Shown: piece after piece, positions 1 through 64,000 of the stretch
How positions within the stretch are numbered: position 1 is the stretch's first letter
Layout of the letters: each line of letters begins with the position of its first letter
Assembly: GCA_030264375.1 (NCBI GenBank)
Contig: JASCQW010000032.1
Location: 30,241,016-30,305,015, forward strand
Length of the DNA: 64,000 nt
Direction: 5' to 3'
Source: Carcharhinus longimanus
Taxonomy: Eukaryota
Made by a program: the position numbers and the translations under genes
The notes under the pieces: model-generated
What the model was told of the DNA's origin: nothing
What the model saw: only the letters and a program-made list of their open reading frames with translations
Databases searched by the model: none

Positions 1-94
1 CGTTAAATAGGTATGTGCCAACCCACTGGGCCATTATTCCTGTTACTTTTGGCATGATTAAAGCATACAACAAAATAACAAAGCTTGTCCGGCT

Positions 95-396
95 GAGGGG
101 GTATAACAGACAGCAAAGATGGAAATTGTTCAGCTTTTTCTCCTGCCTAGCGTATACTGTCCAAATCTCACCACTGTAGGAAATTGTACTGAGAACACCA
201 CCTTGGTAGGTGCACAGTTTGGTATTCTCAATCGTGTTGCTGTAGTTCTACATTCTCTAATTCGGCCTGGACATAACAGCTGCAGTGTTTGCAATGTGCG
301 TGTTGACTTCAGCATCAATTCACAGATTGGCTGGGAATTGATGATATGAGAAACCTAACAATCTCCAGTGTTACATTGTCAGTGCTGATAGATGAT
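95..396 (-). mobile_element. RTE-clade LINE reverse transcriptase C-terminal fragment (decayed)
   Basis: Minus-strand translation DAEVNTHIANTAAVMSRPN*RM*NYSNTIENTKLCTYQGGVLSTISYSGEIWTVYARQEKKLNNFHLCCL matches the RTE post-RT pattern (TKxxVYxAxVLSTLLYxxExWT); in-frame stops. Confidence 0.85.
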
Positions 397-496
397 NNNN
401 NNNNNNNNNNNNNNNNNNNNNNNNNNNNNNNNNNNNNNNNNNNNNNNNNNNNNNNNNNNNNNNNNNNNNNNNNNNNNNNNNNNNNNNNNNNNNNNN

Positions 497-577
497 GCCG
501 CAGGGATCGGTGCTGGGGCCTCAACTGTTTACCATTTACATAGACGATCTGGAGGAGGGGGCTGAGTGTAGGGCAAC
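497..577 (+). mobile_element. CR1 LINE RT fragment next to gap
   Basis: Reads PQGSVLGPQLFTIYIDDLEEGAECR, the canonical LINE RT PQGSVLGP motif. Confidence 0.9.
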
Positions 578-729
578 AGGTTGCATTATATCTGTGTTTG
601 TGCATTGTTCTTCTCCTAAATAAAAATATCTGGGTAAAACTTTAATTAAGAAGCTGGTTGCAGTATCTGAATTGGACAAATACAACACGTATGAGGAGAG
701 ATTCAGTTGGTTAAAATTATATTTTTTGA

Positions 730-1040
730 TGTTCAGAAGAATGGGGGGGATCTCATAGAAGCCTATAAAATTCTGACAGGAAAAATGTGCCCGATGTGGG
801 AGAGCCCAGAACCAGAGATCACAGTCTGAGGATACAGGATAAATCTTTTAGGAATGAATGAGGAGAAATTCCTTCACCCAGAGAGTGGCAGGCCTGTGCA
901 ATTCGTTACTGCAGAAAGCACTCGAGACCAAAATATTGTCTGTTTTCTAGGAGTTAAATATAGCTCTTGGGGCAAAAGTGATTCAAAGGATATGTGGGGA
1001 GAGATGGGATCAGGCTACTGAATTGGACGATCAGCCATAA
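730..1040 (+). mobile_element. CR1 LINE 3' end
   Basis: GDLIEAYKILTG-coding DNA followed by the FTQRV-type segment and CR1 3' UTR start. Confidence 0.8.
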
Positions 1041-1047
1041 ACATAAT

Positions 1048-1785
1048 TTTTTCGAAGAGATGATTAGGTGTGTAGGTGGGGACAAGCATTTGACATAATC
1101 TACTTGGACTTCAGCAAGGCTTTTGACAAGTCCCACATGGGAGACTGACAGCAAAGGTAAGAGCACATGGGATCCAAGGAAATTTGACAAATTGGATCCA
1201 TAATTGCCTGAGAGGCAGGAATTACAGGGTGGTGGTCAAGGAGTGTTTTTTGGACTGGAAGACCGTGTCCACTGGGTTCCCTCAGGGATTAGTGTTGGGC
1301 CCTTGCAGTTTGTGATTTATATAAACAAATTAGACTTGAATGTAGGAGAGTTGATCAGTAAGTTCGTGGATGATATGAAAATTGATATGGTGGTAAATAG
1401 TCTTAGATTACAGGAGGATAATAGACAGGCTGGTCAGGTGGGCTGCTCAGTGGCAAATAGTGATGAACTCAGGCAGGACAAAAAAGACAAGGGAATACAT
1501 GATGAATGACAGGACCCTGGGAAGCACTGAAGATCAGAGGGACCTTGGTGTGCACGTAGACTGGTCCCTTATGTTAACAGGACAGATGGATAAAGTAGTT
1601 AAGTTGGCATATGATCTCCTTTATTAGACGAGGCAGAATTTAAGAGCAGGGAGGTTATGTTGAAACTATAAAATGTTAGTTTGGCTACAGCTTGAGTATT
1701 TTGTGCAGTTCTGGAATACACATTATATGAAGGATGTGACAGCATTGGAAAGGGTACTGAGAAGATTTAACAGGATGCTCCTGTT
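1048..1785 (+). mobile_element. CR1 LINE RT region (decayed)
   Basis: IYLDFSKAFDK, GPLQFVIYINKLD, SKFVDDMKI and RDLGV motifs with frameshifts; interrupted at ~1786 by a SINE. Confidence 0.9.
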
Positions 1786-2105
1786 ATCATAGAATCATAT
1801 AGTACAGAAGGAGGTCATTCGGCCCATTAACTCTGCACCAACAACAATCCCACCCAGGCCCTACCTCTATAACCCCATATATTTACCTTAGCTAGTCCCT
1901 TTGACACTAAGCGGAAATTTAACATGGCCAATCCACCTACCCTGCACATCCTTGGACGCTGGGAGGAAAACAGAGCACCCAGAGGAAACCCATGCAGACA
2001 TGGGGAGAACATGCAGATTCCACACAGGCAGTGACCCAACTGAGAATCAAACCCGGTCCCTGGCGCTGTGAGGCAGCAGTGCTAACCACTTGCCACCGTG
2101 CCGCC
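1786..2105 (-). mobile_element. HE1-type tRNA-derived (V-domain) SINE, full length
   Basis: Reverse complement begins GGCGGCACGGTGGCAAGTGGTTAGCACTGCTGCCTCACAGCGCCAGGGACC (A-box/B-box head) and ends in a CR1-like tail with TATGATTC repeats. Confidence 0.93.
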
Positions 2106-2639
2106 TAAGGCTGAACAACTTTCTGTCAGTTCTGGTATGTTAGTAGACACCCTCTGTAGATGAATGCATATGACAACAGCAAAGAATATGGCAAAGAGGG
2201 TTGGTGTCAGAAAACAACACTGTTTGATCGCACTGCAGATTTCAAAGAGTTTCCATGTTGCCCATCAGGGCCACCACCCATCATGCTGTCATGGAAAAAG
2301 ATCACATTGAGCAGCTTTGGTGGGCAGCCAATTTAATCCAACAACTCAAACTGACAACGTCTTCTCACATGGTTGAATGCCTTGGTGAGGCTTTTGAAGG
2401 TAATATATAGTTTTGTCCTCTAGTTCGAGACTAACATCACTGTAATAGAACCTGTCATTGAAGCCAAGTGCTTCACTTTCATTAGTTACAGAAGAGACCC
2501 AAATGGGAAGACTCTGAATGCACTCAGAATTTGAAGTCCAATAGATTGCTAGGCAGTGTGCCAGTGCCTACAGTTATAACTTTGCCAGACCAACCAGGTT
2601 TCCTTCAATGCAGGGAATGCTAGGGGTCACATATGAAGG

Positions 2640-3160
2640 GACCAAAAAGGTAGCAGCAGCTGCGAAGAGAATGTCTGCATTGAAATCAGTGGCAGGGGAA
2701 GTCATCACTGATTGCATTGAACAGTTGGAGAGGTGAAACGCTACCTTGAGTTGTACTCTAGGAAGTATGCTGTTATCAAAGAAGTGCTAGCAACTGAGGA
2801 GAGTTTGCCTGTCATGGCAGAACTGGATATTGAACTCATCACTCATGGGAAACCAGCGTTCTTGCAGCATTGCATGAACTTCTTTGTCTCTGTTATGGGA
2901 CGGAGGGGAAGGCACAATACCCCAGAATATTTATAATCCAAAAATTGTGTGATCCTGTACAACAACAAGGATGACCACAGCATTTGCAACAATATCAATG
3001 CATCTCCCTGCTGAGTAGCATTTGTCCATGTTGCTGTTATCAAACTGCACAAGATTCTGATTGAACATATCTGCCCTGAATCCCAGGGTGCTTTCAGAAC
3101 TAGAAGATCCACAATTGATATGATCTTCTCACTCCAACAGCGGCAAGAGAAATGCCATAA
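2640..3160 (+). mobile_element. RTE-clade LINE RT N-terminal fragment
   Basis: Reads LYNNKDDHSICNN..ISLLS..ICPESQGAFRTRRSTIDMIFSLQQRQEKC, the RTE PESQxGFRxxRSTxDMIF signature. Confidence 0.85.
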
Positions 3161-5000
3161 CCTGATTACACACTTAAATTCTAATGAAGTTGAGCATGCT
3201 CTAGTAAAGACATCAGTTTGCAGGTCGATGTGCAGCTCTGCCTGTCCTAGTTATCATGTTACGATTTGACAGTGCAATGCAACAAATCCTTGTGCAAATT
3301 TGCACTGATACTGTATAACACTAATTTCCTAGATTAGGAGCAGCTCAACATTGGCAGTAGCTGGAGGTTGCAATAAAACAATTATCGCCTGGACTTACCT
3401 ACATATTAGTGTTGATAGCATTAGATTTTAGGAGTGACATCTAATGTACAATAATATTATAGTTCCAGACATTATACATCAATTTTGTGAAAGTTACCAG
3501 TTTACTTTCAATTTGTTAATTCATTGGCCTGTCTTGTGTACATCTTCCAGTTCTTTTCTTTCTTCATAAAAATCCTCTGTGTTAGATCTATTGCTGAAGT
3601 ATTTTTTCAAGTAAGTTCAGCAGTTAATTTGGTTCCCACAGTGCATGCAGCCAAACTGGAATTAAGCCCATTAGATCTAATAAAATAGTGCAACCAACTA
3701 CAAGCAATCCCCATAGCCATTCAACTTCCAGAATGGGTATGTCTCAAGAACTGAAGATTCAGGGTCTTTGCGATATGTAATGGCGATTTACTTAGGACAT
3801 TGTTCCTAGACTTAGTGTAAATGGTTGTCAAGTTGAAGAAACAAAAATCTGCCTGCATAGATAAACCTGTAATTTTATTAACAGCTGTATTTTCAATATG
3901 GCTACAACACTTAAACATGAGAAACTATTCACCTAATGCACTCCATTTTTAAATAAAACATGATCATCTGCAGAAATAATACACAGTAGAATTCAGTGAG
4001 CTATTAATGTAAAATATTGTTTCTGAATAGAAACATTGACTCCCAAACATTTCTAAAATTGTTCACATAGACAACGTCATTAGAGAGTTGTCTTAAACTG
4101 GAATAGTACTAACAGTTAAAGACAACATTACTATATGGGAATGGAAGTGTAACCAATTCATTTTTAATCTTAGAGAAACCCAATCAGAAGTGAAACCCAC
4201 ATAAAGAATGTAAGAAAGCCCATTTCAAGAATTCATTGATTATTGTTCTTCTTTCCTCTTTCTGCAAGAATTGGTGATAGCTAGAGGTTACAATAAAACA
4301 TGACTGCCTGCAGTTATCTGGCATCAGTGCTAAGATGCCACAGGGATTCAGAAACGACTTCCAGCACACCATAACATTATCAACCGTCAGACATTCTGAT
4401 ATACTCTTTATTACTAAACCTAAAAGTTAGTATTTTTATGATAGTATATTTTAAACTAATTACTGATTCAATATAGTAGTATATTGAATTTTAATATCAC
4501 ATTTACCTGGCTGCACTTTTGGTATGCTTCAAAAAAATACAACTGAACTGGAAATCAGAACATCAGATAAAGTACTAACATGCGATAAAAGATATTTATT
4601 TATAGATACTTTGAAATTATCAGATATACTGTAAGTCACTAGTTGGTACAGATTTTCTTTCACTCATATCAGTATGAAGGACAAAAGTAAAAGATTTTGA
4701 TTTGCCTCTGGAATGCAGTGGATTGAGAACCCCTGAGGAAGTCATGTCATACTGCTTCAGTCCAACAACTCATCAACTATAATTCCACTGCATTGTCAAA
4801 ATATGTTTAAAAAGTGGTCAGTAATTGGGAAAAAACACTTTCTAAAATGGTGGAAAGGGAATAAAATGTAAAATATGACAAGGGCATTACGTACAATATA
4901 ATCAATAATGATTATAATGTTTCTTATTTATATAAATCCAGGAAATGCTGCAAATATTCATCAGATCTAACAGCGTCTGTGGAAAGAGATCAGAGTTAAT

Positions 5001-5126
5001 GGGCTGGATTATCTGATCTCACCTGCAGCTGGGATTCTCCCATCCCGCTGAGATTTGGATGAGTGCCATATTCTCCATTTTTGCTGGAAGCGATGGAGAG
5101 GCGTGAATGAATGGAGAATTCTGGCC
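5001..5126. mobile_element. Short MITE-like element (Harbinger/PHIS-like termini), 3-bp TSD AAT
   Basis: Ends GGGCTGGATT / GAATTCTGGCC with AAT on both sides; removing it restores the PLE terminus gagttAATgtttcag. Confidence 0.75.
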
Positions 5127-5408
5127 AATGTTTCAGCTTTTTGATTTTTCATCAAACTGGAAAAAGCTTGAAATGTAATAGTTTTTGAGCAAGTGAAAGG
5201 GGAGACATTGGGTTAACACAAAAGGGAAGGTCTGTGATAGGGGGATGTCAGGAGAGATTAAATGACAAAAGGTTTCTTGGTATAAAACTAAAGAGATTGG
5301 GACAAATGAAGACTCACAAGATGTGTTTAGAAGAAGTGCAATCATTTGAATGCAAAGTGAAGGAAACGAATGAAATGGAGATGTTACAATTCTGGATGAG
5401 TCCCACTT

Positions 5409-5890
5409 TGTTACGATCCCAGCTGATTTGATACTGGACAAGCCTAATCCCAAGGTGAAACCTGGCTTGATAGATCCTAACTTTTATGTTTTTTTTAAAC
5501 TGTGGAGAATCAATACTAAACATATTGACCTGAGTCTGCTCGTGTACTTTTAACGCAAAGTATAAAATGTTTGTTAAAGAATAAAATGAACTATATTATG
5601 CCAGAAAAATGGTTGGAAAGATTTCAATACAAATATGAAAATTATTCAAATAGTCACAATTTTTTCACTCCAATTATATCTTTGCAGATATATTCAAATT
5701 TGTAAGTATAATATAATTTACAATATCCATATTTATAGTTGAATACTGAGGGTAAGTATGCGGTACGTGCAAATTAATGGGTGAACTGAGGTTGAACACA
5801 CCACGCCCAAAATGAATGACAGATTCCACCAAAGTAGATTCCATGGATTACTCATCAAAACCTAATCCTGATGCTTGTTGCACCCTGAAC
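5409..5890 (-). mobile_element. Partial LTR (3' part) nested in the Penelope element
   Basis: Starts TGTTACG (..CGTAACA on minus); its minus-strand end loosely resembles the 3' end of the solo LTR at 8867-9548; the other boundary is not defined. Confidence 0.5.
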
Positions 5891-6189
5891 TAATTGGTCT
5901 CACTGAAACTCTGTGATGGAGGATGATCCATTGAATAATGAATCTATTGGGGTGAAAGGTGAGGAGAAACTCTATAAAGCTTCTGGGAGGGATGGAAAGC
6001 ATGAGAGCAGAAGAGCATGAAGTAGCATGGAGATGGAGAAACTGTGAGAATGGCATAATGTTCTTCCAGGAAACTGGGTGTACCTGTCGGTGTCAGTGGG
6101 TTTATAGTGAGTATAAGTTGACAGCCTATCCCCAGAAATGGAGAGAGAGAAGTAGGGAAGGGAGAATTTTGAGGTAGACCTTGAAGGTG

Positions 6190-6577
6190 AGTTCTTTTTT
6201 CTTTCATTTCTCTCTAATCTCCTTTATTTTGCACTTGGATGGCAGTTATCCTGCCACTCAACTTCCTTTTAACAAATATTTTGTCTTTTTACTTGTGCCT
6301 TTGGCCTTGCACCATGAAACCTTTTGTCATTTAATTGCTCCTGCCCTCCACCAATCTTAGACCTTCCTTTTGTTTCTTTTCCCAACACCAGCCCCACTAC
6401 CCCCACCGTTTTGTAAACATCTTTCACTTGCTGAAAACCTATTACGTTGCTAACTTTTCCCAGTGTTGTGAAAGCTCTTGGACTTGAAATGTCGAATCTA
6501 TTTTTGTTTCCACCGATGCTGGTTATTTCCAGAATTTTCTATTTTTCAGATTTCCAGAATCTGCAATATTTTGCCTT
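6190..6577 (+). mobile_element. Penelope terminal repeat, inverted relative to 4933-5395
   Basis: GAAACCTTTTGTCATTTAAT (6316-6335) is the exact reverse complement of 5257-5276, and similarity extends along the block. Confidence 0.8.
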
Positions 6578-6714
6578 CGTCCAGCATTTATTTAATGCCT
6601 TTAAAATACAAAATTACCCTAAGGGACCTGTCATCCACACTAGGGGAAAGTCATTGGCTGAGAAAATGGAAGACCAATTGGAAGTGCTGGTATGGAAGGT
6701 TGCACTCTCTGAAG

Positions 6715-6835
6715 TGATGTGACAGCGATGCGGGCCTTGACAGGTCCATGCTATCTCATATACTTCTGTCTTCACCCTTTTCTCTCCCGCTCCGAAACAT
6801 GATAGCGTTTCCTTATCCTTAACTTCCACCCTTCT
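6715..6835 (+). mobile_element. Second Penelope RT fragment
   Basis: RALDRS... followed by TTCCACCC (FHP) resembles the PLE RALDR..RVPLVLTFHP region. Confidence 0.55.
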
Positions 6836-7029
6836 TCGTGGGATGTAATCAGACAAAAAGGGACGCCAACTCAAAAAATAACATTGAGAAGAATGATCAA
6901 AAAAAAATGGGGTTTTAAGGTGGGTCTAAAAACAAAGGAAAATGAAGAAGAAGTTTAAATAGGTAACACAGAATTGTGGGGACTGATAGTGATGGCCCAG
7001 AGCATATGTTTCTTCTATATTAAACATCT

Positions 7030-8320
7030 ATTGTCACTGTAGAGGCCGATTCTTGAATGGCAATCCATTCCACCACTGGCACAGGCGAATAGCATTGGCC
7101 CAAGGTGGACTGATGTTTCTCCCTTTGGTGGACTCTCTTTTCCATCATCTCATCATTTCTTACATCTTCTGCTTTTTCCATGCTCTTCCTGACTTTCTCC
7201 AGGCACTCCGCTCATTAACGAGGACTTCCCATGCAATGACTCTGATCCCAATCAACTTCAAGTCTTGCTTGTGGATATCCTTATATTGCAGACATGGATG
7301 ACCTGCTGGTATTGTGTCAATAGCAAGCTTTCTGTAGACTGTATCCATACTAATCACATGACCTAGTCAATTGAGTTGTCATTGAAACACGAAGGCAAAC
7401 ATTCTGGGGATCCCCGCATACTGATGGACTTCCATACTTGGCACTCTGTCTTGCCAGGAGATGCCCAATATTGTCTGAGGCAGCCAAAGTGGAAGTTGTT
7501 CAGCCACGTTTCTTGGCGTGCATAAGTTGTTCATGACTTAGTCCACTAGAACAAGAGGGCACAACCTCAGGCTAAAGGGATGATCTTTTAAAACAGAGAT
7601 GAGAAGGAATTTCTTCAGCGAGAGAGTGGTGAATCCATGGAATCCTTTGCCGCAGAAGACTGTGGAGGCCAAGTCATTGAGTATTTTTAAGACAAAGATA
7701 GATAGGTTCTTGATTGATAAGGGGATCAGGGTTTTTGGGGAAAAAGCAGTGGGGATGAGAAAAAAAAATCAGCCATGATTGAGTGGCAGAGCAGACTCGA
7801 TGGACCACATGGCCTAATTCTGCTCCTATGCCTTATGATCTCATGGTCTAAAGGAGAATGTTGAGAACACAAGCAATGTAGATAAGGGGCTTTGTATTTT
7901 TATTTTATTTGCTGTCAGTCCATATTTGATGTCTCGGCTTTGACAGAACAGATCTGTATCCTCAGCACCCTCGTGCTGATTTTGGCATCAAGGGACAGGT
8001 TGCTGGTAATTGTTGATACAAGGTATGTGAAGCTGCTGGTGACCTCCAGAGTGAGGTGGTGAATGTTGATGGGAAGTGGAGTCTCTACATCCTGGCTCAT
8101 AACTTTGGCCTCCTGGATTCTGACTGTCGGTTCAAACACCTTGGTTCTCCTGGACTTGCAATCTATAAGCTGTTGTAAATGAACTTCAGTATGGCATGCC
8201 AGCATGTTGTTATCAGCAAACGGCAACTCACGGACTAGGACAATTACACACTTCAGTCTTGGTGCACCATCTTGTCAAGTTGAACAGCTTGCCATCAACT
8301 CAATACCTCAGAACTAATCC
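7030..8320 (-). mobile_element. RTE-clade LINE 3' half, split by a CR1 insertion
   Basis: ORF 7915-8226 FADNN..LQQLID..FTYLVSTITSNLSLDAKISTR and ORF 7160-7357 GHPCLQYKDIHKQDLK..WEVLVNERSAWR are RTE RT and C-terminal motifs. Confidence 0.88.
7538..7849 (+). mobile_element. CR1 3' end inserted into the RTE element
   Basis: RTRGHNLRL..FKTEMRRNFFSERVVNPWN followed by 3' UTR GGCCTAATTCTGCTCCTATG and short tail repeats. Confidence 0.9.
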
Positions 8321-8521
8321 TTGACATCTGGGGTGGATTTGATGTCCGGACATAGATGCACATGAGGTTAACTTGGCCCATGTTTGTTGACAAAGAGTAA
8401 GAAGTTTCTCTAATCTTTCTGTGGAAGGTTAAATCATGCTAATAGTAGAGATTTTATGGCAAAATTCTACTCCATGCTCGGGTGTTGCCTCTTAAGTGTT
8501 CCCCTGCCAGAAGAACATGTA

Positions 8522-8723
8522 GGGCAATATTTTCCAGCTGGTGGGATCTTGCGGTCGTGCCAATGGTGACCTCCCATTGCAGGTTCCCCAGCAGCAGAGG
8601 GTGCAAACAATGGAACGCCCCACTGACAGCAGTGGGACCATAGGATCCTGCTGCCGACCAATGACATGCTGTCTCTATTGCCACAAAACAGAGGGGGGAG
8701 GGTCGTGCATGCAAAATCCTGCC
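8522..8723. mobile_element. MITE-like element
   Basis: Imperfect terminal inverted repeats GGGCAATATTTTCC / GCAAAATCCTGCC; no clean TSD. Confidence 0.5.
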
Positions 8724-8866
8724 ACGGTATTTCTTTTTAAAGGATCCACTTTGAGTAAACCTAGCTTCTTGCAGTGCAGCAGTGTTCATGTCGAGCCATG
8801 TAAATTGTTTTTTAATCACTGCTGTCTTGCATGCTGTAGGTTATTGGCAATGCTAGAATGGATGGT

Positions 8867-9548
8867 TGTGATGATACTGTGTTCTTAACATATTTTATGT
8901 TTCGGGGGAATTGCTTTGAGATTCATTGTTTTGTTACAGTCAGTTTGTCAGGGAGGTATACAGCAGATGCTGGAAAGTATGAAACTTACTGAATTTAGCC
9001 ATGTAAGTGTTTATTTAGCTGAAGGCTTAATGAGGTTTGGGTTATGAAAGAAGAGGATCCTTGGACGTTTGATTAAAGTAATGGAAAGATGAGATAGGTA
9101 TACAGGGTCATAAAGTCATGTATTAGAAATGGAAAGAGCTAGGTTTGTAGCTGGGGGATATTTAAAGATAGCAGCCTACAAGCAGCTGTCTTTCTCTACA
9201 AAATTGCTCTGCCAACTCCAAAGTAATTAACAAAGGTTAAAACAAGTATGACTTGATTTGCTAATTATTTTTAAAGTGGGGCTTAAATCAATAAGAGAAA
9301 TATTGCTTGATTGGAACTGAATAGTAATAAGCTAGTAGTTAAGAGTTTCTTTTCATGTTTAAAAATTGTTCAATTAACTTCCATTTTGTTAGTGTTATAC
9401 TTAAACTGAATAAGGCTTGTTTTGTTGAAAAGATCCCTAATTTGTCAATGGAATTACTCCTGGACTAAAGCATCCTTTCCTCGCATTTTGTTGGGGTCTA
9501 GCCTGGCTTCATAATATGCCATGGTGGTTCTGATCTGGTGTCCAAACA
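8867..9548 (+). mobile_element. Solo LTR with 4-bp TSD TGGT
   Basis: TGT..ACA termini flanked by TGGT at 8863-8866 and 9549-9552; ~680 bp with no ORF. Confidence 0.75.
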
Positions 9549-10479
9549 TGGTTCTTATGTTCCAACTTGTGATACAAAAGACTGGTATCTTCTTCACTGG
9601 GTTTGCTGCATTGCTTAGTGAATTGCCTGTCAAGAGTTGACTCTCTAAGTTCTAAACACCCATTGAAGCAAGTAGACTGTGTTGGTACAGCACCTAAATT
9701 AATTTCAGTGGGGCAAGAGGGCATCTAGCCAGTGTAAAATGGAAGTAAAAATTGTCAGGAAAGCTGTAATGGAGCAATGGCTGATCTTTAAGGAAATAGT
9801 CTTTCAGGTACAAGCCATGTACATTCCATTACGGTGAAAGGTAGGGGAACCACACCAAGGCTGCTTTGATAACAAGAGATAGAGAAAATGCTGAAACAAA
9901 AAATATGGAGGGTGTATGATGCATGTCAAATGAATTCTTCAAACGAGGACCAGGCCAAAAAGAAAAAGTTTAAATGGGAAGTGAAAAGGAAAATAAGTCT
10001 GTCAAAGAGAGAATATGAAAATAGAATACCAGTTAATATAGAAGGCAACTCAAAAATATTTGACTGGCATGAGGTGAGGTGCAGTTCATTAGGGACATAG
10101 AGGGTGATATGTGCTGAGAGATACTGGGCTAGGTTCATTAAAATACTTCAATAAATACTGTGTACAGGTGTTTACTTAGGAAAATGATGCTTGCAAAAAT
10201 ATTAATAGAGTGGAGATGCTGGAGGTAATGGAAGAAGTGAAAAATTGATAAAAAGTTGTATTCAAAATTCTGGCTGTGTGCATAGAGTGATTAAAATGTC
10301 AGCACAGGCTGGCTTGCATCACAGGTTGTTAAAGGAAAGATAATCTTCTCTAGGTACGGGAGGAGGGGGACAGAGAATTGGAGAATGTCAAATGTGAAAC
10401 CCTTATTAAAAGGGGTGTAAGAACATTCTTAATAACTATGAGCTGTTTAATGTCTGTGGTGGGTAAGGCTTTAGAAAGA

Positions 10480-10721
10480 ATTCATTCATTCTTGTATGCT
10501 TTGCCTGAAGGCAGATCCTTGGCTCATTGCCTTTGGATGCTTCATCCTGAGCATTTTCTTGGCAGTGTTTTCCAGTGATGGTTTACAATTGCTTTCTACT
10601 CTCAGGGCAGGGCAAAGAGGCAGATCCCAAGTTGACCTCAGTTAGAGTAGGAATTGAACCAGCACTGATGGTGTAATTTTGAACTACGTGCTAGCCATCT
10701 AACCAACTAAGCTAACTGGCA
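10480..10721 (-). mobile_element. tRNA-derived SINE, probably with an RTE-related body/tail
   Basis: Minus head TTAGCTTAGTTGG (A box) and GGTTCAATTCC (B box), body AAGCAATTGTAAACCATCACT, (GAAT)n tail; interrupts the CR1. Confidence 0.7.
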
Positions 10722-11257
10722 TCCTAGAATCAATAATCGTGGGAAAAATGAACAGAAACTTGGAGAGGATTGAGTTAGTAAGGAAAGCCAGCACAAATTT
10801 GTAAAACTCAGATTGTGTTCAACTAATTTACTTTTTGTTAAAGTAACAGAGAAAATTATGGAAAAGCAAAGGATGTTATCAATATGGATTTTAAGAAAAA
10901 CTTTGACCCAGTACCACATAAAAGACTGGTTAAGAAAATTAAGGCTCATGGAATAGGAGGGCCAGTGTCAACTGTGTAAATGATTGATTTAAGGAAAGAA
11001 AAAGCAATATGAGGTTGTTTCTCATACTCCAGGATGGTTAACAGTTGTATTCCCCAAGGTTCAATGCTCGATAAAATTTTAAAATTTTCCCAGTGATACC
11101 AGACTTGGAGATGGGGCAGACATTAAGGATGATGCCAGTTACCTGCAGTATGAGATAAATAAGCTAGCAGAATGGACAGATAAATGGCAGATAGAATCTA
11201 AAACTGCGAAATATGAAGTGATGCATTTTAACAATAGGGAGAGGCAATAGAGACTTA

Positions 11258-11364
11258 GGGTGGAATTTTCCCATTCCTTGTGCCACAGCAGTGTTATGGG
11301 TGGGACAGGACAATGCAAATGTCTGTTGATTGCTCTCGCCCCAAGACGAGGGAAAGTTCCACCC
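11258..11364. mobile_element. MITE-like element in CR1
   Basis: TIRs GGGTGGAATTTTCCC / GGGAAAGTTCCCACCC. Confidence 0.65.
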
Positions 11365-11922
11365 ACGGGTGTCATATTTCTAAAGTGTATACGGGAACAA
11401 AATAATCTTGAGACTCATAAGCATTGATCTTTGAAGGTGGCAGGACACATTGGCAGAGTAAATCAGAAAGCAAATGGGGTAATTGGCTTCATAAGTAGAG
11501 GTATTGTGTACAAAATAAGGAAGTTATGCTGAATCTTCACCAAGTTCTGGTTAGGCCACAGGTAGAGACAATGAACGATTTCTGAAAAAAGGATGAGATC
11601 TTAATAAAAATGAACTTACAACAGAGCATGGAATGGGACCAATTGGATTGTTCTACAGAGAACTGGCATGAACTCAGTGTATGGAATGTTCTCCTTCTGT
11701 GTCATAATGACTCTCTAAGCTGGATTTTGTTGTCCTGACATCAGATTTGATGGGCTGAATGGCCTCCTTCTGCACTGTAGGACTTTTATGATTCTATGGA
11801 AAATGAATTTGGATAATTGCTCNNNNNNNNNNNNNNNNNNNNNNNNNNNNNNNNNNNNNNNNNNNNNNNNNNNNNNNNNNNNNNNNNNNNNNNNNNNNNN
11901 NNNNNNNNNNNNNNNNNNNNNN

Positions 11923-12036
11923 TGTCTGAGGCCAGAACTCTCCATTCACCTGACGAAGGGGCTAACCCCGAAAGCTTGTGAGTTTATTATCAAATAAATC
12001 GGTTGGACTAAAACCTGGTGTTGTCAGACTTTTTAC
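11923..12036 (+). mobile_element. Penelope-like element terminal repeat (second PLE family) abutting a gap
   Basis: Hammerhead core, then AATAAA (11993-11998), then the GTTGGACTAAAACCTGGTGTTGT terminus typical of PLE pLTR ends. Confidence 0.75.
11945..11982 (+). ncRNA. Minimal type-I hammerhead ribozyme (PLE-associated)
   Basis: TTCAC-CTGACGA-A-GGGG-CTAA-CCCC-GAAA-GC-TT-GTGAG: core boxes CUGANGA and GAAA, perfect stem II, stem I UCAC/GUGA, palindromic AGCU in place of stem III. Confidence 0.8.
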
Positions 12037-12367
12037 CGTGTTTTAGAGTCAAGGGTAAAGAAGACACACCCACTTTTTACAGTGCCTGCTGCCGGAGCTA
12101 GCAGTAAGCTTACACATCCGGAGAGCTTTAAAGGTCTTGATGAGGAAAGTAGTTAAGGTAAATGGGTAGGATTGATGGTGGGAGGTGGGGGAGGAGTGCT
12201 TAGTCAGCTCAGGTCTTGGCAAAGTGTTGGGTCAGGCCTTGCAGAGGGCAGTGAATGGTGCAGTTAGAACCTCAGGATAGGACCTTGGGGTTGGGGAGTT
12301 AGGATGGACCAGGCCTTGGTGCGTTGGGGTGTGAGGTATGGGTCGGATTAAACCATGGAGAAGTGTC

Positions 12368-12490
12368 AGGCAACATCCTTCCTGCATCTACCCTGTCTAA
12401 CCCTGTTAGAATTTTATACGTTTCTACGAGATCTGTCTCATTCTTCTGAACTTCAGCAAATATAATCCTAATCAACTCAATCTCTCCAAA
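12368..12490 (-). mobile_element. CR1 ORF2 C-terminal fragment
   Basis: DLVETYKILTGLDRVDAGRM within ORF 12299-12685. Confidence 0.85.
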
Positions 12491-12534
12491 GACACCATTA
12501 TCACCTTTCCAAGAATCAGTTTGGGGAACCCTCT

Positions 12535-12830
12535 CTGCAGACTGATCACATGGAGTGAATTGAAATCTGTGGGGACTTCCAGATGTCTCATCCAGTCGGC
12601 ACTTCCGGCTGAAGATTGCTGCAAACTCTTCAGCCTTGCGCTGAAGTACTGGGCTCCCCCCATCATTGAGGATGGGGATATTCATGGAGCTTCCTCCTCC
12701 AGTGAGTTGTTAAATTGTCCACCACCGTTCACAGCTGGATGTGGCAGGACTGCAGAACTTAGATCTCATCCATTGGTTGTGGATTGTGGAATTGCTTAGT
12801 TCTGTCCATTACTTTGTGTTTGCCACATAA
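12535..12830 (-). mobile_element. CR1/L2-group LINE internal fragment (probably the family at 51165-54870)
   Basis: NIPILNDGG..KAEEFAAIFSRKC matches the EN-RT linker motif KAExFAxxFS. Confidence 0.75.
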
Positions 12831-13127
12831 TTCAGTGACCGTAATTAACCAGGANNNNNNNNNNAACCAGGAATCTGATGAGGGCTCACCACAGATCGAG
12901 CAGCAAACTTGTTTCTCAGACTGACGGGAAAATTGTATAATGGAATGTTATCTCGTTTCAGAGTTAATTTTAATACTTGCAACACCAGATTTTGACGAGC
13001 TGCCAGTGTTAGTACATTAGATGCGGCACATTTTATCATCAGCAGCCTTTCAGTGTCCCTCCTGAAGAAAACTTAATCAAAATTGCACTGAGAGCGATTT
13101 ACGAACAGTGAGAGTAAAGGAAGACTC

Positions 13128-13256
13128 AGGCCGAGGTTTTACAGCCAACTCCTGCCCAGTGGAATATCACAGTACCGAGAAACTGAGTGGAGAATTAAAT
13201 GGGGGAGTGATGAGGAGGGGGGTTGATGCCGCAGCCAGGCTGTATAATCTTGGCCC
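13128..13256. mobile_element. MITE-like element
   Basis: TIRs AGGCCGAGGTTTTACAGCC / GGCTGTATAATCTTGGCCC. Confidence 0.65.
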
Positions 13257-13339
13257 TGCATTTATTTAGCGCCTTTCACAACCTCAGGGCATCTTAAAAG
13301 CTTTTGCAACCAATGAAGTACTTTTAAAGTGTAGACACC

Positions 13340-13444
13340 AGGTGGAATCGTAGCAGGCGGCACAGAAACTTCAGCGCCATGCGAAGGTCCATTGACCTCG
13401 GGTGGGAATTTGTGGCCTTGGGGGAGAGCCGGAAAATCCTACCC
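13340..13444. mobile_element. MITE-like element, 3-bp TSD ACC
   Basis: AGGTGGAAT / AATCCTACCC ends, ACC at 13337-13339 and 13445-13447; removing it restores the DeuSINE sequence. Confidence 0.65.
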
Positions 13445-13585
13445 ACCGTTGTAATATGGGAAACCAATTTACGCACAGACAGGGTCTCACAACCAACAGC
13501 AAGATACTGGCCACTTCATCTATTTTTGTGGTGTTAGTTAAGGGATGAATGGTAACAAGGACATCCCTGCACTTTGCCAAAATAG

Positions 13586-13896
13586 AATCATAAAATCCCT
13601 GCAGGAAGCCATTTGGCCCATTGAGCCTGCACCAACCACAATCCCACCCAGGCCCTATCCTCACACATTTACTCTAACTAGTTCCTCCTGACACCACGGG
13701 GCAATTTAGCATAGTCAATCCACCTAACCCGCGCATCTTTCAGACTGTGGGAGGAAACCAGACCACCCGGAGGAAACCCACGCAGACACGGGGAGAACAT
13801 GCAAACTCCACATAGACGGTGACCCAAGCCGGGAATCAAACCTGGGTCCCTGGTGCTGTGAGGCAGCAGTGCCAACCACTGTGCTACTGTACCACC
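13586..13896 (-). mobile_element. HE1-type SINE with 9-bp TSD CCAAAATAG
   Basis: Full HE1 head, body and tail; CCAAAATAG at 13577-13585 and 13897-13905. Confidence 0.93.
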
Positions 13897-14234
13897 CCAA
13901 AATAGTGCCATGGGATCTAATGTACTGAGAGGGCAGTTAGTGCCTCGTTTTATCCAAATGATACCACCTCCGACCCTAATATTGCCTCAGAATTGCACTA
14001 GAATATGTTACTGTGTCCTCACGGCATCTGGAGTAGGGCTGGGAATCCAATGGCCTCCTGGTTCAAAGGCTACCAATTGAACCAAAGCTAGCATGCAGTG
14101 ACATTACTGTCAGCAAATCGTGTACAGCCTGACATGAAGCAGAAATCTGCTGATGCTGTCCACACTGGTGTACGTGGGAACAATTTCCCAATCATTGTAA
14201 GTGGGGCCACCCTGAATACTGACCACAGGCATTA

Positions 14235-14408
14235 AAAGATGTGTAGATTAGAAGGATTGGCCATACTAAATCGCCCCTTAGTGTGAAGGAGAGACTATCC
14301 AGGGTAAATGCATGGGGTATGGGTATAGGCCCTGGGTGGGATTGCAGATTTGATGGGCTGAATGGCAACCTTCTACACTGTAGGGATTCTATGATCCTGT
14401 GACTCCAT
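14235..14408 (+). mobile_element. 5'-truncated HE1-type SINE
   Basis: GGATTGGCCATACTAAAT..CCTGGGTGGGATTG..GATGGGCTGAATGG..GGGATTCTATGAT matches the 3' half of the other HE1 copies here. Confidence 0.8.
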
Positions 14409-15274
14409 GGAAAATGAGTTTGGATAATTGCTCAAAGGAAGAATGGCCAGATCTTGAGGAGCTGGGGAGGAGCTAATGTCACCATACCCGAGGAAAAGTG
14501 AATGCATTCCTGAGAGGAGGGAGGGAATTGGTGAGGAGAAAGGATCAGAAGTGGGAAGAAAGTTTTATAAATTAGAAAATGTATGCATGTCTTGAAAGCG
14601 CCTGTCCAAAGCCAGCAGGCGGTATGTACAGAGTTAAAACCATCTTTTGTTGTTAGCATGAATTATCTGCTGTTGCCCACATGAATGTTGTATTACAGTA
14701 CTCAGCTAACAGCTCAGGTGACAGTGGAACAAGCATTCACTGTACTGTATAAACTCCTGAAATGTCCACACTGGCTTCACTTGGAGCATTCACAACCAGT
14801 ATCAGACTATTGGAATCTAATTCGTCTGTCTACCAGAGCCTTTCTCTCCCGCTAGGACAGAAGGAGCTATTGTAGTTTCGCTGGAGTTAGTTAACACTGA
14901 CAAAACCCCTTATCTCCTGGAAATGAATCGAAGGGGGCCCTTCATAAACAAGACTCTGTCCACCATTGAATGCAAATTGGGCTGGGGAAAACAAGACAGG
15001 TAGAACCCAATTCTGGGATTCCCACTTCATTCCTATTCTGTGGTATTATTAAGGGTGAAGGGAATCATAAGCCTACACACTGTAATCCCGATCCTCACTC
15101 CATTGTGGGCATGAAGATGTCAGATTCCCCTCAACTTTCATGGAATCGAACAGGTTCTGAAGGAGATATGGTTTTTATCAGCTTAGAGATGTTGTGAATG
15201 ATGGCAGAAGCGGGGGTGGGGGGGTGGGGGAGGAGTTATTCTGCTGTGGGGAACCTTTTGACAGGTACAGTTGA

Positions 15275-15408
15275 CAGGTTAGGTGCATTGATCATGGTAA
15301 ATCTCCCTCAATGCACTTGAACAGGTGGCAACTAGAGGATTTTCATAATAACTTAATTGCAGTGTTGATGCAAGCCTATTTGTGGCAATAATAAATAAAC
15401 TAAAAAAA
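15275..15408 (+). mobile_element. 3' part of the HE1-headed SINE variant with the alternative tail
   Basis: GGTTAGGTGCATTG..GGATTTTCA..TTGCAGTGTTGATGCAAGCCTA..AATAAAC matches 26600-26740. Confidence 0.75.
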
Positions 15409-16639
15409 ATTCACTTAAAAGTTATTGTTAACCTCACATATCATAATGTGATATCACAATTAATGATAAATTAAGTGTGCTTTAATTCAGTAATTCATTA
15501 TCGGGCTTTGTTTAGAAAAAGTAAGTGGCCATTAAATTGACTAGCATTGAGAAAGTGGGAAGTCAGATGCATTAGGTTAATTTATCTAGTGGATATAGTG
15601 CTCTTCTGCATTGAACCGTATTGAGATTCAGATTTTACAGTTTTACATGCATCCTGTACTTTGATCTTCTTGCTGATAGGCAGGTCAGCCATTTGTTCAG
15701 CTTTGAGCAATGCAACAGATGAGCCATCAGTTCCACTGCTTCAAAGGCTTTAATGTATTCTGTTTTGAAGGCTTTTTTGACACTGCTGTGAAATGGAATC
15801 TTGTTATGAATGCTTGACTGAGCTCCCAATCCAAACTCCAAGCTGAATGGGAAATGTTGTTCCAGCTGTCAAGGGGACAGTGATATTTGTTTAGATTGGC
15901 AATTTTATAAGCTTGTAAAATTATTATATATTTTGAAGGAGCTTTTTTTGAATGGACTTTTTTTTATTTTTGCAGTTTTATGACCACTTAATACGATTAA
16001 GGGACTTTTTCAGGTAGAGTGTAAATGTGTTTAATTGATAGCTTTATGAACTCCTAAAAAGGATTAAATATTTTGTGTGGCTTTTGAATAGCTGTTTATA
16101 TTGACAATTTTATGGGCATCATGGAAAGTTAAGGGAGATTGAGGCGGCAAGGGGTATTGGGTGGTGGAAGTATGGAGGGGGCAGGGAAAAATGGGAAGAT
16201 ATTGGGACATAGGACTGTGGAGAGGGGATATGGAAGAATGGGGGTATGGAGGGCAGGGGGATGTGAAGAGTCATTGAGCTACAGAAGTTTGGGGTTGGGT
16301 GGAGGCAAGTGGAAGTGAAGCGAGTAGGAAGTAAGGGAAGCATGGGGATGGGTGGGGATGTGACGGGACACCATCTACTAGGGGCCTAACAATGATGTAG
16401 AGAACCGGTCTGGTATGCCAGCAAACTGAGACAGACTTTCTAATCTGCCTCCTTCAGCTATTTCCAATTTCATTCCCACCTCAGATTTGCTTTGGGAAGT
16501 AGCTGCCCCAAATCCAGTCCAATCCACTACTCCACCACTTCCAGGAGGCAGGATTATGGCAATGGGAAATCTCACCCAAATGGGAAAGTCCAGTCCTATG
16601 ACTAGACCACTGACAGCCCAGATGCCTGTGGTGGATCAA

Positions 16640-17030
16640 AATACTATCCACTTCAAAGCAACTAGCTTATCTGGCACCCATCCACCACCTGAAACATTCA
16701 CCTGTTCCATCACTGATGCACACTGGCAGCCGTTTGTACCATCTACAGAGAACACTGCAGCAACTCACCAGGACTCCTTGGACAGTGCCTTCAAAACTTA
16801 CAGTCTTTACCCCTAGAGGCCAAAGATAGCAGGCACACGGAAACACAATCTGTTTTGATACTATATCATTGCCCTTTCATTGTTGCTGGGTCAAAATCCT
16901 GGAGCTCCCTACCTAACACACAGTGGGTGTACCGACACCACCTGGAGTGCAGCAGATCAAGATGGCCACTCACCACCACCTTCTCCTGAGTAATAAATGC
17001 TAGTCTTGCCAACAATGCTCACATCCCATG
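16640..17030 (+). mobile_element. CR1/L2-group LINE 3' end
   Basis: GGGTCAAAATCCTGGAGCTCCCTACC (KSWxSLP) ..CACCACCACCTTCTC..AATAAATGCT..CACATCCCATG tail, shared with other copies in this window. Confidence 0.85.
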
Positions 17031-17279
17031 TGGAGGGGATCCAGGGAGGTGGGTGAAGTGGTGGAGCTGATGTCATGTCGAAGGTGACCTCATGTCTGTG
17101 GATAGTGCCATGATGGAGCAGTTTGTGGAAAGAAGGCCAAGAATAGATCTTTGGGAAACTCTGGAATTGGTGCAGCCACAGCAATTGCTGAAAATGTTCT
17201 GGCTTTGATCAGATAGGAAATAGTGGAACCAAATGAGAGGATATTAGCAGAGAGGTCACAGTCACAGAGTGTGTAATTT

Positions 17280-20200
17280 ATCACGTTTGCTTCGAGATCT
17301 TTTGGTTCCCTAGCATGGCTGAAGACGAATTGGAGGACAATGATTTAGCGTATATCAAATTGCATTGACTATTCTGCTTCTTTAGTACTGAACAATGTTA
17401 CAACCCCGCTTACAATTGTAGGCACGAGGCCCTTAGCTGCTAAACCGTTTTCACTTTTCCTTCTTTGCAAATATCAAATTATCCGTGAACGATTAACACC
17501 CAATAGGCAACAGGTATCTGTAAGTGAATGACTCCGATATTTCTGCTATTCGCATACATCATTGTTTTGGTGAAATACACATGAACACATTTTCATTTGT
17601 GCTTTTTTGACACCTTTTGAGTCCTAGAGTTAACCTACAACCCTACCGCAGTGGTTTTGGAGGTAGGTACGGGCGGGGAATCATTTCCTTCCTGGACGGA
17701 GAGAGCAAACCAATATAATTTCTGCTCCTGAAGCGGATTTTCAACAAGATTACTGACTAACTGGAAGAATCTTAACGAACATTGAGAAACCAATTCGAGT
17801 TGTGTTTTTCAGTTCACTATTATTACAAAAGCAGGCTCCTGAAGAAAGGTCCTTGACCTTAAACGTTAACTCTGCTTTTCTCTCCATAGGTGCTGCCAGA
17901 CCTGCTGAGTGTTTCCAGCGTTTTCTGTTTTTATTTCACTGTATTGGAGGGAGGCGTTTTCTAGATTTTTAAAATTATGTTTCCGATGACTCGAAATCCT
18001 TATGTTATTGCTCTCTAGACAATCAGGATGTCCTATGATTTTGTTAACGAGTCAACAAATACATTGAGAACCCCATAATAAAGACACCTCTGCACCCATG
18101 GCACTGATTACTTTTAAGATAGTGTGACACTGCCTTAACACACATTCTAACAATGTGAGTCAACATTAGTGACAGTCCTCCAAAATATCGTACACTGACA
18201 GCCTAAACGCAATGATAAACCGTACCATTTCCAAAAGGCCTTTACTGATGAAGCAAGAGTGTTCTCACTCTTCTGGAGTTCGGCGTTGAGAATGCCTGCT
18301 TTCAAGATAAACGGGAAAATTGTAAGTTGCTCAAAGCGGTGGGGGGAGGGGGGGGGGGTGGTGGTGGGAGCTTCCATGTCCTAATTGCAGTTGCACACAG
18401 AGAAGGACTGATAACTGGCAAATGGTGCTTCAGGCATACAACTGAAGTATACCATTTGATGTAAATTCTAACAGGATGATTGCGATATTGGAATCAAAAC
18501 GACGTAATACTTAATTCAGTGCCTTAAAATGATTGCTTGAGCGAATGCCCATCCATCTACACATGGAAAATGTATTAAAATACCAACAATCAGCAACTGC
18601 GAACCCCAATCGCGAGACAAACCTTATCGCAAAATCTGCCCTATGTGATTCCACTGGTAATAAAAGTTCAAATTTTCGGGGTTAGCTGAGCATGTATTTC
18701 TTTTTCATGCTAACTATTAATGAATTATGCAAGTTATCAATGTTGTCTGTTAGATCAATCAGATAGTTGATCACAAAGGGCGTTGTTTTACTTTTGATCC
18801 AGCTAATATGACAACTACATCCTATTACAATATACGCTCCAATCTAATTCTTTCTCCCGTCAAATTATTTCTCCAGTGAATTGGGGATTTAGAAAGTTTT
18901 CTCATGTGTTTTGCGAGCCCACATTACAATATCAGTCACAGTGGGCAGAGATTTGCACAATTATGTTGATTCTTGCTTGTCTCATGTTAAACTTTCAATC
19001 GACCCCTCAATCAGCTCGAGAGTCGTTTGCATCAAATAGCAATATTGGAAATTGCAATCACCGTAAAACCTTCCCAGGTAGGTTGATACAGAAAAGGAAC
19101 AATAGAATTCACACATTGGGCCATTCAGCTACAGGGCTGAGTCAAAGTTTTCTGCTGTATCATAGTGGCGGCGGGCACGAAGTTGCTGCTATTCAATAAT
19201 GACACCGCTGAAATCGGGTGATATTGCGGGACACAGGGGACATTGGTAAGTCAGTAGCTCTCAAATGTGGCAGTTTATTGTTGCTACAAAGTTACTTGTC
19301 CAGTCGCAGCACGTTCCAAATGCTGTTATTGCCCGTTATTTATTGTGCTTCAAGTCAAAACAGACCACAGCAATTTTCTGGCTGTGTAGTTCAAATACAA
19401 CAAGTGAAGAGCATGTATATGCCTAATCTGTATCGTTTTTGAATGTGAAGTGTTTGCTGTACACACAGAAATGGTAAGCAATACTTCGGTTAATTGAAAA
19501 CGCTATTATTTCATTCATAACACACCAACTTATTTGAAGTTCGCATGCTGTCATTTCCACNNNNNNNNNNNNNNNNNNNNNNNNNNNNNNNNNNNNNNNN
19601 NNNNNNNNNNNNNNNNNNNNNNNNNNNNNNNNNNNNNNNNNNNNNNNNNNNNNNNNNNNNACTGAAATATTGATCCAAAAAAAAGATGGCCTCCTCAGAG
19701 ATCCAACATATTTCATAAATATGATCTCTGTGTGATACAACGTGGTCTTGACCATGGGATTAAAATTCCATCTTGATGTTGTGATTTCCTGGACGACTTT
19801 GAAAGAGACGGAAACACCAACATTTAAATACAAGCGTGCAGTGTGCCATCTGGGAAGAAATTTTTGGCTTCTGCATATTCCATTTTAAGAAAGATGAATT
19901 ATGATAAAGTATTGTTTCAGTGTTAAGCTTGACAGTACAGAATTCTACTACCATTCTATCCCTTGTCGGTTTGAAGAGAACAGCTGTACCCCTGAATTTC
20001 AGTATTTGCTGAGCTTTATCGTTATTGCAAATGCAGATTTAGAATTGCGAAAGCTTGTTATGCCTCAGTGGACGCTATCGACATTTAACCAGTACATCAT
20101 GGAGGTCTGCCAGTTTATGCACTGATAGGATCTCAGGTTTTATTTATCTGTTTCAGACGACCAGTCCAATGTTATGTATGTATGTGTCTTTGGGGAAAAG

Positions 20201-23200
20201 TCTGAACATATTCATTGAGTAATGCGATCAATGCAGAAACAAAGTTTAAGTGTTGGAAGTAGCATAATGATGTCAAACACATTTATTAGAGTGAAGTGGT
20301 AATTTCATTTTTAACGTTTAACTGTAGTCAGTGTTCATCAGATTGACCTGAGAGTCTTNNNNNNNNNNNNNNNNNNNNNNNNNNNNNNNNNNNNNNNNNN
20401 NNNNNNNNNNNNNNNNNNNNNNNNNNNNNNNNNNNNNNNNNNNNNNNNNNNNNNNNNNTTTTCCCTGCGATGCAAAATTATGGTAATATGTCTAAACGTG
20501 CTTATTATAATAACGTTCTTCTTAACAGTGATATACTTTATAAGGATAAACATTGGGAAGTTTGTGCACTGTCACATACTGTACTATTAAAAATGACATT
20601 GTTTACTGCACAATCCGTTCATTTAGGTACAGTATAAATAATTTCATGTTTTAGTTTTATAAAGCTATACCAGTTCAATTGTAGTAAATGATTATTATAC
20701 AGCACCAGTTATCCATTTATTTCATTTGGATTTAATGGGATCTGGATTGGTTGGTGCTTTTTTTGAATCCTATAATGCTTTTATCCCAATATTCTAATTG
20801 GGTTCCCTTGTCCTAGGTGTCCCTTTCGCCGTTGTTGAGGCCAACTTCAAAAGATTACTGCCTAGATCATTCAATAATGTGCACGTGAGAAATATGGTTC
20901 ATGATTAACTAATCAACCATCGACACTACACTGAGGTTTTGTAAATGGAAAACGACTGTAAAGGTAATAGGCAGTTATTAAAACCATATTCTGTCATAGT
21001 TGGTGGGTCAAAGGCAGTAATGTCATAATTAACCTCTTAAGTTCCAGTCGCATTATGTATGGCTGGAACATAGGGAAGATCATGGTTTAATATGGATAGA
21101 TTAATAATGTTTTTTTTACTGGCAGTGAATAATTTATGCTCTCCGCCAGGTCCTATTTTATTGATTGGGTTCATGTGCAAATAGCAGGCAGCATTTTTTG
21201 TTTACTCTAGGAATGTCTCTGCTATGAGCTTCATTTAATTATTGCTTATTCTGTTTTAAAACAAATACTTAAATCTACTCGATCAACTTGTTAAATATTC
21301 ACTTTCAGATTAACAAATACAACGTTTAGATTTGTGGTGACTCATTAAGTATGATATTGGCATTGTCTTGACTGTAGCTGTATAGATCAGTGGTTCAGAT
21401 AACCGTAAATTACTTCGTGTTAAATGTAGCTGTGTCTGTTGCATTTGTAAAATCTCGCAAGGTTCAAATATCCGTTGACACATGGAAAGTGCTACGCAGA
21501 CAAATTTAGGATTTTTCATTTGTGAATTAGAGGGATGCTTCATTCCATTCGGTTGTTGGTACTTGGCGAGCTACCTTGTCTTCATAGTATATCGAATCAC
21601 TATTGTCATTCGGGACAACGTATGCGCTACTTAGAGACTTCAAACCTGAGTCAGAATAATGCAACTGGTCCCTATTTTGGTGATATCATTTTGAGATCAC
21701 CAAAGAAGATCCTAATGTGATTCGAAGTCCTTCAGCATTTTACTTTCTTGGAAAGGGAGACGTGAGAAGTAACACTGGAGGAGAATGGACGTTTTCCCCT
21801 TTTGTTACTATTGTTGGAATCAGGCATTCGCATGCCAGGCAGCAGCACCAAGACGCAAAGGAAAGCTCCCCAGTCTGAATTGAGAAGAGCGGCCTCTTCT
21901 GCCTCATTGTGATGTTTTTCCTTTGTTTTGAATAGACGCCGTTATGATAGCTGCATGATGCATGGCTGGTATTTCGAGCTGAATTATGGATTAAAAATAG
22001 ACCTGCATTTATTACAAACTTAGTTAAGGCTTCAAACGCAAGTTAACTGACAGAGGCATCATACGTGTGGGCTGAATTCAATCTCAAGAGCACTCAAAGA
22101 AAATAATGTCCACCATCTGTGTCAGCAAGCGCTGCCAAAGCATATTCCACATATTAATTATTTCCTTAAATTGTATACAATGGCCAGTGTAGACTTGTTG
22201 AGAATTATACACGAAGATCAAAATTGTTTCTGTGTATCTTTTTCTGTTCCAGTAGAAATTGCGATTTTTGGCTGAGGTTTATTATTTACCGGTAACTTTG
22301 CCGACGAAGAACACTCTTTGCGGCGATAAACAAGGGAAATACCGAAGGGTTAATAACTTCAATGGTACTGCAAGATGAAATAATGTCACTAATTTAGTGC
22401 AATGATAGCTGACGAGTAGAACTAACACTTATAGTATTAATTCCAATGGTTGGTCTAATGCTGATCTGCTTCCACTTTCACATTTCATTTATTCAAACCC
22501 GTGCTTCGTCCGTTGAATGGTATACAAAATGATCGAGTTCCAGTTTAAAAGCAGGATTGGATGATTATTACTAAACAAATATATGCCCCGGGAGATATTT
22601 TGTGGTCACGCAGTATTGCTGGATAGTTGACATGTTAACTCTGTTTTTTGAATATTAGTGTTTCCATCAGGATTAAGTATTAATTGATGTAAATGTAGAT
22701 AAAACAAGTTTTAATTTAAAATTATCTGTGATTTGAATGGGACCATTATTTATTCATTGTTGTTAAAACGGTTCTAAGCGATCGAATTGCGATATGAGGC
22801 CACCTATCAATCAACAGTAGAGATGTAGGGTTAATATAGGTCCACGCAGTGATAATGTGCCCTCACATTTCGCAATTAGCAGAATCATTTAGGATTCATT
22901 CAATTTCCTCTCTGACTGTGGGTTACAAAATGGAATATGGGTTTTCACCTCGAACTACATTATTAAGGAGCAGAATTGTAATACTAATATCTGGCATAAA
23001 TATAAAAAAAGTGGTTATATTTACTACTTTGCAATGTTGTGAATTCAGAGGCATGCTAAAGGAACATACATCTTTCTCATTCTGTTTTGGCATTTAACAT
23101 TGCCAAGAAGCCATTTTGTAAACTCGTTAGATGAGAAATCCATTCATTCATGGTCCCTCTGAAGGCAAGTCCTTTGCTCATTATCTGCCAATGAGTCATC

Positions 23201-23400
23201 TCGAGTCAATTACTTGGTAGTTTTTTTTTGGATATACACACGCCACCTCTCCAGCCAACTGGGCTAAGCGGCCCCAACAAGTGAAAAAAAATGCAAATTT
23301 TAAAAATTAGTGTATACACAGAACCAGGAGGCAAACTAGATGTCATTGCTTGAGACAGGTTGGTTGGTTGGTGGTGCTGATTGTTGAGGCAAACATTCTG
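17280..23400. promoter_or_regulatory. Repeat-poor, CpG-retaining AT-rich block (putative non-methylated regulatory domain)
   Basis: 8 CpG in 18481-18660 versus 0 in 33001-33300; almost no transposons; Sox/TCF/TAAT motif clusters. Confidence 0.55.
17833..17938 (+). mobile_element. Penelope terminal repeat with a degenerate hammerhead
   Basis: CTGAAGA-AAGGTC-CTT-GACCTT-AAACGTT-AACTC followed by CCATAGGTGCTGCCAGACCTGCTGAG; homologous to 4933-5000 (minus) and 62060-62163. Confidence 0.8.
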
Positions 23401-24918
23401 AAGAAGTTTGTTCAGATCTAAAATAACATATCTTCTAAGTAAAATAAAACCATAGAAATGATACAGCATAGAAGGGGGCTATTTGACACATCTTGTCCAT
23501 GCCAACACAAAAACACCCAGGTGCCCTTTCTAATCCCATCTTCCTGCACACAACCCATAGCACAGCAACTTACAGCAGATAATGTGCATATCTGGGTACT
23601 TTTGAAGAGTTTAAGGTCTCTGCCTCCTTAACCAACTCAGGCAGTGAATTCCCAGACACTCGCCACCCTCTACATAAAGTTCTTCCTCATGTCCCCTGTA
23701 ATCCTTCTGCCACTTAGCTTGAATTTATCATTCCTGGTGTTTGAACTCAAGGGAAACAGGTTCCTCCCCTCTATTCTATCTCTACCTTCACAATTCTATA
23801 TACCTCAATCATATCACCCTTCAGCCTCTCTGTTCCAAGGAAAACAACCCTAACCTCTCCAATCTCTCCTTGTAGCAACAATTCTCCAGCCCTGGCAGCA
23901 TTCCAGTAAATCTTCTCTGTATTCTCTCTAGGGAAATTACTTCCTGTAATGTGGTGACTAGAACTGCAGACAATATTCAGTTGTGGCCTCACCAGTGTCT
24001 TATACAGTTTCATCATTATATCCATACCTTTTATTCTATACCTCTGCCAATGAAGGACAGCATTTCATGTGCCTTCTTTACAACCTTACCTAATGCATTG
24101 CTATCTTTAGGGACCTGTGCACTTGCACACCAAGATCTCTCACCTACCTCTCTCAGTATATTCTCATTTATTGTTATATTCTTTCAGTAATGTATTTAGA
24201 TTTAACTTCCCTAAATGCATTACCTCACATTTAATAGAGGTGAATTCTATCTGCCACTTTCCTGCCCACTCTACCAACCCATCTATGACATTTTGGAGCT
24301 TACAGCTACCCTCCAAATGGCCANNNNNNNNNNNNNNNNNNNNNNNNNNNNNNNNNNNNNNNNNNNNNNNNNNNNNNNNNNNNNNNNNNNNNNNNNNNNN
24401 NNNNNNNNNNNNNNNNNNNNNNNTACAGCTACCCTCCAAATGGCCAATTTTTGAGTCATCTGCAAATTTCCCAATTGTGCCCCCTCATGTTCAAGTCCAA
24501 ATCATTAATATATAAAACAAACAGCCCTGTGAAACACCACTTGAAACAGCTTTCCATTCGCAAGGGCAGCCATCAGCCATTATCCTTTGTTTCTTGTCAC
24601 TAAGCCAACATTGGATCCAATTCACCATATTACCTGGTATCCCATGGGCTTTTATTTTTTTTGACCAGTCTGCCTTATAGGTTGTCAAATGCCTTACTAA
24701 AATCCATGTCGACAACATCCACTGCATTATCCTTTTTCAAAAAGGGAGCGAGGCAAAAAGTAGGAAACTACAAACAAATTATTTCAACATCTGTTGTTGG
24801 GAAATTGTTAGAATCCATTATCAAGGAAGTAATAATAGGATATTTAGAAAATCAGAGTCAGCATGGTTTTATGAAGGGTAAATCATGTTTGACCAATTTG
24901 CTTGAATTCCTAGAAGAT

Positions 24919-25235
24919 GGGTGGCTCAGTAGCACAGTGATTAGTCCTGCTGCCTCACAGTGTCAGGGACCTGGGTTCAATTCCAACCTCAGGTCACTGT
25001 CAGTGTGGAATTTGCACTTTCTCCCCAAGTTTGTGTGAGTTTCCTCTGGGTGCTTTGGTTTCCTCTTACACTCCAAAGGTGTGTGTGTTAGGTAGACTGG
25101 CCATGCTAAATTGACCATAGTGTCAGGGGATTAGCAGGGTAAATAGGTGGGGTTATGGGAATAGGGCCTGGGCGGGATTGTGGTCAGTGCAGACTCAATG
25201 GGCCGAATGGCCTTCTTCTGCACTGATTGTATGAT
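24919..25235 (+). mobile_element. HE1-type SINE
   Basis: Head with GGGTTCAATTCC B box, V-domain body, CR1-like tail. Confidence 0.9.
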
Positions 25236-25270
25236 CAATATAACAAGCTATGTGGATAGTGGAGATCCTG

Positions 25271-25590
25271 TAGAATCCCCATAGTGCAGGAGGTGGCCAT
25301 TTGGCCCATCTTGTCTGTACCAACCACAATCCCACTCAGGCCCTACCCCCATAACTGCGTGCACCCACTCCAGCCAGTCCCCCTGACACTAAGGGGTATT
25401 TTGGAAGGCCAATCCACCTAATCCGCACATCTTTGGACTGTGGGAGGAAATCAGAGCACCCAGAGGAAACTCACGCAGACAAGAGGAGAATGTGCAAACT
25501 CCACATAGACAGTGACCCAAGCTAGGGATCGAACCTGGGTCCCTGGCACTGTGAGGCATCAGTGCTAGCCACTGTGTCACCGTGCCGCCC
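25271..25590 (-). mobile_element. HE1-type SINE
   Basis: Reverse complement starts GGGCGGCACGGTGACACAGTGGCTAGCA with B box GGTTCGATCCC. Confidence 0.92.
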
Positions 25591-26455
25591 AAAGATGTTG
25601 ATAGATAGATGTTGTATTTCTGAACTTCCAGAAGGCGTTTGATAAGGTTAGACAAGGTTAGTTCATATGTAATTAGGGATAAGTTATTAGCTTGGATAGA
25701 GGATTGGTAACCAACAGAAAGAAGAGAGTCAGGATAAATGGGTCTCTTAGGTTGGCAAGATGTAATTAGTAGGATGCCACAGAGTTCGGTCATCGAAGCT
25801 CCAATTATTTACAATCTATATTAATGACTTGGATGCAGGGATTGTAGGTATCATAGCCAAATTTGCAGATGACAGCATAGTAGGTTGTGAGATTGAAATA
25901 AAATGGATATGGATAGGTTAAATGATAGATGGAGTTTAATGTGGATAAATGTGAGGTTATCCATGTTGGTAGGAAAAATGCAAAGACAGATTATTATGTA
26001 AATGGAGAGGAACTTCATAGTGCTTAGGTGCAGAAGGATTTGTCTGTTCGAGCATGAATCGCAGAAAACTAGTATGCCAGTGCAGCAGGTAATAAGGAAG
26101 GCAGGTAGAATATAGGTACTTATTGCTAAAGGAATAGAATATAAAAATGAAGTTTTGCTGCTACAGTACAAAGCATTAGTGAGACTGAACTTAGAATATT
26201 GTGTACAGTTTTGGTCCCCTTAATTGAGGAGGGGTATATCACATTGGAGATGGTTCAGAGGAGTTTCATTAGATTGATTCCAGAGATGAGGGGGTTGACT
26301 TATGAAGAGAGATTGGGCAGTTTAGGCCAACACTCCCTGGAATTTAGACGAATGAGGGGAAATTGACAAAGTAGACATGGTGAGGATGTTTCCTGTAGTA
26401 GGGCAATATAGAACAAGATGTCATAGTTTTAGGGTAGCAGATTTTAAAACTGATA

Positions 26456-26741
26456 GGTGACACGGTGGCACAGTGGTTAGCACTGCTGCCTCACAGCACC
26501 AGGGACCCGGGTTCGATTCTGGGCTTGGATCACTGTCTGTGCAGAGTCTGCATGTTCTCCCTGTGTCTGCATGGGTTTTCACCCACAGTCCGAATGACAT
26601 GTTGGTTAGGTGCATTGGCTAAATTTTCTCTCAATGTACCCAGACACTGGAGTATGGCGACTACCAGATTTTCACAGTAACTCCATTGCAGTGTTAATGT
26701 AAGCCTACTTGCAACACTAATTAATAAACTTTAAAAAAAAA
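26456..26741 (+). mobile_element. HE1-headed SINE with an alternative (non-CR1) 3' tail
   Basis: HE1 head GGTGGCACAGTGGTTAGC..GGGTTCGATTC, but tail TTTTCACAGTAACTCCATTGCAGTGTTAATGTAAGCCTACTTG..AATAAAC plus A-run. Confidence 0.88.
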
Positions 26742-27788
26742 GATGAGGGGAAATTACTTGTCTCAAAGGGTCATGAGAATGTGGAATTCTTCATCCCAGA
26801 GTGTGATGGATGCTGGGACTTCGAGTAAATTTAAGGAAGAGATGCTCAGATTTTTAATTAGTTAAGGTTTGAAGGACAATGTGAATGGGCAGGTAAGTGG
26901 AGTTGAGGCTGACATGAGATCAGCCATGGTTGTATTAAATGGTGGAGCAGTCTTGAGGGGCTGAATTGCCTACTCCTGCTCCTACTTTTTATGATTCTTA
27001 TGATCCTCCTTGTCACTTCCTCAAAGAATTTAATCAAATTTGTAAGGTATGACCTTCTTAACAAAACCACACTGACTATCCATGCCTTTCTAAGTGAATT
27101 TATCCAATCTCTTAGGATTGATTCTAATAATTTGTCCATGACTGAAGTAAGACTAACTGGTCTATAATTGCTTGACATTTCCTTTGTACCTTTTTAAACA
27201 ATGGAATCATATTTGCATTCATCTAGCACTTCAACTATTTCCCCTGAAGATTGGAAAATAATCCTCAGAGCATCTGCTATTTCTATCCTGACCTCCTTCA
27301 ACATTCAGGCATGGATTCCAACTCCTCTAACAATTCCTCTCTTGTTATGATTATTTTATCCAATATTCCACACTGCTCCTCTTGGATTATTGTGTCCACA
27401 TCATCCTTTTCCTTTGTGAATACGGAGACAAAAATTCATTTAAAACTCTTCCCATATCTTCTGCATCTTCGCACAAATTTTCTTCTCCATCTCGGATAGG
27501 TCCGCTTCCTTCTTAACTGTCCTTTTGCTTTTTATATGCCAGTAAAACATCTTGGGGTTTCCTTTATCTTGCTTATTAATATTATTTCATGCCCTCTTTG
27601 ATTTCCTTATTTCTTTTACTTGATCCTGTACTTTCTGTACTCCTCTAGGCTATTGGCAATGTTAAGATTTTTGTGACTATCATGAGCTTTCTTTTTCTGT
27701 TGAATCTTCCCCTGTATTTGTCTAAACAACTTGGGGTTCGAGATTTGCCAGTACCATTCCTATTTGTGGAGGGACATGTCTGCTTTGT

Positions 27789-28088
27789 AAAGTTTTTAAA
27801 GTTTATTAGTGTCACAAGTAGATTACACTACAGTGAAGTTACTGTGAAAATTCCCCAGTCATCACACTCCAGCACCTGTTTGGGTACACCGAGGGAGAAT
27901 TTAGCATGACCAATGCACCTAACCAGCACATCTTTTGGACTGTGGGAGGAAACCAGAGCACCCGGAGNNNNNNNNNNNNNNNNNNNNNNNNNNNNNNNNN
28001 NNNNNNNNNNNNNNNNNNNNNNNNNNNNTTGAACCTGGGTCCTTGGCGCTGTGAGGCAGCAGTGCTAACTACTGTCTACCATGTCGTC
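27789..28088 (-). mobile_element. HE1-headed SINE with the alternative tail (spans a gap)
   Basis: Reverse complement matches 26456-26741 in head and tail. Confidence 0.85.
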
Positions 28089-29269
28089 TTTAGGATCTCA
28101 CGTATTAGTGCTTCCCGCTGGTTTACCATTGATTTATGCTTTAACAGTCTTGTCCAGTCCACCTCAGTCAAATCATTTCTCAGTTTTGTAAAATTTGCCT
28201 TCCCCCAGTTTAAAACATTTATTCCTGATTTATCTCTATCCTTTTCCATAATAATATCAAATCTAACTGAATTGTGGTCATTATCCCCTGTATGATCGCT
28301 CACTTTCACTTCACCCACTTGCCCATCTTCATTCCCCAAGAGAAAATCTAGAGTTGTGTCTGCTCTCGTTGGACTTGTATTGTTTAAGAAAATTCCTGGA
28401 CACAGTACACGAATTTTTCACCCTCAATGTCTCTTCCATTGTTTGACCCTCAATTGATTTTGGGTTAGTTAAAGTCTGCTACTATTATTGCCCTCTTATT
28501 CCTACAAGCTGAAATTTGCCTACATATAAGTTCTTCTATCTCTCACTATTTGGGGGTCTGCAGTATGTCCCCAGTAGTGTGATTGCCCCTTTATTCCTAA
28601 GATCAGCCCATAAAGCTTCATCTGTTAACCGTTTCGTATATATATCATCCTTTCTCACAACTGTAATTGATTCTTCAACCAATAATGCTACTAACCTTTT
28701 TCTGTCACTCACACTATCCTGCCTGAAAACTCTATATCCAGGGATGTTGAGCTGTCAATTTCGCCGCCCTTTTAGCCAAGTTTCCGTTATATATAGCAAC
28801 AACATCGTGCTACCATGCGTTTGCGTGTGCCCTTATTTCATCTGCCTTGTTTGTAACACTTCTTGCTTTGAAATATAAACAGCTCAACCGCGTTGAGTAA
28901 TCTTAGAAGTCATACACATAATTCTCCTGATTTTAGTTTATTACATCTAGAATATAATGTGAATTAACTACGCCACTCAGAAGGGAATGCAGGAGAAGAA
29001 TGTTAACAATGAATGACACATTCCACACTCCTTCCATTTAAAATGTATTCCAAAATTTTATTTATTTATGGGGGGGGGGGTGGGCGAAGAGGGGGCTGAC
29101 CACTAGGTTATAATAATTGACGCACGTTTATTTCATTTCTCAGCCACTAGTTCAAACACACGGAATTTCGCTGGTTAGAATGAGTTAATATAAAACACAC
29201 TTAAAACATGAAGCCAGGTTGCGAAAGTTTGTGCAATTTCATGGCCAGCGTTTAGGAATGTATCAGTTT

Positions 29270-29610
29270 ACTGTGTACTGTAAACATAGCTGTCATGTGG
29301 AAATAGAACAGTCTTGTTCCTGGTGAATAAATGCGCGATTTCTGTCCTGATGCATTAATCGCTTCTAATAATGACAGGCTTAAAAATATATATTTGACTG
29401 AAGTCATTGCTCAAAGTTCAGCTGCAGGGGGATTAAAGTTTATTAAGCTTCCGATTGATTTACAAAAGCTGAGATACAAGGTATCATTGGCATTTACTCG
29501 CCTGATAAGATGAAACTAGTTATCTCTGCGGTAGCAGTACCAATTTATTATCGTAATTTATTGTGTGCAGGGCCTGGTTTATGCTGATTTATACAGCACC
29601 ACCCTTTTGG
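29270..29610. promoter_or_regulatory. Candidate conserved enhancer (Pbx-Hox/Meis motif cluster)
   Basis: CTGTCA 29290, TGACAG 29372, TGATTTAC 29456, TGATTTAT 29585 and several TAAT in non-repetitive CpG-retaining DNA. Confidence 0.45.
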
Positions 29611-29757
29611 AAGTAGTCTGCACACCTTCGCAAGTAAAATGTAAATCACCTCCCCGTTTTTGTATATAAATACTGATCGTCATTAGTAGCTGAAGTATTT
29701 GTCTACCTTTGAAAAATTGTGGTCGAAATGTACACCGAATTTCAAAGAACAAAGAAA

Positions 29758-29850
29758 AACGTTTGCATTTGTATAGCATCTTTCAGTGCCTCGGACGTTT
29801 CAGAGCACCTTTTATAGCTTTATTTCAGTATATTCACCATTCTAATAAAG
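29758..29850 (-). mobile_element. DeuSINE/L2 tail fragment
   Basis: TTGCATTTGTATAGCATCTTTCA..CCTCGGACGT resembles 13257-13310. Confidence 0.55.
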
Positions 29851-32207
29851 GAAGTTGTGAAAAGATAGCGTAAAAGGGAGATTTGAAATGAGTTTTACTT
29901 AGCTTTTTTAAAACTGGGCATTCTATCTATTTTACTTATCTAAGCACATTGCAAGATAGATCCAGGTCAATATTCGCAAAAAAGCACGATCCGATTACTT
30001 TATTACAGTTCATTATATCAGAATGGAAACAGAAATCAAAGCGGAGGTGGAACATGGATAACTGCTGCAACATTAATTTTATAATTTATCAATTACAGAA
30101 AATAAATATTAGAATGAGACAACATTTCACCATAAATGTTCTTATAAATTCAGTTCATTAAGATCAGTGTTTACTCTACGCTAGCCTGATTCAAAATATT
30201 CACGTACAGGTAAACCTTCGGTTATCGATACGAGATTTTACTGAAAAGTTTGTAGCAGTTTTTATACCTGTTAAGCTGATGCACATGTAGCCGACGCTAC
30301 TTACGTAGATGGTTAGGATTATATTCATATATTTTAGCTAACTGTCTGTCCTGGGATAAGGTCTCAAGCGAACCTCCCTGATTTTTCTAACCTTGAACTG
30401 GTTCCACTAGTTCTTCTTGACTGGGCTATTAATTTTTATGGATATTTTCTTTAAAAACAACATTCATATTGTCCAAGGCAGTAAACCATATGTGCACCTA
30501 TGGGGCTGTAACGTTTGACATAGCAAGCAGATAGATGCTCCTAGGAGGATAAAGGATTTTCTGTGTCCTGTTTGGACAACCGGTCGTGGCCCACTCCAAT
30601 ATCCTGCTTCCTTCTGATAGAGAAATTCTTGGTATATGTTCAAAATAGCAAGATTCTGGTTTCATCAAAACACAGCAATATCAGACCACAGGTTATATCC
30701 ACAATAAAACTGCATGTTTCCGTCCAACCGCTGTTGGGCAAATTGCTGAAATCGATACGACATGTCTTTTTAGTCCTACTACAGTGCATTGGGTGCAACA
30801 CTCAAAATTTCATTGTGGAGTTGTTTTTATATTGTCCATATTCCCTATTAACCGTATCATGGATCAGCATTTTGTATGATGCGTTTAAACGAATACGAAA
30901 ATAAAACGTCCCATTGTGCGCTTAATTGTAACTGTCCATCTGATATGTTTGCTATTTAATCAAAATAATGGAGGTATGCATATATCGATTAAATAGGATG
31001 TAATAATTATAGATTTAATCGGTTAAACAAGGAACTAGCTGGTAGATAGGATTGGAATCGCCACAGAACACGGATAAAGTGATTAACATATGGTAACACC
31101 ACCAACAAAGGATTTAATTAGGTGAGTTGAAAGTCTACCTTACAAATAGTGCTGTAAATGAAAAGACATGTTGCTGCAAAAACTGCATAAACCACGATAG
31201 TTCTGTTTTGCAAGATATTTAAGATTTTTAGAATGAAGAGGAACATGTTATTTGGCTGCGGGGCGAGCTAATACTCAATTGTAAGATCGACTCGACACAA
31301 TTTTAAGTTTTGTTTATAATTGACTATTTCATTACATCCAGCACTTCAGTCCGACGGGTGGATATGAGCTGATTTTAAATGACAATTACGGCAAAAGTAA
31401 AAAGCGATCATTCATATATTTATGTTGTGTGACTTGCCTTCTCAACAATTAATTCCCGAGAGAACATTTCTGAGCATATGGATAGAAAACTTCTCCAGAT
31501 CAGATGAATTTGAACTAGACCTTGTAGGGGAACTAAAAGTTGGATTAGTCCCATCGAATTACTGCAAAATTTGAATTCATTCATCTTTTCTTAATTATTA
31601 ATTACCCATACTACTTAATTATTTACTTTTTGAAAGCTTGAGACGTGTTCCATTAATTCAACGTTAAATTCTGCTTCTGTGTTGTACTACTGGTTTATAA
31701 AACAATAAAAATATGTTTCTGCTATTTAAAGGACAACACAATACATTTTAAAAACTAGATTTGAAATTGCCAGAAAGAAGACCTGTTTCTTGAATACTAT
31801 ATTGTGTGGTGAGATTAATCCCACTGTTGTAACACATTGACAGATTATTATGGTGAATAAAAATGTATTATAAAATCATGAGAAATATGTAAATATTGAG
31901 TTCTGCAGCTTAAAAATTATTTAGATACTTGATTTTAGAAGTAGCTAAGGAATACTAAAATGTACGTTGCGAGGTTATTATGACTTACGCTTATAAAAAT
32001 TGGAGATCCAAAAGACTAAACATTGTAACAAACTTTCTGCAATGCATTAGCAAATGTGACTTATTCAATGTTTGCTGAATATTTACAGTGCAGTATTGAG
32101 ATAATGTATATTTTACTGGGAATTATACAAGTTGATTTTTCTATAGCATTTCTCCCCTTTTCAAGACATTGCAAGGTGGTTCATAACCAATGAATGACAC
32201 CTGAAGT

Positions 32208-32233
32208 TTGTGTGTGTGTATGTGTATGTGTAT
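32208..32233. repeat. Imperfect (TG)n microsatellite
   Basis: tgtgtgtgtgtatgtgtatgtgta. Confidence 0.7.
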
Positions 32234-32439
32234 AATAAAATTAATGTAACTTAAATTAAGTTATTTTTGTTTCAGTGTTTCTTACGGACATTAGATTGTC
32301 TGATAAGATAATTCACCAAGACAAGACAAACTGAAACAATCTCACAATAATTATCTGTCAAAGTCTTACAAGAGTAGCATCCATCTCATGTCACAATAGT
32401 CTGCTTAGTGATTTTAATGTAGCCTAGCATCTAAGAGAT

Positions 32440-32950
32440 TGGGCTAATGTAGAAAGGAGAGTTAGGGGCAGTGACTGAAGATGTGGTTGAAACAGTAAGA
32501 TTTGACTAAGGTCTTGGAGGCAAGCAAGGTGGAAGGGCTTAGGGACAGAAATCCAGAGTGCAGGAGCATGATCAATGAAGACTTTGTCTTTAATAGTAGA
32601 GAATAGCTATTGTAGGGGTGGGGGGAAGTGGAATAGCACAGGTTTGGAAGAGTGGTGGTTGTACATTGGCAGATAGGGCCAGAGGAAGTTGCTGAGATCA
32701 TGCAGTAAGGCCATATATGGATCTAATGAGTTATTAAATCAGTGCAGGTTGGAGAGCCATTTGGGATCATTATTGTTTGGAGGATAAGTAATCTGGGATT
32801 AGTATGGAGTCTTTAGAGGTTGATGAAAAGAGCACTGGAAAAGTTGAGTCTCGAAAGAATAAAGGCATTCAGCAATAATGGTAATTATTAACAACAGGAA
32901 TGGGCAGTGTTCAAAGATGGATGTGGTTGATCTATTTGATTCATTATATT
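32440..32950 (-). mobile_element. Old L2-like LINE 3' remnant
   Basis: Minus reading SGFLSLSP..KTLVKSYCFNHIFS resembles the L2 C-terminus (WNSLP..FKTLLKTYLF). Confidence 0.5.
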
Positions 32951-34257
32951 ATGGGAAGTTGAAATGACTGTTCGAGATTAAACAAGATACCACAATTATA
33001 CTGCATAAAAGATATGGCAGAGCAAGCATTTGGATGATTATATGTAAATAATTTTGTGAAATAGCTGAAAAGGGTAGCTTCAGATTTGTTGAAGTTAAGA
33101 TTGGTGCTTAGATGCTTTTTGAGGTGGTGAAATAAGATGCTAATAAATTATTTCATGAACATTCTCAAAGTCAAACTAGCCCATATTAACTGTTTGCTAC
33201 CATTCCAAACAAATGTTTTAGCATTTCCCATTGTGGTTTTTTAAAATTCTCATGGGTGTTTGAGTCTTCTCTGGGTGTAGTTGACCAGCTTTTAGAAGCC
33301 ATTGCTTCTTCTTCAAAATGAGGGAGCTGTCTTTACAATATTAGAGTGCCAAAATTCTGGGTAGAGCACATTGCCAGGCATATCATACAGGATATTCCTT
33401 CCTGAATCTTGGTTTCTGTAATTGTCCGTCTTAATTTTGTAAATTATTATTTGCAAATCTGTAAATTATCAGAACAATCCTCTGAATGAATTTGTAAAAA
33501 TAAGTTACAAGAAAATAATTAAAACTGACATGATCCTGAAGAAAGAGAACTTTCTTCCCCATGTTAACTCATAGGCTCCTGCTTTTCCAGGGAACTAAAT
33601 TAGTTTCTGGTAGTGCACAAGTTAAAATAAATGGATTAATAATCATGGTAAAATAACACAAAATATTTTTTATCTTAAGTGGTGCATTACCAGAGGGAAA
33701 TTGGAACTCTTGCAGTTTGAATGAATGACCCTTTCAAATGCTTGATAAGTGAGTGCATAAGGTTATCTAATTCGACTCTAATGAACTTTTAGCATGGTAA
33801 AGGTCCAACAATGTTCTTCAAAGACATTTCATGAAAAGCTTGCTCCAAAATCACATAGTCATTTTTCCCTCACTTTAAGGCAACTTTAGCCTGGGGCTAA
33901 CCTACTATTTCACAATATACCTACAGACAGCAAGCTCATTTCAGTTAAGACAATAACAGTAAAAGTTAGGAACATATTTTCCTCTTTTTGTTGAATAAAC
34001 AGGTGAATAGCTTGGGTTACCTAGCATCTTGAGATCTGCTCAAACTGATGAATTTGCAGAATGCAACCTCAAAACAAATGATTCATTTGCATGCAGTTTT
34101 ATTAAGGAATAAAAAATTGAACCAATCACCATGATCTCCTTGTACTAATGTTTCTTGAAAAGTTCTCAAGCAGCTAACAAGTTACTTGATTGATTCATTG
34201 AAAGTTCATTTATTCAGTTGCACAGTGATTATTTGCAGAGAATGATTTTTGGACCAG

Positions 34258-34655
34258 GCTATGGAATTTAATGTTGGCAAATGTGAGGTTGTCCACTCTG
34301 GAAGGAATAATGGTAGGAAGGACTATTACTTACACGGCGAAAAACTGCAGCAAGCGACGGTGCAGAGGGACCTCGGGGTCCTTGTGCATGAGTCGCAAAA
34401 ACCCAGCCTGCANNNNNNNNNNNNNNNNNNNNNNNNNNNNNNNNNNNNNNNNNNNNNNNNNNNNNNNNNNNNNNNNNNNNNNNNNNNNNNNNNNNNNNNN
34501 NNNNNNNNNNNNAAGGGGATTAAGGGTTATGGGGAGAGGGCGGGAATGTGGAACTGAGACACGACAGATCAGCCATGATCTTATTGAATTGCGGGGCAGG
34601 CTCGAGGGGCTAGATGGCCTACTCCTGCTCCTACTTCTTATGTTCTTATGTTCTA
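34258..34655 (+). mobile_element. Young CR1 copy collapsed across a gap
   Basis: MEFNVGKCEVVH..VQRDLGVLVHESQK before the gap; 3' UTR with (CTTATGTT)n tail after it. Confidence 0.92.
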
Positions 34656-35169
34656 TAGAAGCACTGATGCCCATAAGACTGCAGCATGATAAAGTTTTTT
34701 TTGGTGGCGAAGGATATAATTTAAATATCCTAAGGACACAACAAGCAATTGCACTTTGTCACTGAAAGAATGAATGCAGTATGAAGGTGCTGACGAGATT
34801 TCACAACTTAAGAACAAGAAAATTTTCTTGTTCTGTTTTCTCCTGGCATGTGGATGAAATTGATGAGGCTGCATTTATTGCCCATCTCTACTCATTCTCC
34901 TTCTCTTTGAACGAACTGTTGTAATCTTTTGCCATGGAAAGTTGTTAGGCAAAGAATTCCAGAATATTGATTTTACACTGATGAAAATACAATAATACAT
35001 GTATAAATCAGGAAGGTGCATAAATTGGAGGGAAGTTTGTAAGTACTGATGTTTCTGCAATATTTTGCTTTGGGAACAGAGATTGCAGGGGAGGGAGCTA
35101 CTATTAAAGTAACCTTGGATAATTACTGCAGAGTAAACTGTAGATGCTTAAAAATATCTCCATGGCCCC

Positions 35170-36615
35170 AGGATATCACTGCTCAGGCTAGTATTTATAC
35201 CCATCCCTAACTGCCCTTCAGAATGTGGTGTGGAACTGTCTTCTTGAACAGCTGCAGTCCATGTACACCCACAGTTAGGGAGGGATTTTGTCCCAACATC
35301 AGAGAAGAATGGTAATATTGGGGGTGATTCTCCCAGTAGTGCTGAATTGGTGAGAAAACTATGACGGTTTCTTCAGTGCAATTTCAGACATGGATCTCCC
35401 CATGAATCTCCTCATGAACATGGGAGTGCAGTTTCAGACATTTCAGTGCAATGCCTGAAATTGCACTGAAAAAAGTCAGTTTTTTCTGCGCAATGCAGAG
35501 GCCACAATTTTGAATCTCATTAAAAACCTGTGAGGCGGGGCCTATTCACGCTGGAGTCTGGCAGTTCCGGAACTCTGTGCATGCACAGTGGCCCCAATCT
35601 GTTAGTCCCCCTGTTTGCTGGCCATTTCAAATGCTGGCTAGCCCGGGACCCCCACAGTATACTCCTCCAGCCTCCTCCCACTCTCCACCCCCACGCCAAT
35701 TCCCAGGCCAGCCCCCATCGCACAGGCTGGTACTGCCAGGTGCCTATGCCCACAGGCACCACCACCCCATTACCTGATCCCCTTCGGGGCTCTGATTGCC
35801 TCCCTTCACTCCAGCAGGGTCTCCTGATAGTTCCCCAAATGTGGGGAACTACTCTAAACCCTGCTGGAATGAAATACTCTTGATGGGTTGGGAGGTGTGG
35901 CAAGTTCTGTGCTGAGCCCAATAATGACATTTAAAATACATTTAAAACCACTTATCTCTCTTCCTGCCAGTTTCCAGCACGGTCCCGACTGTGCCTTTCC
36001 CTGGCTCTGAGAGACCGGGAATCCTGCGAAATAGCCAACACACGATTTTCCGGACCAGATCTGCCAGAATTGCACCCATTGTCCCATGTCAGGAATGTTT
36101 GTGACTTGAAGGGGAACTTGCTGTTGATAGTGATCCCATGTATCTGCTGCCCTTTCCCTTCTGTGTGGTAGGATTTGAAGGTTTTTTTGATGGAGCCTTG
36201 GTGAGTTGCTACAGCACATCTTGCAGATGGTACACACTGCTGCTACTTCATCCAGTGGTGGAAAGAGTGGATGTTGGACGTAGTGAATGGAGCGCCAACC
36301 AAGCAGGTTGCATTGCCCTGGATGCTGTTGAGCTTTTTGATTGTTGGAGCTGCACTCATGCAAGGAATTGGAGACTATTCCATCACACTCCTGACTTATG
36401 CCTTGTAGATGGTAGATAAGATTTGGGAAGTCAGGAGATGAGTTACTGTCCTCAGAGTTCCCAGCCTCTGACGTGCTTATGTCACCACTGTATTTATATG
36501 GTGAGTTCAGTTCAGCTTCTGGTCAATGGTTCCCACAGATAGTGGGGGTTTCAGCAATGGCAATGCCATTGAATGTCATGGGGGAGATGGTTGGAATCTC
36601 TCTTGTTGGAGAATT
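35170..36615 (-). mobile_element. CR1/L2-group LINE 3' portion, interrupted by a MITE
   Basis: Tail CCCATCCCTAACTGCCCTT, C-terminal AAVCTICKMCCSNSPR (ORF 35854-36363); contiguous across the insertion. Confidence 0.85.
35320..36077. mobile_element. Non-autonomous Harbinger/PHIS-like DNA element, 3-bp TSD ATT
   Basis: Ends GGGGGTGATTCT / AGAATTGCACCC with ATT at 35317-35319 and 36078-36080; subterminal inverted repeat. Confidence 0.75.
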
Positions 36616-39071
36616 GTACATACCATAGCCATCATATAATTTAAGAAGAAGATGGATACTGAGTTCAATGTCAGAATACTAATGTGAACACCTCTGTTTT
36701 GAATGATGTCAAACTTCTTGAATATTGCAGTTTTACAGAATCAAATGATTGCACAGGTATTCCATCATACTTCAACCTTTCAGAGGTGGGTAAGCTATTG
36801 AGTAGTCAGGATGTGAGTCACTCATCACTGGGTACTGCTCTGTTTTTGTAGTAATAGGGTTAATAGGACTGATTTAGTTAATGAACAGACAGAAAATCCC
36901 TACTGACATTGGAAATTTTTATTAATTTTGTGGCAGGTATGATAATAGATAAGAAAGTGGCAAGAACTGTATTATACACAGCAAATGAGAAGGTGCATGT
37001 ATTTTAAGTGGAGATTTCTAGCTCCAAATTACATTGAGGATGATTTTGTGGTCCTGATGTTGTGGCACCTCATATAACTTGTCATTCCATTCCACATTTA
37101 TTGCTCAATCATATGAAACCCTCACAGCTCTTTCACTACACTTCATTCATATGCACCTTCAGCAGTGCACATTAAAACTGCAATTTACAATTGAATGTAT
37201 TATCACTCAGATTTTTCAAGAACAATTGTACCATGAATGCATCGACTTACTGGCACTTAGGATTACTTACAGATTGGGCATGTGGCAGACATCAGTACCA
37301 TGTTTTAGATGATATAGCAGATAAGGACATTGAATACTTTAATCTGTTTTTCCACCCTGAACAGCATGGCAATGTGCTGATTGCTGAATCAGTCACTAGA
37401 TACCCAGTGAGCTGTATATTGGCTGGTATTGCAGTGATAGAAATGAGTTACTGGCAGAAAGGTTCTGTGCAGCAGTGACCTTGCTACCCACAGGTGCTGT
37501 CATTTCTGTGTTGGCTACTGTTGTCCTTGCTGAACAAATTCCTGCTGACCATTGCCAACTTGGGACTTGATTCATGATAAGTGGGAATATTGTGGCTTGC
37601 AGAAATGATTGGATCTTTTCTCCCTGGCATGCTTACTTTCATGTCCTCTAATATACCAAATTGGAAATGCCTTCAAAACTTACTTTACGGAGTGGAATAA
37701 ACATTGGGTTAAAATAATTTTAAATGACAAAATATGCAATAAAGTGTGCTTAAAATAGAACTTAAAAGGCAAAGTGAACGTTAAAAAAATGGAATGCCTG
37801 TCCCATTTGAAGAGTGTTTTTACCCACGTCACACATCACTTGCTTGCATTCCAAATGGACCCATTAGGTAAAATGTGGAGACAGAGAACAACTCCTGTAG
37901 AATTGTCATCCATACTTGTTTCAATATCTTTGTATGAAATCTGGTTGTCTAAGGCCAGCAAAGGGCACAAGGGAGGTTAATCTTAATTAAAGTGATGCTG
38001 TAAGTGAAATCAAATTAACAGCTCATTATACAAAAGGCCAAATTATCACACTCTGTGTATCCTTTGATGGTTACACACCATGCCTAATTTTCTTGATGAC
38101 CTCAATGGAAAGGAAAATTGAGTGAGGTATAATCACCTAAAGGCAAAATTATCCCTACCAATCTAATGCACAAATACAGCTGACCACATAATTAATACTT
38201 AGTTGAAACTTACTGCAGGACCTGTATTCTCAATCTTGTAATTATCCATGCATCACTGTCCAAAGTGAACAAAGACCACATATAATCTAATTGACCTTTT
38301 TGTTTCAATGCCCACTACTCTTACATTCAGAGGCAAAATAAACACCTTAGTAACAGTGCACATTATGGAACAGATGATTAGAAACAATTTGCTGCATCTC
38401 AGAGGAAAATAGTTACGTTATTCAGAAAGAGGGACTTGAGGTATAAGGACTGCAGTAATTTGTCTATCATATGTCATCATAAAAAGGAGATGCTTGTCAG
38501 CAGTGATGTATATGGGGTTTTGCTGGGTAACCAATTGGTTTCATTAGCAGTCTTTTTAATGCACTTTTTTGGATATTACACCTGTGTCCCTGTATCTTAT
38601 ACACAAAATACATAAGCGACTGATGTAGCACAATGTTTCAGGTGAGCAGTGGTCAGCCTCCAATACTACATTGATATTGAAGAATGGTATGGTTAATTTA
38701 TATGAATGATTGTTTGCATGACAGTCTCCACTGAGGATGTGACAACTCCTCTGTTATGATCTGGTTACTAGTAGAACATCTCCCACTACTGCTATGAAGC
38801 TATGTGGTCCAAAAGATGGAATCATGTTGGTTTGTACAGGGCTAGACGATGGCAGCTTAATATTACTTGGCCAACAGTTAAGAGCAACAGCAAGGTTGGG
38901 ATTTTGTCACTTCATAAATATCCTTTTTTCTGCCATAGCCCAAACTGCATGCAATGAGACAATACTCTCCAGCAATGGTGTACAGGGTATTTGCAAAAAC
39001 AGATAGTTGGTTTTGTATCAGTAACATGATGCTGTGTGTCATCATACTGCACAAGTATAAGCAAGTAAAAA

Positions 39072-39283
39072 TCCTTTTGGTTCACTAATGTCCTTTAAGG
39101 AAGGAAATCTGCCATTGTCACTTGGTCTGGCCAACATGTGACTCCAGAGCCATAGCAAATGTTGTTGACTCTCAACTGCCCTCTGAAATGGCTGAGAAAG
39201 TCACTCAGTTGAAGGGAAATTAGGGATGGGCAATAAATTCTGGCCAGCCAGTTACACCCCTGTCCTATGAATGAATAAAAAAA
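39072..39283 (+). mobile_element. 5'-truncated SINE / bipartite non-autonomous retroelement (MetaSINE-like body plus LINE tail)
   Basis: GGTTCACTAATGTCCTTTAAGGAAGGAAATCTGCC..GTCACTCAGTT joined directly to the LINE tail AGGGAAATTAGGGATGGGCAATAAA..(GAAT)2 and A-run. Confidence 0.8.
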
Positions 39284-41049
39284 GAGTGACAGTAGGTAAA
39301 GCCATTGAAAACAGCGACTGCAAACCTCTGGCACTAATACAGTTTCATCAGGGTTAACGGAGATACAAATGGTAGCCTTTCTCTAGATCATATAGGTGGC
39401 AAATTAGACGTGTATCCCAGCAAATATATTCACCTTGGCTGATCAAATACCTGGAAGTCGCATGCAGCATACAGAGAAATTTAAGACATACAATCAGGAA
39501 AATTGCTAGCAAAATGCATTAAACATATTAACCACAACTGCTATAAATCTGAATAAGAAATTGTTTTTTATAAAATTCTGCAGGTTGCAATCCTTTCAAG
39601 ACACAGAAAGGATTAGGTAGTGGCTTGTTGTCTCTTCAGAATCCATTTTATGCTTTTGAAAAAAGTAAACTGTAGTAAGACAAAACTAATATGGAGAATA
39701 GAATTCTTCACTGTTGGTAGTTTGCCTGTTTTGATTTTTGGAGATGCCAATTTAGAGTGTTGGAGCTCCTGCCAGAACCAGGTCAGGCGGGGCCTAATGA
39801 ATAAATGTAAATTAGGATCAAATAGCTTAGCCAGGATGCCTAATGCCAGTTTTGTCTTTGCCTACATTGCTACCATCGGTTCTTCATCTCAGCCAGAAAC
39901 CCTGGATAATAAAGGTCATGAATCATCTATTTGCAACAGCATTTAAAGTGATCCTTAGTTGCTTTCAAGTAAAATGAGGAGACCGTTTGATTATTTAATA
40001 TGACAGTTGTGGCTATTCAGACAACTTCAGAATGTTTTTTGGGGCTGTAGAATGTATTGAACTCAATATCTTCTTGCAATTCATTATTCTCCTCTTGGGA
40101 TTCCTTCTGGAAATTCCACTCTGGTTGGAGAAGTAATAGTAAGAGGGACAATAGGACAAAACAGCAAACCGGGCTGTAGATGTAGGGAGAACAAACAGGA
40201 AGTGTGTTTGTAGGAAACTTTACCCTTCCAAAAACAACAGCAGAGCTTATAGCCAGGAGAACGTATTTGTCATTGTGCATAAAGAGACTGCCAGGGCATT
40301 GTGTTACTTCCTTTAGCAACATCTGCAAACCACTGCCTCAGCATTCCCTGTGCAACAAGGTCACTGCAACCTTCATCCTTTTAGATTTCCACTGGAAATC
40401 TCCTTCCAAGCTGTCATAGGATATGTGAGTAAATCTGTCACTTTGCAGTTCATGCTTCCATTAAGGAGATGAAAAATGCAATGCTTGATACAGCAAACAA
40501 TTCCATCACTTTTCCCATGGAGATCCAGAAGCAGCAGTATTGGGACTGGGATTTGTACAAATTGCAGGCTTCCCTCTAAGGCATTGACAGCACTAATATC
40601 TGCCTGTAAATGCTTTAGAAAACCCAATCCCTTCATGAATCACCAGATTTCCATTTTGGTATAGGTCATTAAGCACTCTGTGCCTGCTTTCTAGCTATTA
40701 TGATGCTTTTATTTTGTGATATTCCTCCATTCCTTTNNNNNNNNNNNNNNNNNNNNNNNNNNNNNNNNNNNNNNNNNNNNNNNNNNNNNNNNNNNNNNNN
40801 NNNNNNNNNNNNNNNNNNNNNNNNNNNNNNNNNNNNCTCCATTCCTTTGACTTGCAAAACAAGCAAGAAACTGTCTCACCAGGGCTATCATCTGCACACT
40901 TGGCTCATAAAACCTTACCCATTGCTTGGCGGTAAAACTGCACTAAAATTAGATACATGGTCTAACTAGAATTTTCATTGAGCATTCCATTGAAATTCTC
41001 AACCAACAAATCTTTTGCTTGATGGTTTGCTCATTAGCTTTGCTGTGCA

Positions 41050-41370
41050 ATTCACAACCTCTACCATCTGGAGGACAAAGGAAGCTGGTGCAAGGGACAC
41101 CAGCTCCATGCTTCCCACTGCCGACACACCCCCCCCCCCCCCCCCCCCCCCCCCCAAGTCACACAAAATCCTAACTTGAAACTATATCCACTTACTGTTC
41201 CTTCATTGTTTCTGTGTTAAAATCCTGGAACTCCATCCCCTAACAGCGGTGTGGTAGTACATACATCACATGAACTGTAATGGTTTAGAAAAGGGACTCT
41301 TCACTGTCTTCTCAGGGGCAACTACAGATGGACAATAAATGCTGAACTTACCAGTGATACCCAAATTCTG
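41050..41370 (+). mobile_element. CR1/L2-group LINE 3' end with an internal 27-nt poly-C
   Basis: AAAATCCTGGAACTCC..CTTCTCAGGGGCAAC..CAATAAATGCTG tail; C-run at 41129-41155. Confidence 0.8.
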
Positions 41371-42526
41371 GAGCTAACATTGAGTGAGGACCTTCAATGT
41401 GATGAGAAATTGGATATAGTGACATAAAGGACAGCAAAGAGATGGGAAGATTGCAGCACTTTCTCACAGTAAGAGTTTGTCAGCAAAAACTCATAAACAA
41501 ACTGTTCAGCTAAACACTCTCTGCCTCCCTGTATTAACAGTTTTGTCCAATTTCTCTCCAGGTTCTCTTAAAGACTAACATTGAACCTCATGTCAACCTA
41601 ATAATGCAGGGTCACCTGCAGCAATATTTTCTGTATACATAGATTTCAATAAGGATTATAAGTTTATAGCTTCATTCAACTGTCAAAAAGGTTTTACCCT
41701 AGTTTAATGCTCTATGAGGTGCTCTGTCCATGGTTGCACCATCGAAATTAGAAGGCTGCTGCAACTTAGCAATATACTGTTAAAGTGCTTGTGGGCATTG
41801 AGACAAGAGGACCTGGTTATGCTATAAGTCAGAGCAACTCAGTTACTGTTGGAGCAGTCAAGTCTAATTGGGTTCTCAAACCATGTGCATTGGTTCACGA
41901 TGGGGCGAGGTCCAAATGTGCTGTCAAATGATAGATAGCAACCTTTCCCTCCCTCGTGCATAACTCACCCTACTATAGAGCAGTGGCTCAGCATTTACAA
42001 TGATCTGCAGTGCAACAGACTGTAAGTTTTCTTGATGTAACTAAAGTTCATTTTCCTTCCGTTCCACAGCTTGCCCAAGGTGAAGGAGATAGTTGAACCC
42101 AGACTTTGCATGGTCACAATATGAACGTGCTTGAGAGATGGTATAAATGATGTCACTGACTCCTGCAGGATCACTGAGGTGACCACATGTTCCATGGTTG
42201 ACTGGAGTGTTGTTGCCTTGTGCAGAACAAAACACAAATTGTATTTGGAAACCTGCCTGCAGGCAGTCTGATATACGGAGCAATTGCTACTTCATAGAAC
42301 ATATCTTTTTTTAAAGAATTAGGACACTGAAGTCTGCATATCTGTTGTCTCTAGCAGAGCTAGGATATGAGCTTACATGGGCTGTTTCCAGAACCTGTTC
42401 TGCTTACTTGAGTTTATTCAGTTAAACCAGGTTGGTTGCTGCTTTCAATGCTGTTGCGTGGAAGCAAAGTGTGAAAGTGCCTATTCTCTCCCTCAGTTTG
42501 TGCTTCCAAATGGCAAAAATGTGCTT

Positions 42527-42629
42527 TAAAGGCGAAAAGCTGCAGCATGCTGTGGTGCAGAGGGACCTGGGGGTCCTTGTGCATGAGTCGCAAAAACCCA
42601 GTCTGCAGGTGCAGCAGGTGATCAAGAAG
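42527..42629 (+). mobile_element. Young CR1 fragment next to a gap
   Basis: GEKLQHAVVQRDLGVLVHESQKPSLQVQQVIKK, nearly identical to 34336-34412. Confidence 0.9.
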
Positions 42630-42789
42630 NNNNNNNNNNNNNNNNNNNNNNNNNNNNNNNNNNNNNNNNNNNNNNNNNNNNNNNNNNNNNNNNNNNNNNN
42701 NNNNNNNNNNNNNNNNNNNNNNNNNNNNNNNNNNNNNNNNNNNNNNNNNNNNNNNNNNNNNNNNNNNNNNNNNNNNNNNNNNNACTGCA

Positions 42790-43150
42790 TTTTGGATGTT
42801 GTTATTGTTTCTGCCTGTACCACCCGACCCAATTATCCAAAAATTCATCAGATGGCCCACATATACTTTCAAGAACTTTTGTTTGTGTCCTCTGGATTTT
42901 ACTTTCAAGTTATATTCTTCATTTATAACATCTAACAAATCACAAACAAATATCTCCTTCACTGTCTTTTTTTATGAATTGGTAAATTCAAATCTTCACA
43001 CATAGTTCCTCCCTACTGCACTTGTTCTTCTTTCTTTTCTCTCTAGTGTCAATAAGACCAGTCTACGTTTTAGCAGGTGTGGTGACTAGAATTGAACGTG
43101 GTGCTCAGTGTAGTTTGATCAGGTCATTGGAAAGCCTCATCATAATCTCT
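42790..43150 (-). mobile_element. Old CR1 3' remnant
   Basis: GGTGACTAGAATTGAAC reads VQF*SP on minus; ORF 42414-42962 carries SRGH-like residues. Confidence 0.55.
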
Positions 43151-45820
43151 GAAGGAAAATACTGAAAACAAAAAATACCTGATTTCCCGGAAACTCCACC
43201 AGCATCTGAATAGCAAAAAAGACAGCTGTATCTGTGTGTTAATCCATTTTTTTTCTTTTGAGTTAGTTGATATCCAACATTTTCAATTTAATTTTCATTG
43301 TACTCGACTGTTCAGGCTATATATATAAAAAGAAAACGCATCAGTCCAATCAAAGTGCCACTCACTTTCTTGTTTAACACAATGCAAGACTGTTTCCCTC
43401 AATGGAGCTTACCAATCCTTCCCAAAGAAAGCATGACAGAAGATTTAGATGTATTAAGAAATTTAAATAATATTACCATTTATTTTCCAAGGGTTGCATG
43501 AGTTATAAGATGAATTCTTGCAATTTTACTGGTTTAAAATTATCTTCAACACCTAGAAAATGTTTGTTTTTACAAATGAATAATTCCTGACTTTAAATCC
43601 TGCCAACAGCTTAGTAAAAATATATTTTGCAAAAGACAGCTTTCTATTCCAAGAAAACTATGAACAAACAAATGTGATTTTATGCACTGGCCCAATAACC
43701 ATTAAATGATTTCAAAAATATATATGTTACGTTACTGGAAAGGTGGTATATATTAAATGGTGCAAGAGTATTTCAGTTGTTTTAAGGGTTAAAACATACA
43801 ATAGATCTTGATAAATTATTTTCAGTGACATTGAAATAGTACTGCCGTAAAGAAAATGGAGCTGTAAGAATACATTGTGATTGTCCTCTTGACTATAAAT
43901 CTTTGAACTTTTCCCAGTCTATTATTCAAAGAACAGAAGCAACAGTTAGAAAACTAAGTAACACTATTTTCTAACTGAGTATATTCTCGTATCTAAAAAT
44001 GGTATATCAATATAGTTTCCCTCATGTTCAATGTACTTTTTAACAGATTTGAGAATTATGTAATTGTTACCTAGCATGGGAAAATTGAGCAAACTCAAGC
44101 ATTTTTCTGGTTTTATTTTAGTCATAGATTGAAGGACCAATAGTTAAGGAAATGGGGCAAGCTGACAGCCCATAATTATGAGCTGGAGCAGCAGGTGTTC
44201 TGGTTTCAATAAGCTGCATGGAAGGGTGACAATGGCAGGCCAGAGAAAAGCAAACAGAGTGCTATTATGAGACTGTGGTCAGTGATGTGCATCAGGGAGA
44301 CACAGTGGCGGAAGCTGAGCAGCTGCTACTCGCCTTAACAAGCTGAAACAGGAGCCTGCACAGCGAAATTTAAACACCCATGCAGAGGCCATGCCAGCAG
44401 GACAGCTTGGAATGCTTCTACTAAGACATTGAGCAGCTCACCTGTTAATGCAAACATCTGCAAGAAAGAGTTACCATGTTCTTTAAAAACAAAAACCATC
44501 CACATTTTGTCTAAATTGCTACTGATCCTGCTACACCATTAAAAGGAATGGTGCAACAGTTTCTAGAATAGCTGTACTTAACACAAAATACTACTGAATG
44601 GCCATGACATCACGCAAGAAAGGAACATTTTCACATAACATTATTTGTTTGTGATATTTTCCAAACATAACTCATACTATGATGTCAGTGACTAAAGAAA
44701 ATGTGTAAATAAAAGGAAACATGGGGGGAGGGGCACATTTACTTAACACCTGGAAATAGTCAGTGCCTACCCAGCTGGTTGTTAGCTAGTCCCACATTCC
44801 TAAGTTTACAATTACTGCTAGCGTTCTATGCCTTCATTAAAATAGGACCATTGACAGATACTTGCAGATGGCTGGAGGACTTTTTAACAAGGTTCAAGCA
44901 AACAAAACTTTACAAAGCCTTTACATCTTCCTGGAATTTTGGGCCTCTATCTGAATTTCTGACTTGTGTTTCGGTGCTTTTAAAACTGCTGATATATTTA
45001 ATAGAACAAAGATTTAATGTAATCCAATCAAATCCATTTAATTATGAGAAATATAAAGAGAAGGTATATAAAGGGCTAATTTTATTTGGATTTAAGCATG
45101 TTACTTGGGACTTTAGTTTTCAGGCTTAAGTACTTAGGACAAATGAAAGCAGTGTTAAGTTTAGATACCCAGTTGTTACCTGTGGCAATTGACTATGTTG
45201 TATTAAACTAATGTTAACATTTAATCATTATTAGATTAAAAAAATGAACAAAAACATACATCTTGTAAAACTCAGTGAATCAATAGCTTCCTTGATGAAA
45301 CCATGAACACTATAGAGGTTTTTATGGTTGTTGAATCTTTGTGAACACCACTTCTGCATTCCTAGAGTGCAGGGTTGCTGTTTATCTGTCAAAGAATGTT
45401 ACCACTTTTCCATATTTTGCTTTTACTTTTTCTGTATTCTGCTTTAAGTACTTTTAGATTTATTATTTTGACTGCTGTTGGAATAGATTTTATATATACC
45501 ACGAAATAGAGCATGAAGTAAACGTCACCACTGAAACTTCTTCAGCTTTTGAAAATTCTATTTTTCAGAAATGTTATTGTTTATTTTAACACCATTGTGT
45601 TTTTGATTAAACATTGCAACATAATATATTTTTTGATTCAAACATGTTTGAAAAAGGTGATTTGATGTCACAGCAACATGGTGTTACATGGAGGGGTGTT
45701 CCCCATACCATGGTGTTGGAAGACTTGAATTCCTGATTTCAGCTGAGCTGCCTAAGCTCGATGCAGTCATAGTTTAGGTTGCTTCCTACGTTTCCTATTG
45801 GCAGAATCCTGAGACAGAAG

Positions 45821-46443
45821 GGGCAGGGATTTTGCCCTGACATGGGGGCAAGAACAGAGGCTGGTGGGCACATAATTTCATGCTCATAGCTGGCACGCTG
45901 GTTTACTGCTACCTCTATGCCCCCACAAGCTGTTTGGCTGGAGGCCAATTTAAAGACAGAACAGCTACCCACTCGCAAGTGTCGAATAGTTAGGATAATT
46001 TAAAAACCAATCATGTCAATCATCAGAGCTTGGCTGGAATTTTCAAGTAAATTTGTTGGCACCCCTAGTGACGGGAGCACAGCAGCTGTCAGCAGATGAG
46101 CTCCAAACAGCAGATTGGAGAGCTGGTATTCCAGAGTGCCTTTGATTGCCTCCCACTCCACCTACCTGGCCTTGGCCCAAAAGTGCTCGGCAGCTGTGGC
46201 CAATTTTTATTTCCAATATCTTAGAGTTGCTGAGGGGACTCCTCTCCCTTATCTGTAAGCAAGGCCCTCCAGTTTTGAGAACCTGTCTGTCATTCTTCAT
46301 TGGATGGCAAGGGTGCCCTCTGGCTACTATTTGACCAATTCACGTAAAATCATTATTGGGTGGCTATTCCCGATGCAGTATGGGGTTGGGACCTCCACTT
46401 AACTTCATGTTGGGGCCCCAACCCAAAACACAAATTTGTGCCC
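45821..46443. mobile_element. Non-autonomous Harbinger/PHIS-like DNA element, 3-bp TSD AAG
   Basis: Ends GGGCAGGGATTTTG / CAAATTTGTGCCC with AAG at 45818-45820 and 46444-46446. Confidence 0.7.
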
Positions 46444-46774
46444 AAGGGTTGCTTAGTTGTTGTCTCACTTGTGCAAGGATACATCTCACAGGAATGCCTA
46501 AACCTACTTTGTGTGATCTGAGAACATTTCAATTCTAATAGTCAAAGCCTTTTTTATCTGGTAAGTTTTTGGAACAATCTTGCACAAAGAAAACTTAGAA
46601 AAATTATAACTATTATAAACATAAAAACAAATAATTCAGTTAATAATTGCAATTAAGTTGGACCTTTCCATGTTCACATTCAATTGCTCCACTTGGTGGG
46701 TGTTGTCAGGCTGTTTGTCTGACTTCCAATCTAGGATTTATGTACTTCATTTAACATTGCAAAAGAATTAAGAA

Positions 46775-47203
46775 CTCTGCTGTTCATATCCTAACTTGCA
46801 CCAATTCCCATCAGCGATATGTTCACTGACCCACAATGGCTCATTATCGCCCAAAACTTCAATTTTAAAAATCTCCATGGCCTTGCCCCTTCCTATCTAT
46901 AGCCTGACAAATCTCTGGCAATGTTGCATCCGTCCAACTCTGGCAATGTGCACTTCCTCATATCCTTCACCATACCATTGGCAAATATACTTTCAGTCTC
47001 CTGGACCTGACATGTTCTGTTCCAGGTCCCCTCCAGTTGCTAATTAAATACTACCTCTTGACCAAGCTTTTGGCCATTTATCCAATAAACTCCTTTTTTG
47101 GCTCAATGACAGTTTTTGTCTTATTGAACTCCTGGTAAAAACCTTGGGACATGTCATAATGGAATCTGTTTAAAGGCATTGCATCAATACAAGTAGTTGT
47201 TGT
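46775..47203 (+). mobile_element. L2 LINE 3' end
   Basis: PISDMFTDPQWL..NFK..LHGLAPSYL (L2 ITPxLxxLHWL..LAPxYL) and tail AAAGGCATTGCATCAATACAAGTAGTTGTTGTT. Confidence 0.75.
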
Positions 47204-47709
47204 TCTGGGAAGATACTGTCAGCATACGATTGATTTTGTGTCCATTTTGGACTCAAGTTAATAACCATTCCCTTGAACTTGGGCTTGACACACTGGCATT
47301 AGATTGAGCCATATTAGGTGAAAATCTATTTATATTTTGATTATTCGTTTTCTCTTCTCAGCTCAAAGGCAGGTCTGAGACAGCACTACAATCTCAGCCA
47401 TGGGTAGGATAAAGAGAAAGGTCCCACAAATACTCTAGCTGAATCAGGAATTGGCACCAATCTGATCTTCACTAGCTGCTCAGCCGACTAAGCCACCAGT
47501 CTCTCTGGTAGATTAACTTGCTCTGGCAACATGCATGTTAACGTCCAGAGCTGTGAATAGTAATAGTTGAGGCACCAATTTTCTTTCCATTGCATGGTTA
47601 ACCAGGAATCTCTCCCTCTCTAATAGCATACTATTGGCATATGTNNNNNNNNATTGCAGACTAAAACTCTAACTGCTTGACCATGTTATGAACGTTCCTT
47701 GCTTGATGA

Positions 47710-47782
47710 TTAAGTCCTGGATTGGGACTTGAGTCTGGAGCTTCTGGCTCAGAGGCAAGTACGCTACCCTCTGTGCCATGAG
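47710..47782 (-). mobile_element. DeuSINE-like tRNA head fragment
   Basis: GGGACTTGAG..TTCTGGCTCAGAGGCAAG..GCTACC matches 60730-60790. Confidence 0.55.
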
Positions 47783-48884
47783 ATCTCCTCTCATTTGAAA
47801 TGCTAAGTCTAAATTCCTGAGTTGAATTATAACAGATGTAGGATCAAGTCATTTTTATTTTGGGTGTTAGTGTAAAATGGGAGATTTTGGTTCAGCTGTC
47901 TGCTATCTGGTCTCACTCGTCATAAATTTGTGTGTAACCAGAAGGATGGTTGATAGCTTCCATTTTGTACCATTATCCAAAGTCCAAATTACCACCCCAC
48001 CGTGCAACCTCTACCCAGTTTCAGACATTACTTTTCCTACAGATCATGTCACTTTGAGTAATTTCTCATGAAATAAGCTCTATGGTAACAAGCAAACATA
48101 TAATCAACTTAAAATAATATTATTCCAAGCCAGTGAAAAGGTCAAATCACTGGGTGACGACTATTGAAGCTCTCCCGAGACAGTAAGATTGTATATCACA
48201 GCACGTACATGAAGAGATGAGCCAGAGTACACATACTTCCACAAGCTGTAGAATTATTTAGAGTAACTTGCATAATTCTTTGACATTGAAATATTAACCA
48301 AAAAAGGTTCCTTTAAAAATAGTTTAAATTTTCTTGAATAGTCATAATGATCTTATTTTGGAACAAATACTTTAAGAGGGAAAAATTTTAATGGTGAAAA
48401 GAGCAGAAGTCATCTGTATTCCACAGGGGAATATTTAACTGATTAGTACAGATTAATGTGATAATGTTACACATCTGATAAGGAATATCCAGGGTTATCA
48501 AAATTTTAATTTAGCACCTGTCTTAAAGAGACTTACATAGATGTTGTTATAAAACTAGTTTACACTTAATCCTAGTTAATTATGGAGGCACAAGTAGGAT
48601 ATTTGAAGGAATATCACATGCTAATGCAGTATTATAGCCAAAAACCAAAAACATTTTAGAGGTAAAATTTCCATAACTTATCCCCTAAAATTATATTCTG
48701 TGGTCATGAAATTGGATCTGTGAATTGAAAGCTATGGTTTATATTCTTGATAAATCACAGTCTTTCTGAGGAAATGGCTCATTTATGAATAAGTTTATGA
48801 ATAAGATCTTGAAATTATACCAAGACATTGGACAGGGGAATATTTGGGAGTACTTTACATTAGGTATGAGGAGACAACATAAAG

Positions 48885-50265
48885 ATGGGAAATTACAGGC
48901 CAGTTCCAGGAAATTACAGGCCAGTAAGTTTGACGTTGGTGGTTGGTAAGTTATTGGAAGATGTGATAAGGGATAGGATCTACAAATATTTGGATAGACA
49001 GGGACTTATTAGGGAGAGTCAACATGGCTTTGTGCGTGNNNNNNNNNNNNNNNNNNNNNNNNNNNNNNNNNNNNNNNNNNNNNNNNNNNNNNNNNNNNNN
49101 NNNNNNNNNNNNNNNNNNNNNNNNNNNNNNNNNNNNNNNNNNNNNNNNNNNNNNNNNNNNNNNNNNNNNNNNNNNNNNNNNNNNNNNNNNNNNNNNNNNN
49201 NNNNNNNNNNNNNNNNNNNNNNNNNNNNNNNNNNNNNNNNNNNNNNNNNNNNNNNNNNNNNNNNNNNNNNNNNNNNNNNNNNNNNNNNNNNNNNNNNNNN
49301 NNNNNNNNNNNNNNNNNNNNNNNNNNNNNNNNNNNNNNNNNNNNNNNNNNNNNNNNNNNNNNNNNNNNNNNNNNNNNNNNNNNNNNNNNNNNNNNNNNNN
49401 NNNNNNNNNNNNNNNNNNNNNNNNNNNNNNNNNNNNNNNNNNNNNNNNNNNNNNNNNNNNNNNNNNNNNNNNNNNNNNNNNNNNNNNNNNNNNNNNNNNN
49501 NNNNNNNNNNNNNNNNNNNNNNNNNNNNNNNNNNNNNNNNNNNNNNNNNNNNNNNNNNNNNNNNNNNNNNNNNNNNNNNNNNNNNNNNNNNNNNNNNNNN
49601 NNNNNNNNNNNNNNNNNNNNNNNNNNNNNNNNNNNNNNNNNNNNNNNNNNNNNNNNNNNNNNNNNNNNNNNNNNNNNNNNNNNNNNNNNNNNNNNNNNNN
49701 NNNNNNNNNNNNNNNNNNNNNNNNNNNNNNNNNNNNNNNNNNNNNNNNNNNNNNNNNNNNNNNNNNNNNNNNNNNNNNNNNNNNNNNNNNNNNNNNNNNN
49801 NNNNNNNNNNNNNNNNNNNNNNNNNNNNNNNNNNNNNNNNNNNNNNNNNNNNNNNNNNNNNNNNNNNNNNNNNNNNNNNNNNNNNNNNNNNNNNNNNNNN
49901 NNNNNNNNNNNNNNNNNNNNNNNNNNNNNNNNNNNNNNNNNNNNNNNNNNNNNNNNNNNNNNNNNNNNNNNNNNNNNNNNNNNNNNNNNNNNNNNNNNNN
50001 NNNNNNNNNNNNNNNNNNNNNNNNNNNNNNGGGGGCTTCTTCATCCAGAGAGTGGTGGGAGTGTGGAATGAGCTGCTGGATAAAGTGTTAAATGCGGGAT
50101 CACTTTTAACATTTAAGAAAAACTTGGACAGGTTCATGGATGAGGGGTGTGGAGGGATATGGTTCAAGTGCAGGTCAGTGGGACGAGGCAAAAAATGGTT
50201 TAGCACAGACAAGAAGGGCCAAAAGGCCTGTTTCTGAGCTGTAATTTTCTATGGTTCTATGTTTT
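48885..50265 (+). mobile_element. 5'-truncated CR1, mostly hidden in a 992-nt gap
   Basis: PGNYRPVSLTLVVGKLLE..ESQHGFVR before the gap; FFIQRVVGVWNEL and (TTCTATG)n tail after it. Confidence 0.92.
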
Positions 50266-51257
50266 TCTAAAAGGCTGTTCACTGGGACCAGGGCTGCAAG
50301 GAGCAGTAGATTCTGCTGGTGAAGGTGGTAGTGTTTATATGTTTTGACTTCATGTATGAACCTTTTTGATACTTCCATAAGAAATAAAAGAAATTGAGAG
50401 AGCACAGGGCCTTTAAATTTACAGCCATAATCAAATTCCTGCTCATGGCACAACCCACTAGCTGCATGATGTCCTAGCCTAGATGCCCAATTGGGCACAA
50501 CACTCCTCCCTCCCTTCACACTTAATTGGCCATCTTCCCACCAGTCCGATGGTACTCAATTGACTGAGCTGAGATGAGATGGCAGGGGTGAGAGCAAGCA
50601 AACCATTCACTTTTTATTCTACCTCCCTTTCGCCTCCAAAAATGGAAAATCTAGCCCCATAGTGTGTCTGGGGAAGTACCCATCCCAGTTTGTGGCCTAA
50701 TTGTTTTCTTATTCATATTTTGACAGATTTAGAAAGATAAATGAGAGGAAAACTAAAAAATGAATATAAATGTTGGATGATAGTAATCAAGAGGTAAAAT
50801 CTTAGATTTAAGGGGAAAATAAAGGGGATTCCTTTTTAAATTAAATCAGAATCTACTGCTTTTGAGGGGAATACCTTGATAAAATTTCAGGATCTTATTC
50901 ATAAACTTCATGTGATTGAGAAATGTGCAATTTCTGAGGCAACTATATGGTATACCAAAGATACATGCCATTGTCTTCATATCACAGATTTAATTTTTTA
51001 ACTTATTTTTTCCAGAATATTTTCAGGGAATAATTTATGAAAACTTTACTGCCTAAAATATTCTCAGCATTAATACTAATATAATGTAAACAATATTCTT
51101 GCAAACATCTGACTCATGTCAGATCTGACTTGGCTTTCATCAACATTTTGAAATTCTTTTTTATTTGGTCTAGGAATGGTGGCAAGGCCAACATTTAATG
51201 CCCATTCTTAATTACTCTTGAGAAGAAACAGCTGCAGTCCATCTGTTATAGGTGCTG

Positions 51258-52120
51258 TGGGCTGGTGATCCATGTGACAATTGTTACAAAATTATTGATA
51301 TCTTTCATGAGTATGGATAAAATCTCAAAATGTGGAAAACCAAGTTTAAGCCTAGTTGGATTCTGCTATTTGCAAACTGCGGAGCTGGAACAGACAATTT
51401 TCATGCAGCCAAGTCTTGGACAATCAACTTCCCATCGAAACCAGACAGTCTGGAACTGCCTGGCCAGATGCTAACAGCCACATTGTTTCAGAAGTAACTG
51501 TTGTTTACGCCTCCAGTGAACTTGCTTTGTAAGAAGAATGCTACACAGACTTGGTGGCACCCACCTCAGTAGGAGGTCAGAGGCATAGCGTGACAAGGAC
51601 AGCACTTGACAGTTGAAGGTTCAGAATTACGTTCTACAACCTCCAAATATGGAAAGTAGTCACCTCATTGGACTTTCCTGCCCTCGCCCAATGCTAGTAT
51701 AGCACTCAGCCTTTGGAATCTTTGAGGGGCATGGAGCTCCAGCTCTCTCTGTTTTTGCACCTTCTCCAACCTGTCTCTCCAGAGAGCTTTTTTGCCTAAC
51801 AGCCAAGCAGCATACCATCTTCAGCTCCTTGTGCCTCATGGCTATAATCATCAGACTGATCAGATCCCAAAGACCACCCTGGTGAGACGATCCGAAGGCC
51901 AGAACCAGCCCTAGATAAGAGGAGAAGCCCAAATTGATGACTGCAGATTCTGAAACATCAGCCAATCCTCAAAAACTGAAGAACAGCTTGTCCCAACCTT
52001 ATTGAATAGGTATTAACAGTCTTTTCAGACAAACAGTTCAAATAGGGACCTATGGATAGGATTTCTGCAAACTGGTCGTGGTTAGTTAGGGTACATTTAC
52101 CCACCTTTCACTTTACAACA
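51258..52120. mobile_element. Possible solo LTR in the LINE 3' end
   Basis: TG..ACAACA ends with GCTG on both sides; LINE sequence resumes after 52120; internal CCAAT/TATA-like and pyrimidine tract. Confidence 0.45.
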
Positions 52121-52322
52121 GCTGGTAGTCAAGGAGTTGCAAGATTTTGCCCCAGAAACAATGAAAGAATGGTGGTGTATTTCTAAGTCAAGATAATGTG
52201 TGACTTGGAAGAAAACTTGCAGGTGATGGTATTCCCAGGTGCTAGCTGCCCCTTTTTGTAGGTGGTAGAAGTTGTGGTTTGGTAGGCATTCTCTGAGAAG
52301 TCTTCGTAAGTGGATATAGTGC

Positions 52323-52682
52323 ATAGAGTCTTAGAGGTTTACAGCATGGAAACAGTCCTTTCAGCTCAACTTGTCCATGCTATGCAGTTTTAGCACTAAG
52401 CCAGTCCCAATTGCCAACATTTAGCCCACATCCCTCTATTCTCATCTTATCCATGTGACTGTCTAAATGCATTGTACCTGCCTCTACTGCAGTCTTTGAC
52501 AGCTCGTTCCAGACACTCACCACCCTTTGAGTGAAAATATTCCACCTCTGGACCCTTTTGTATCTCTCCACTCTTACCTTAAACCTATGCTGTCTAGTTT
52601 TAGACTCCCCTACCTTTGGGAAAAGATATTGACCACCTACCTTATCTATGTCCCTCATTATTTTATAGACTGCTATAAGAGG
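52323..52682 (-). mobile_element. CR1 3' end nested in the LINE
   Basis: LIAVYKIMRDIDKV..LFPKVGESKTRQHRFKVR..FTQRVVSVWNEL. Confidence 0.9.
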
Positions 52683-53585
52683 TCTATCTTGTAGATAGTG
52701 CACACTGCTGCCATTGTGTGCCCGTTGTGGAAAGAATGAATGTTTAGAATTGTGGTTGGGGTCAATCAAGTGGGTTGTTTTGTCCTAAGTGATTTTAACA
52801 TTAAGTTTTATTTGAATTGTACTCATCCAAACAAGCAGACTATCCCATCATACCTGATTTGTGCGCCTTAAATGGTGGGAAGACTTTGGAATGTCAGGAA
52901 GTGAATTACTCATCACACAGTAGCCCATTTCTGACTGCTCTTATAGCCACTTAATTTATATGGCTGGTCCAGTTAAGTTTCTAATCAATGGTGACTCCCA
53001 GAATATTGAGGGTGGAAGATTTAGTAATAGTATTCCCATTGAATGTCGAGGAGAATAAATTGGACACTCACTGGTCATTATCTGGCTTTTGTATTGCTTG
53101 AATATTACTTGCCTCTTATCAGCTCAAGCCTGAATGCATGGACTTGCTTCATTATCTGAGGAGTTGTGAATAGAACTGAAAACGTGCAATCATTAGGGAA
53201 CCAACTTTGAGCTTATGATGGAAGAAGGATCATTGATGTGGCAGTTGATGATGGTTGAACGTAGGACATCGTTCTGAGGAGCTCCTGCAGTGATATCCTG
53301 GGGCTGATAAAATTGGCCACCAGCAACCACAACTGCATTTTTTTGTGCTAGGTATGACTCCATCCAGTGGCGAGTTTTCCTTCTAATTCCCATTGACTTC
53401 AATTTTGCGAATGCTCTTTGATAGTACACTCAGTCAAAAGCTGCATCTACTGTTTAGCATGTATGTAGCCCTTGCAATTTTACCAAGTTGGCACTGCATT
53501 TTTACATATATCTGGTGCTACTTCTGACATGCCCTACACTTTTCATTTAGCTTAGGTTTATCCCCTACTTTGACATTAATTATAG

Positions 53586-53843
53586 AGTGTGGCTAAAAGT
53601 AGTGGGCGAATAGAAGATTGGGAGAGGTTTAAAAATCAACAAAGAGTGACGAAGAAGTTGATAAANNNNNNNNNNNNNNNNNNNNNNNNNNNNNNNNNNN
53701 NNNNNNNNNNNNNNNNNNNNNNNNNNNNNNNNNNNNNNNNNNNNNNNNNNNNNNNNNNNNNNNNNCATGATCTTATTGAATGGCGAGGCAGGCTTGAGGG
53801 GCTAGATGGCCTACTCCTGCTCCTATTTCTTATGTTCTTATGA
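53586..53843 (+). mobile_element. Young CR1 collapsed across a gap
   Basis: AKSSGRIEDWERFKNQQRVTKKLI (EN-RT linker) then a 3' UTR nearly identical to 34575-34650. Confidence 0.88.
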
Positions 53844-54873
53844 GAGATATGACAACCGATTCTGATTGAATATAATTCTTTTGCTGTTGATGGCCCATAA
53901 ATCACTGTGAATGGCCAATGTTGAGCTGCTGGATCTATCCTGAAATTATCTCATTTATCATACTGTTGGTACCACACAACACATTTGAAGGAGTCCTCAG
54001 TGTGCAAATGGGACTTTGTCCCCAAAGGGACTAACTATGTAGTCAATGGTCACTTCTATCAATACTGTAATGGACAGGTACATTGGTAATAGGTAGGTTG
54101 CTGAAGATGAGGTCAAGTAGGATTTTCCTTCATGTTTTTTCACCACCTACCTGTCTGACTGTGATCTTCTAGCTGAGTCAGTAGTGATGTTACCAAGCCA
54201 CACTCACTGATGGGCACTGAAGATCTCACTCAGAGTATGTTCAATAATCTTTCTACCCTCGGTGTTTCTTCCAAATGGTGTTCCAACATGACAGAGCACT
54301 GATCTGACAGGTGAGGGAGGTGTGAATCAGGTGAAGGTTTCTTTGCCCATTTTTGATTTGACATCATGAGAGTTCATGGAATCTGAAGTCAATGTTAAGG
54401 ATTCAAAGGACTACTACCTTCTGAGTGTATACCATTGTTCTGCCACCTCCAATGGGTCTGTCCTGCTTGAGGACATAACCAGGAATGTTGATGGATGGGT
54501 TTGAGTTTCTATCAATTTTGGCACGTCCCCAGATGTTAGTAAAGAGCAGAGTCAAATAGGCGGTAATGACAGAAGGTCTGTTTGGTTTTATTCCTCATGG
54601 ACTGCTTCATAGTGATTTAGATACAGCTAAGTGGCTTGCGATTGCTAGGCAGTTAAGAATCAGCCCTTTGCTGTGCGTTTGGAGTGAAGTGTAGGCCTGG
54701 CTGGGTAAGAATGGCAGATTTCCTTCGCTAAAGGACATCAATGAATCAGATGGGTTTTACGATAATCCAATAGTTCCATGGTCACCACGACAAATACTAT
54801 TTTTTTAAATTCCGGAATGATCTGATCAACTAAATTTAAATTTCCCTGCTGTTGTGGTTGGCTTTGAGCTTCT

Positions 54874-56170
54874 AGGCAGAATTTTAGCTTGCAAGGGGGA
54901 GGGTTGCTGATGTGTTGAGGGGGTGGGGCGGGGAGGGTGGTTAAACCATTAAAAAAAGCTGGCATATCAGAATTCTGACATGACCTCACTCACTTTGGCA
55001 TTTAACTGGTCCACGATTGGAGGAATTTGGCAAATCTTTGTGAGGATGGCAGGTCTGTAAGACAATCAAAAGTCCATTTAAACCTGGATTCTGGCATCAA
55101 TTGCCAGTGTGCAAGTTCTCTCCATGGTACGAAACTCGCAGAATCAGCATGACAAGAGCACAGCAGGGGCTGATAGTTCTGTGAAGTTCATAGACTGGAT
55201 AGTCTTGAAACACTGACCCAGGACAACTGTTATCTTGACTAGATGAAAGACCTTTACTCACTGGATTTGTTGTGAGAGTGTACTTTTGCTGCTATGGAGG
55301 TCATTTTTATGACTTAAGATCATTTCTAACAATTTAAGCTATATTTTTCACCTTGAGCGGCACTTCACTGTTGTCAGCCTTCACTGAAGCACGGGAACAG
55401 CTTATGTAGCTCTACCTTGGACCTCTGATGAGGAGCAAGAGGTGCAGCACTAACAATATCAGAAGCAGCATCAGCATTTTCCTTTTCCTAAGACAGCTGC
55501 TGCTCCAAAGGTCAGAAGGATGGGCAGAGAGCCCCAGCATGAAGGAGAGGATACCCCCAGCACAATGTTCATAGGCAAGGGCCTGCAGAAAAGTAGTGGT
55601 CAGTAGTCCATTGTACATGACAGCACTGCAGAGAGAAATTGAATTGAAGGGATGGGGGAGCAGCAGGAAGAGCAGAATAAGGAGCCTGGTGTGGTCAGGG
55701 TGCATATCGTGACTCTAGTCATCTAGCTGCTAGAGAAGCCTGTGGTTGACTGGTCCGGGCATGGTTATAACCTGAATGTGGAAAGCTAAAACTGAATCCA
55801 CCCACCCCTCCTTTCCACCCGCACCACAAATCATTCCCAGAATCAATACTCCTTCTATCTCATTGACTTAATTTACTTACCTTCCACTTCAGACCATGCT
55901 ATTCTCCTTAAGGCTGATGTCCATTTGGCATGCCAGGGGCAAATGAAGACGAATGGGCAATGGAGGCATGAAATAAATGCTTCATTAACTTTTTGCAATA
56001 CATTAACACAGTGACATTTCTATAAACATCCAAGTGAATTGCCTTGTGGAGCTGATAGAAAAGGAAGAGGAAAGACTATTACTTCTACATAAAGTGAACT
56101 CTTTGGCTTCAGCAGAGCTGGAGGCAGGTTGTTGTTTCCCTGCTGTGACAGCTGAGTTGCCACTGGCAGA
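54874..56170 (+). mobile_element. Internally deleted Harbinger-like transposon remnant
   Basis: Left end AGGCAGAATTTT; RYPQHNVHRQ joined to VVVSSPLYMTALQREIEL, resembling Harbinger transposase N- and C-terminal segments; right end not defined. Confidence 0.45.
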
Positions 56171-56199
56171 TATGGGCTGGGTTTTAGGTCCCTGAGGAT

Positions 56200-56460
56200 C
56201 CTGTGAATGATTGCCCCACTTGTTTCTACCTTTACTTCTTTCAACAATGTAGGATGCATTCCATTTCCAGCAGGTGATTTGCCTATTTTCACTAATGCCA
56301 GTCTTTTTAGTTTGTCTCCTCTATCTTAATATTCTGACCAAACTTTTCTCTCTTCTAGTGTAACCTTTACATCGTCTGAAATCAAATGCAAACTACTCAC
56401 TTGATATTTAGTTATGTCCGCTGCATCTATATGATGATTTTGCTCTTCCTCATAGACCCA
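56200..56460 (-). mobile_element. CR1 fragment
   Basis: KIGKSPAGNGMHPTLLKEV matches CR1 KSPGPDGxHPRxLKE. Confidence 0.7.
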
Positions 56461-56473
56461 GGTTTTTTCCCTG

Positions 56474-56552
56474 AGCCTGGGTGGGATTATGGTTGGTGCA
56501 GACTCAATTTGTCATGCTCTTTCTGCAGTGTAGGGTTCTATGATTGTATGAC
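56474..56552 (+). mobile_element. HE1 3' fragment
   Basis: GCCTGGGTGGGATT..GGTGCAGACTC..TAGGGTTCTATGATT. Confidence 0.7.
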
Positions 56553-58164
56553 ATTCCTTCTGCAGATGATTAATCTTTTCAGTACAGCAAATGCACATCT
56601 GCTCAGTCACAACCGTGCATGAATCTAGATTCTGGACAGCTGACTGTAGAGAAGCCAGAAGTGGGGCCTGCCAAAGCATGTTGTTTCCTGAGCCCGGAGT
56701 TTGAAGTTGCCTCATGCTTGTTTTCTGGAGACAGAAACCTATGGAGTCTGAAGCTGCTTATTGCCTGCCAGTATCTTGCCTAGAGCCTGAAGCTCCTTTT
56801 CTGTGCTTAATTTGTGGATTGATTGCTGCTTTAATCACAGTTGTATTTTAAGAGTTCATTGTAGTTGCATGTTAACATCAGTCATAATCTGTGATAGCCA
56901 CCAGCACAATTGGTAAGAAGATTGCTTGCAATTTGTCATGCTATACATGAGTCAAGTGTGGATTGATTGGTGCTCTAATCACAGAAATGATTCTTGGCTT
57001 CCTAATAGTTGCACTACTGTGATTCAGGCTCCAGGCATGGAACAGGGAAGACGAGCAGCAAGCAGTTTCAGGAAGTGTTGGCTTTAACCTGCAGGAAAGT
57101 AATGGCAAGTGAGGCAACAGGCCCCAGGCTCAGCAAAACAAAATGCCTTTGCAGGCCCCAATTCTGGTTTCCACTCCAGAATATAGATATATGCGTGGGC
57201 ATGACCAATTGAAAGTGCATGCACAGAGGGATTGATGTACCTTGGAAGTAATCACATTGCTCAGATATTGGAAGCTCTTGACTTCAGAACTGTCAAAATA
57301 GAAAATAGAAATCAACCTCATTCACCAATCTTGCACACCATGAGATGTTGGGCTGGCAAACACAATCCTCTGTCTGTTGAGTCAGAATGCAAATCTGATA
57401 ATGCATTCTTAAAAAGATTTTGATAGTGTATTTTCAGATTGTAGCAATTTTTTGTAAAAAGAATGACCTGCTTAGAGATTAATTAAGCCACTAATGAGGT
57501 TCATAACCAACTATGAATCTATTAGTTTATGTTTTAAGAAGAAAAAAGGAACCCATGAATTTTATGCAAAGCCTCTTGATTTTTGAGAGTTTGGCCATGC
57601 AAAAGAAGTCCCCAGCTGAAATAATTTCAGCCACCTCCAGCATAGCTTGTGCAGCACATTCTGACTGACAGGGTGCTGGTGAGGTGTGCCATAATCTGTG
57701 CTGGAAGCACACAAAGTGAGCAGATTATGACATCAAACAGCCACTAAAATCAAGTATTGGATCAAGCCCAAGATGATGTGCAATATATTATCTTGTCAGC
57801 TTGGATCTTGTTTGTCTGTCTTGTAGGGACCATGAATTGGATTCAATTTAAATTTGAATTTGGTTTTTGGAGCAGGCAGGGAGATAGATTTGGGTCTGCC
57901 TGGTCCACTCTGAGCTTTGGCTTTGTGATTTTAAGAATGGGGTAAAAATATAAAAATAAAACTAATTGAAGCACCATCTGCTATTCTGGACTATGTAATT
58001 ATGCCATTTCTTTACCTGAACATGTGTTCAGCTGCCAAAGCCCACTCCATCAGCTTTATTTAAAGGGTCAACTTCCAAGTTAGGTGCTTTTATATACTTT
58101 TGCTGGTGCAGAGTTAATGGAAGTGCAGAGTTGATTGTCAGAGGAGATTTTCAAAAGATCATAC

Positions 58165-58790
58165 CATAAAACCATAGACGGCCTATCAAGTCTGCTCTGT
58201 CATTTAATGAGATTATGACTGATCTGATATTCTAATTGTCCACTCCACTTTTCCTCCTAATCCCCATAGTCCTTGATCCCCTTTCTCAAAAATTTGTCTG
58301 TTTTAGCCTTGAACCATACTTAAATACCCAGTCTCTGTAGCCGTCTGTGGTGAAGAATTCCACAGATTGACTACCCTTTGAGACAAGAAATTCTTCTTCA
58401 TCTCTGTTTAAATGGGTAACCCCATATTTTAAGATTGAGCCTTTGGCCCTAGACTCCCACAAGAGGAAACAATCTCTAAGCATCAACCTGCCTACCCTCC
58501 TCAGAATCCTATATGTCTCAATAAGGACAACTCTCATTCTTCTAAACTTCATTAAGTATAGCAAAACCTATTTAACCTCTATAAGAAAATGCCTCCTACA
58601 CCATGGGCTGTTTTCTTATGAAGTAAACTTTTATGCAGTATCTTATTGAATGCTTTTTGGAAATTCTAGTGTATTATACCTACTGGCTCCCCTTTATCTA
58701 TCCTGCTCATTATCACCTCAAAAAATTCTAATAAGTTTGTCAGGCATGATTTTGCCTTCATGAAGCCATAATGACACTGTTTGATTATTT
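58165..58790 (-). mobile_element. CR1 RT remnant plus 3' end
   Basis: RRMRVVLIETYRILR and HGFMKAKSCLTNLLEFFEV..DKGEPV. Confidence 0.85.
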
Positions 58791-58794
58791 GGGG

Positions 58795-59170
58795 ACTTTC
58801 AGGAGAGTAGTTCTGGACTTTGACAAGGAAGACAAGGGATTTGCTTGCCTGTCAAGAGAAAGTCTGCTTCAGTAACAGGAGCCATGGTTTTCTTCTCTCT
58901 TGGGCTGTAGCATGATTTAAAAATGGAGCAGAGAGGGGTAGCTGTGCACATGAGAAGGTGGAAGGAAAGGACATCCAAGACCTTTCCCCTCCAGACATGT
59001 TGTCCATGTGTGGATACTGAAATGGGTGCTTCCCTAAGATGATATTCCCGTGCCCAGTGACTTGCTACATGCAGAACCCTCTCCAGTACATGCAGTCCCA
59101 GTAATTGAACTGTTGGCTGTGAGTGTCAGCTCAAGAGATGATGCTTCTTCATCAGAGATCAGATGTTGCT
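58795..59170 (+). mobile_element. Possible Harbinger transposase C-terminal remnant
   Basis: EDKGF (cf. GDKGY), KMIFPC (cf. KMRFRC) and LQY occur in the expected order but across frameshifts. Confidence 0.35.
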
Positions 59171-59229
59171 CTCATCCTTCCTTATGTAATAGTTGTTCAA
59201 GTGACTGAACCAAAAATATGTAACTCCCC

Positions 59230-59792
59230 ACAGCACTGTGGACGTAGGCTCTAGCAGTTCAACTTTCTTAAAGGCAATTAAGGATGAGCAACAAATGCTG
59301 GCCTTACAGAATGGGTGGGGTGGTGGAGCAGAGAGCTTCATGATCACACTATGCTGCTTGTACTTCATGCCGGATTGCAGATGAAAAGAATTGAAGAATA
59401 TGAATGTTTAAAGATGGTGTTTGGGGTATTAGTTGTGGGAGCTGCTTTGTCCTGGATGGTGTTTGTCTTGGAGTTTTGGGCTTTTGTCTCAATTGTTTCT
59501 ATGCTTTGGAAGCTGGCATCTGAATTATCCACTACAGAATACCTGCTTACCTGCTCTTGTAGTCATCATATTAGTTAAATTTCTGTGTAATACTGACCGC
59601 CAGGATGTTAATGGTGGGAATTTGAGTGGTGGTAATATCATTGATTATTAAAGAGATGTAGTTAGACTCTCTTGTTGGTCATTACTTGGCAGCTGTGTGG
59701 CATGTATGTTATTTACAATGATCAGAATGAATGACGGAGCAGGCTTGAAGGGCCAAATGGCCTACTCTTGCTTCTTGTTTCTTTGTTTCTAT
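59230..59792. mobile_element. Mixed LINE remnants (CR1/L2-group tail +, body -, CR1 tail +)
   Basis: AAGGCAATTAAGGATGAGCAACAAATGCTGGCC tail; body similar to 36220-36610; GGCCTACTCTTGCTTC CR1 tail. Confidence 0.65.
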
Positions 59793-60614
59793 TAGTCCAA
59801 TCTTGAAATATTAAATAATGGTAGATTATTGTAGAAGTTGCAGAAACAGCAAGTGATAAGCAGGTTTCACTGTTTTAGGTTGTAAACATTCACGGTCAGA
59901 TTTTCATTTTCAATCTGAATTCAAAAATTTTCTTGAAATAAAATAAGCTCTAGTTTGTTGAAACCTAAAGTTTGTGAGACTAGGAGGGATGCCTGTACGA
60001 TCTGTTGTCTGCATACATGACTTGTCAAATGTTTTGTTGGATGACCAACTCTGGTCTGAAATCTTAGTTTTTTTAAGACAGTTCCCATTTCCAGGAAATT
60101 CCTTGATCATTTCCATGGCATGATTTATCTCCCTTTGTGAAGAAAATTAAGAAGTTCAATATTGCTGAAGAAAGATGTTGAATATATGTAGCTTCTAATG
60201 TGGTAAATGGATTTCAATGTCAATGCTATGCCAGGTAAAAAGGACATATATCTGAAAATGACTGGTGGATTCTATCAAACAGCATGTCATTTTGGCTGTT
60301 CACAATAGTCAATATATTGACTGTACTCAACCGGCCTATGCTTGTAAAACTCAGAACCTAAAGTGGAGGAGTTCCTTTTCCTCTCAAATTCATATGACAA
60401 GTGCATGGAGTCTTGCTGTGAGCAAAAGCCCACTAGCTTCGAAAACCTCAGTTGAAATACTATTGAGGCTACTATTTGATTGCGTGTTAGCAGCTCTCAC
60501 ATTGATGGTGGTTTACCCATGGATTCTACCACAGGATACTGGGAGATAGCATGGAGAGTATCAGCTGCCATTGTGGATTCATGGTTGAGAAGTTGCTAAG
60601 AATGTTCATTCCAA

Positions 60615-60790
60615 TGTTGACAGATGGCCTTTTAAGAGCATCTCTTTCAGAAGATGTCCACTCTGTCAGTGCAACAGTTCCTCAGTACTGCACTGGGAAT
60701 GTCAGCCTCATTATGTACTCAAGTCTCTGGAGTAGGATTTAAACCCAAATCTCTGACTCAGAGGCAAGAGTCCTATCATTGAGCCATGAC
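60615..60790 (-). mobile_element. DeuSINE-like SINE 5' half
   Basis: CCTCAGTACTGCACTGGGAATGTCAGCC..CAAGTCTCTGGAGTAGGATTTAAACCC..CTGACTCAGAGGCAAG. Confidence 0.75.
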
Positions 60791-60809
60791 AAATAGGCCT
60801 AAGAGCTGC

Positions 60810-61272
60810 ACCTAAGGAGTGTAATGCAAATTTATCAGAATATTACCAAAGTTCTAAGGGTTAAAATAAATATGAGGAAAGGTTATATAAAGTAGGATTG
60901 TATTTGGTGGAATATGGAAAGTTAAGGGATGATTTTATTAAGATTTTAGGACTTTGAAAATAATTGATAGGGTAGAGAAAGAATAACATTTTTGCTGGTA
61001 GGGGAGTCTATGCTTCTTGCATAACCTTAAAATCAGAGCCAGGCCAACTAGGAGAGAAATTAAAGAAATACTTCTTCATATTAAGTGTTGTAGAAATAAG
61101 GAACTCTTCCCCGCCCCCACCTGACAAAACAGTAATTTGAGCTTAATTAATCATTTAAAATTTGATAAAATGTTTGCTAGTCAAGGGTAGATGGAATTAA
61201 GATTCAGATCAGTCTCTATCATATGGATTGAGGGAACATGGAGCAGAATGGTACATCCCAATTTCTATGCTT
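60810..61272 (+). mobile_element. Old CR1 3' end
   Basis: YEER, LRDDFIKI, DRVEK, HNLKIRARP-type residues and 3' UTR. Confidence 0.7.
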
Positions 61273-61319
61273 GCTAACAGTGTGCAGCTGCAATTACAAC
61301 TAATCTAATAGTGGCCCAG

Positions 61320-62010
61320 GCTGGCCTACAACAGTAACATCCAGGCTTTGGCTAATAAATGATGGGTAATGTATATATCAAGTAATAACCACCCTGAACT
61401 ACCCAGTCCAGTCGTCTTCCCTTAATTTCAAATAGTGCTACTACCACCAAGTTCTGCCTCCTCAGTCAACATCTGTAGAGTCACCATTAATCAGATGCTG
61501 AACTGCACCAGACAGATTAACATCATGGCTGAAAGAGCAGGACATGGATTTCATTCTGTATGATTTGTGGCTCACCTCGTGACCTCTCAAAACCTCTCCA
61601 TCATCAATAAAGTTCAAGTCAGGAGTAAGGTGATATACCACTTGCCTGGATGGATATAGCTACAATATCACTTAAGATGCTTGACATAATCCCGGACAGA
61701 GTGGTTCGGTTATTCAGTGCCTCTACCAGAAGCCTTATCCATCACTTCCATCACTGGTGCATGTCTACAGAATTAGGAATCACCAGTATGTGCTGCAGCA
61801 ACTTAGCAATGTTACTTCCGTTTAGCCGTGTCCACCACCCTCAAGAAGGATAAAGTAAGAATGCCATAATGTTTTGAGTTCCTCTCAAAGCTACACACCA
61901 TTCTGACTTGGAGGTCAATTTCCTGGAATTTCTTGCTACCATCATAAGAAGTTCCTCTCACTGCAATTAGAGATAGACAACAAATGCAACTGTGCTAGCA
62001 TTACCCAAAC
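61320..62010 (+). mobile_element. Old CR1/L2-group LINE 3' portion
   Basis: IQALANK*WV, KVQVRSK and CCSNL motifs, tail CAATTAGAGATAGACAACAAATGC. Confidence 0.7.
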
Positions 62011-62059
62011 ACTCTCTGCCTCTTAGCACAAATCAGCAACTAAGAATTAATTTATTTCG

Positions 62060-62163
62060 GCCAGTTCTAAAGAACTCGCATTCTAATTAATGTTAACCCT
62101 ATTTCTCTCTCCGCAGATACTGCCAGATCTGTTGAGTATTTTCAGCACTTTGCTTTTATCTCA
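62060..62163 (+). mobile_element. Penelope terminal repeat, hammerhead decayed
   Basis: CCAGTTCT..TGTTAAC..TTTCTCTCTCCGCAGATACTGCCAGATCTGTTGAGTATTTTCAGCA is homologous to 17833-17938. Confidence 0.7.
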
Positions 62164-64000
62164 CCATGAAACAAGTTGTACTCTGGATTGTTTCTGTACT
62201 CAAATCCTGTTTCTTTTTTTTATATGGACAGGTCATTAGCTCCACAACTCCCGACTAGGAGAAACAGTTGCGTGGAAAGTGGGGTTGCCACTCTACTCCC
62301 GTCTTTCTTTTGCCCATATTGGATGTTGACCTGACAAGGACAATGTTTTGTAACCAAAGTACCAGAAATGTTATTTTGCTTAATCCTTCAAATTCAAAGT
62401 TATTATTCTGTCACTCTTAATCACTCTTTAAAACATAAATGTTCAACAAACATATTTTTTAGTCAAATCCAATGATGACACGTCATTGGTAATTTCTCCC
62501 TGTCGATCAGTACAAAGCCCAGAACACCATCATAGCCTACAATTATCTAACAAAGTGGGATGAAAAATATCAAACCTCAAAAATCTGTAATGGATCATAT
62601 TTGTTAAAGCAACAGAGATTAATTCCTACCATGCTTTAACGACAGAATGTTCCAGAAAGCCCTTAATCTAGCTGAATAAAGTTTTTAAGCAGAAGCTGGA
62701 AAGTTGTATTAGCACATTGCCATGCTCTGGTGATTTATGATACACGAACAAGTTTGAGTGGTTCTGCAGATGGACATTATAAAACATTTTCATTACTCAC
62801 CATATGTCCTTCCAGGCATTTAAGACGGAATATTTTATTTCTAGGAACATCTGGGTTTGATTTGTATCTGGTAATTGGGAGATCCTTAGTGTGGTTCTCG
62901 CTAATAAGGCATTTGATTTCATTCTTATTTACTTTATGGATCCAAACCATTGGTGGCGAAAGGTGCAGGTGGTGATTTTTCCGAGATATCCAAAAAATTT
63001 ATAGCTCTGCTGAATGTGATTTTGCGGGTCAGTGATTACTGTTGAGAGGTCAACACCTTTATATTAGATCTAAAAAGCAATGGAGTGCAACCGTGAAGAT
63101 ATAAAACAGCTAATAAGGAGCTCAGTAGAATGTTCTAAATGGTGAAGGGGGGGCTGGTGTCAGTGAAAGGGAAATGATTTTTAAAATGCCCTTTTTAGTT
63201 TTTATCTATATCGCAGCGAATTCAATTCACTCTTTGTCATTACCAGAATGGCTACTTTAATATCGTTTCCTGTTTTTTTTATTCCTAAAACATGAGCATC
63301 TTTAATCATCTCTCCTTGCATTTAAATCAACATTATGGCCATCATTAATCATCAGAAATTGTTCAATGTGTGTCCAGACTTTTAAAATTTTTTTACTTAA
63401 ATTGTTACCAACAAAAAAGGTGCGTCAACCACATTGATTTAGAATCTAGTTAAAAATTATGATCCCAATATTCTGGTTCACTGTTAGATATGGAAACTGA
63501 GATGATGACGTTGTCAGTACAATTAGTTCTAGGACAATTCACCAGGGTATCAAGTGGCAAGTGGTCTCTCTCAATGTGCCAATTTTGTATTGTGTTCCAC
63601 CAGGGTTCAGAAGATCATTCCTGTGGGATTCATTATGTTATAATCCAAACCACAAACAGATCAAAGTCTCTCAAAAAGTAAACCAAAAAAATGTTAGCTT
63701 CCATGAAGACGTTTGAAACTTACTGAATACTCAGTTTGTTGGCAAATCTAGTGTTTAAAAATATGACCACTGTAACTCTCAGTTGTCTGACACAACAAAG
63801 CTGAAAAGATATTCCACAATAGAACAGATACTATTTATCTAACTTCAGTTGCAATTTAGCACATAATGCCCTGAAGTTGCTTGTGAGAACCTAAATCAGG
63901 ATTTAACATTGAATGGATTCAATTTGAATATCCTGACTGATTCCACACATTGGTTCTGATCAATTCAAGTATTTACTGTGTATTCGGACACGTGTATGAG

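Follow-up and report, generated by a model that had tools for sequence, protein, structure and literature searches.

A young Penelope-like element of the shark Carcharhinus longimanus with a minimal type I hammerhead motif in its 3′ terminus

The window, by which we mean the whole 64,000-nt stretch of contig JASCQW010000032.1 that was analysed, contains a single motif with the form of a minimal type I hammerhead ribozyme, placed next to an assembly gap and within the visible end of a Penelope-like element. The features of the locus, in window coordinates, are as follows.

11742–11822, forward strand: left flank of the gap, non-Penelope sequence, 82% alike to window positions 14345–14433
11823–11922, no strand: 100-N gap, a placeholder whose length does not give the true size
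11923–12043, forward strand: 3′ terminus of a Penelope-like element (pseudo-LTR end) as far as it is visible, 121 nt, 96–98% identical to its best genomic siblings
11944–11983, forward strand: minimal type I hammerhead, predicted from sequence and folding
11944–11949 with 11978–11983, forward strand: stem I, 6 bp including one G-U pair, with A11944–U11983 as the outermost pair
11945–11949, forward strand: TTCAC, in the 5′ strand of stem I
11950–11956, forward strand: core box CUGACGA (C3–A9), with G8 within a CpG
11957, forward strand: additional A, placed between 9 and 10.1 in hammerhead numbering
11958–11969, forward strand: stem II, GGGG/CCCC with loop CUAA, four G-C pairs of which the first is G10.1–C11.1 (G11958–C11969)
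11970–11973, forward strand: GAAA, containing G12, A13 and A14, with G12 within a CpG
11973–11976, forward strand: palindrome AGCU (A15.1-G-C-U16.1) in place of helix III
11977, forward strand: U17, with the predicted cut at 11977/11978 deduced from hammerhead numbering
11978–11982, forward strand: GTGAG, in the 3′ strand of stem I
11993–11998, forward strand: AATAAA, a putative poly(A) signal 15 nt past the predicted cut, followed by a GU/U-rich stretch

Reading the sequence confirmed the positions that a first-pass annotation had given for the hammerhead boxes, stems I and II, the GAAA, the palindrome, the AATAAA and the gap; the stem I pairs that it named are also present, but the helix extends by one further pair, A11944–U11983. 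The core CUGANGA, the GAAA and the NUH triplet required of a hammerhead are all found (as CUGACGA, GAAA and CUU), nucleotides 11976–11977 being TT, and the predicted cut after CUU at 11977 agrees with standard hammerhead numbering. By its sequence, the motif belongs to an already described arrangement, the minimal hammerhead (min-HHR) that metazoan Penelope-like elements carry in their pseudo-LTRs (Cervera and De la Peña 2014, PMC4209133). As set out in the available text of that paper, the two share the type I topology, the lack of helix III, the palindromic 15.2–16.2 positions, the extra nucleotide at 9/10.1 and the G10.1–C11.1 pair, and the window motif shows every sequence feature listed there, although its 4-bp stem II is short compared to those min-HHRs. 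The proposed identity as a minimal type I hammerhead with an AGCU palindrome is thus borne out, both features being present in the sequence.

Folded in its context, stem II is predicted to pair with a probability of 0.96–0.99, and the fold energy by itself is unremarkable (z = −1.78, with 13 of 200 shuffles folding equally well). Dinucleotide shuffles of the window, 300 in number, contained no equally strict match and 14 loose ones; these counts, combined with the genome copy numbers against reversed-pattern controls given below, led us to reject a chance origin of the motif. The Rfam hammerhead models, proposed in the first-pass annotation as a check, gave no match to the window motif up to E = 10, and likewise none in seven loci bearing family copies; we do not count this against the motif, because family copies with clear cores are missed too.

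Across the 2.68 Gb genome, the identical 38-mer occurs in 223 copies, compared to none for the reversed-pattern control. A close pattern, which leaves N7, stem II and N17 free and fixes the GTG at the 3′ side of stem I, has 17,503 matches genome-wide against one for the control, and a looser pattern 27,609 against 189. The 29-mer lying 3′ of the ribozyme, which marks the subfamily, has 13,053 matches and no control match. The window motif is therefore one of more than 17,000 similar Penelope-derived minimal hammerhead motifs in this genome. This resembles the picture drawn in the text we cite from PMC4209133, in which min-HHRs number in the thousands, mostly as single copies, and group into consensus families that show compensatory changes; the 17,503–27,609 matches exceed the approximately 4,000 reported there for coelacanth and 9,000 for Xenopus, counts that were obtained by a different method.

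A second family is marked by the palindrome ACGU (744 matches versus seven for the control). Its copies (L093–L122) have a different stem I, lack AATAAA and seem to start a few bases before the core. An AATAAA within 30 nt of the cut site was found in 63 of 73 AGCU-type copies versus none of 30 ACGU-type copies. The first four stem I pairs of the ACGU family differ from those of the AGCU family, yet pair in 23–26 of the 30 copies, and the two families may be separate in origin.

No remains of an ORF were found within the window, and the parent element was characterised from its siblings. The 5′ side of the window element is lost in the gap, across which close siblings bear pieces of GIY-YIG or reverse transcriptase (RT) sequence upstream on the same strand. 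In a gap-free sister copy, the core lies approximately 210 nt past the stop of an ORF encoding RT and GIY-YIG; among the 20 best ORF loci, the terminus is found 3′ of the main ORF on the same strand in 15, while four of the remainder are short contigs without a terminus and one bears the terminus on an inverted copy. The best homologues of the ORF are shark proteins with 80–88% identity, of which three of four contain RVT_1 above the Pfam cut-off; GIY-YIG falls below it (20.1 versus 22.6, E about 8e-4). A CX4CxxC linker separates RT and endonuclease in all four homologues, and a linker of this type is also present in four genomic copies (L047, L052, L053 and L058). A single ORF with RT and C-terminal GIY-YIG is hence seen among family members and homologues, and the suggestion that the motif sits in a Penelope terminus is upheld by the ORF of the sister copies and by the position of the terminus relative to it.

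According to Craig et al. 2021 (PMC8557442, in the text available), a CX2–5CxxC linker characterises Neptune and Nematis. We accordingly classify the element as Penelope-like with a linker of the Neptune/Nematis type, an assignment made to the two jointly and by linker instead of by an RT tree; an initial guess of the Poseidon clade was dropped because the CX4CxxC linker is present. The likeness to Neptune/Nematis EN+ elements, as far as the cited parts of PMC8557442 describe them, covers RT with C-terminal GIY-YIG, the linker and 5′ truncation, as well as inverted upstream copies that break short-read assemblies and an optional 30–40 bp tail. The family resembles PAc, a Poseidon element of Anolis carolinensis, in carrying a hammerhead in its pseudo-LTR, whereas the ORF of PAc is described as starting inside the ribozyme (PMC11167929, in part). 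Protein-assisted cleavage has been demonstrated for PAc in that source and would be a conjecture for the present family.

Among vertebrates, the consulted text of PMC4209133 names Xena, Poseidon and Neptune elements, with sharks not among the animals named there, and our paper searches returned no description of a shark Penelope hammerhead, though supplements may contain one. A preprint (bioRxiv 10.64898/2026.07.22.740005, in the portion available) reports, for one chondrichthyan too, animal non-LTR retrozymes with type I hammerheads derived from Penelope termini; eight of nine dimers tested there did not cleave. Retrozymes are described there as tandem non-coding units, whereas the window copy is one lone terminus from a family that carries an ORF. 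A retrozyme identity was rejected for the locus, where the readable sequence holds no tandem array and the window only one motif.

Pieces 88% identical to the element ORF also occur in two shark proteins, a NOXP20-like isoform (P0006) and a septin 5a isoform (P0011), which likely reflect annotation read-through into insertions or exonisation.

The window copy differs by 2–8 changes from 29 siblings over the 121 nt, in agreement with the earlier suggestion of a young element. Its 3′ end lies 66 nt past the cut site, at the first of two end sites used in the family, without the 30–35 nt tail. Among 60 copies with sufficient gap-free sequence, the 3′ end falls 60–69 nt past the cut site in 34, 95–105 nt in 18 and elsewhere in eight, placing 52 of the 60 in one of two clusters, in line with the optional tail of Neptune/Nematis. 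The two clusters, approximately 35 nt apart, fit the optional tail described in PMC11167929, where it is linked to two internal starts of reverse transcription and the genomic ends of PAc lie at two sites 30–40 nt apart (available text). Positions 12002–12009, past the AATAAA, are the complement of a section of the optional tail that sister copies such as L013 possess. Of three copies with the tail, one folded so that a stem encloses the first 3′ end site.

A gap beside the window copy is normal for the family: at least 60 of 94 copies, taken from the first 96 of the 13,053 matches, have one on the 5′ side. Siblings with element sequence on both sides of a 100-N gap were compared by a method blind beyond approximately 750 nt, after removal of one duplicate locus and of three gaps that differ in size; here, 16 gaps take the place of −53 to 503 nt of element and three that of an inversion junction. 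Within 500 nt upstream, nine of the 29 close siblings carry an inverted piece and one a complete same-strand partner, both counts being lower bounds because 21 of the 29 are bounded by gaps. Tandem Repeats Finder detected no tandem array at the locus outside the gap.

The left flank, 11742–11822, has its look-alike (14345–14433) 2.6 kb downstream; the final 25 bases of this pair have no further occurrence in the genome, and the flank ends in the same five bases that precede the equivalent of 11923 in sister elements. The likeness reflects either a templated duplication at the 5′ junction of the insertion or an erroneous extension of the contig through a repeat tail.

These observations bear on the first-pass proposal that the gap may hide the young element or a tandem partner. 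In its strongest form, the gap would contain most of an element, including an upstream terminus on the same strand, making the window copy one half of a working cis dimer. The youth of the copy and the partial tandems described as typical of Penelope-like elements (PMC8557442, in the text cited) speak for such an arrangement, as do gap sizes that are mere placeholders and the limited reach of the sibling estimate. Against it, the siblings favour inverted over same-strand partners, so that a tandem partner does not stand as the likely reading; none of the 20 best ORF loci has two complete same-strand termini around the ORF, 19 of them have stops inside the match, and the left flank of the gap is devoid of element sequence. 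Furthermore, in the energy model a natural inverted pair folds into a hairpin of −207.6 kcal/mol that buries the ribozyme. We consider a hidden cis dimer very improbable.

Covariation was scored with stems anchored on the core boxes, without a fitted alignment. Fourteen copies that span the motif were picked by the downstream 29-mer and by nothing else; nine of them have A-U and five have G-C at stem II pair 2, with no mixed combination. Thirty unselected copies yielded 24 distinct stems, of which 20 have a Watson-Crick pair 3 (12 A-U, eight G-C; shuffle mean 12.0, with the observed 20 attained in six of 5,000 shuffles) and 16 a Watson-Crick pair 4 (attained in 45 of 5,000), while pairs 2 and 5 show no excess over shuffles in the same 30 copies (1,814 and 340 of 5,000). 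The same stem II pattern is stronger in a set enlarged to 51 distinct stems, for which 40 copies were chosen by eye for variety. These counts include related copies, and a rough tree suggests that they may reflect perhaps three events defining subfamilies; the tree, of 55 copies, was built on 92 nt of flank, a length that gives no support, and served only to show that pair types cluster. Stem II pairs 2–4 covary between subfamilies. The covariation on which the first-pass annotation had made its proposal depend is thus present in stem II, as compensatory changes between subfamilies, but not in stem I, which is nearly invariant within the AGCU family and shows no covariation there.

The core itself is decaying in the family. 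Five of the 14 sister copies have broken cores, and four of these five carry a G-to-A change at the CpG holding G8 or G12. Both catalytic guanosines lie within a CpG in this subfamily (11954–11955 and 11969–11970). The window core is intact because the copy is young, and its intactness does not speak for function, since youth accounts for it and sister cores are already breaking.

N17 is U or A in 12 of the 14 copies, which were picked without use of the core, with C in one and G in one; among 73 AGCU-type copies, U is the commonest N17 (39). The N17 distribution in the 14 copies stands against a reading in which the family motif no longer cleaves and has been kept as a protein-bound RNA structure or for transcript end formation together with the AATAAA, as do the alternative palindrome of the ACGU family and the anole motif, which cleaved upon addition of protein (PMC11167929, text available). 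In favour of that reading, CUU ranks near the bottom of the NUH triplets in trans-acting hammerheads (PMC8879150, in the part consulted) while U is the commonest N17, and the anole element was inserted in vitro without need for cleavage, with no RNA-seq ends at the site in what PMC11167929 reports in the text cited. In addition, none of 18 resolved 5′ junctions, read by eye, starts at the cut site, a mapping of little power given the gaps that interrupt at least 60 of 94 copies. A family kept for purposes other than cleavage seems to us very improbable.

In the energy model the active dimer (−22.3 kcal/mol) lies 2.5 kcal/mol above two monomers (−24.8) and a mispaired dimer reaches −28.6, so the active form is not favoured, in line with the protein dependence of the anole element as described in PMC11167929 (in part). 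According to the available text of PMC4209133, no cleavage was found for a single minimal motif. Taken with the youth of the copy, a gap that is ordinary for the family, the mostly inverted partners and the weak CUU triplet, these points suggest that the lone window copy probably cuts little or no RNA.

Overall, the locus is very probably what it appears to be, the 3′ end of a young Penelope-like copy whose minimal type I motif is intact but which is likely a passive passenger that cuts little or no RNA. Selection on the ribozyme would have acted in active master elements. In these, by analogy with the parts of PMC4209133, PMC6765202 and PMC11167929 available to us, a partial-tandem transcript would bring two motifs together via AGCU:AGCU, and the paired motifs would cut slowly after U17, probably with the help of the element's protein. 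Reverse transcription would start internally, 60–69 or 95–105 nt past the cut site, and proceed from there through a ribozyme that is either uncut or re-ligated. The presence of ORF, ribozyme and end in one copy implies a template RNA in which the cut site had stayed whole or been rejoined; a read-through linear template and a re-ligated circle are both compatible with these data. The outcome would be ribozyme-bearing stubs like the window copy, often with an inverted piece on the 5′ side, and such pieces would break short-read assemblies.

Two readings would assign the copies a role in the host. In one, thousands of intact single hammerheads, most with AATAAA just past the cut site, would act in host transcripts through trans cleavage switched on by an active element. 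This is conceivable for host pre-mRNAs because every AGCU copy can pair with every other and the protein of the element can help them to fold. If this were so, the CpG decay of G8 and G12 would be a route by which copies are disarmed; we regard it as a long shot. In the other, a host transcript would have come to use the window copy itself as its cleavage or poly(A) cassette, as the intact core and the AATAAA 15 nt past the cut site might invite one to think. Both properties, however, are family-wide, and no host exon was recognised in the window frames by Pfam, a weak test that misses short exons: among the 37 gap-free long frames searched of the window's 60, a set that excludes those spanning gaps and a few more, 36 had no match and one a weak DUF match. 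Adoption by the host can be given almost no credence.

The single locus matters little compared to the family, which constitutes a large, young set of Penelope hammerheads, and in which the natural stem II variants and the two mapped 3′ end sites offer material for studying the role of the ribozyme in the Penelope cycle, a role called unclear in the cited text of PMC8557442.

Elsewhere in the window, positions 10639–10704 on the reverse strand give a weak tRNA-like match below the Rfam threshold (25.4 versus 29 bits), which is probably the head of a tRNA-derived SINE. In the wider genome, one family copy adjoins a reverse-strand frame (L066:17–526), which we take to resemble a cysteine-rich ADAM-type exon; because of this neighbourhood, some family copies are probably intronic.

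What the first reader, a model, noticed from the sequence alone, without database searches (positions are those of the whole stretch)
51165..54870. LINE with a SINE-like (possibly tRNA/pol III) 5' region and no visible ORF1
Seen: on the minus strand, a SINE-like block (54870-54620: degenerate B-box-like GCTCAAAGCC, then ..GATTCATTGATGTCCTTTAGCGAAGGAAATCTGCC..AAGCCACTTAG) runs within ~80 nt, in the same orientation, into an endonuclease start (LFTNIWG), then RT and the 3' tail, with no SINE tail or A-run in between. Established: CR1/L2 elements normally have ORF1 and a pol II 5' UTR. Inference: this could be an autonomous SINE-LINE chimera or single-ORF LINE using a tRNA-derived leader. The A-box end is cut off by the Harbinger-like insertion at 54874, so the pol III promoter is not shown directly.
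Basis: partly seen in the sequence, partly recalled or inferred. Interest (0 to 1): 0.72.

Follow-up and report, generated by a model that had tools for sequence, protein, structure and literature searches.

The report
Shark LINE with a tRNA head
This is an old, broken copy of an abundant shark-and-ray jumping gene that encodes its own copying enzyme yet begins with the tRNA-type promoter of short non-coding repeats and lacks the T-runs that stop RNA polymerase III, so it is likely a protein-coding element made by a polymerase thought to serve only non-coding RNAs, which no experiment has yet tested.

Summary
Observation confirmed; it is a family trait, not a chance insertion. Searching the genome with linker+endonuclease DNA only, 27 of 30 loci have the SINE-shared head/body directly upstream (17 with the whole A-box/B-box head), none with a SINE tail between. 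Intact copies span 3.0-3.4 kb: tRNA-like head, body, one EN+RT ORF, A-tail. It is the published elasmobranch Zenon LINE (PMC13343379): its 7 shark/ray consensuses start with this head, which the paper does not mention. Lack of ORF1 is normal for Zenon, so that part is not new. The coding strand has 0 runs of 4+ T in 923 codons (5.1-5.5 expected, P=0.001; P=0.11 under its own codon usage); CR1, Rex1 and 65 foreign relatives all have such runs. No in-frame ATG precedes the endonuclease. The abundant SINE is this head joined to the LINE tail at several junctions. Best reading: a Pol III-transcribed autonomous LINE with non-AUG initiation (inferred, 0.65). The Harbinger insertion was not confirmed. 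The scan noted this family before on other DNA.

The parts
54847..54889 (-). Remnant of the tRNA-derived head with degenerate B box (54870-54860); A box absent in this copy
   Evidence: Local alignment to the family majority sequence from element nt 52; 54875-54889 is ambiguous
54648..54846 (-). Body shared by the LINE and its SINE derivatives
   Evidence: 79.9% over 144 nt; 3093 first-look candidates in the genome
54547..54647 (-). LINE-specific linker (about 150 nt in intact copies, shortened here); holds the inferred non-AUG start region and Arg-rich leader
53858..54546 (-). Apurinic-type endonuclease region, broken
   Evidence: relative P0016 carries PF14529/PF03372
53766..53845 (+). Later insertion: 3' tail of another repeat (CR1/HE1-type, label recalled), followed by a 100-N gap at 53666-53765
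   Evidence: family D1 (5 copies in the window)
53479..53592 (-). Inter-domain part of the ORF; about 780 nt of the element (nt 1367-2145) are missing after it
52686..53444 (-). Reverse transcriptase region, broken
   Evidence: 69% over 808 nt; a better copy hits PF00078 at E=2.4e-26
52330..52680 (-). Later insertion: 3' fragment of a CR1-type LINE
   Evidence: 6474 candidates; best other copies about 81%
52121..52324 (-). C-terminal part of the ORF
   Evidence: 70% over 207 nt
51280..52120 (.). Later insertion: unrelated dispersed repeat of about 0.84 kb
   Evidence: 370 candidates, 40 scored, 72-83% identity
51160..51225 (-). 3' tail shared with the SINE, ending in a short A-run
   Evidence: 82.5% over 40 nt

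Best explanation
This is a decayed copy of the elasmobranch Zenon LINE, a 3.3-kb single-ORF retrotransposon whose 5' end is a tRNA-derived A-box/B-box head, and which is likely transcribed end to end by RNA polymerase III and likely translated without an AUG start. Shown: the head-body-linker-ORF-tail layout in many copies, the absence of 4+ T runs on the coding strand, the absence of an in-frame ATG before the endonuclease, and a SINE made of the same head and the same tail. Inferred: Pol III binds the internal boxes and reads through because terminators were selected against; the uncapped RNA recruits ribosomes through its conserved body and starts near an in-frame GCT codon at element nt 327; the EN-RT protein binds the 3' tail for target-primed reverse transcription (established for LINEs); the SINEs arose repeatedly from the LINE by internal deletion, or swapped heads with it.
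For: 27 of 30 loci found with a SINE-free linker+EN query have the head/body directly upstream in the same orientation, 17 with the whole head, 0 with a SINE tail between; the 3 misses are one contig end and two copies that start in or just before the linker. With the window's own EN as query, 13 of 29 other loci have the body ending 80-170 nt before the query start and 3 more are rearranged. 8 of 20 long stretches hold both element ends, 4 of them spanning 3017-3364 nt. All 7 published shark/ray Zenon consensuses from 5 species begin with the head and body; the 2 hagfish and 1 coelacanth ones do not (first 400 letters of each seen). T-runs: 0 in 923 codons against 5.5 and 5.1 under two synonymous-codon nulls (P=0.001), Phe TTT:TTC 2:16, 0 in 3276 nt against 4.5 in base shuffles (P=0.008) while A, C and G runs are as expected. 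Copies carry 0.42 T4 per kb (57.8 kb) against 3.0 for CR1 and 5.7 for Rex1 copies of this genome; CR1 ORF 4 in 478 codons, Rex1 4 in 310; 65 of 65 related ORFs from metagenome contigs have 2 or more. 21 of 29 SINE copies are head+body joined straight to the LINE tail, at four or more junctions (about 290/3220, 317/3218, 296/3180, 356/3144), and LINE and SINE heads interleave on a tree (7 label changes, weak support).
Against: No transcript or polymerase data. Under the element's own codon usage the lack of T-runs is not significant (2.0 expected, P=0.11), the strand is T-poor (20.6%), the CR1 control is also mildly depleted under one null (4 against 8.3, P=0.025), and 4 of 65 foreign relatives are depleted at P<0.05 without a B box. 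The tail has two AATAAA hexamers and an A-run, which fits Pol II as well. Rfam finds no IRES or tRNA model on the window or on two better copies, ARAGORN finds nothing at default settings, and the body is not more stable than shuffles (z about -1). A conserved out-of-frame ATG at nt 349 could start translation by a frameshift instead. The majority ORF has two unresolved indels, and no intact copy was seen. No target-site duplications were evident by eye in 13 copies that hold the 3' end.
Confidence: 0.65

Rival explanations
1. The head is a real, inherited part of the LINE but the full-length RNA is made by Pol II (from the head acting as a Pol II internal promoter or from flanking read-through); the boxes are kept for the SINE or for RNA structure, and T-run avoidance has another cause such as codon bias or avoidance of U-rich processing signals.
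For: Two AATAAA hexamers and an A-tail; own-codon-usage null P=0.11; a capped RNA would be easier to translate; bipartite LINEs are held to be Pol II transcripts (PMC5786205).
Against: A and B boxes persist at the exact 5' end in copies here and in consensuses of 5 species; only T runs, not A, C or G runs, are missing; in-genome LINE controls keep T runs; a capped scanning model is poor with at least 8 upstream out-of-frame or stopped ATGs and none in frame. Pol III SINE transcripts with AATAAA can be polyadenylated (abstract starts).
Confidence: 0.27
2. The long form is a non-autonomous or chimeric passenger: a SINE head template-switched onto an ORF that cannot be translated, copied in trans by some other Zenon master with an ordinary 5' end.
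For: No in-frame ATG before EN; no intact copy found; 3' depth far exceeds linker depth in four laid runs, as for any LINE.
Against: The majority sequence keeps 349- and 574-codon open stretches with intact EN and RT motifs; no alternative 5' end appeared in 59 loci from two searches; the junction is one constant sequence across sharks and a ray, and the linker length from the GCT codon keeps the EN frame in this genome and in 4 of 5 published Zenon-1 consensuses (counted by eye).
Confidence: 0.06
3. Chance: a SINE landed next to a 5'-truncated LINE at this locus, or a deletion fused them.
For: The SINE is very abundant (3093 candidates) and this copy is full of later insertions.
Against: The same junction and linker occur in 27 of 30 loci and in published consensuses.
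Confidence: 0.01

Closest known systems
Elasmobranch Zenon LINEs (CarCar, HypSab, RhiTyp, ScyCan Zenon-1; SquAca Zenon-1 to -3; Stuart et al. 2026, PMC13343379)
   Same: Same 5' head, body and linker by eye over the first 400 letters; lengths 2886-3314 nt; no ORF1; A-tail; EN+RT. The window copy's body variants look most like the SquAca (dogfish) consensuses by eye.
   Different: Not a different element. The paper (12 passages and supplement searches seen) has 0 occurrences of 'tRNA' or 'polymerase III' in the main text and 0 of 'tRNA' in the supplement, so the head, the T-run avoidance, the missing AUG and the derived SINE are not described there.
tRNA-derived SINEs (SINE2) with LINE-derived tails, including bipartite ones such as Bov-tA (PMC5786205, parts 1-4 of 5 read)
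   Same: A-box/B-box head, body, tail shared with the partner LINE.
   Different: There the head is added to a deleted LINE and only RTE and Vingi were found to give SINE bodies; here the autonomous CR1-group LINE itself carries the head and the whole SINE body.
RTE-1_DAn and relatives (one sentence in PMC5786205)
   Same: A LINE that contains a tRNA-like sequence similar to SINE2 heads.
   Different: RTE clade; position and role of the tRNA-like part are not given in what was read; no Pol III read-through claim.
Polyadenylated Pol III SINEs such as B2, Dip, Ves (PMC8466645; search listing and abstract start only)
   Same: AATAAA near the 3' end and an A-tail on a tRNA-headed element.
   Different: Short and non-coding; they have a defined terminator, which is at most weakly seen here (9 of 40 ends).
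Dicistrovirus intergenic IRES (recalled; lead from earlier finding e1-8593713)
   Same: AUG-less start at an alanine codon with a 5-nt stretch just before it that could pair upstream (nt 270-274 with 322-326).
   Different: No Rfam IRES match; the pseudoknot was not established and competing folds exist.

Membership tests
Zenon (CR1 group), elasmobranch lineage | Single ORF with APE and RT, no ORF1 | tested here: met
   One EN+RT frame series from element nt 294 to 3229, no other sense-strand frame of 60+ codons before it; PF00078
Zenon (CR1 group), elasmobranch lineage | Poly-A tail (unique among CR1-group elements per PMC13343379) | tested here: met
   31 of 40 distinct 3' ends have 5+ A within 28 nt
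Zenon (CR1 group), elasmobranch lineage | Sequence identity to published elasmobranch Zenon consensuses | tested here: met
   12-nt body motif found in exactly the 7 shark/ray Zenon rows; first 400 letters near-identical by eye, not computed; whale-shark and Mobula protein fragments 66-72% identical
Zenon (CR1 group), elasmobranch lineage | RT phylogeny inside the Zenon clade | not tested
   No labelled reference RT set could be loaded; unnamed full-length relatives are 38-45% identical
tRNA-derived SINE head (SINE2 type) | A box and B box at the 5' end with tRNA-like spacing | tested here: met
   Both boxes in intact copies; in the window copy only a 7-of-11 B box remains
tRNA-derived SINE head (SINE2 type) | Recognisable tRNA of origin | tested here: inconclusive
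   ARAGORN default none; at a lowered threshold a fold at nt 7-94 but also two spurious ones; Rfam only a T-loop-like fragment at E=1; nt 1-110 fold z=-3.9
tRNA-derived SINE head (SINE2 type) | Transcription by RNA polymerase III | not testable with these tools
   Only indirect: T-run avoidance
MetaSINE | 66-bp Meta domain right after the tRNA head | tested here: not met
   No likeness by eye to BivaMeta-SINE1 and BivaMD-SINE1 in supplement part 1 of 4 of PMC4824008; not computed, the paper's figure 2 is not held
Dicistrovirus-type IRES | Match to curated IRES covariance model / pseudoknot before a non-AUG codon | tested here: inconclusive
   No Rfam IRES hit to E=10 on two copies; a 5-bp candidate helix abuts the in-frame GCT; no covariation test possible
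PIF/Harbinger (flank at 54874) | Terminal inverted repeats at both ends and a DDE transposase | tested here: inconclusive
   One candidate end, no mate in 48000-64000; no other genomic copy found; no Pfam hit

The most novel reading that the evidence does not exclude
An autonomous vertebrate LINE has been transcribed as a 3.3-kb protein-coding RNA by RNA polymerase III since before sharks and rays split, and is translated from a non-AUG codon by an IRES-like structure that is also the conserved body of the SINEs it spawns: a LINE that is its own SINE.
Probability: 0.35. Interest if true: 0.9.

Novelty: new variant of a known kind. Interest (0 to 1): 0.72.

Why it matters
LINEs are held to be Pol II transcripts and SINEs non-coding Pol III transcripts (PMC5786205). 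A self-sufficient, high-copy LINE under a tRNA promoter would break that division, give a natural long Pol III-made mRNA, and offer a direct test of how an uncapped RNA is translated. It also shows one origin for a SINE body, a question that paper calls enigmatic: here head, body and tail of the SINE all sit in one LINE. The family name and the lack of ORF1 are known; the promoter type and start mechanism were not found in print in my searches, which cover open-licence papers only and not Repbase or Dfam.

Tried and rejected
MetaSINE label: no likeness by eye. Harbinger insertion: not confirmed. Search for the missing A-box half further along the window: none. tRNA heads on distant relatives: no B box upstream in 65 ORFs from 80 metagenome loci, but many contigs have little upstream DNA and the nearest is only 42% identical, so this says little; low-threshold ARAGORN hits there are noise. 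Expression: no RNA holder listed; contigs of four runs guessed to be RNA, from four coded organisms, cover all 30 bins of a copy, show SINE-type joints, and one 436-nt contig bridges body, linker and EN start, but contigs cannot show strand, start or polymerase, so it is not used as evidence. First CR1 control gave only short fragments; replaced. A first anchored majority sequence inherited a gap and was replaced. L047 was entered with the wrong strand and corrected. A built-in 3' terminator: 9 of 40 ends have 4+ T within 24 nt against 11% background and 3 of 54 at an internal A-run: weak. Post-insertion conservation by region: flat, 7.5-9.3% divergence. Sequence look-up in earlier findings: nothing.
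Full report
What is in the window. On the minus strand, 54889-51160 holds one decayed element interrupted three times. In order: a head remnant with a 7-of-11 B box at 54870-54860, a body to 54648, a shortened linker, the endonuclease start at 54546, EN to 53858, an antisense repeat tail and N gap (53845-53666), an inter-domain piece, a loss of about 780 nt, RT (53444-52686), a CR1 fragment (52680-52330), the C-terminal part (52324-52121), an unrelated 0.84-kb repeat and the tail (51225-51160). There is no SINE tail between body and EN.

Is the junction a family trait? The window is G000 contig C32 of a 2.68-Gb genome. Querying with the window's EN region only gave 29 other loci; 13 have the SINE-shared body ending 80-170 nt before the query start in the same orientation and 3 more have it in rearranged form; the rest are truncated, gapped or interrupted. 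A second query, linker+EN of one copy with no SINE sequence in it, gave 30 loci including the query and at least two seen before: 17 have the whole head, 10 a partial body directly upstream, 3 no hit (one contig end, two copies that start in or just before the linker); none has a SINE tail in between. These are the best-scoring of 4791 candidates, so they favour well-kept copies. Of 20 long stretches fetched, 8 hold both ends, and 4 span 3017-3364 nt. No target-site duplication was evident by eye.

Anatomy of the family. A majority sequence from 30 copies (copies about 8% diverged at non-CpG sites) is about 3.28 kb: A box and B box in the first 90 nt, body to nt 290, a stop codon at 291, then open stretches of 349 and 574 codons with EN and RT motifs, separated by two unresolved indels, a short 3' end and an A-run (31 of 40 ends). 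A stop-free copy segment hits PF00078. There is no room for an ORF1. No ATG lies in frame before the EN motif; an out-of-frame ATG at nt 349 opens 36 codons and is kept in most copies. A relative of 983 aa has its Met about 29 residues before the same motif, about where this out-of-frame ATG lies, so a frameshift start cannot be excluded.

Identity. Protein relatives are whale-shark and Mobula fragments at 66-72% and unnamed single-ORF elements at 38-45%. Earlier scan notes pointed to PMC13343379. In it (12 passages seen) Zenon occurs in sharks, rays, coelacanth and hagfish, always lacks ORF1 and has a poly-A tail. A 12-nt body motif occurs in exactly the 7 shark/ray Zenon consensuses; each starts with the head, body and linker, while the 2 hagfish and 1 coelacanth consensuses do not (only the first 400 letters of each cell are visible). 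The main text has no occurrence of 'tRNA' or 'polymerase III', the supplement none of 'tRNA'. The window copy resembles the dogfish consensuses by eye and is 65-85% from this genome's majority sequence, so it is an old subfamily.

Pol III test. Runs of four or more T on the coding strand stop vertebrate Pol III (established knowledge, recalled). The majority sequence has none in 3276 nt, against 13, 10 and 9 runs of A, C and G. In 923 codons 5.5 and 5.1 are expected under two synonymous-codon nulls (P=0.001 each, 2000 draws); under the element's own codon usage 2.0 are expected (P=0.11), so most of the effect lies in codon choice (Phe TTT:TTC 2:16). Controls built the same way from this genome: CR1 ORF 4 runs in 478 codons (expected 6.0 or 8.3; P=0.24 or 0.025) and Rex1-like ORF 4 in 310 (expected 1.6) (family labels from recalled motifs). 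Real copies: 0.42 runs per kb against 3.0 and 5.7 (the control figures include untranslated and trailing sequence). Of 80 metagenome loci, 65 had an ORF of 400+ codons; all have 2 or more runs, 4 are depleted at P<0.05, none has a B box in the upstream DNA available. The window copy itself, decayed and with insertions, has 13 runs.

The SINE. All 29 other loci fetched with the body query are short forms; none runs into EN. In 21 the head+body abuts the LINE tail, at junctions near 290/3220, 317/3218, 296/3180 and 356/3144, the last keeping linker and coding sequence. On a tree of 22 LINE-linked and 21 SINE heads (6 unclassified rows left out) the labels interleave, 7 changes, but only 3 of 40 branches are well supported and one origin is not excluded by those. 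One SINE subfamily carries head variants seen by eye in the white-shark consensus. Repeated internal deletion of the LINE is the simplest reading; head exchange is possible. How the LINE first gained the head is not shown; its absence from hagfish and coelacanth Zenons suggests capture in the shark-ray lineage (inference).

Translation. An uncapped Pol III RNA needs cap-independent initiation (inference). Following the lead of e1-8593713 I looked for an IRES: Rfam gave none and the body is not unusually stable. An in-frame GCT at nt 327 is preceded by 5 nt that can pair with nt 270-274. By eye, the GCT stays in the EN frame here and in 4 of 5 published Zenon-1 consensuses, while the spacing upstream of it differs by one base between species, which fits a start at or just after it. 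This is suggestive only.

Literature seen. PMC5786205 parts 1-4 of 5; PMC4824008 part 2 of 6 and supplement part 1 of 4; PMC7245038 part 1 of 4; PMC5499810 abstract and outline; passages of PMC3747384, PMC5381603, PMC10294476, PMC13343379 and bioRxiv 10.1101/443036; listings. [quoted passage not shown] Repbase, Dfam, subscription journals and bioRxiv supplements were not visible and may bear on novelty.

Verdict. Real and family-wide; known family, undescribed promoter architecture; Pol III transcription 0.65, Pol II with an inherited head 0.27. New variant of a known kind, interest 0.72.

Noticed in passing
window 51280-52120: A dispersed repeat of about 0.84 kb inserted in the LINE; 40 scored matches at 72-83%; several copies have about 250-300 extra bases near one end; ends look TG...CA-like by eye, possibly a solo LTR.
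   Followed up: partly
3' ends of 40 LINE and SINE copies: About 16 of 40 by eye have a T-run of variable length (2-10) just before the A-tail, as oligo-U ends followed by polyadenylation would give; could also be tail decay.
   Followed up: partly
window 39067-39265 (+), 12581-12825 (-), 16643-16985 (+), 35186-35264 (-), 36084-36612 (-), 41149-41344 (+), 59262-59714, 61457-61912 (+): Further fragments of the same family, including a 5'-truncated SINE copy at 39067-39265 with the 317/3220 junction.
   Followed up: partly
window 55370-55480 (+): A short broken peptide that by recall resembles the C-terminal part of Harbinger-type nucleases; no Pfam hit.
   Followed up: partly
L051 and L020: SINE copies nested in the body of another family copy, in L051 inverted inside a LINE-linked head.
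   Followed up: no
element nt 295-303 of the family: A two-codon ATG-started mini-frame overlaps the stop codon at the end of the body and is present by eye in most published shark/ray consensuses.
   Followed up: no
window 48791-48829 and 50870-50908: 39-nt inverted repeat pair 2 kb apart flanking a gapped CR1 copy (I20).
   Followed up: no
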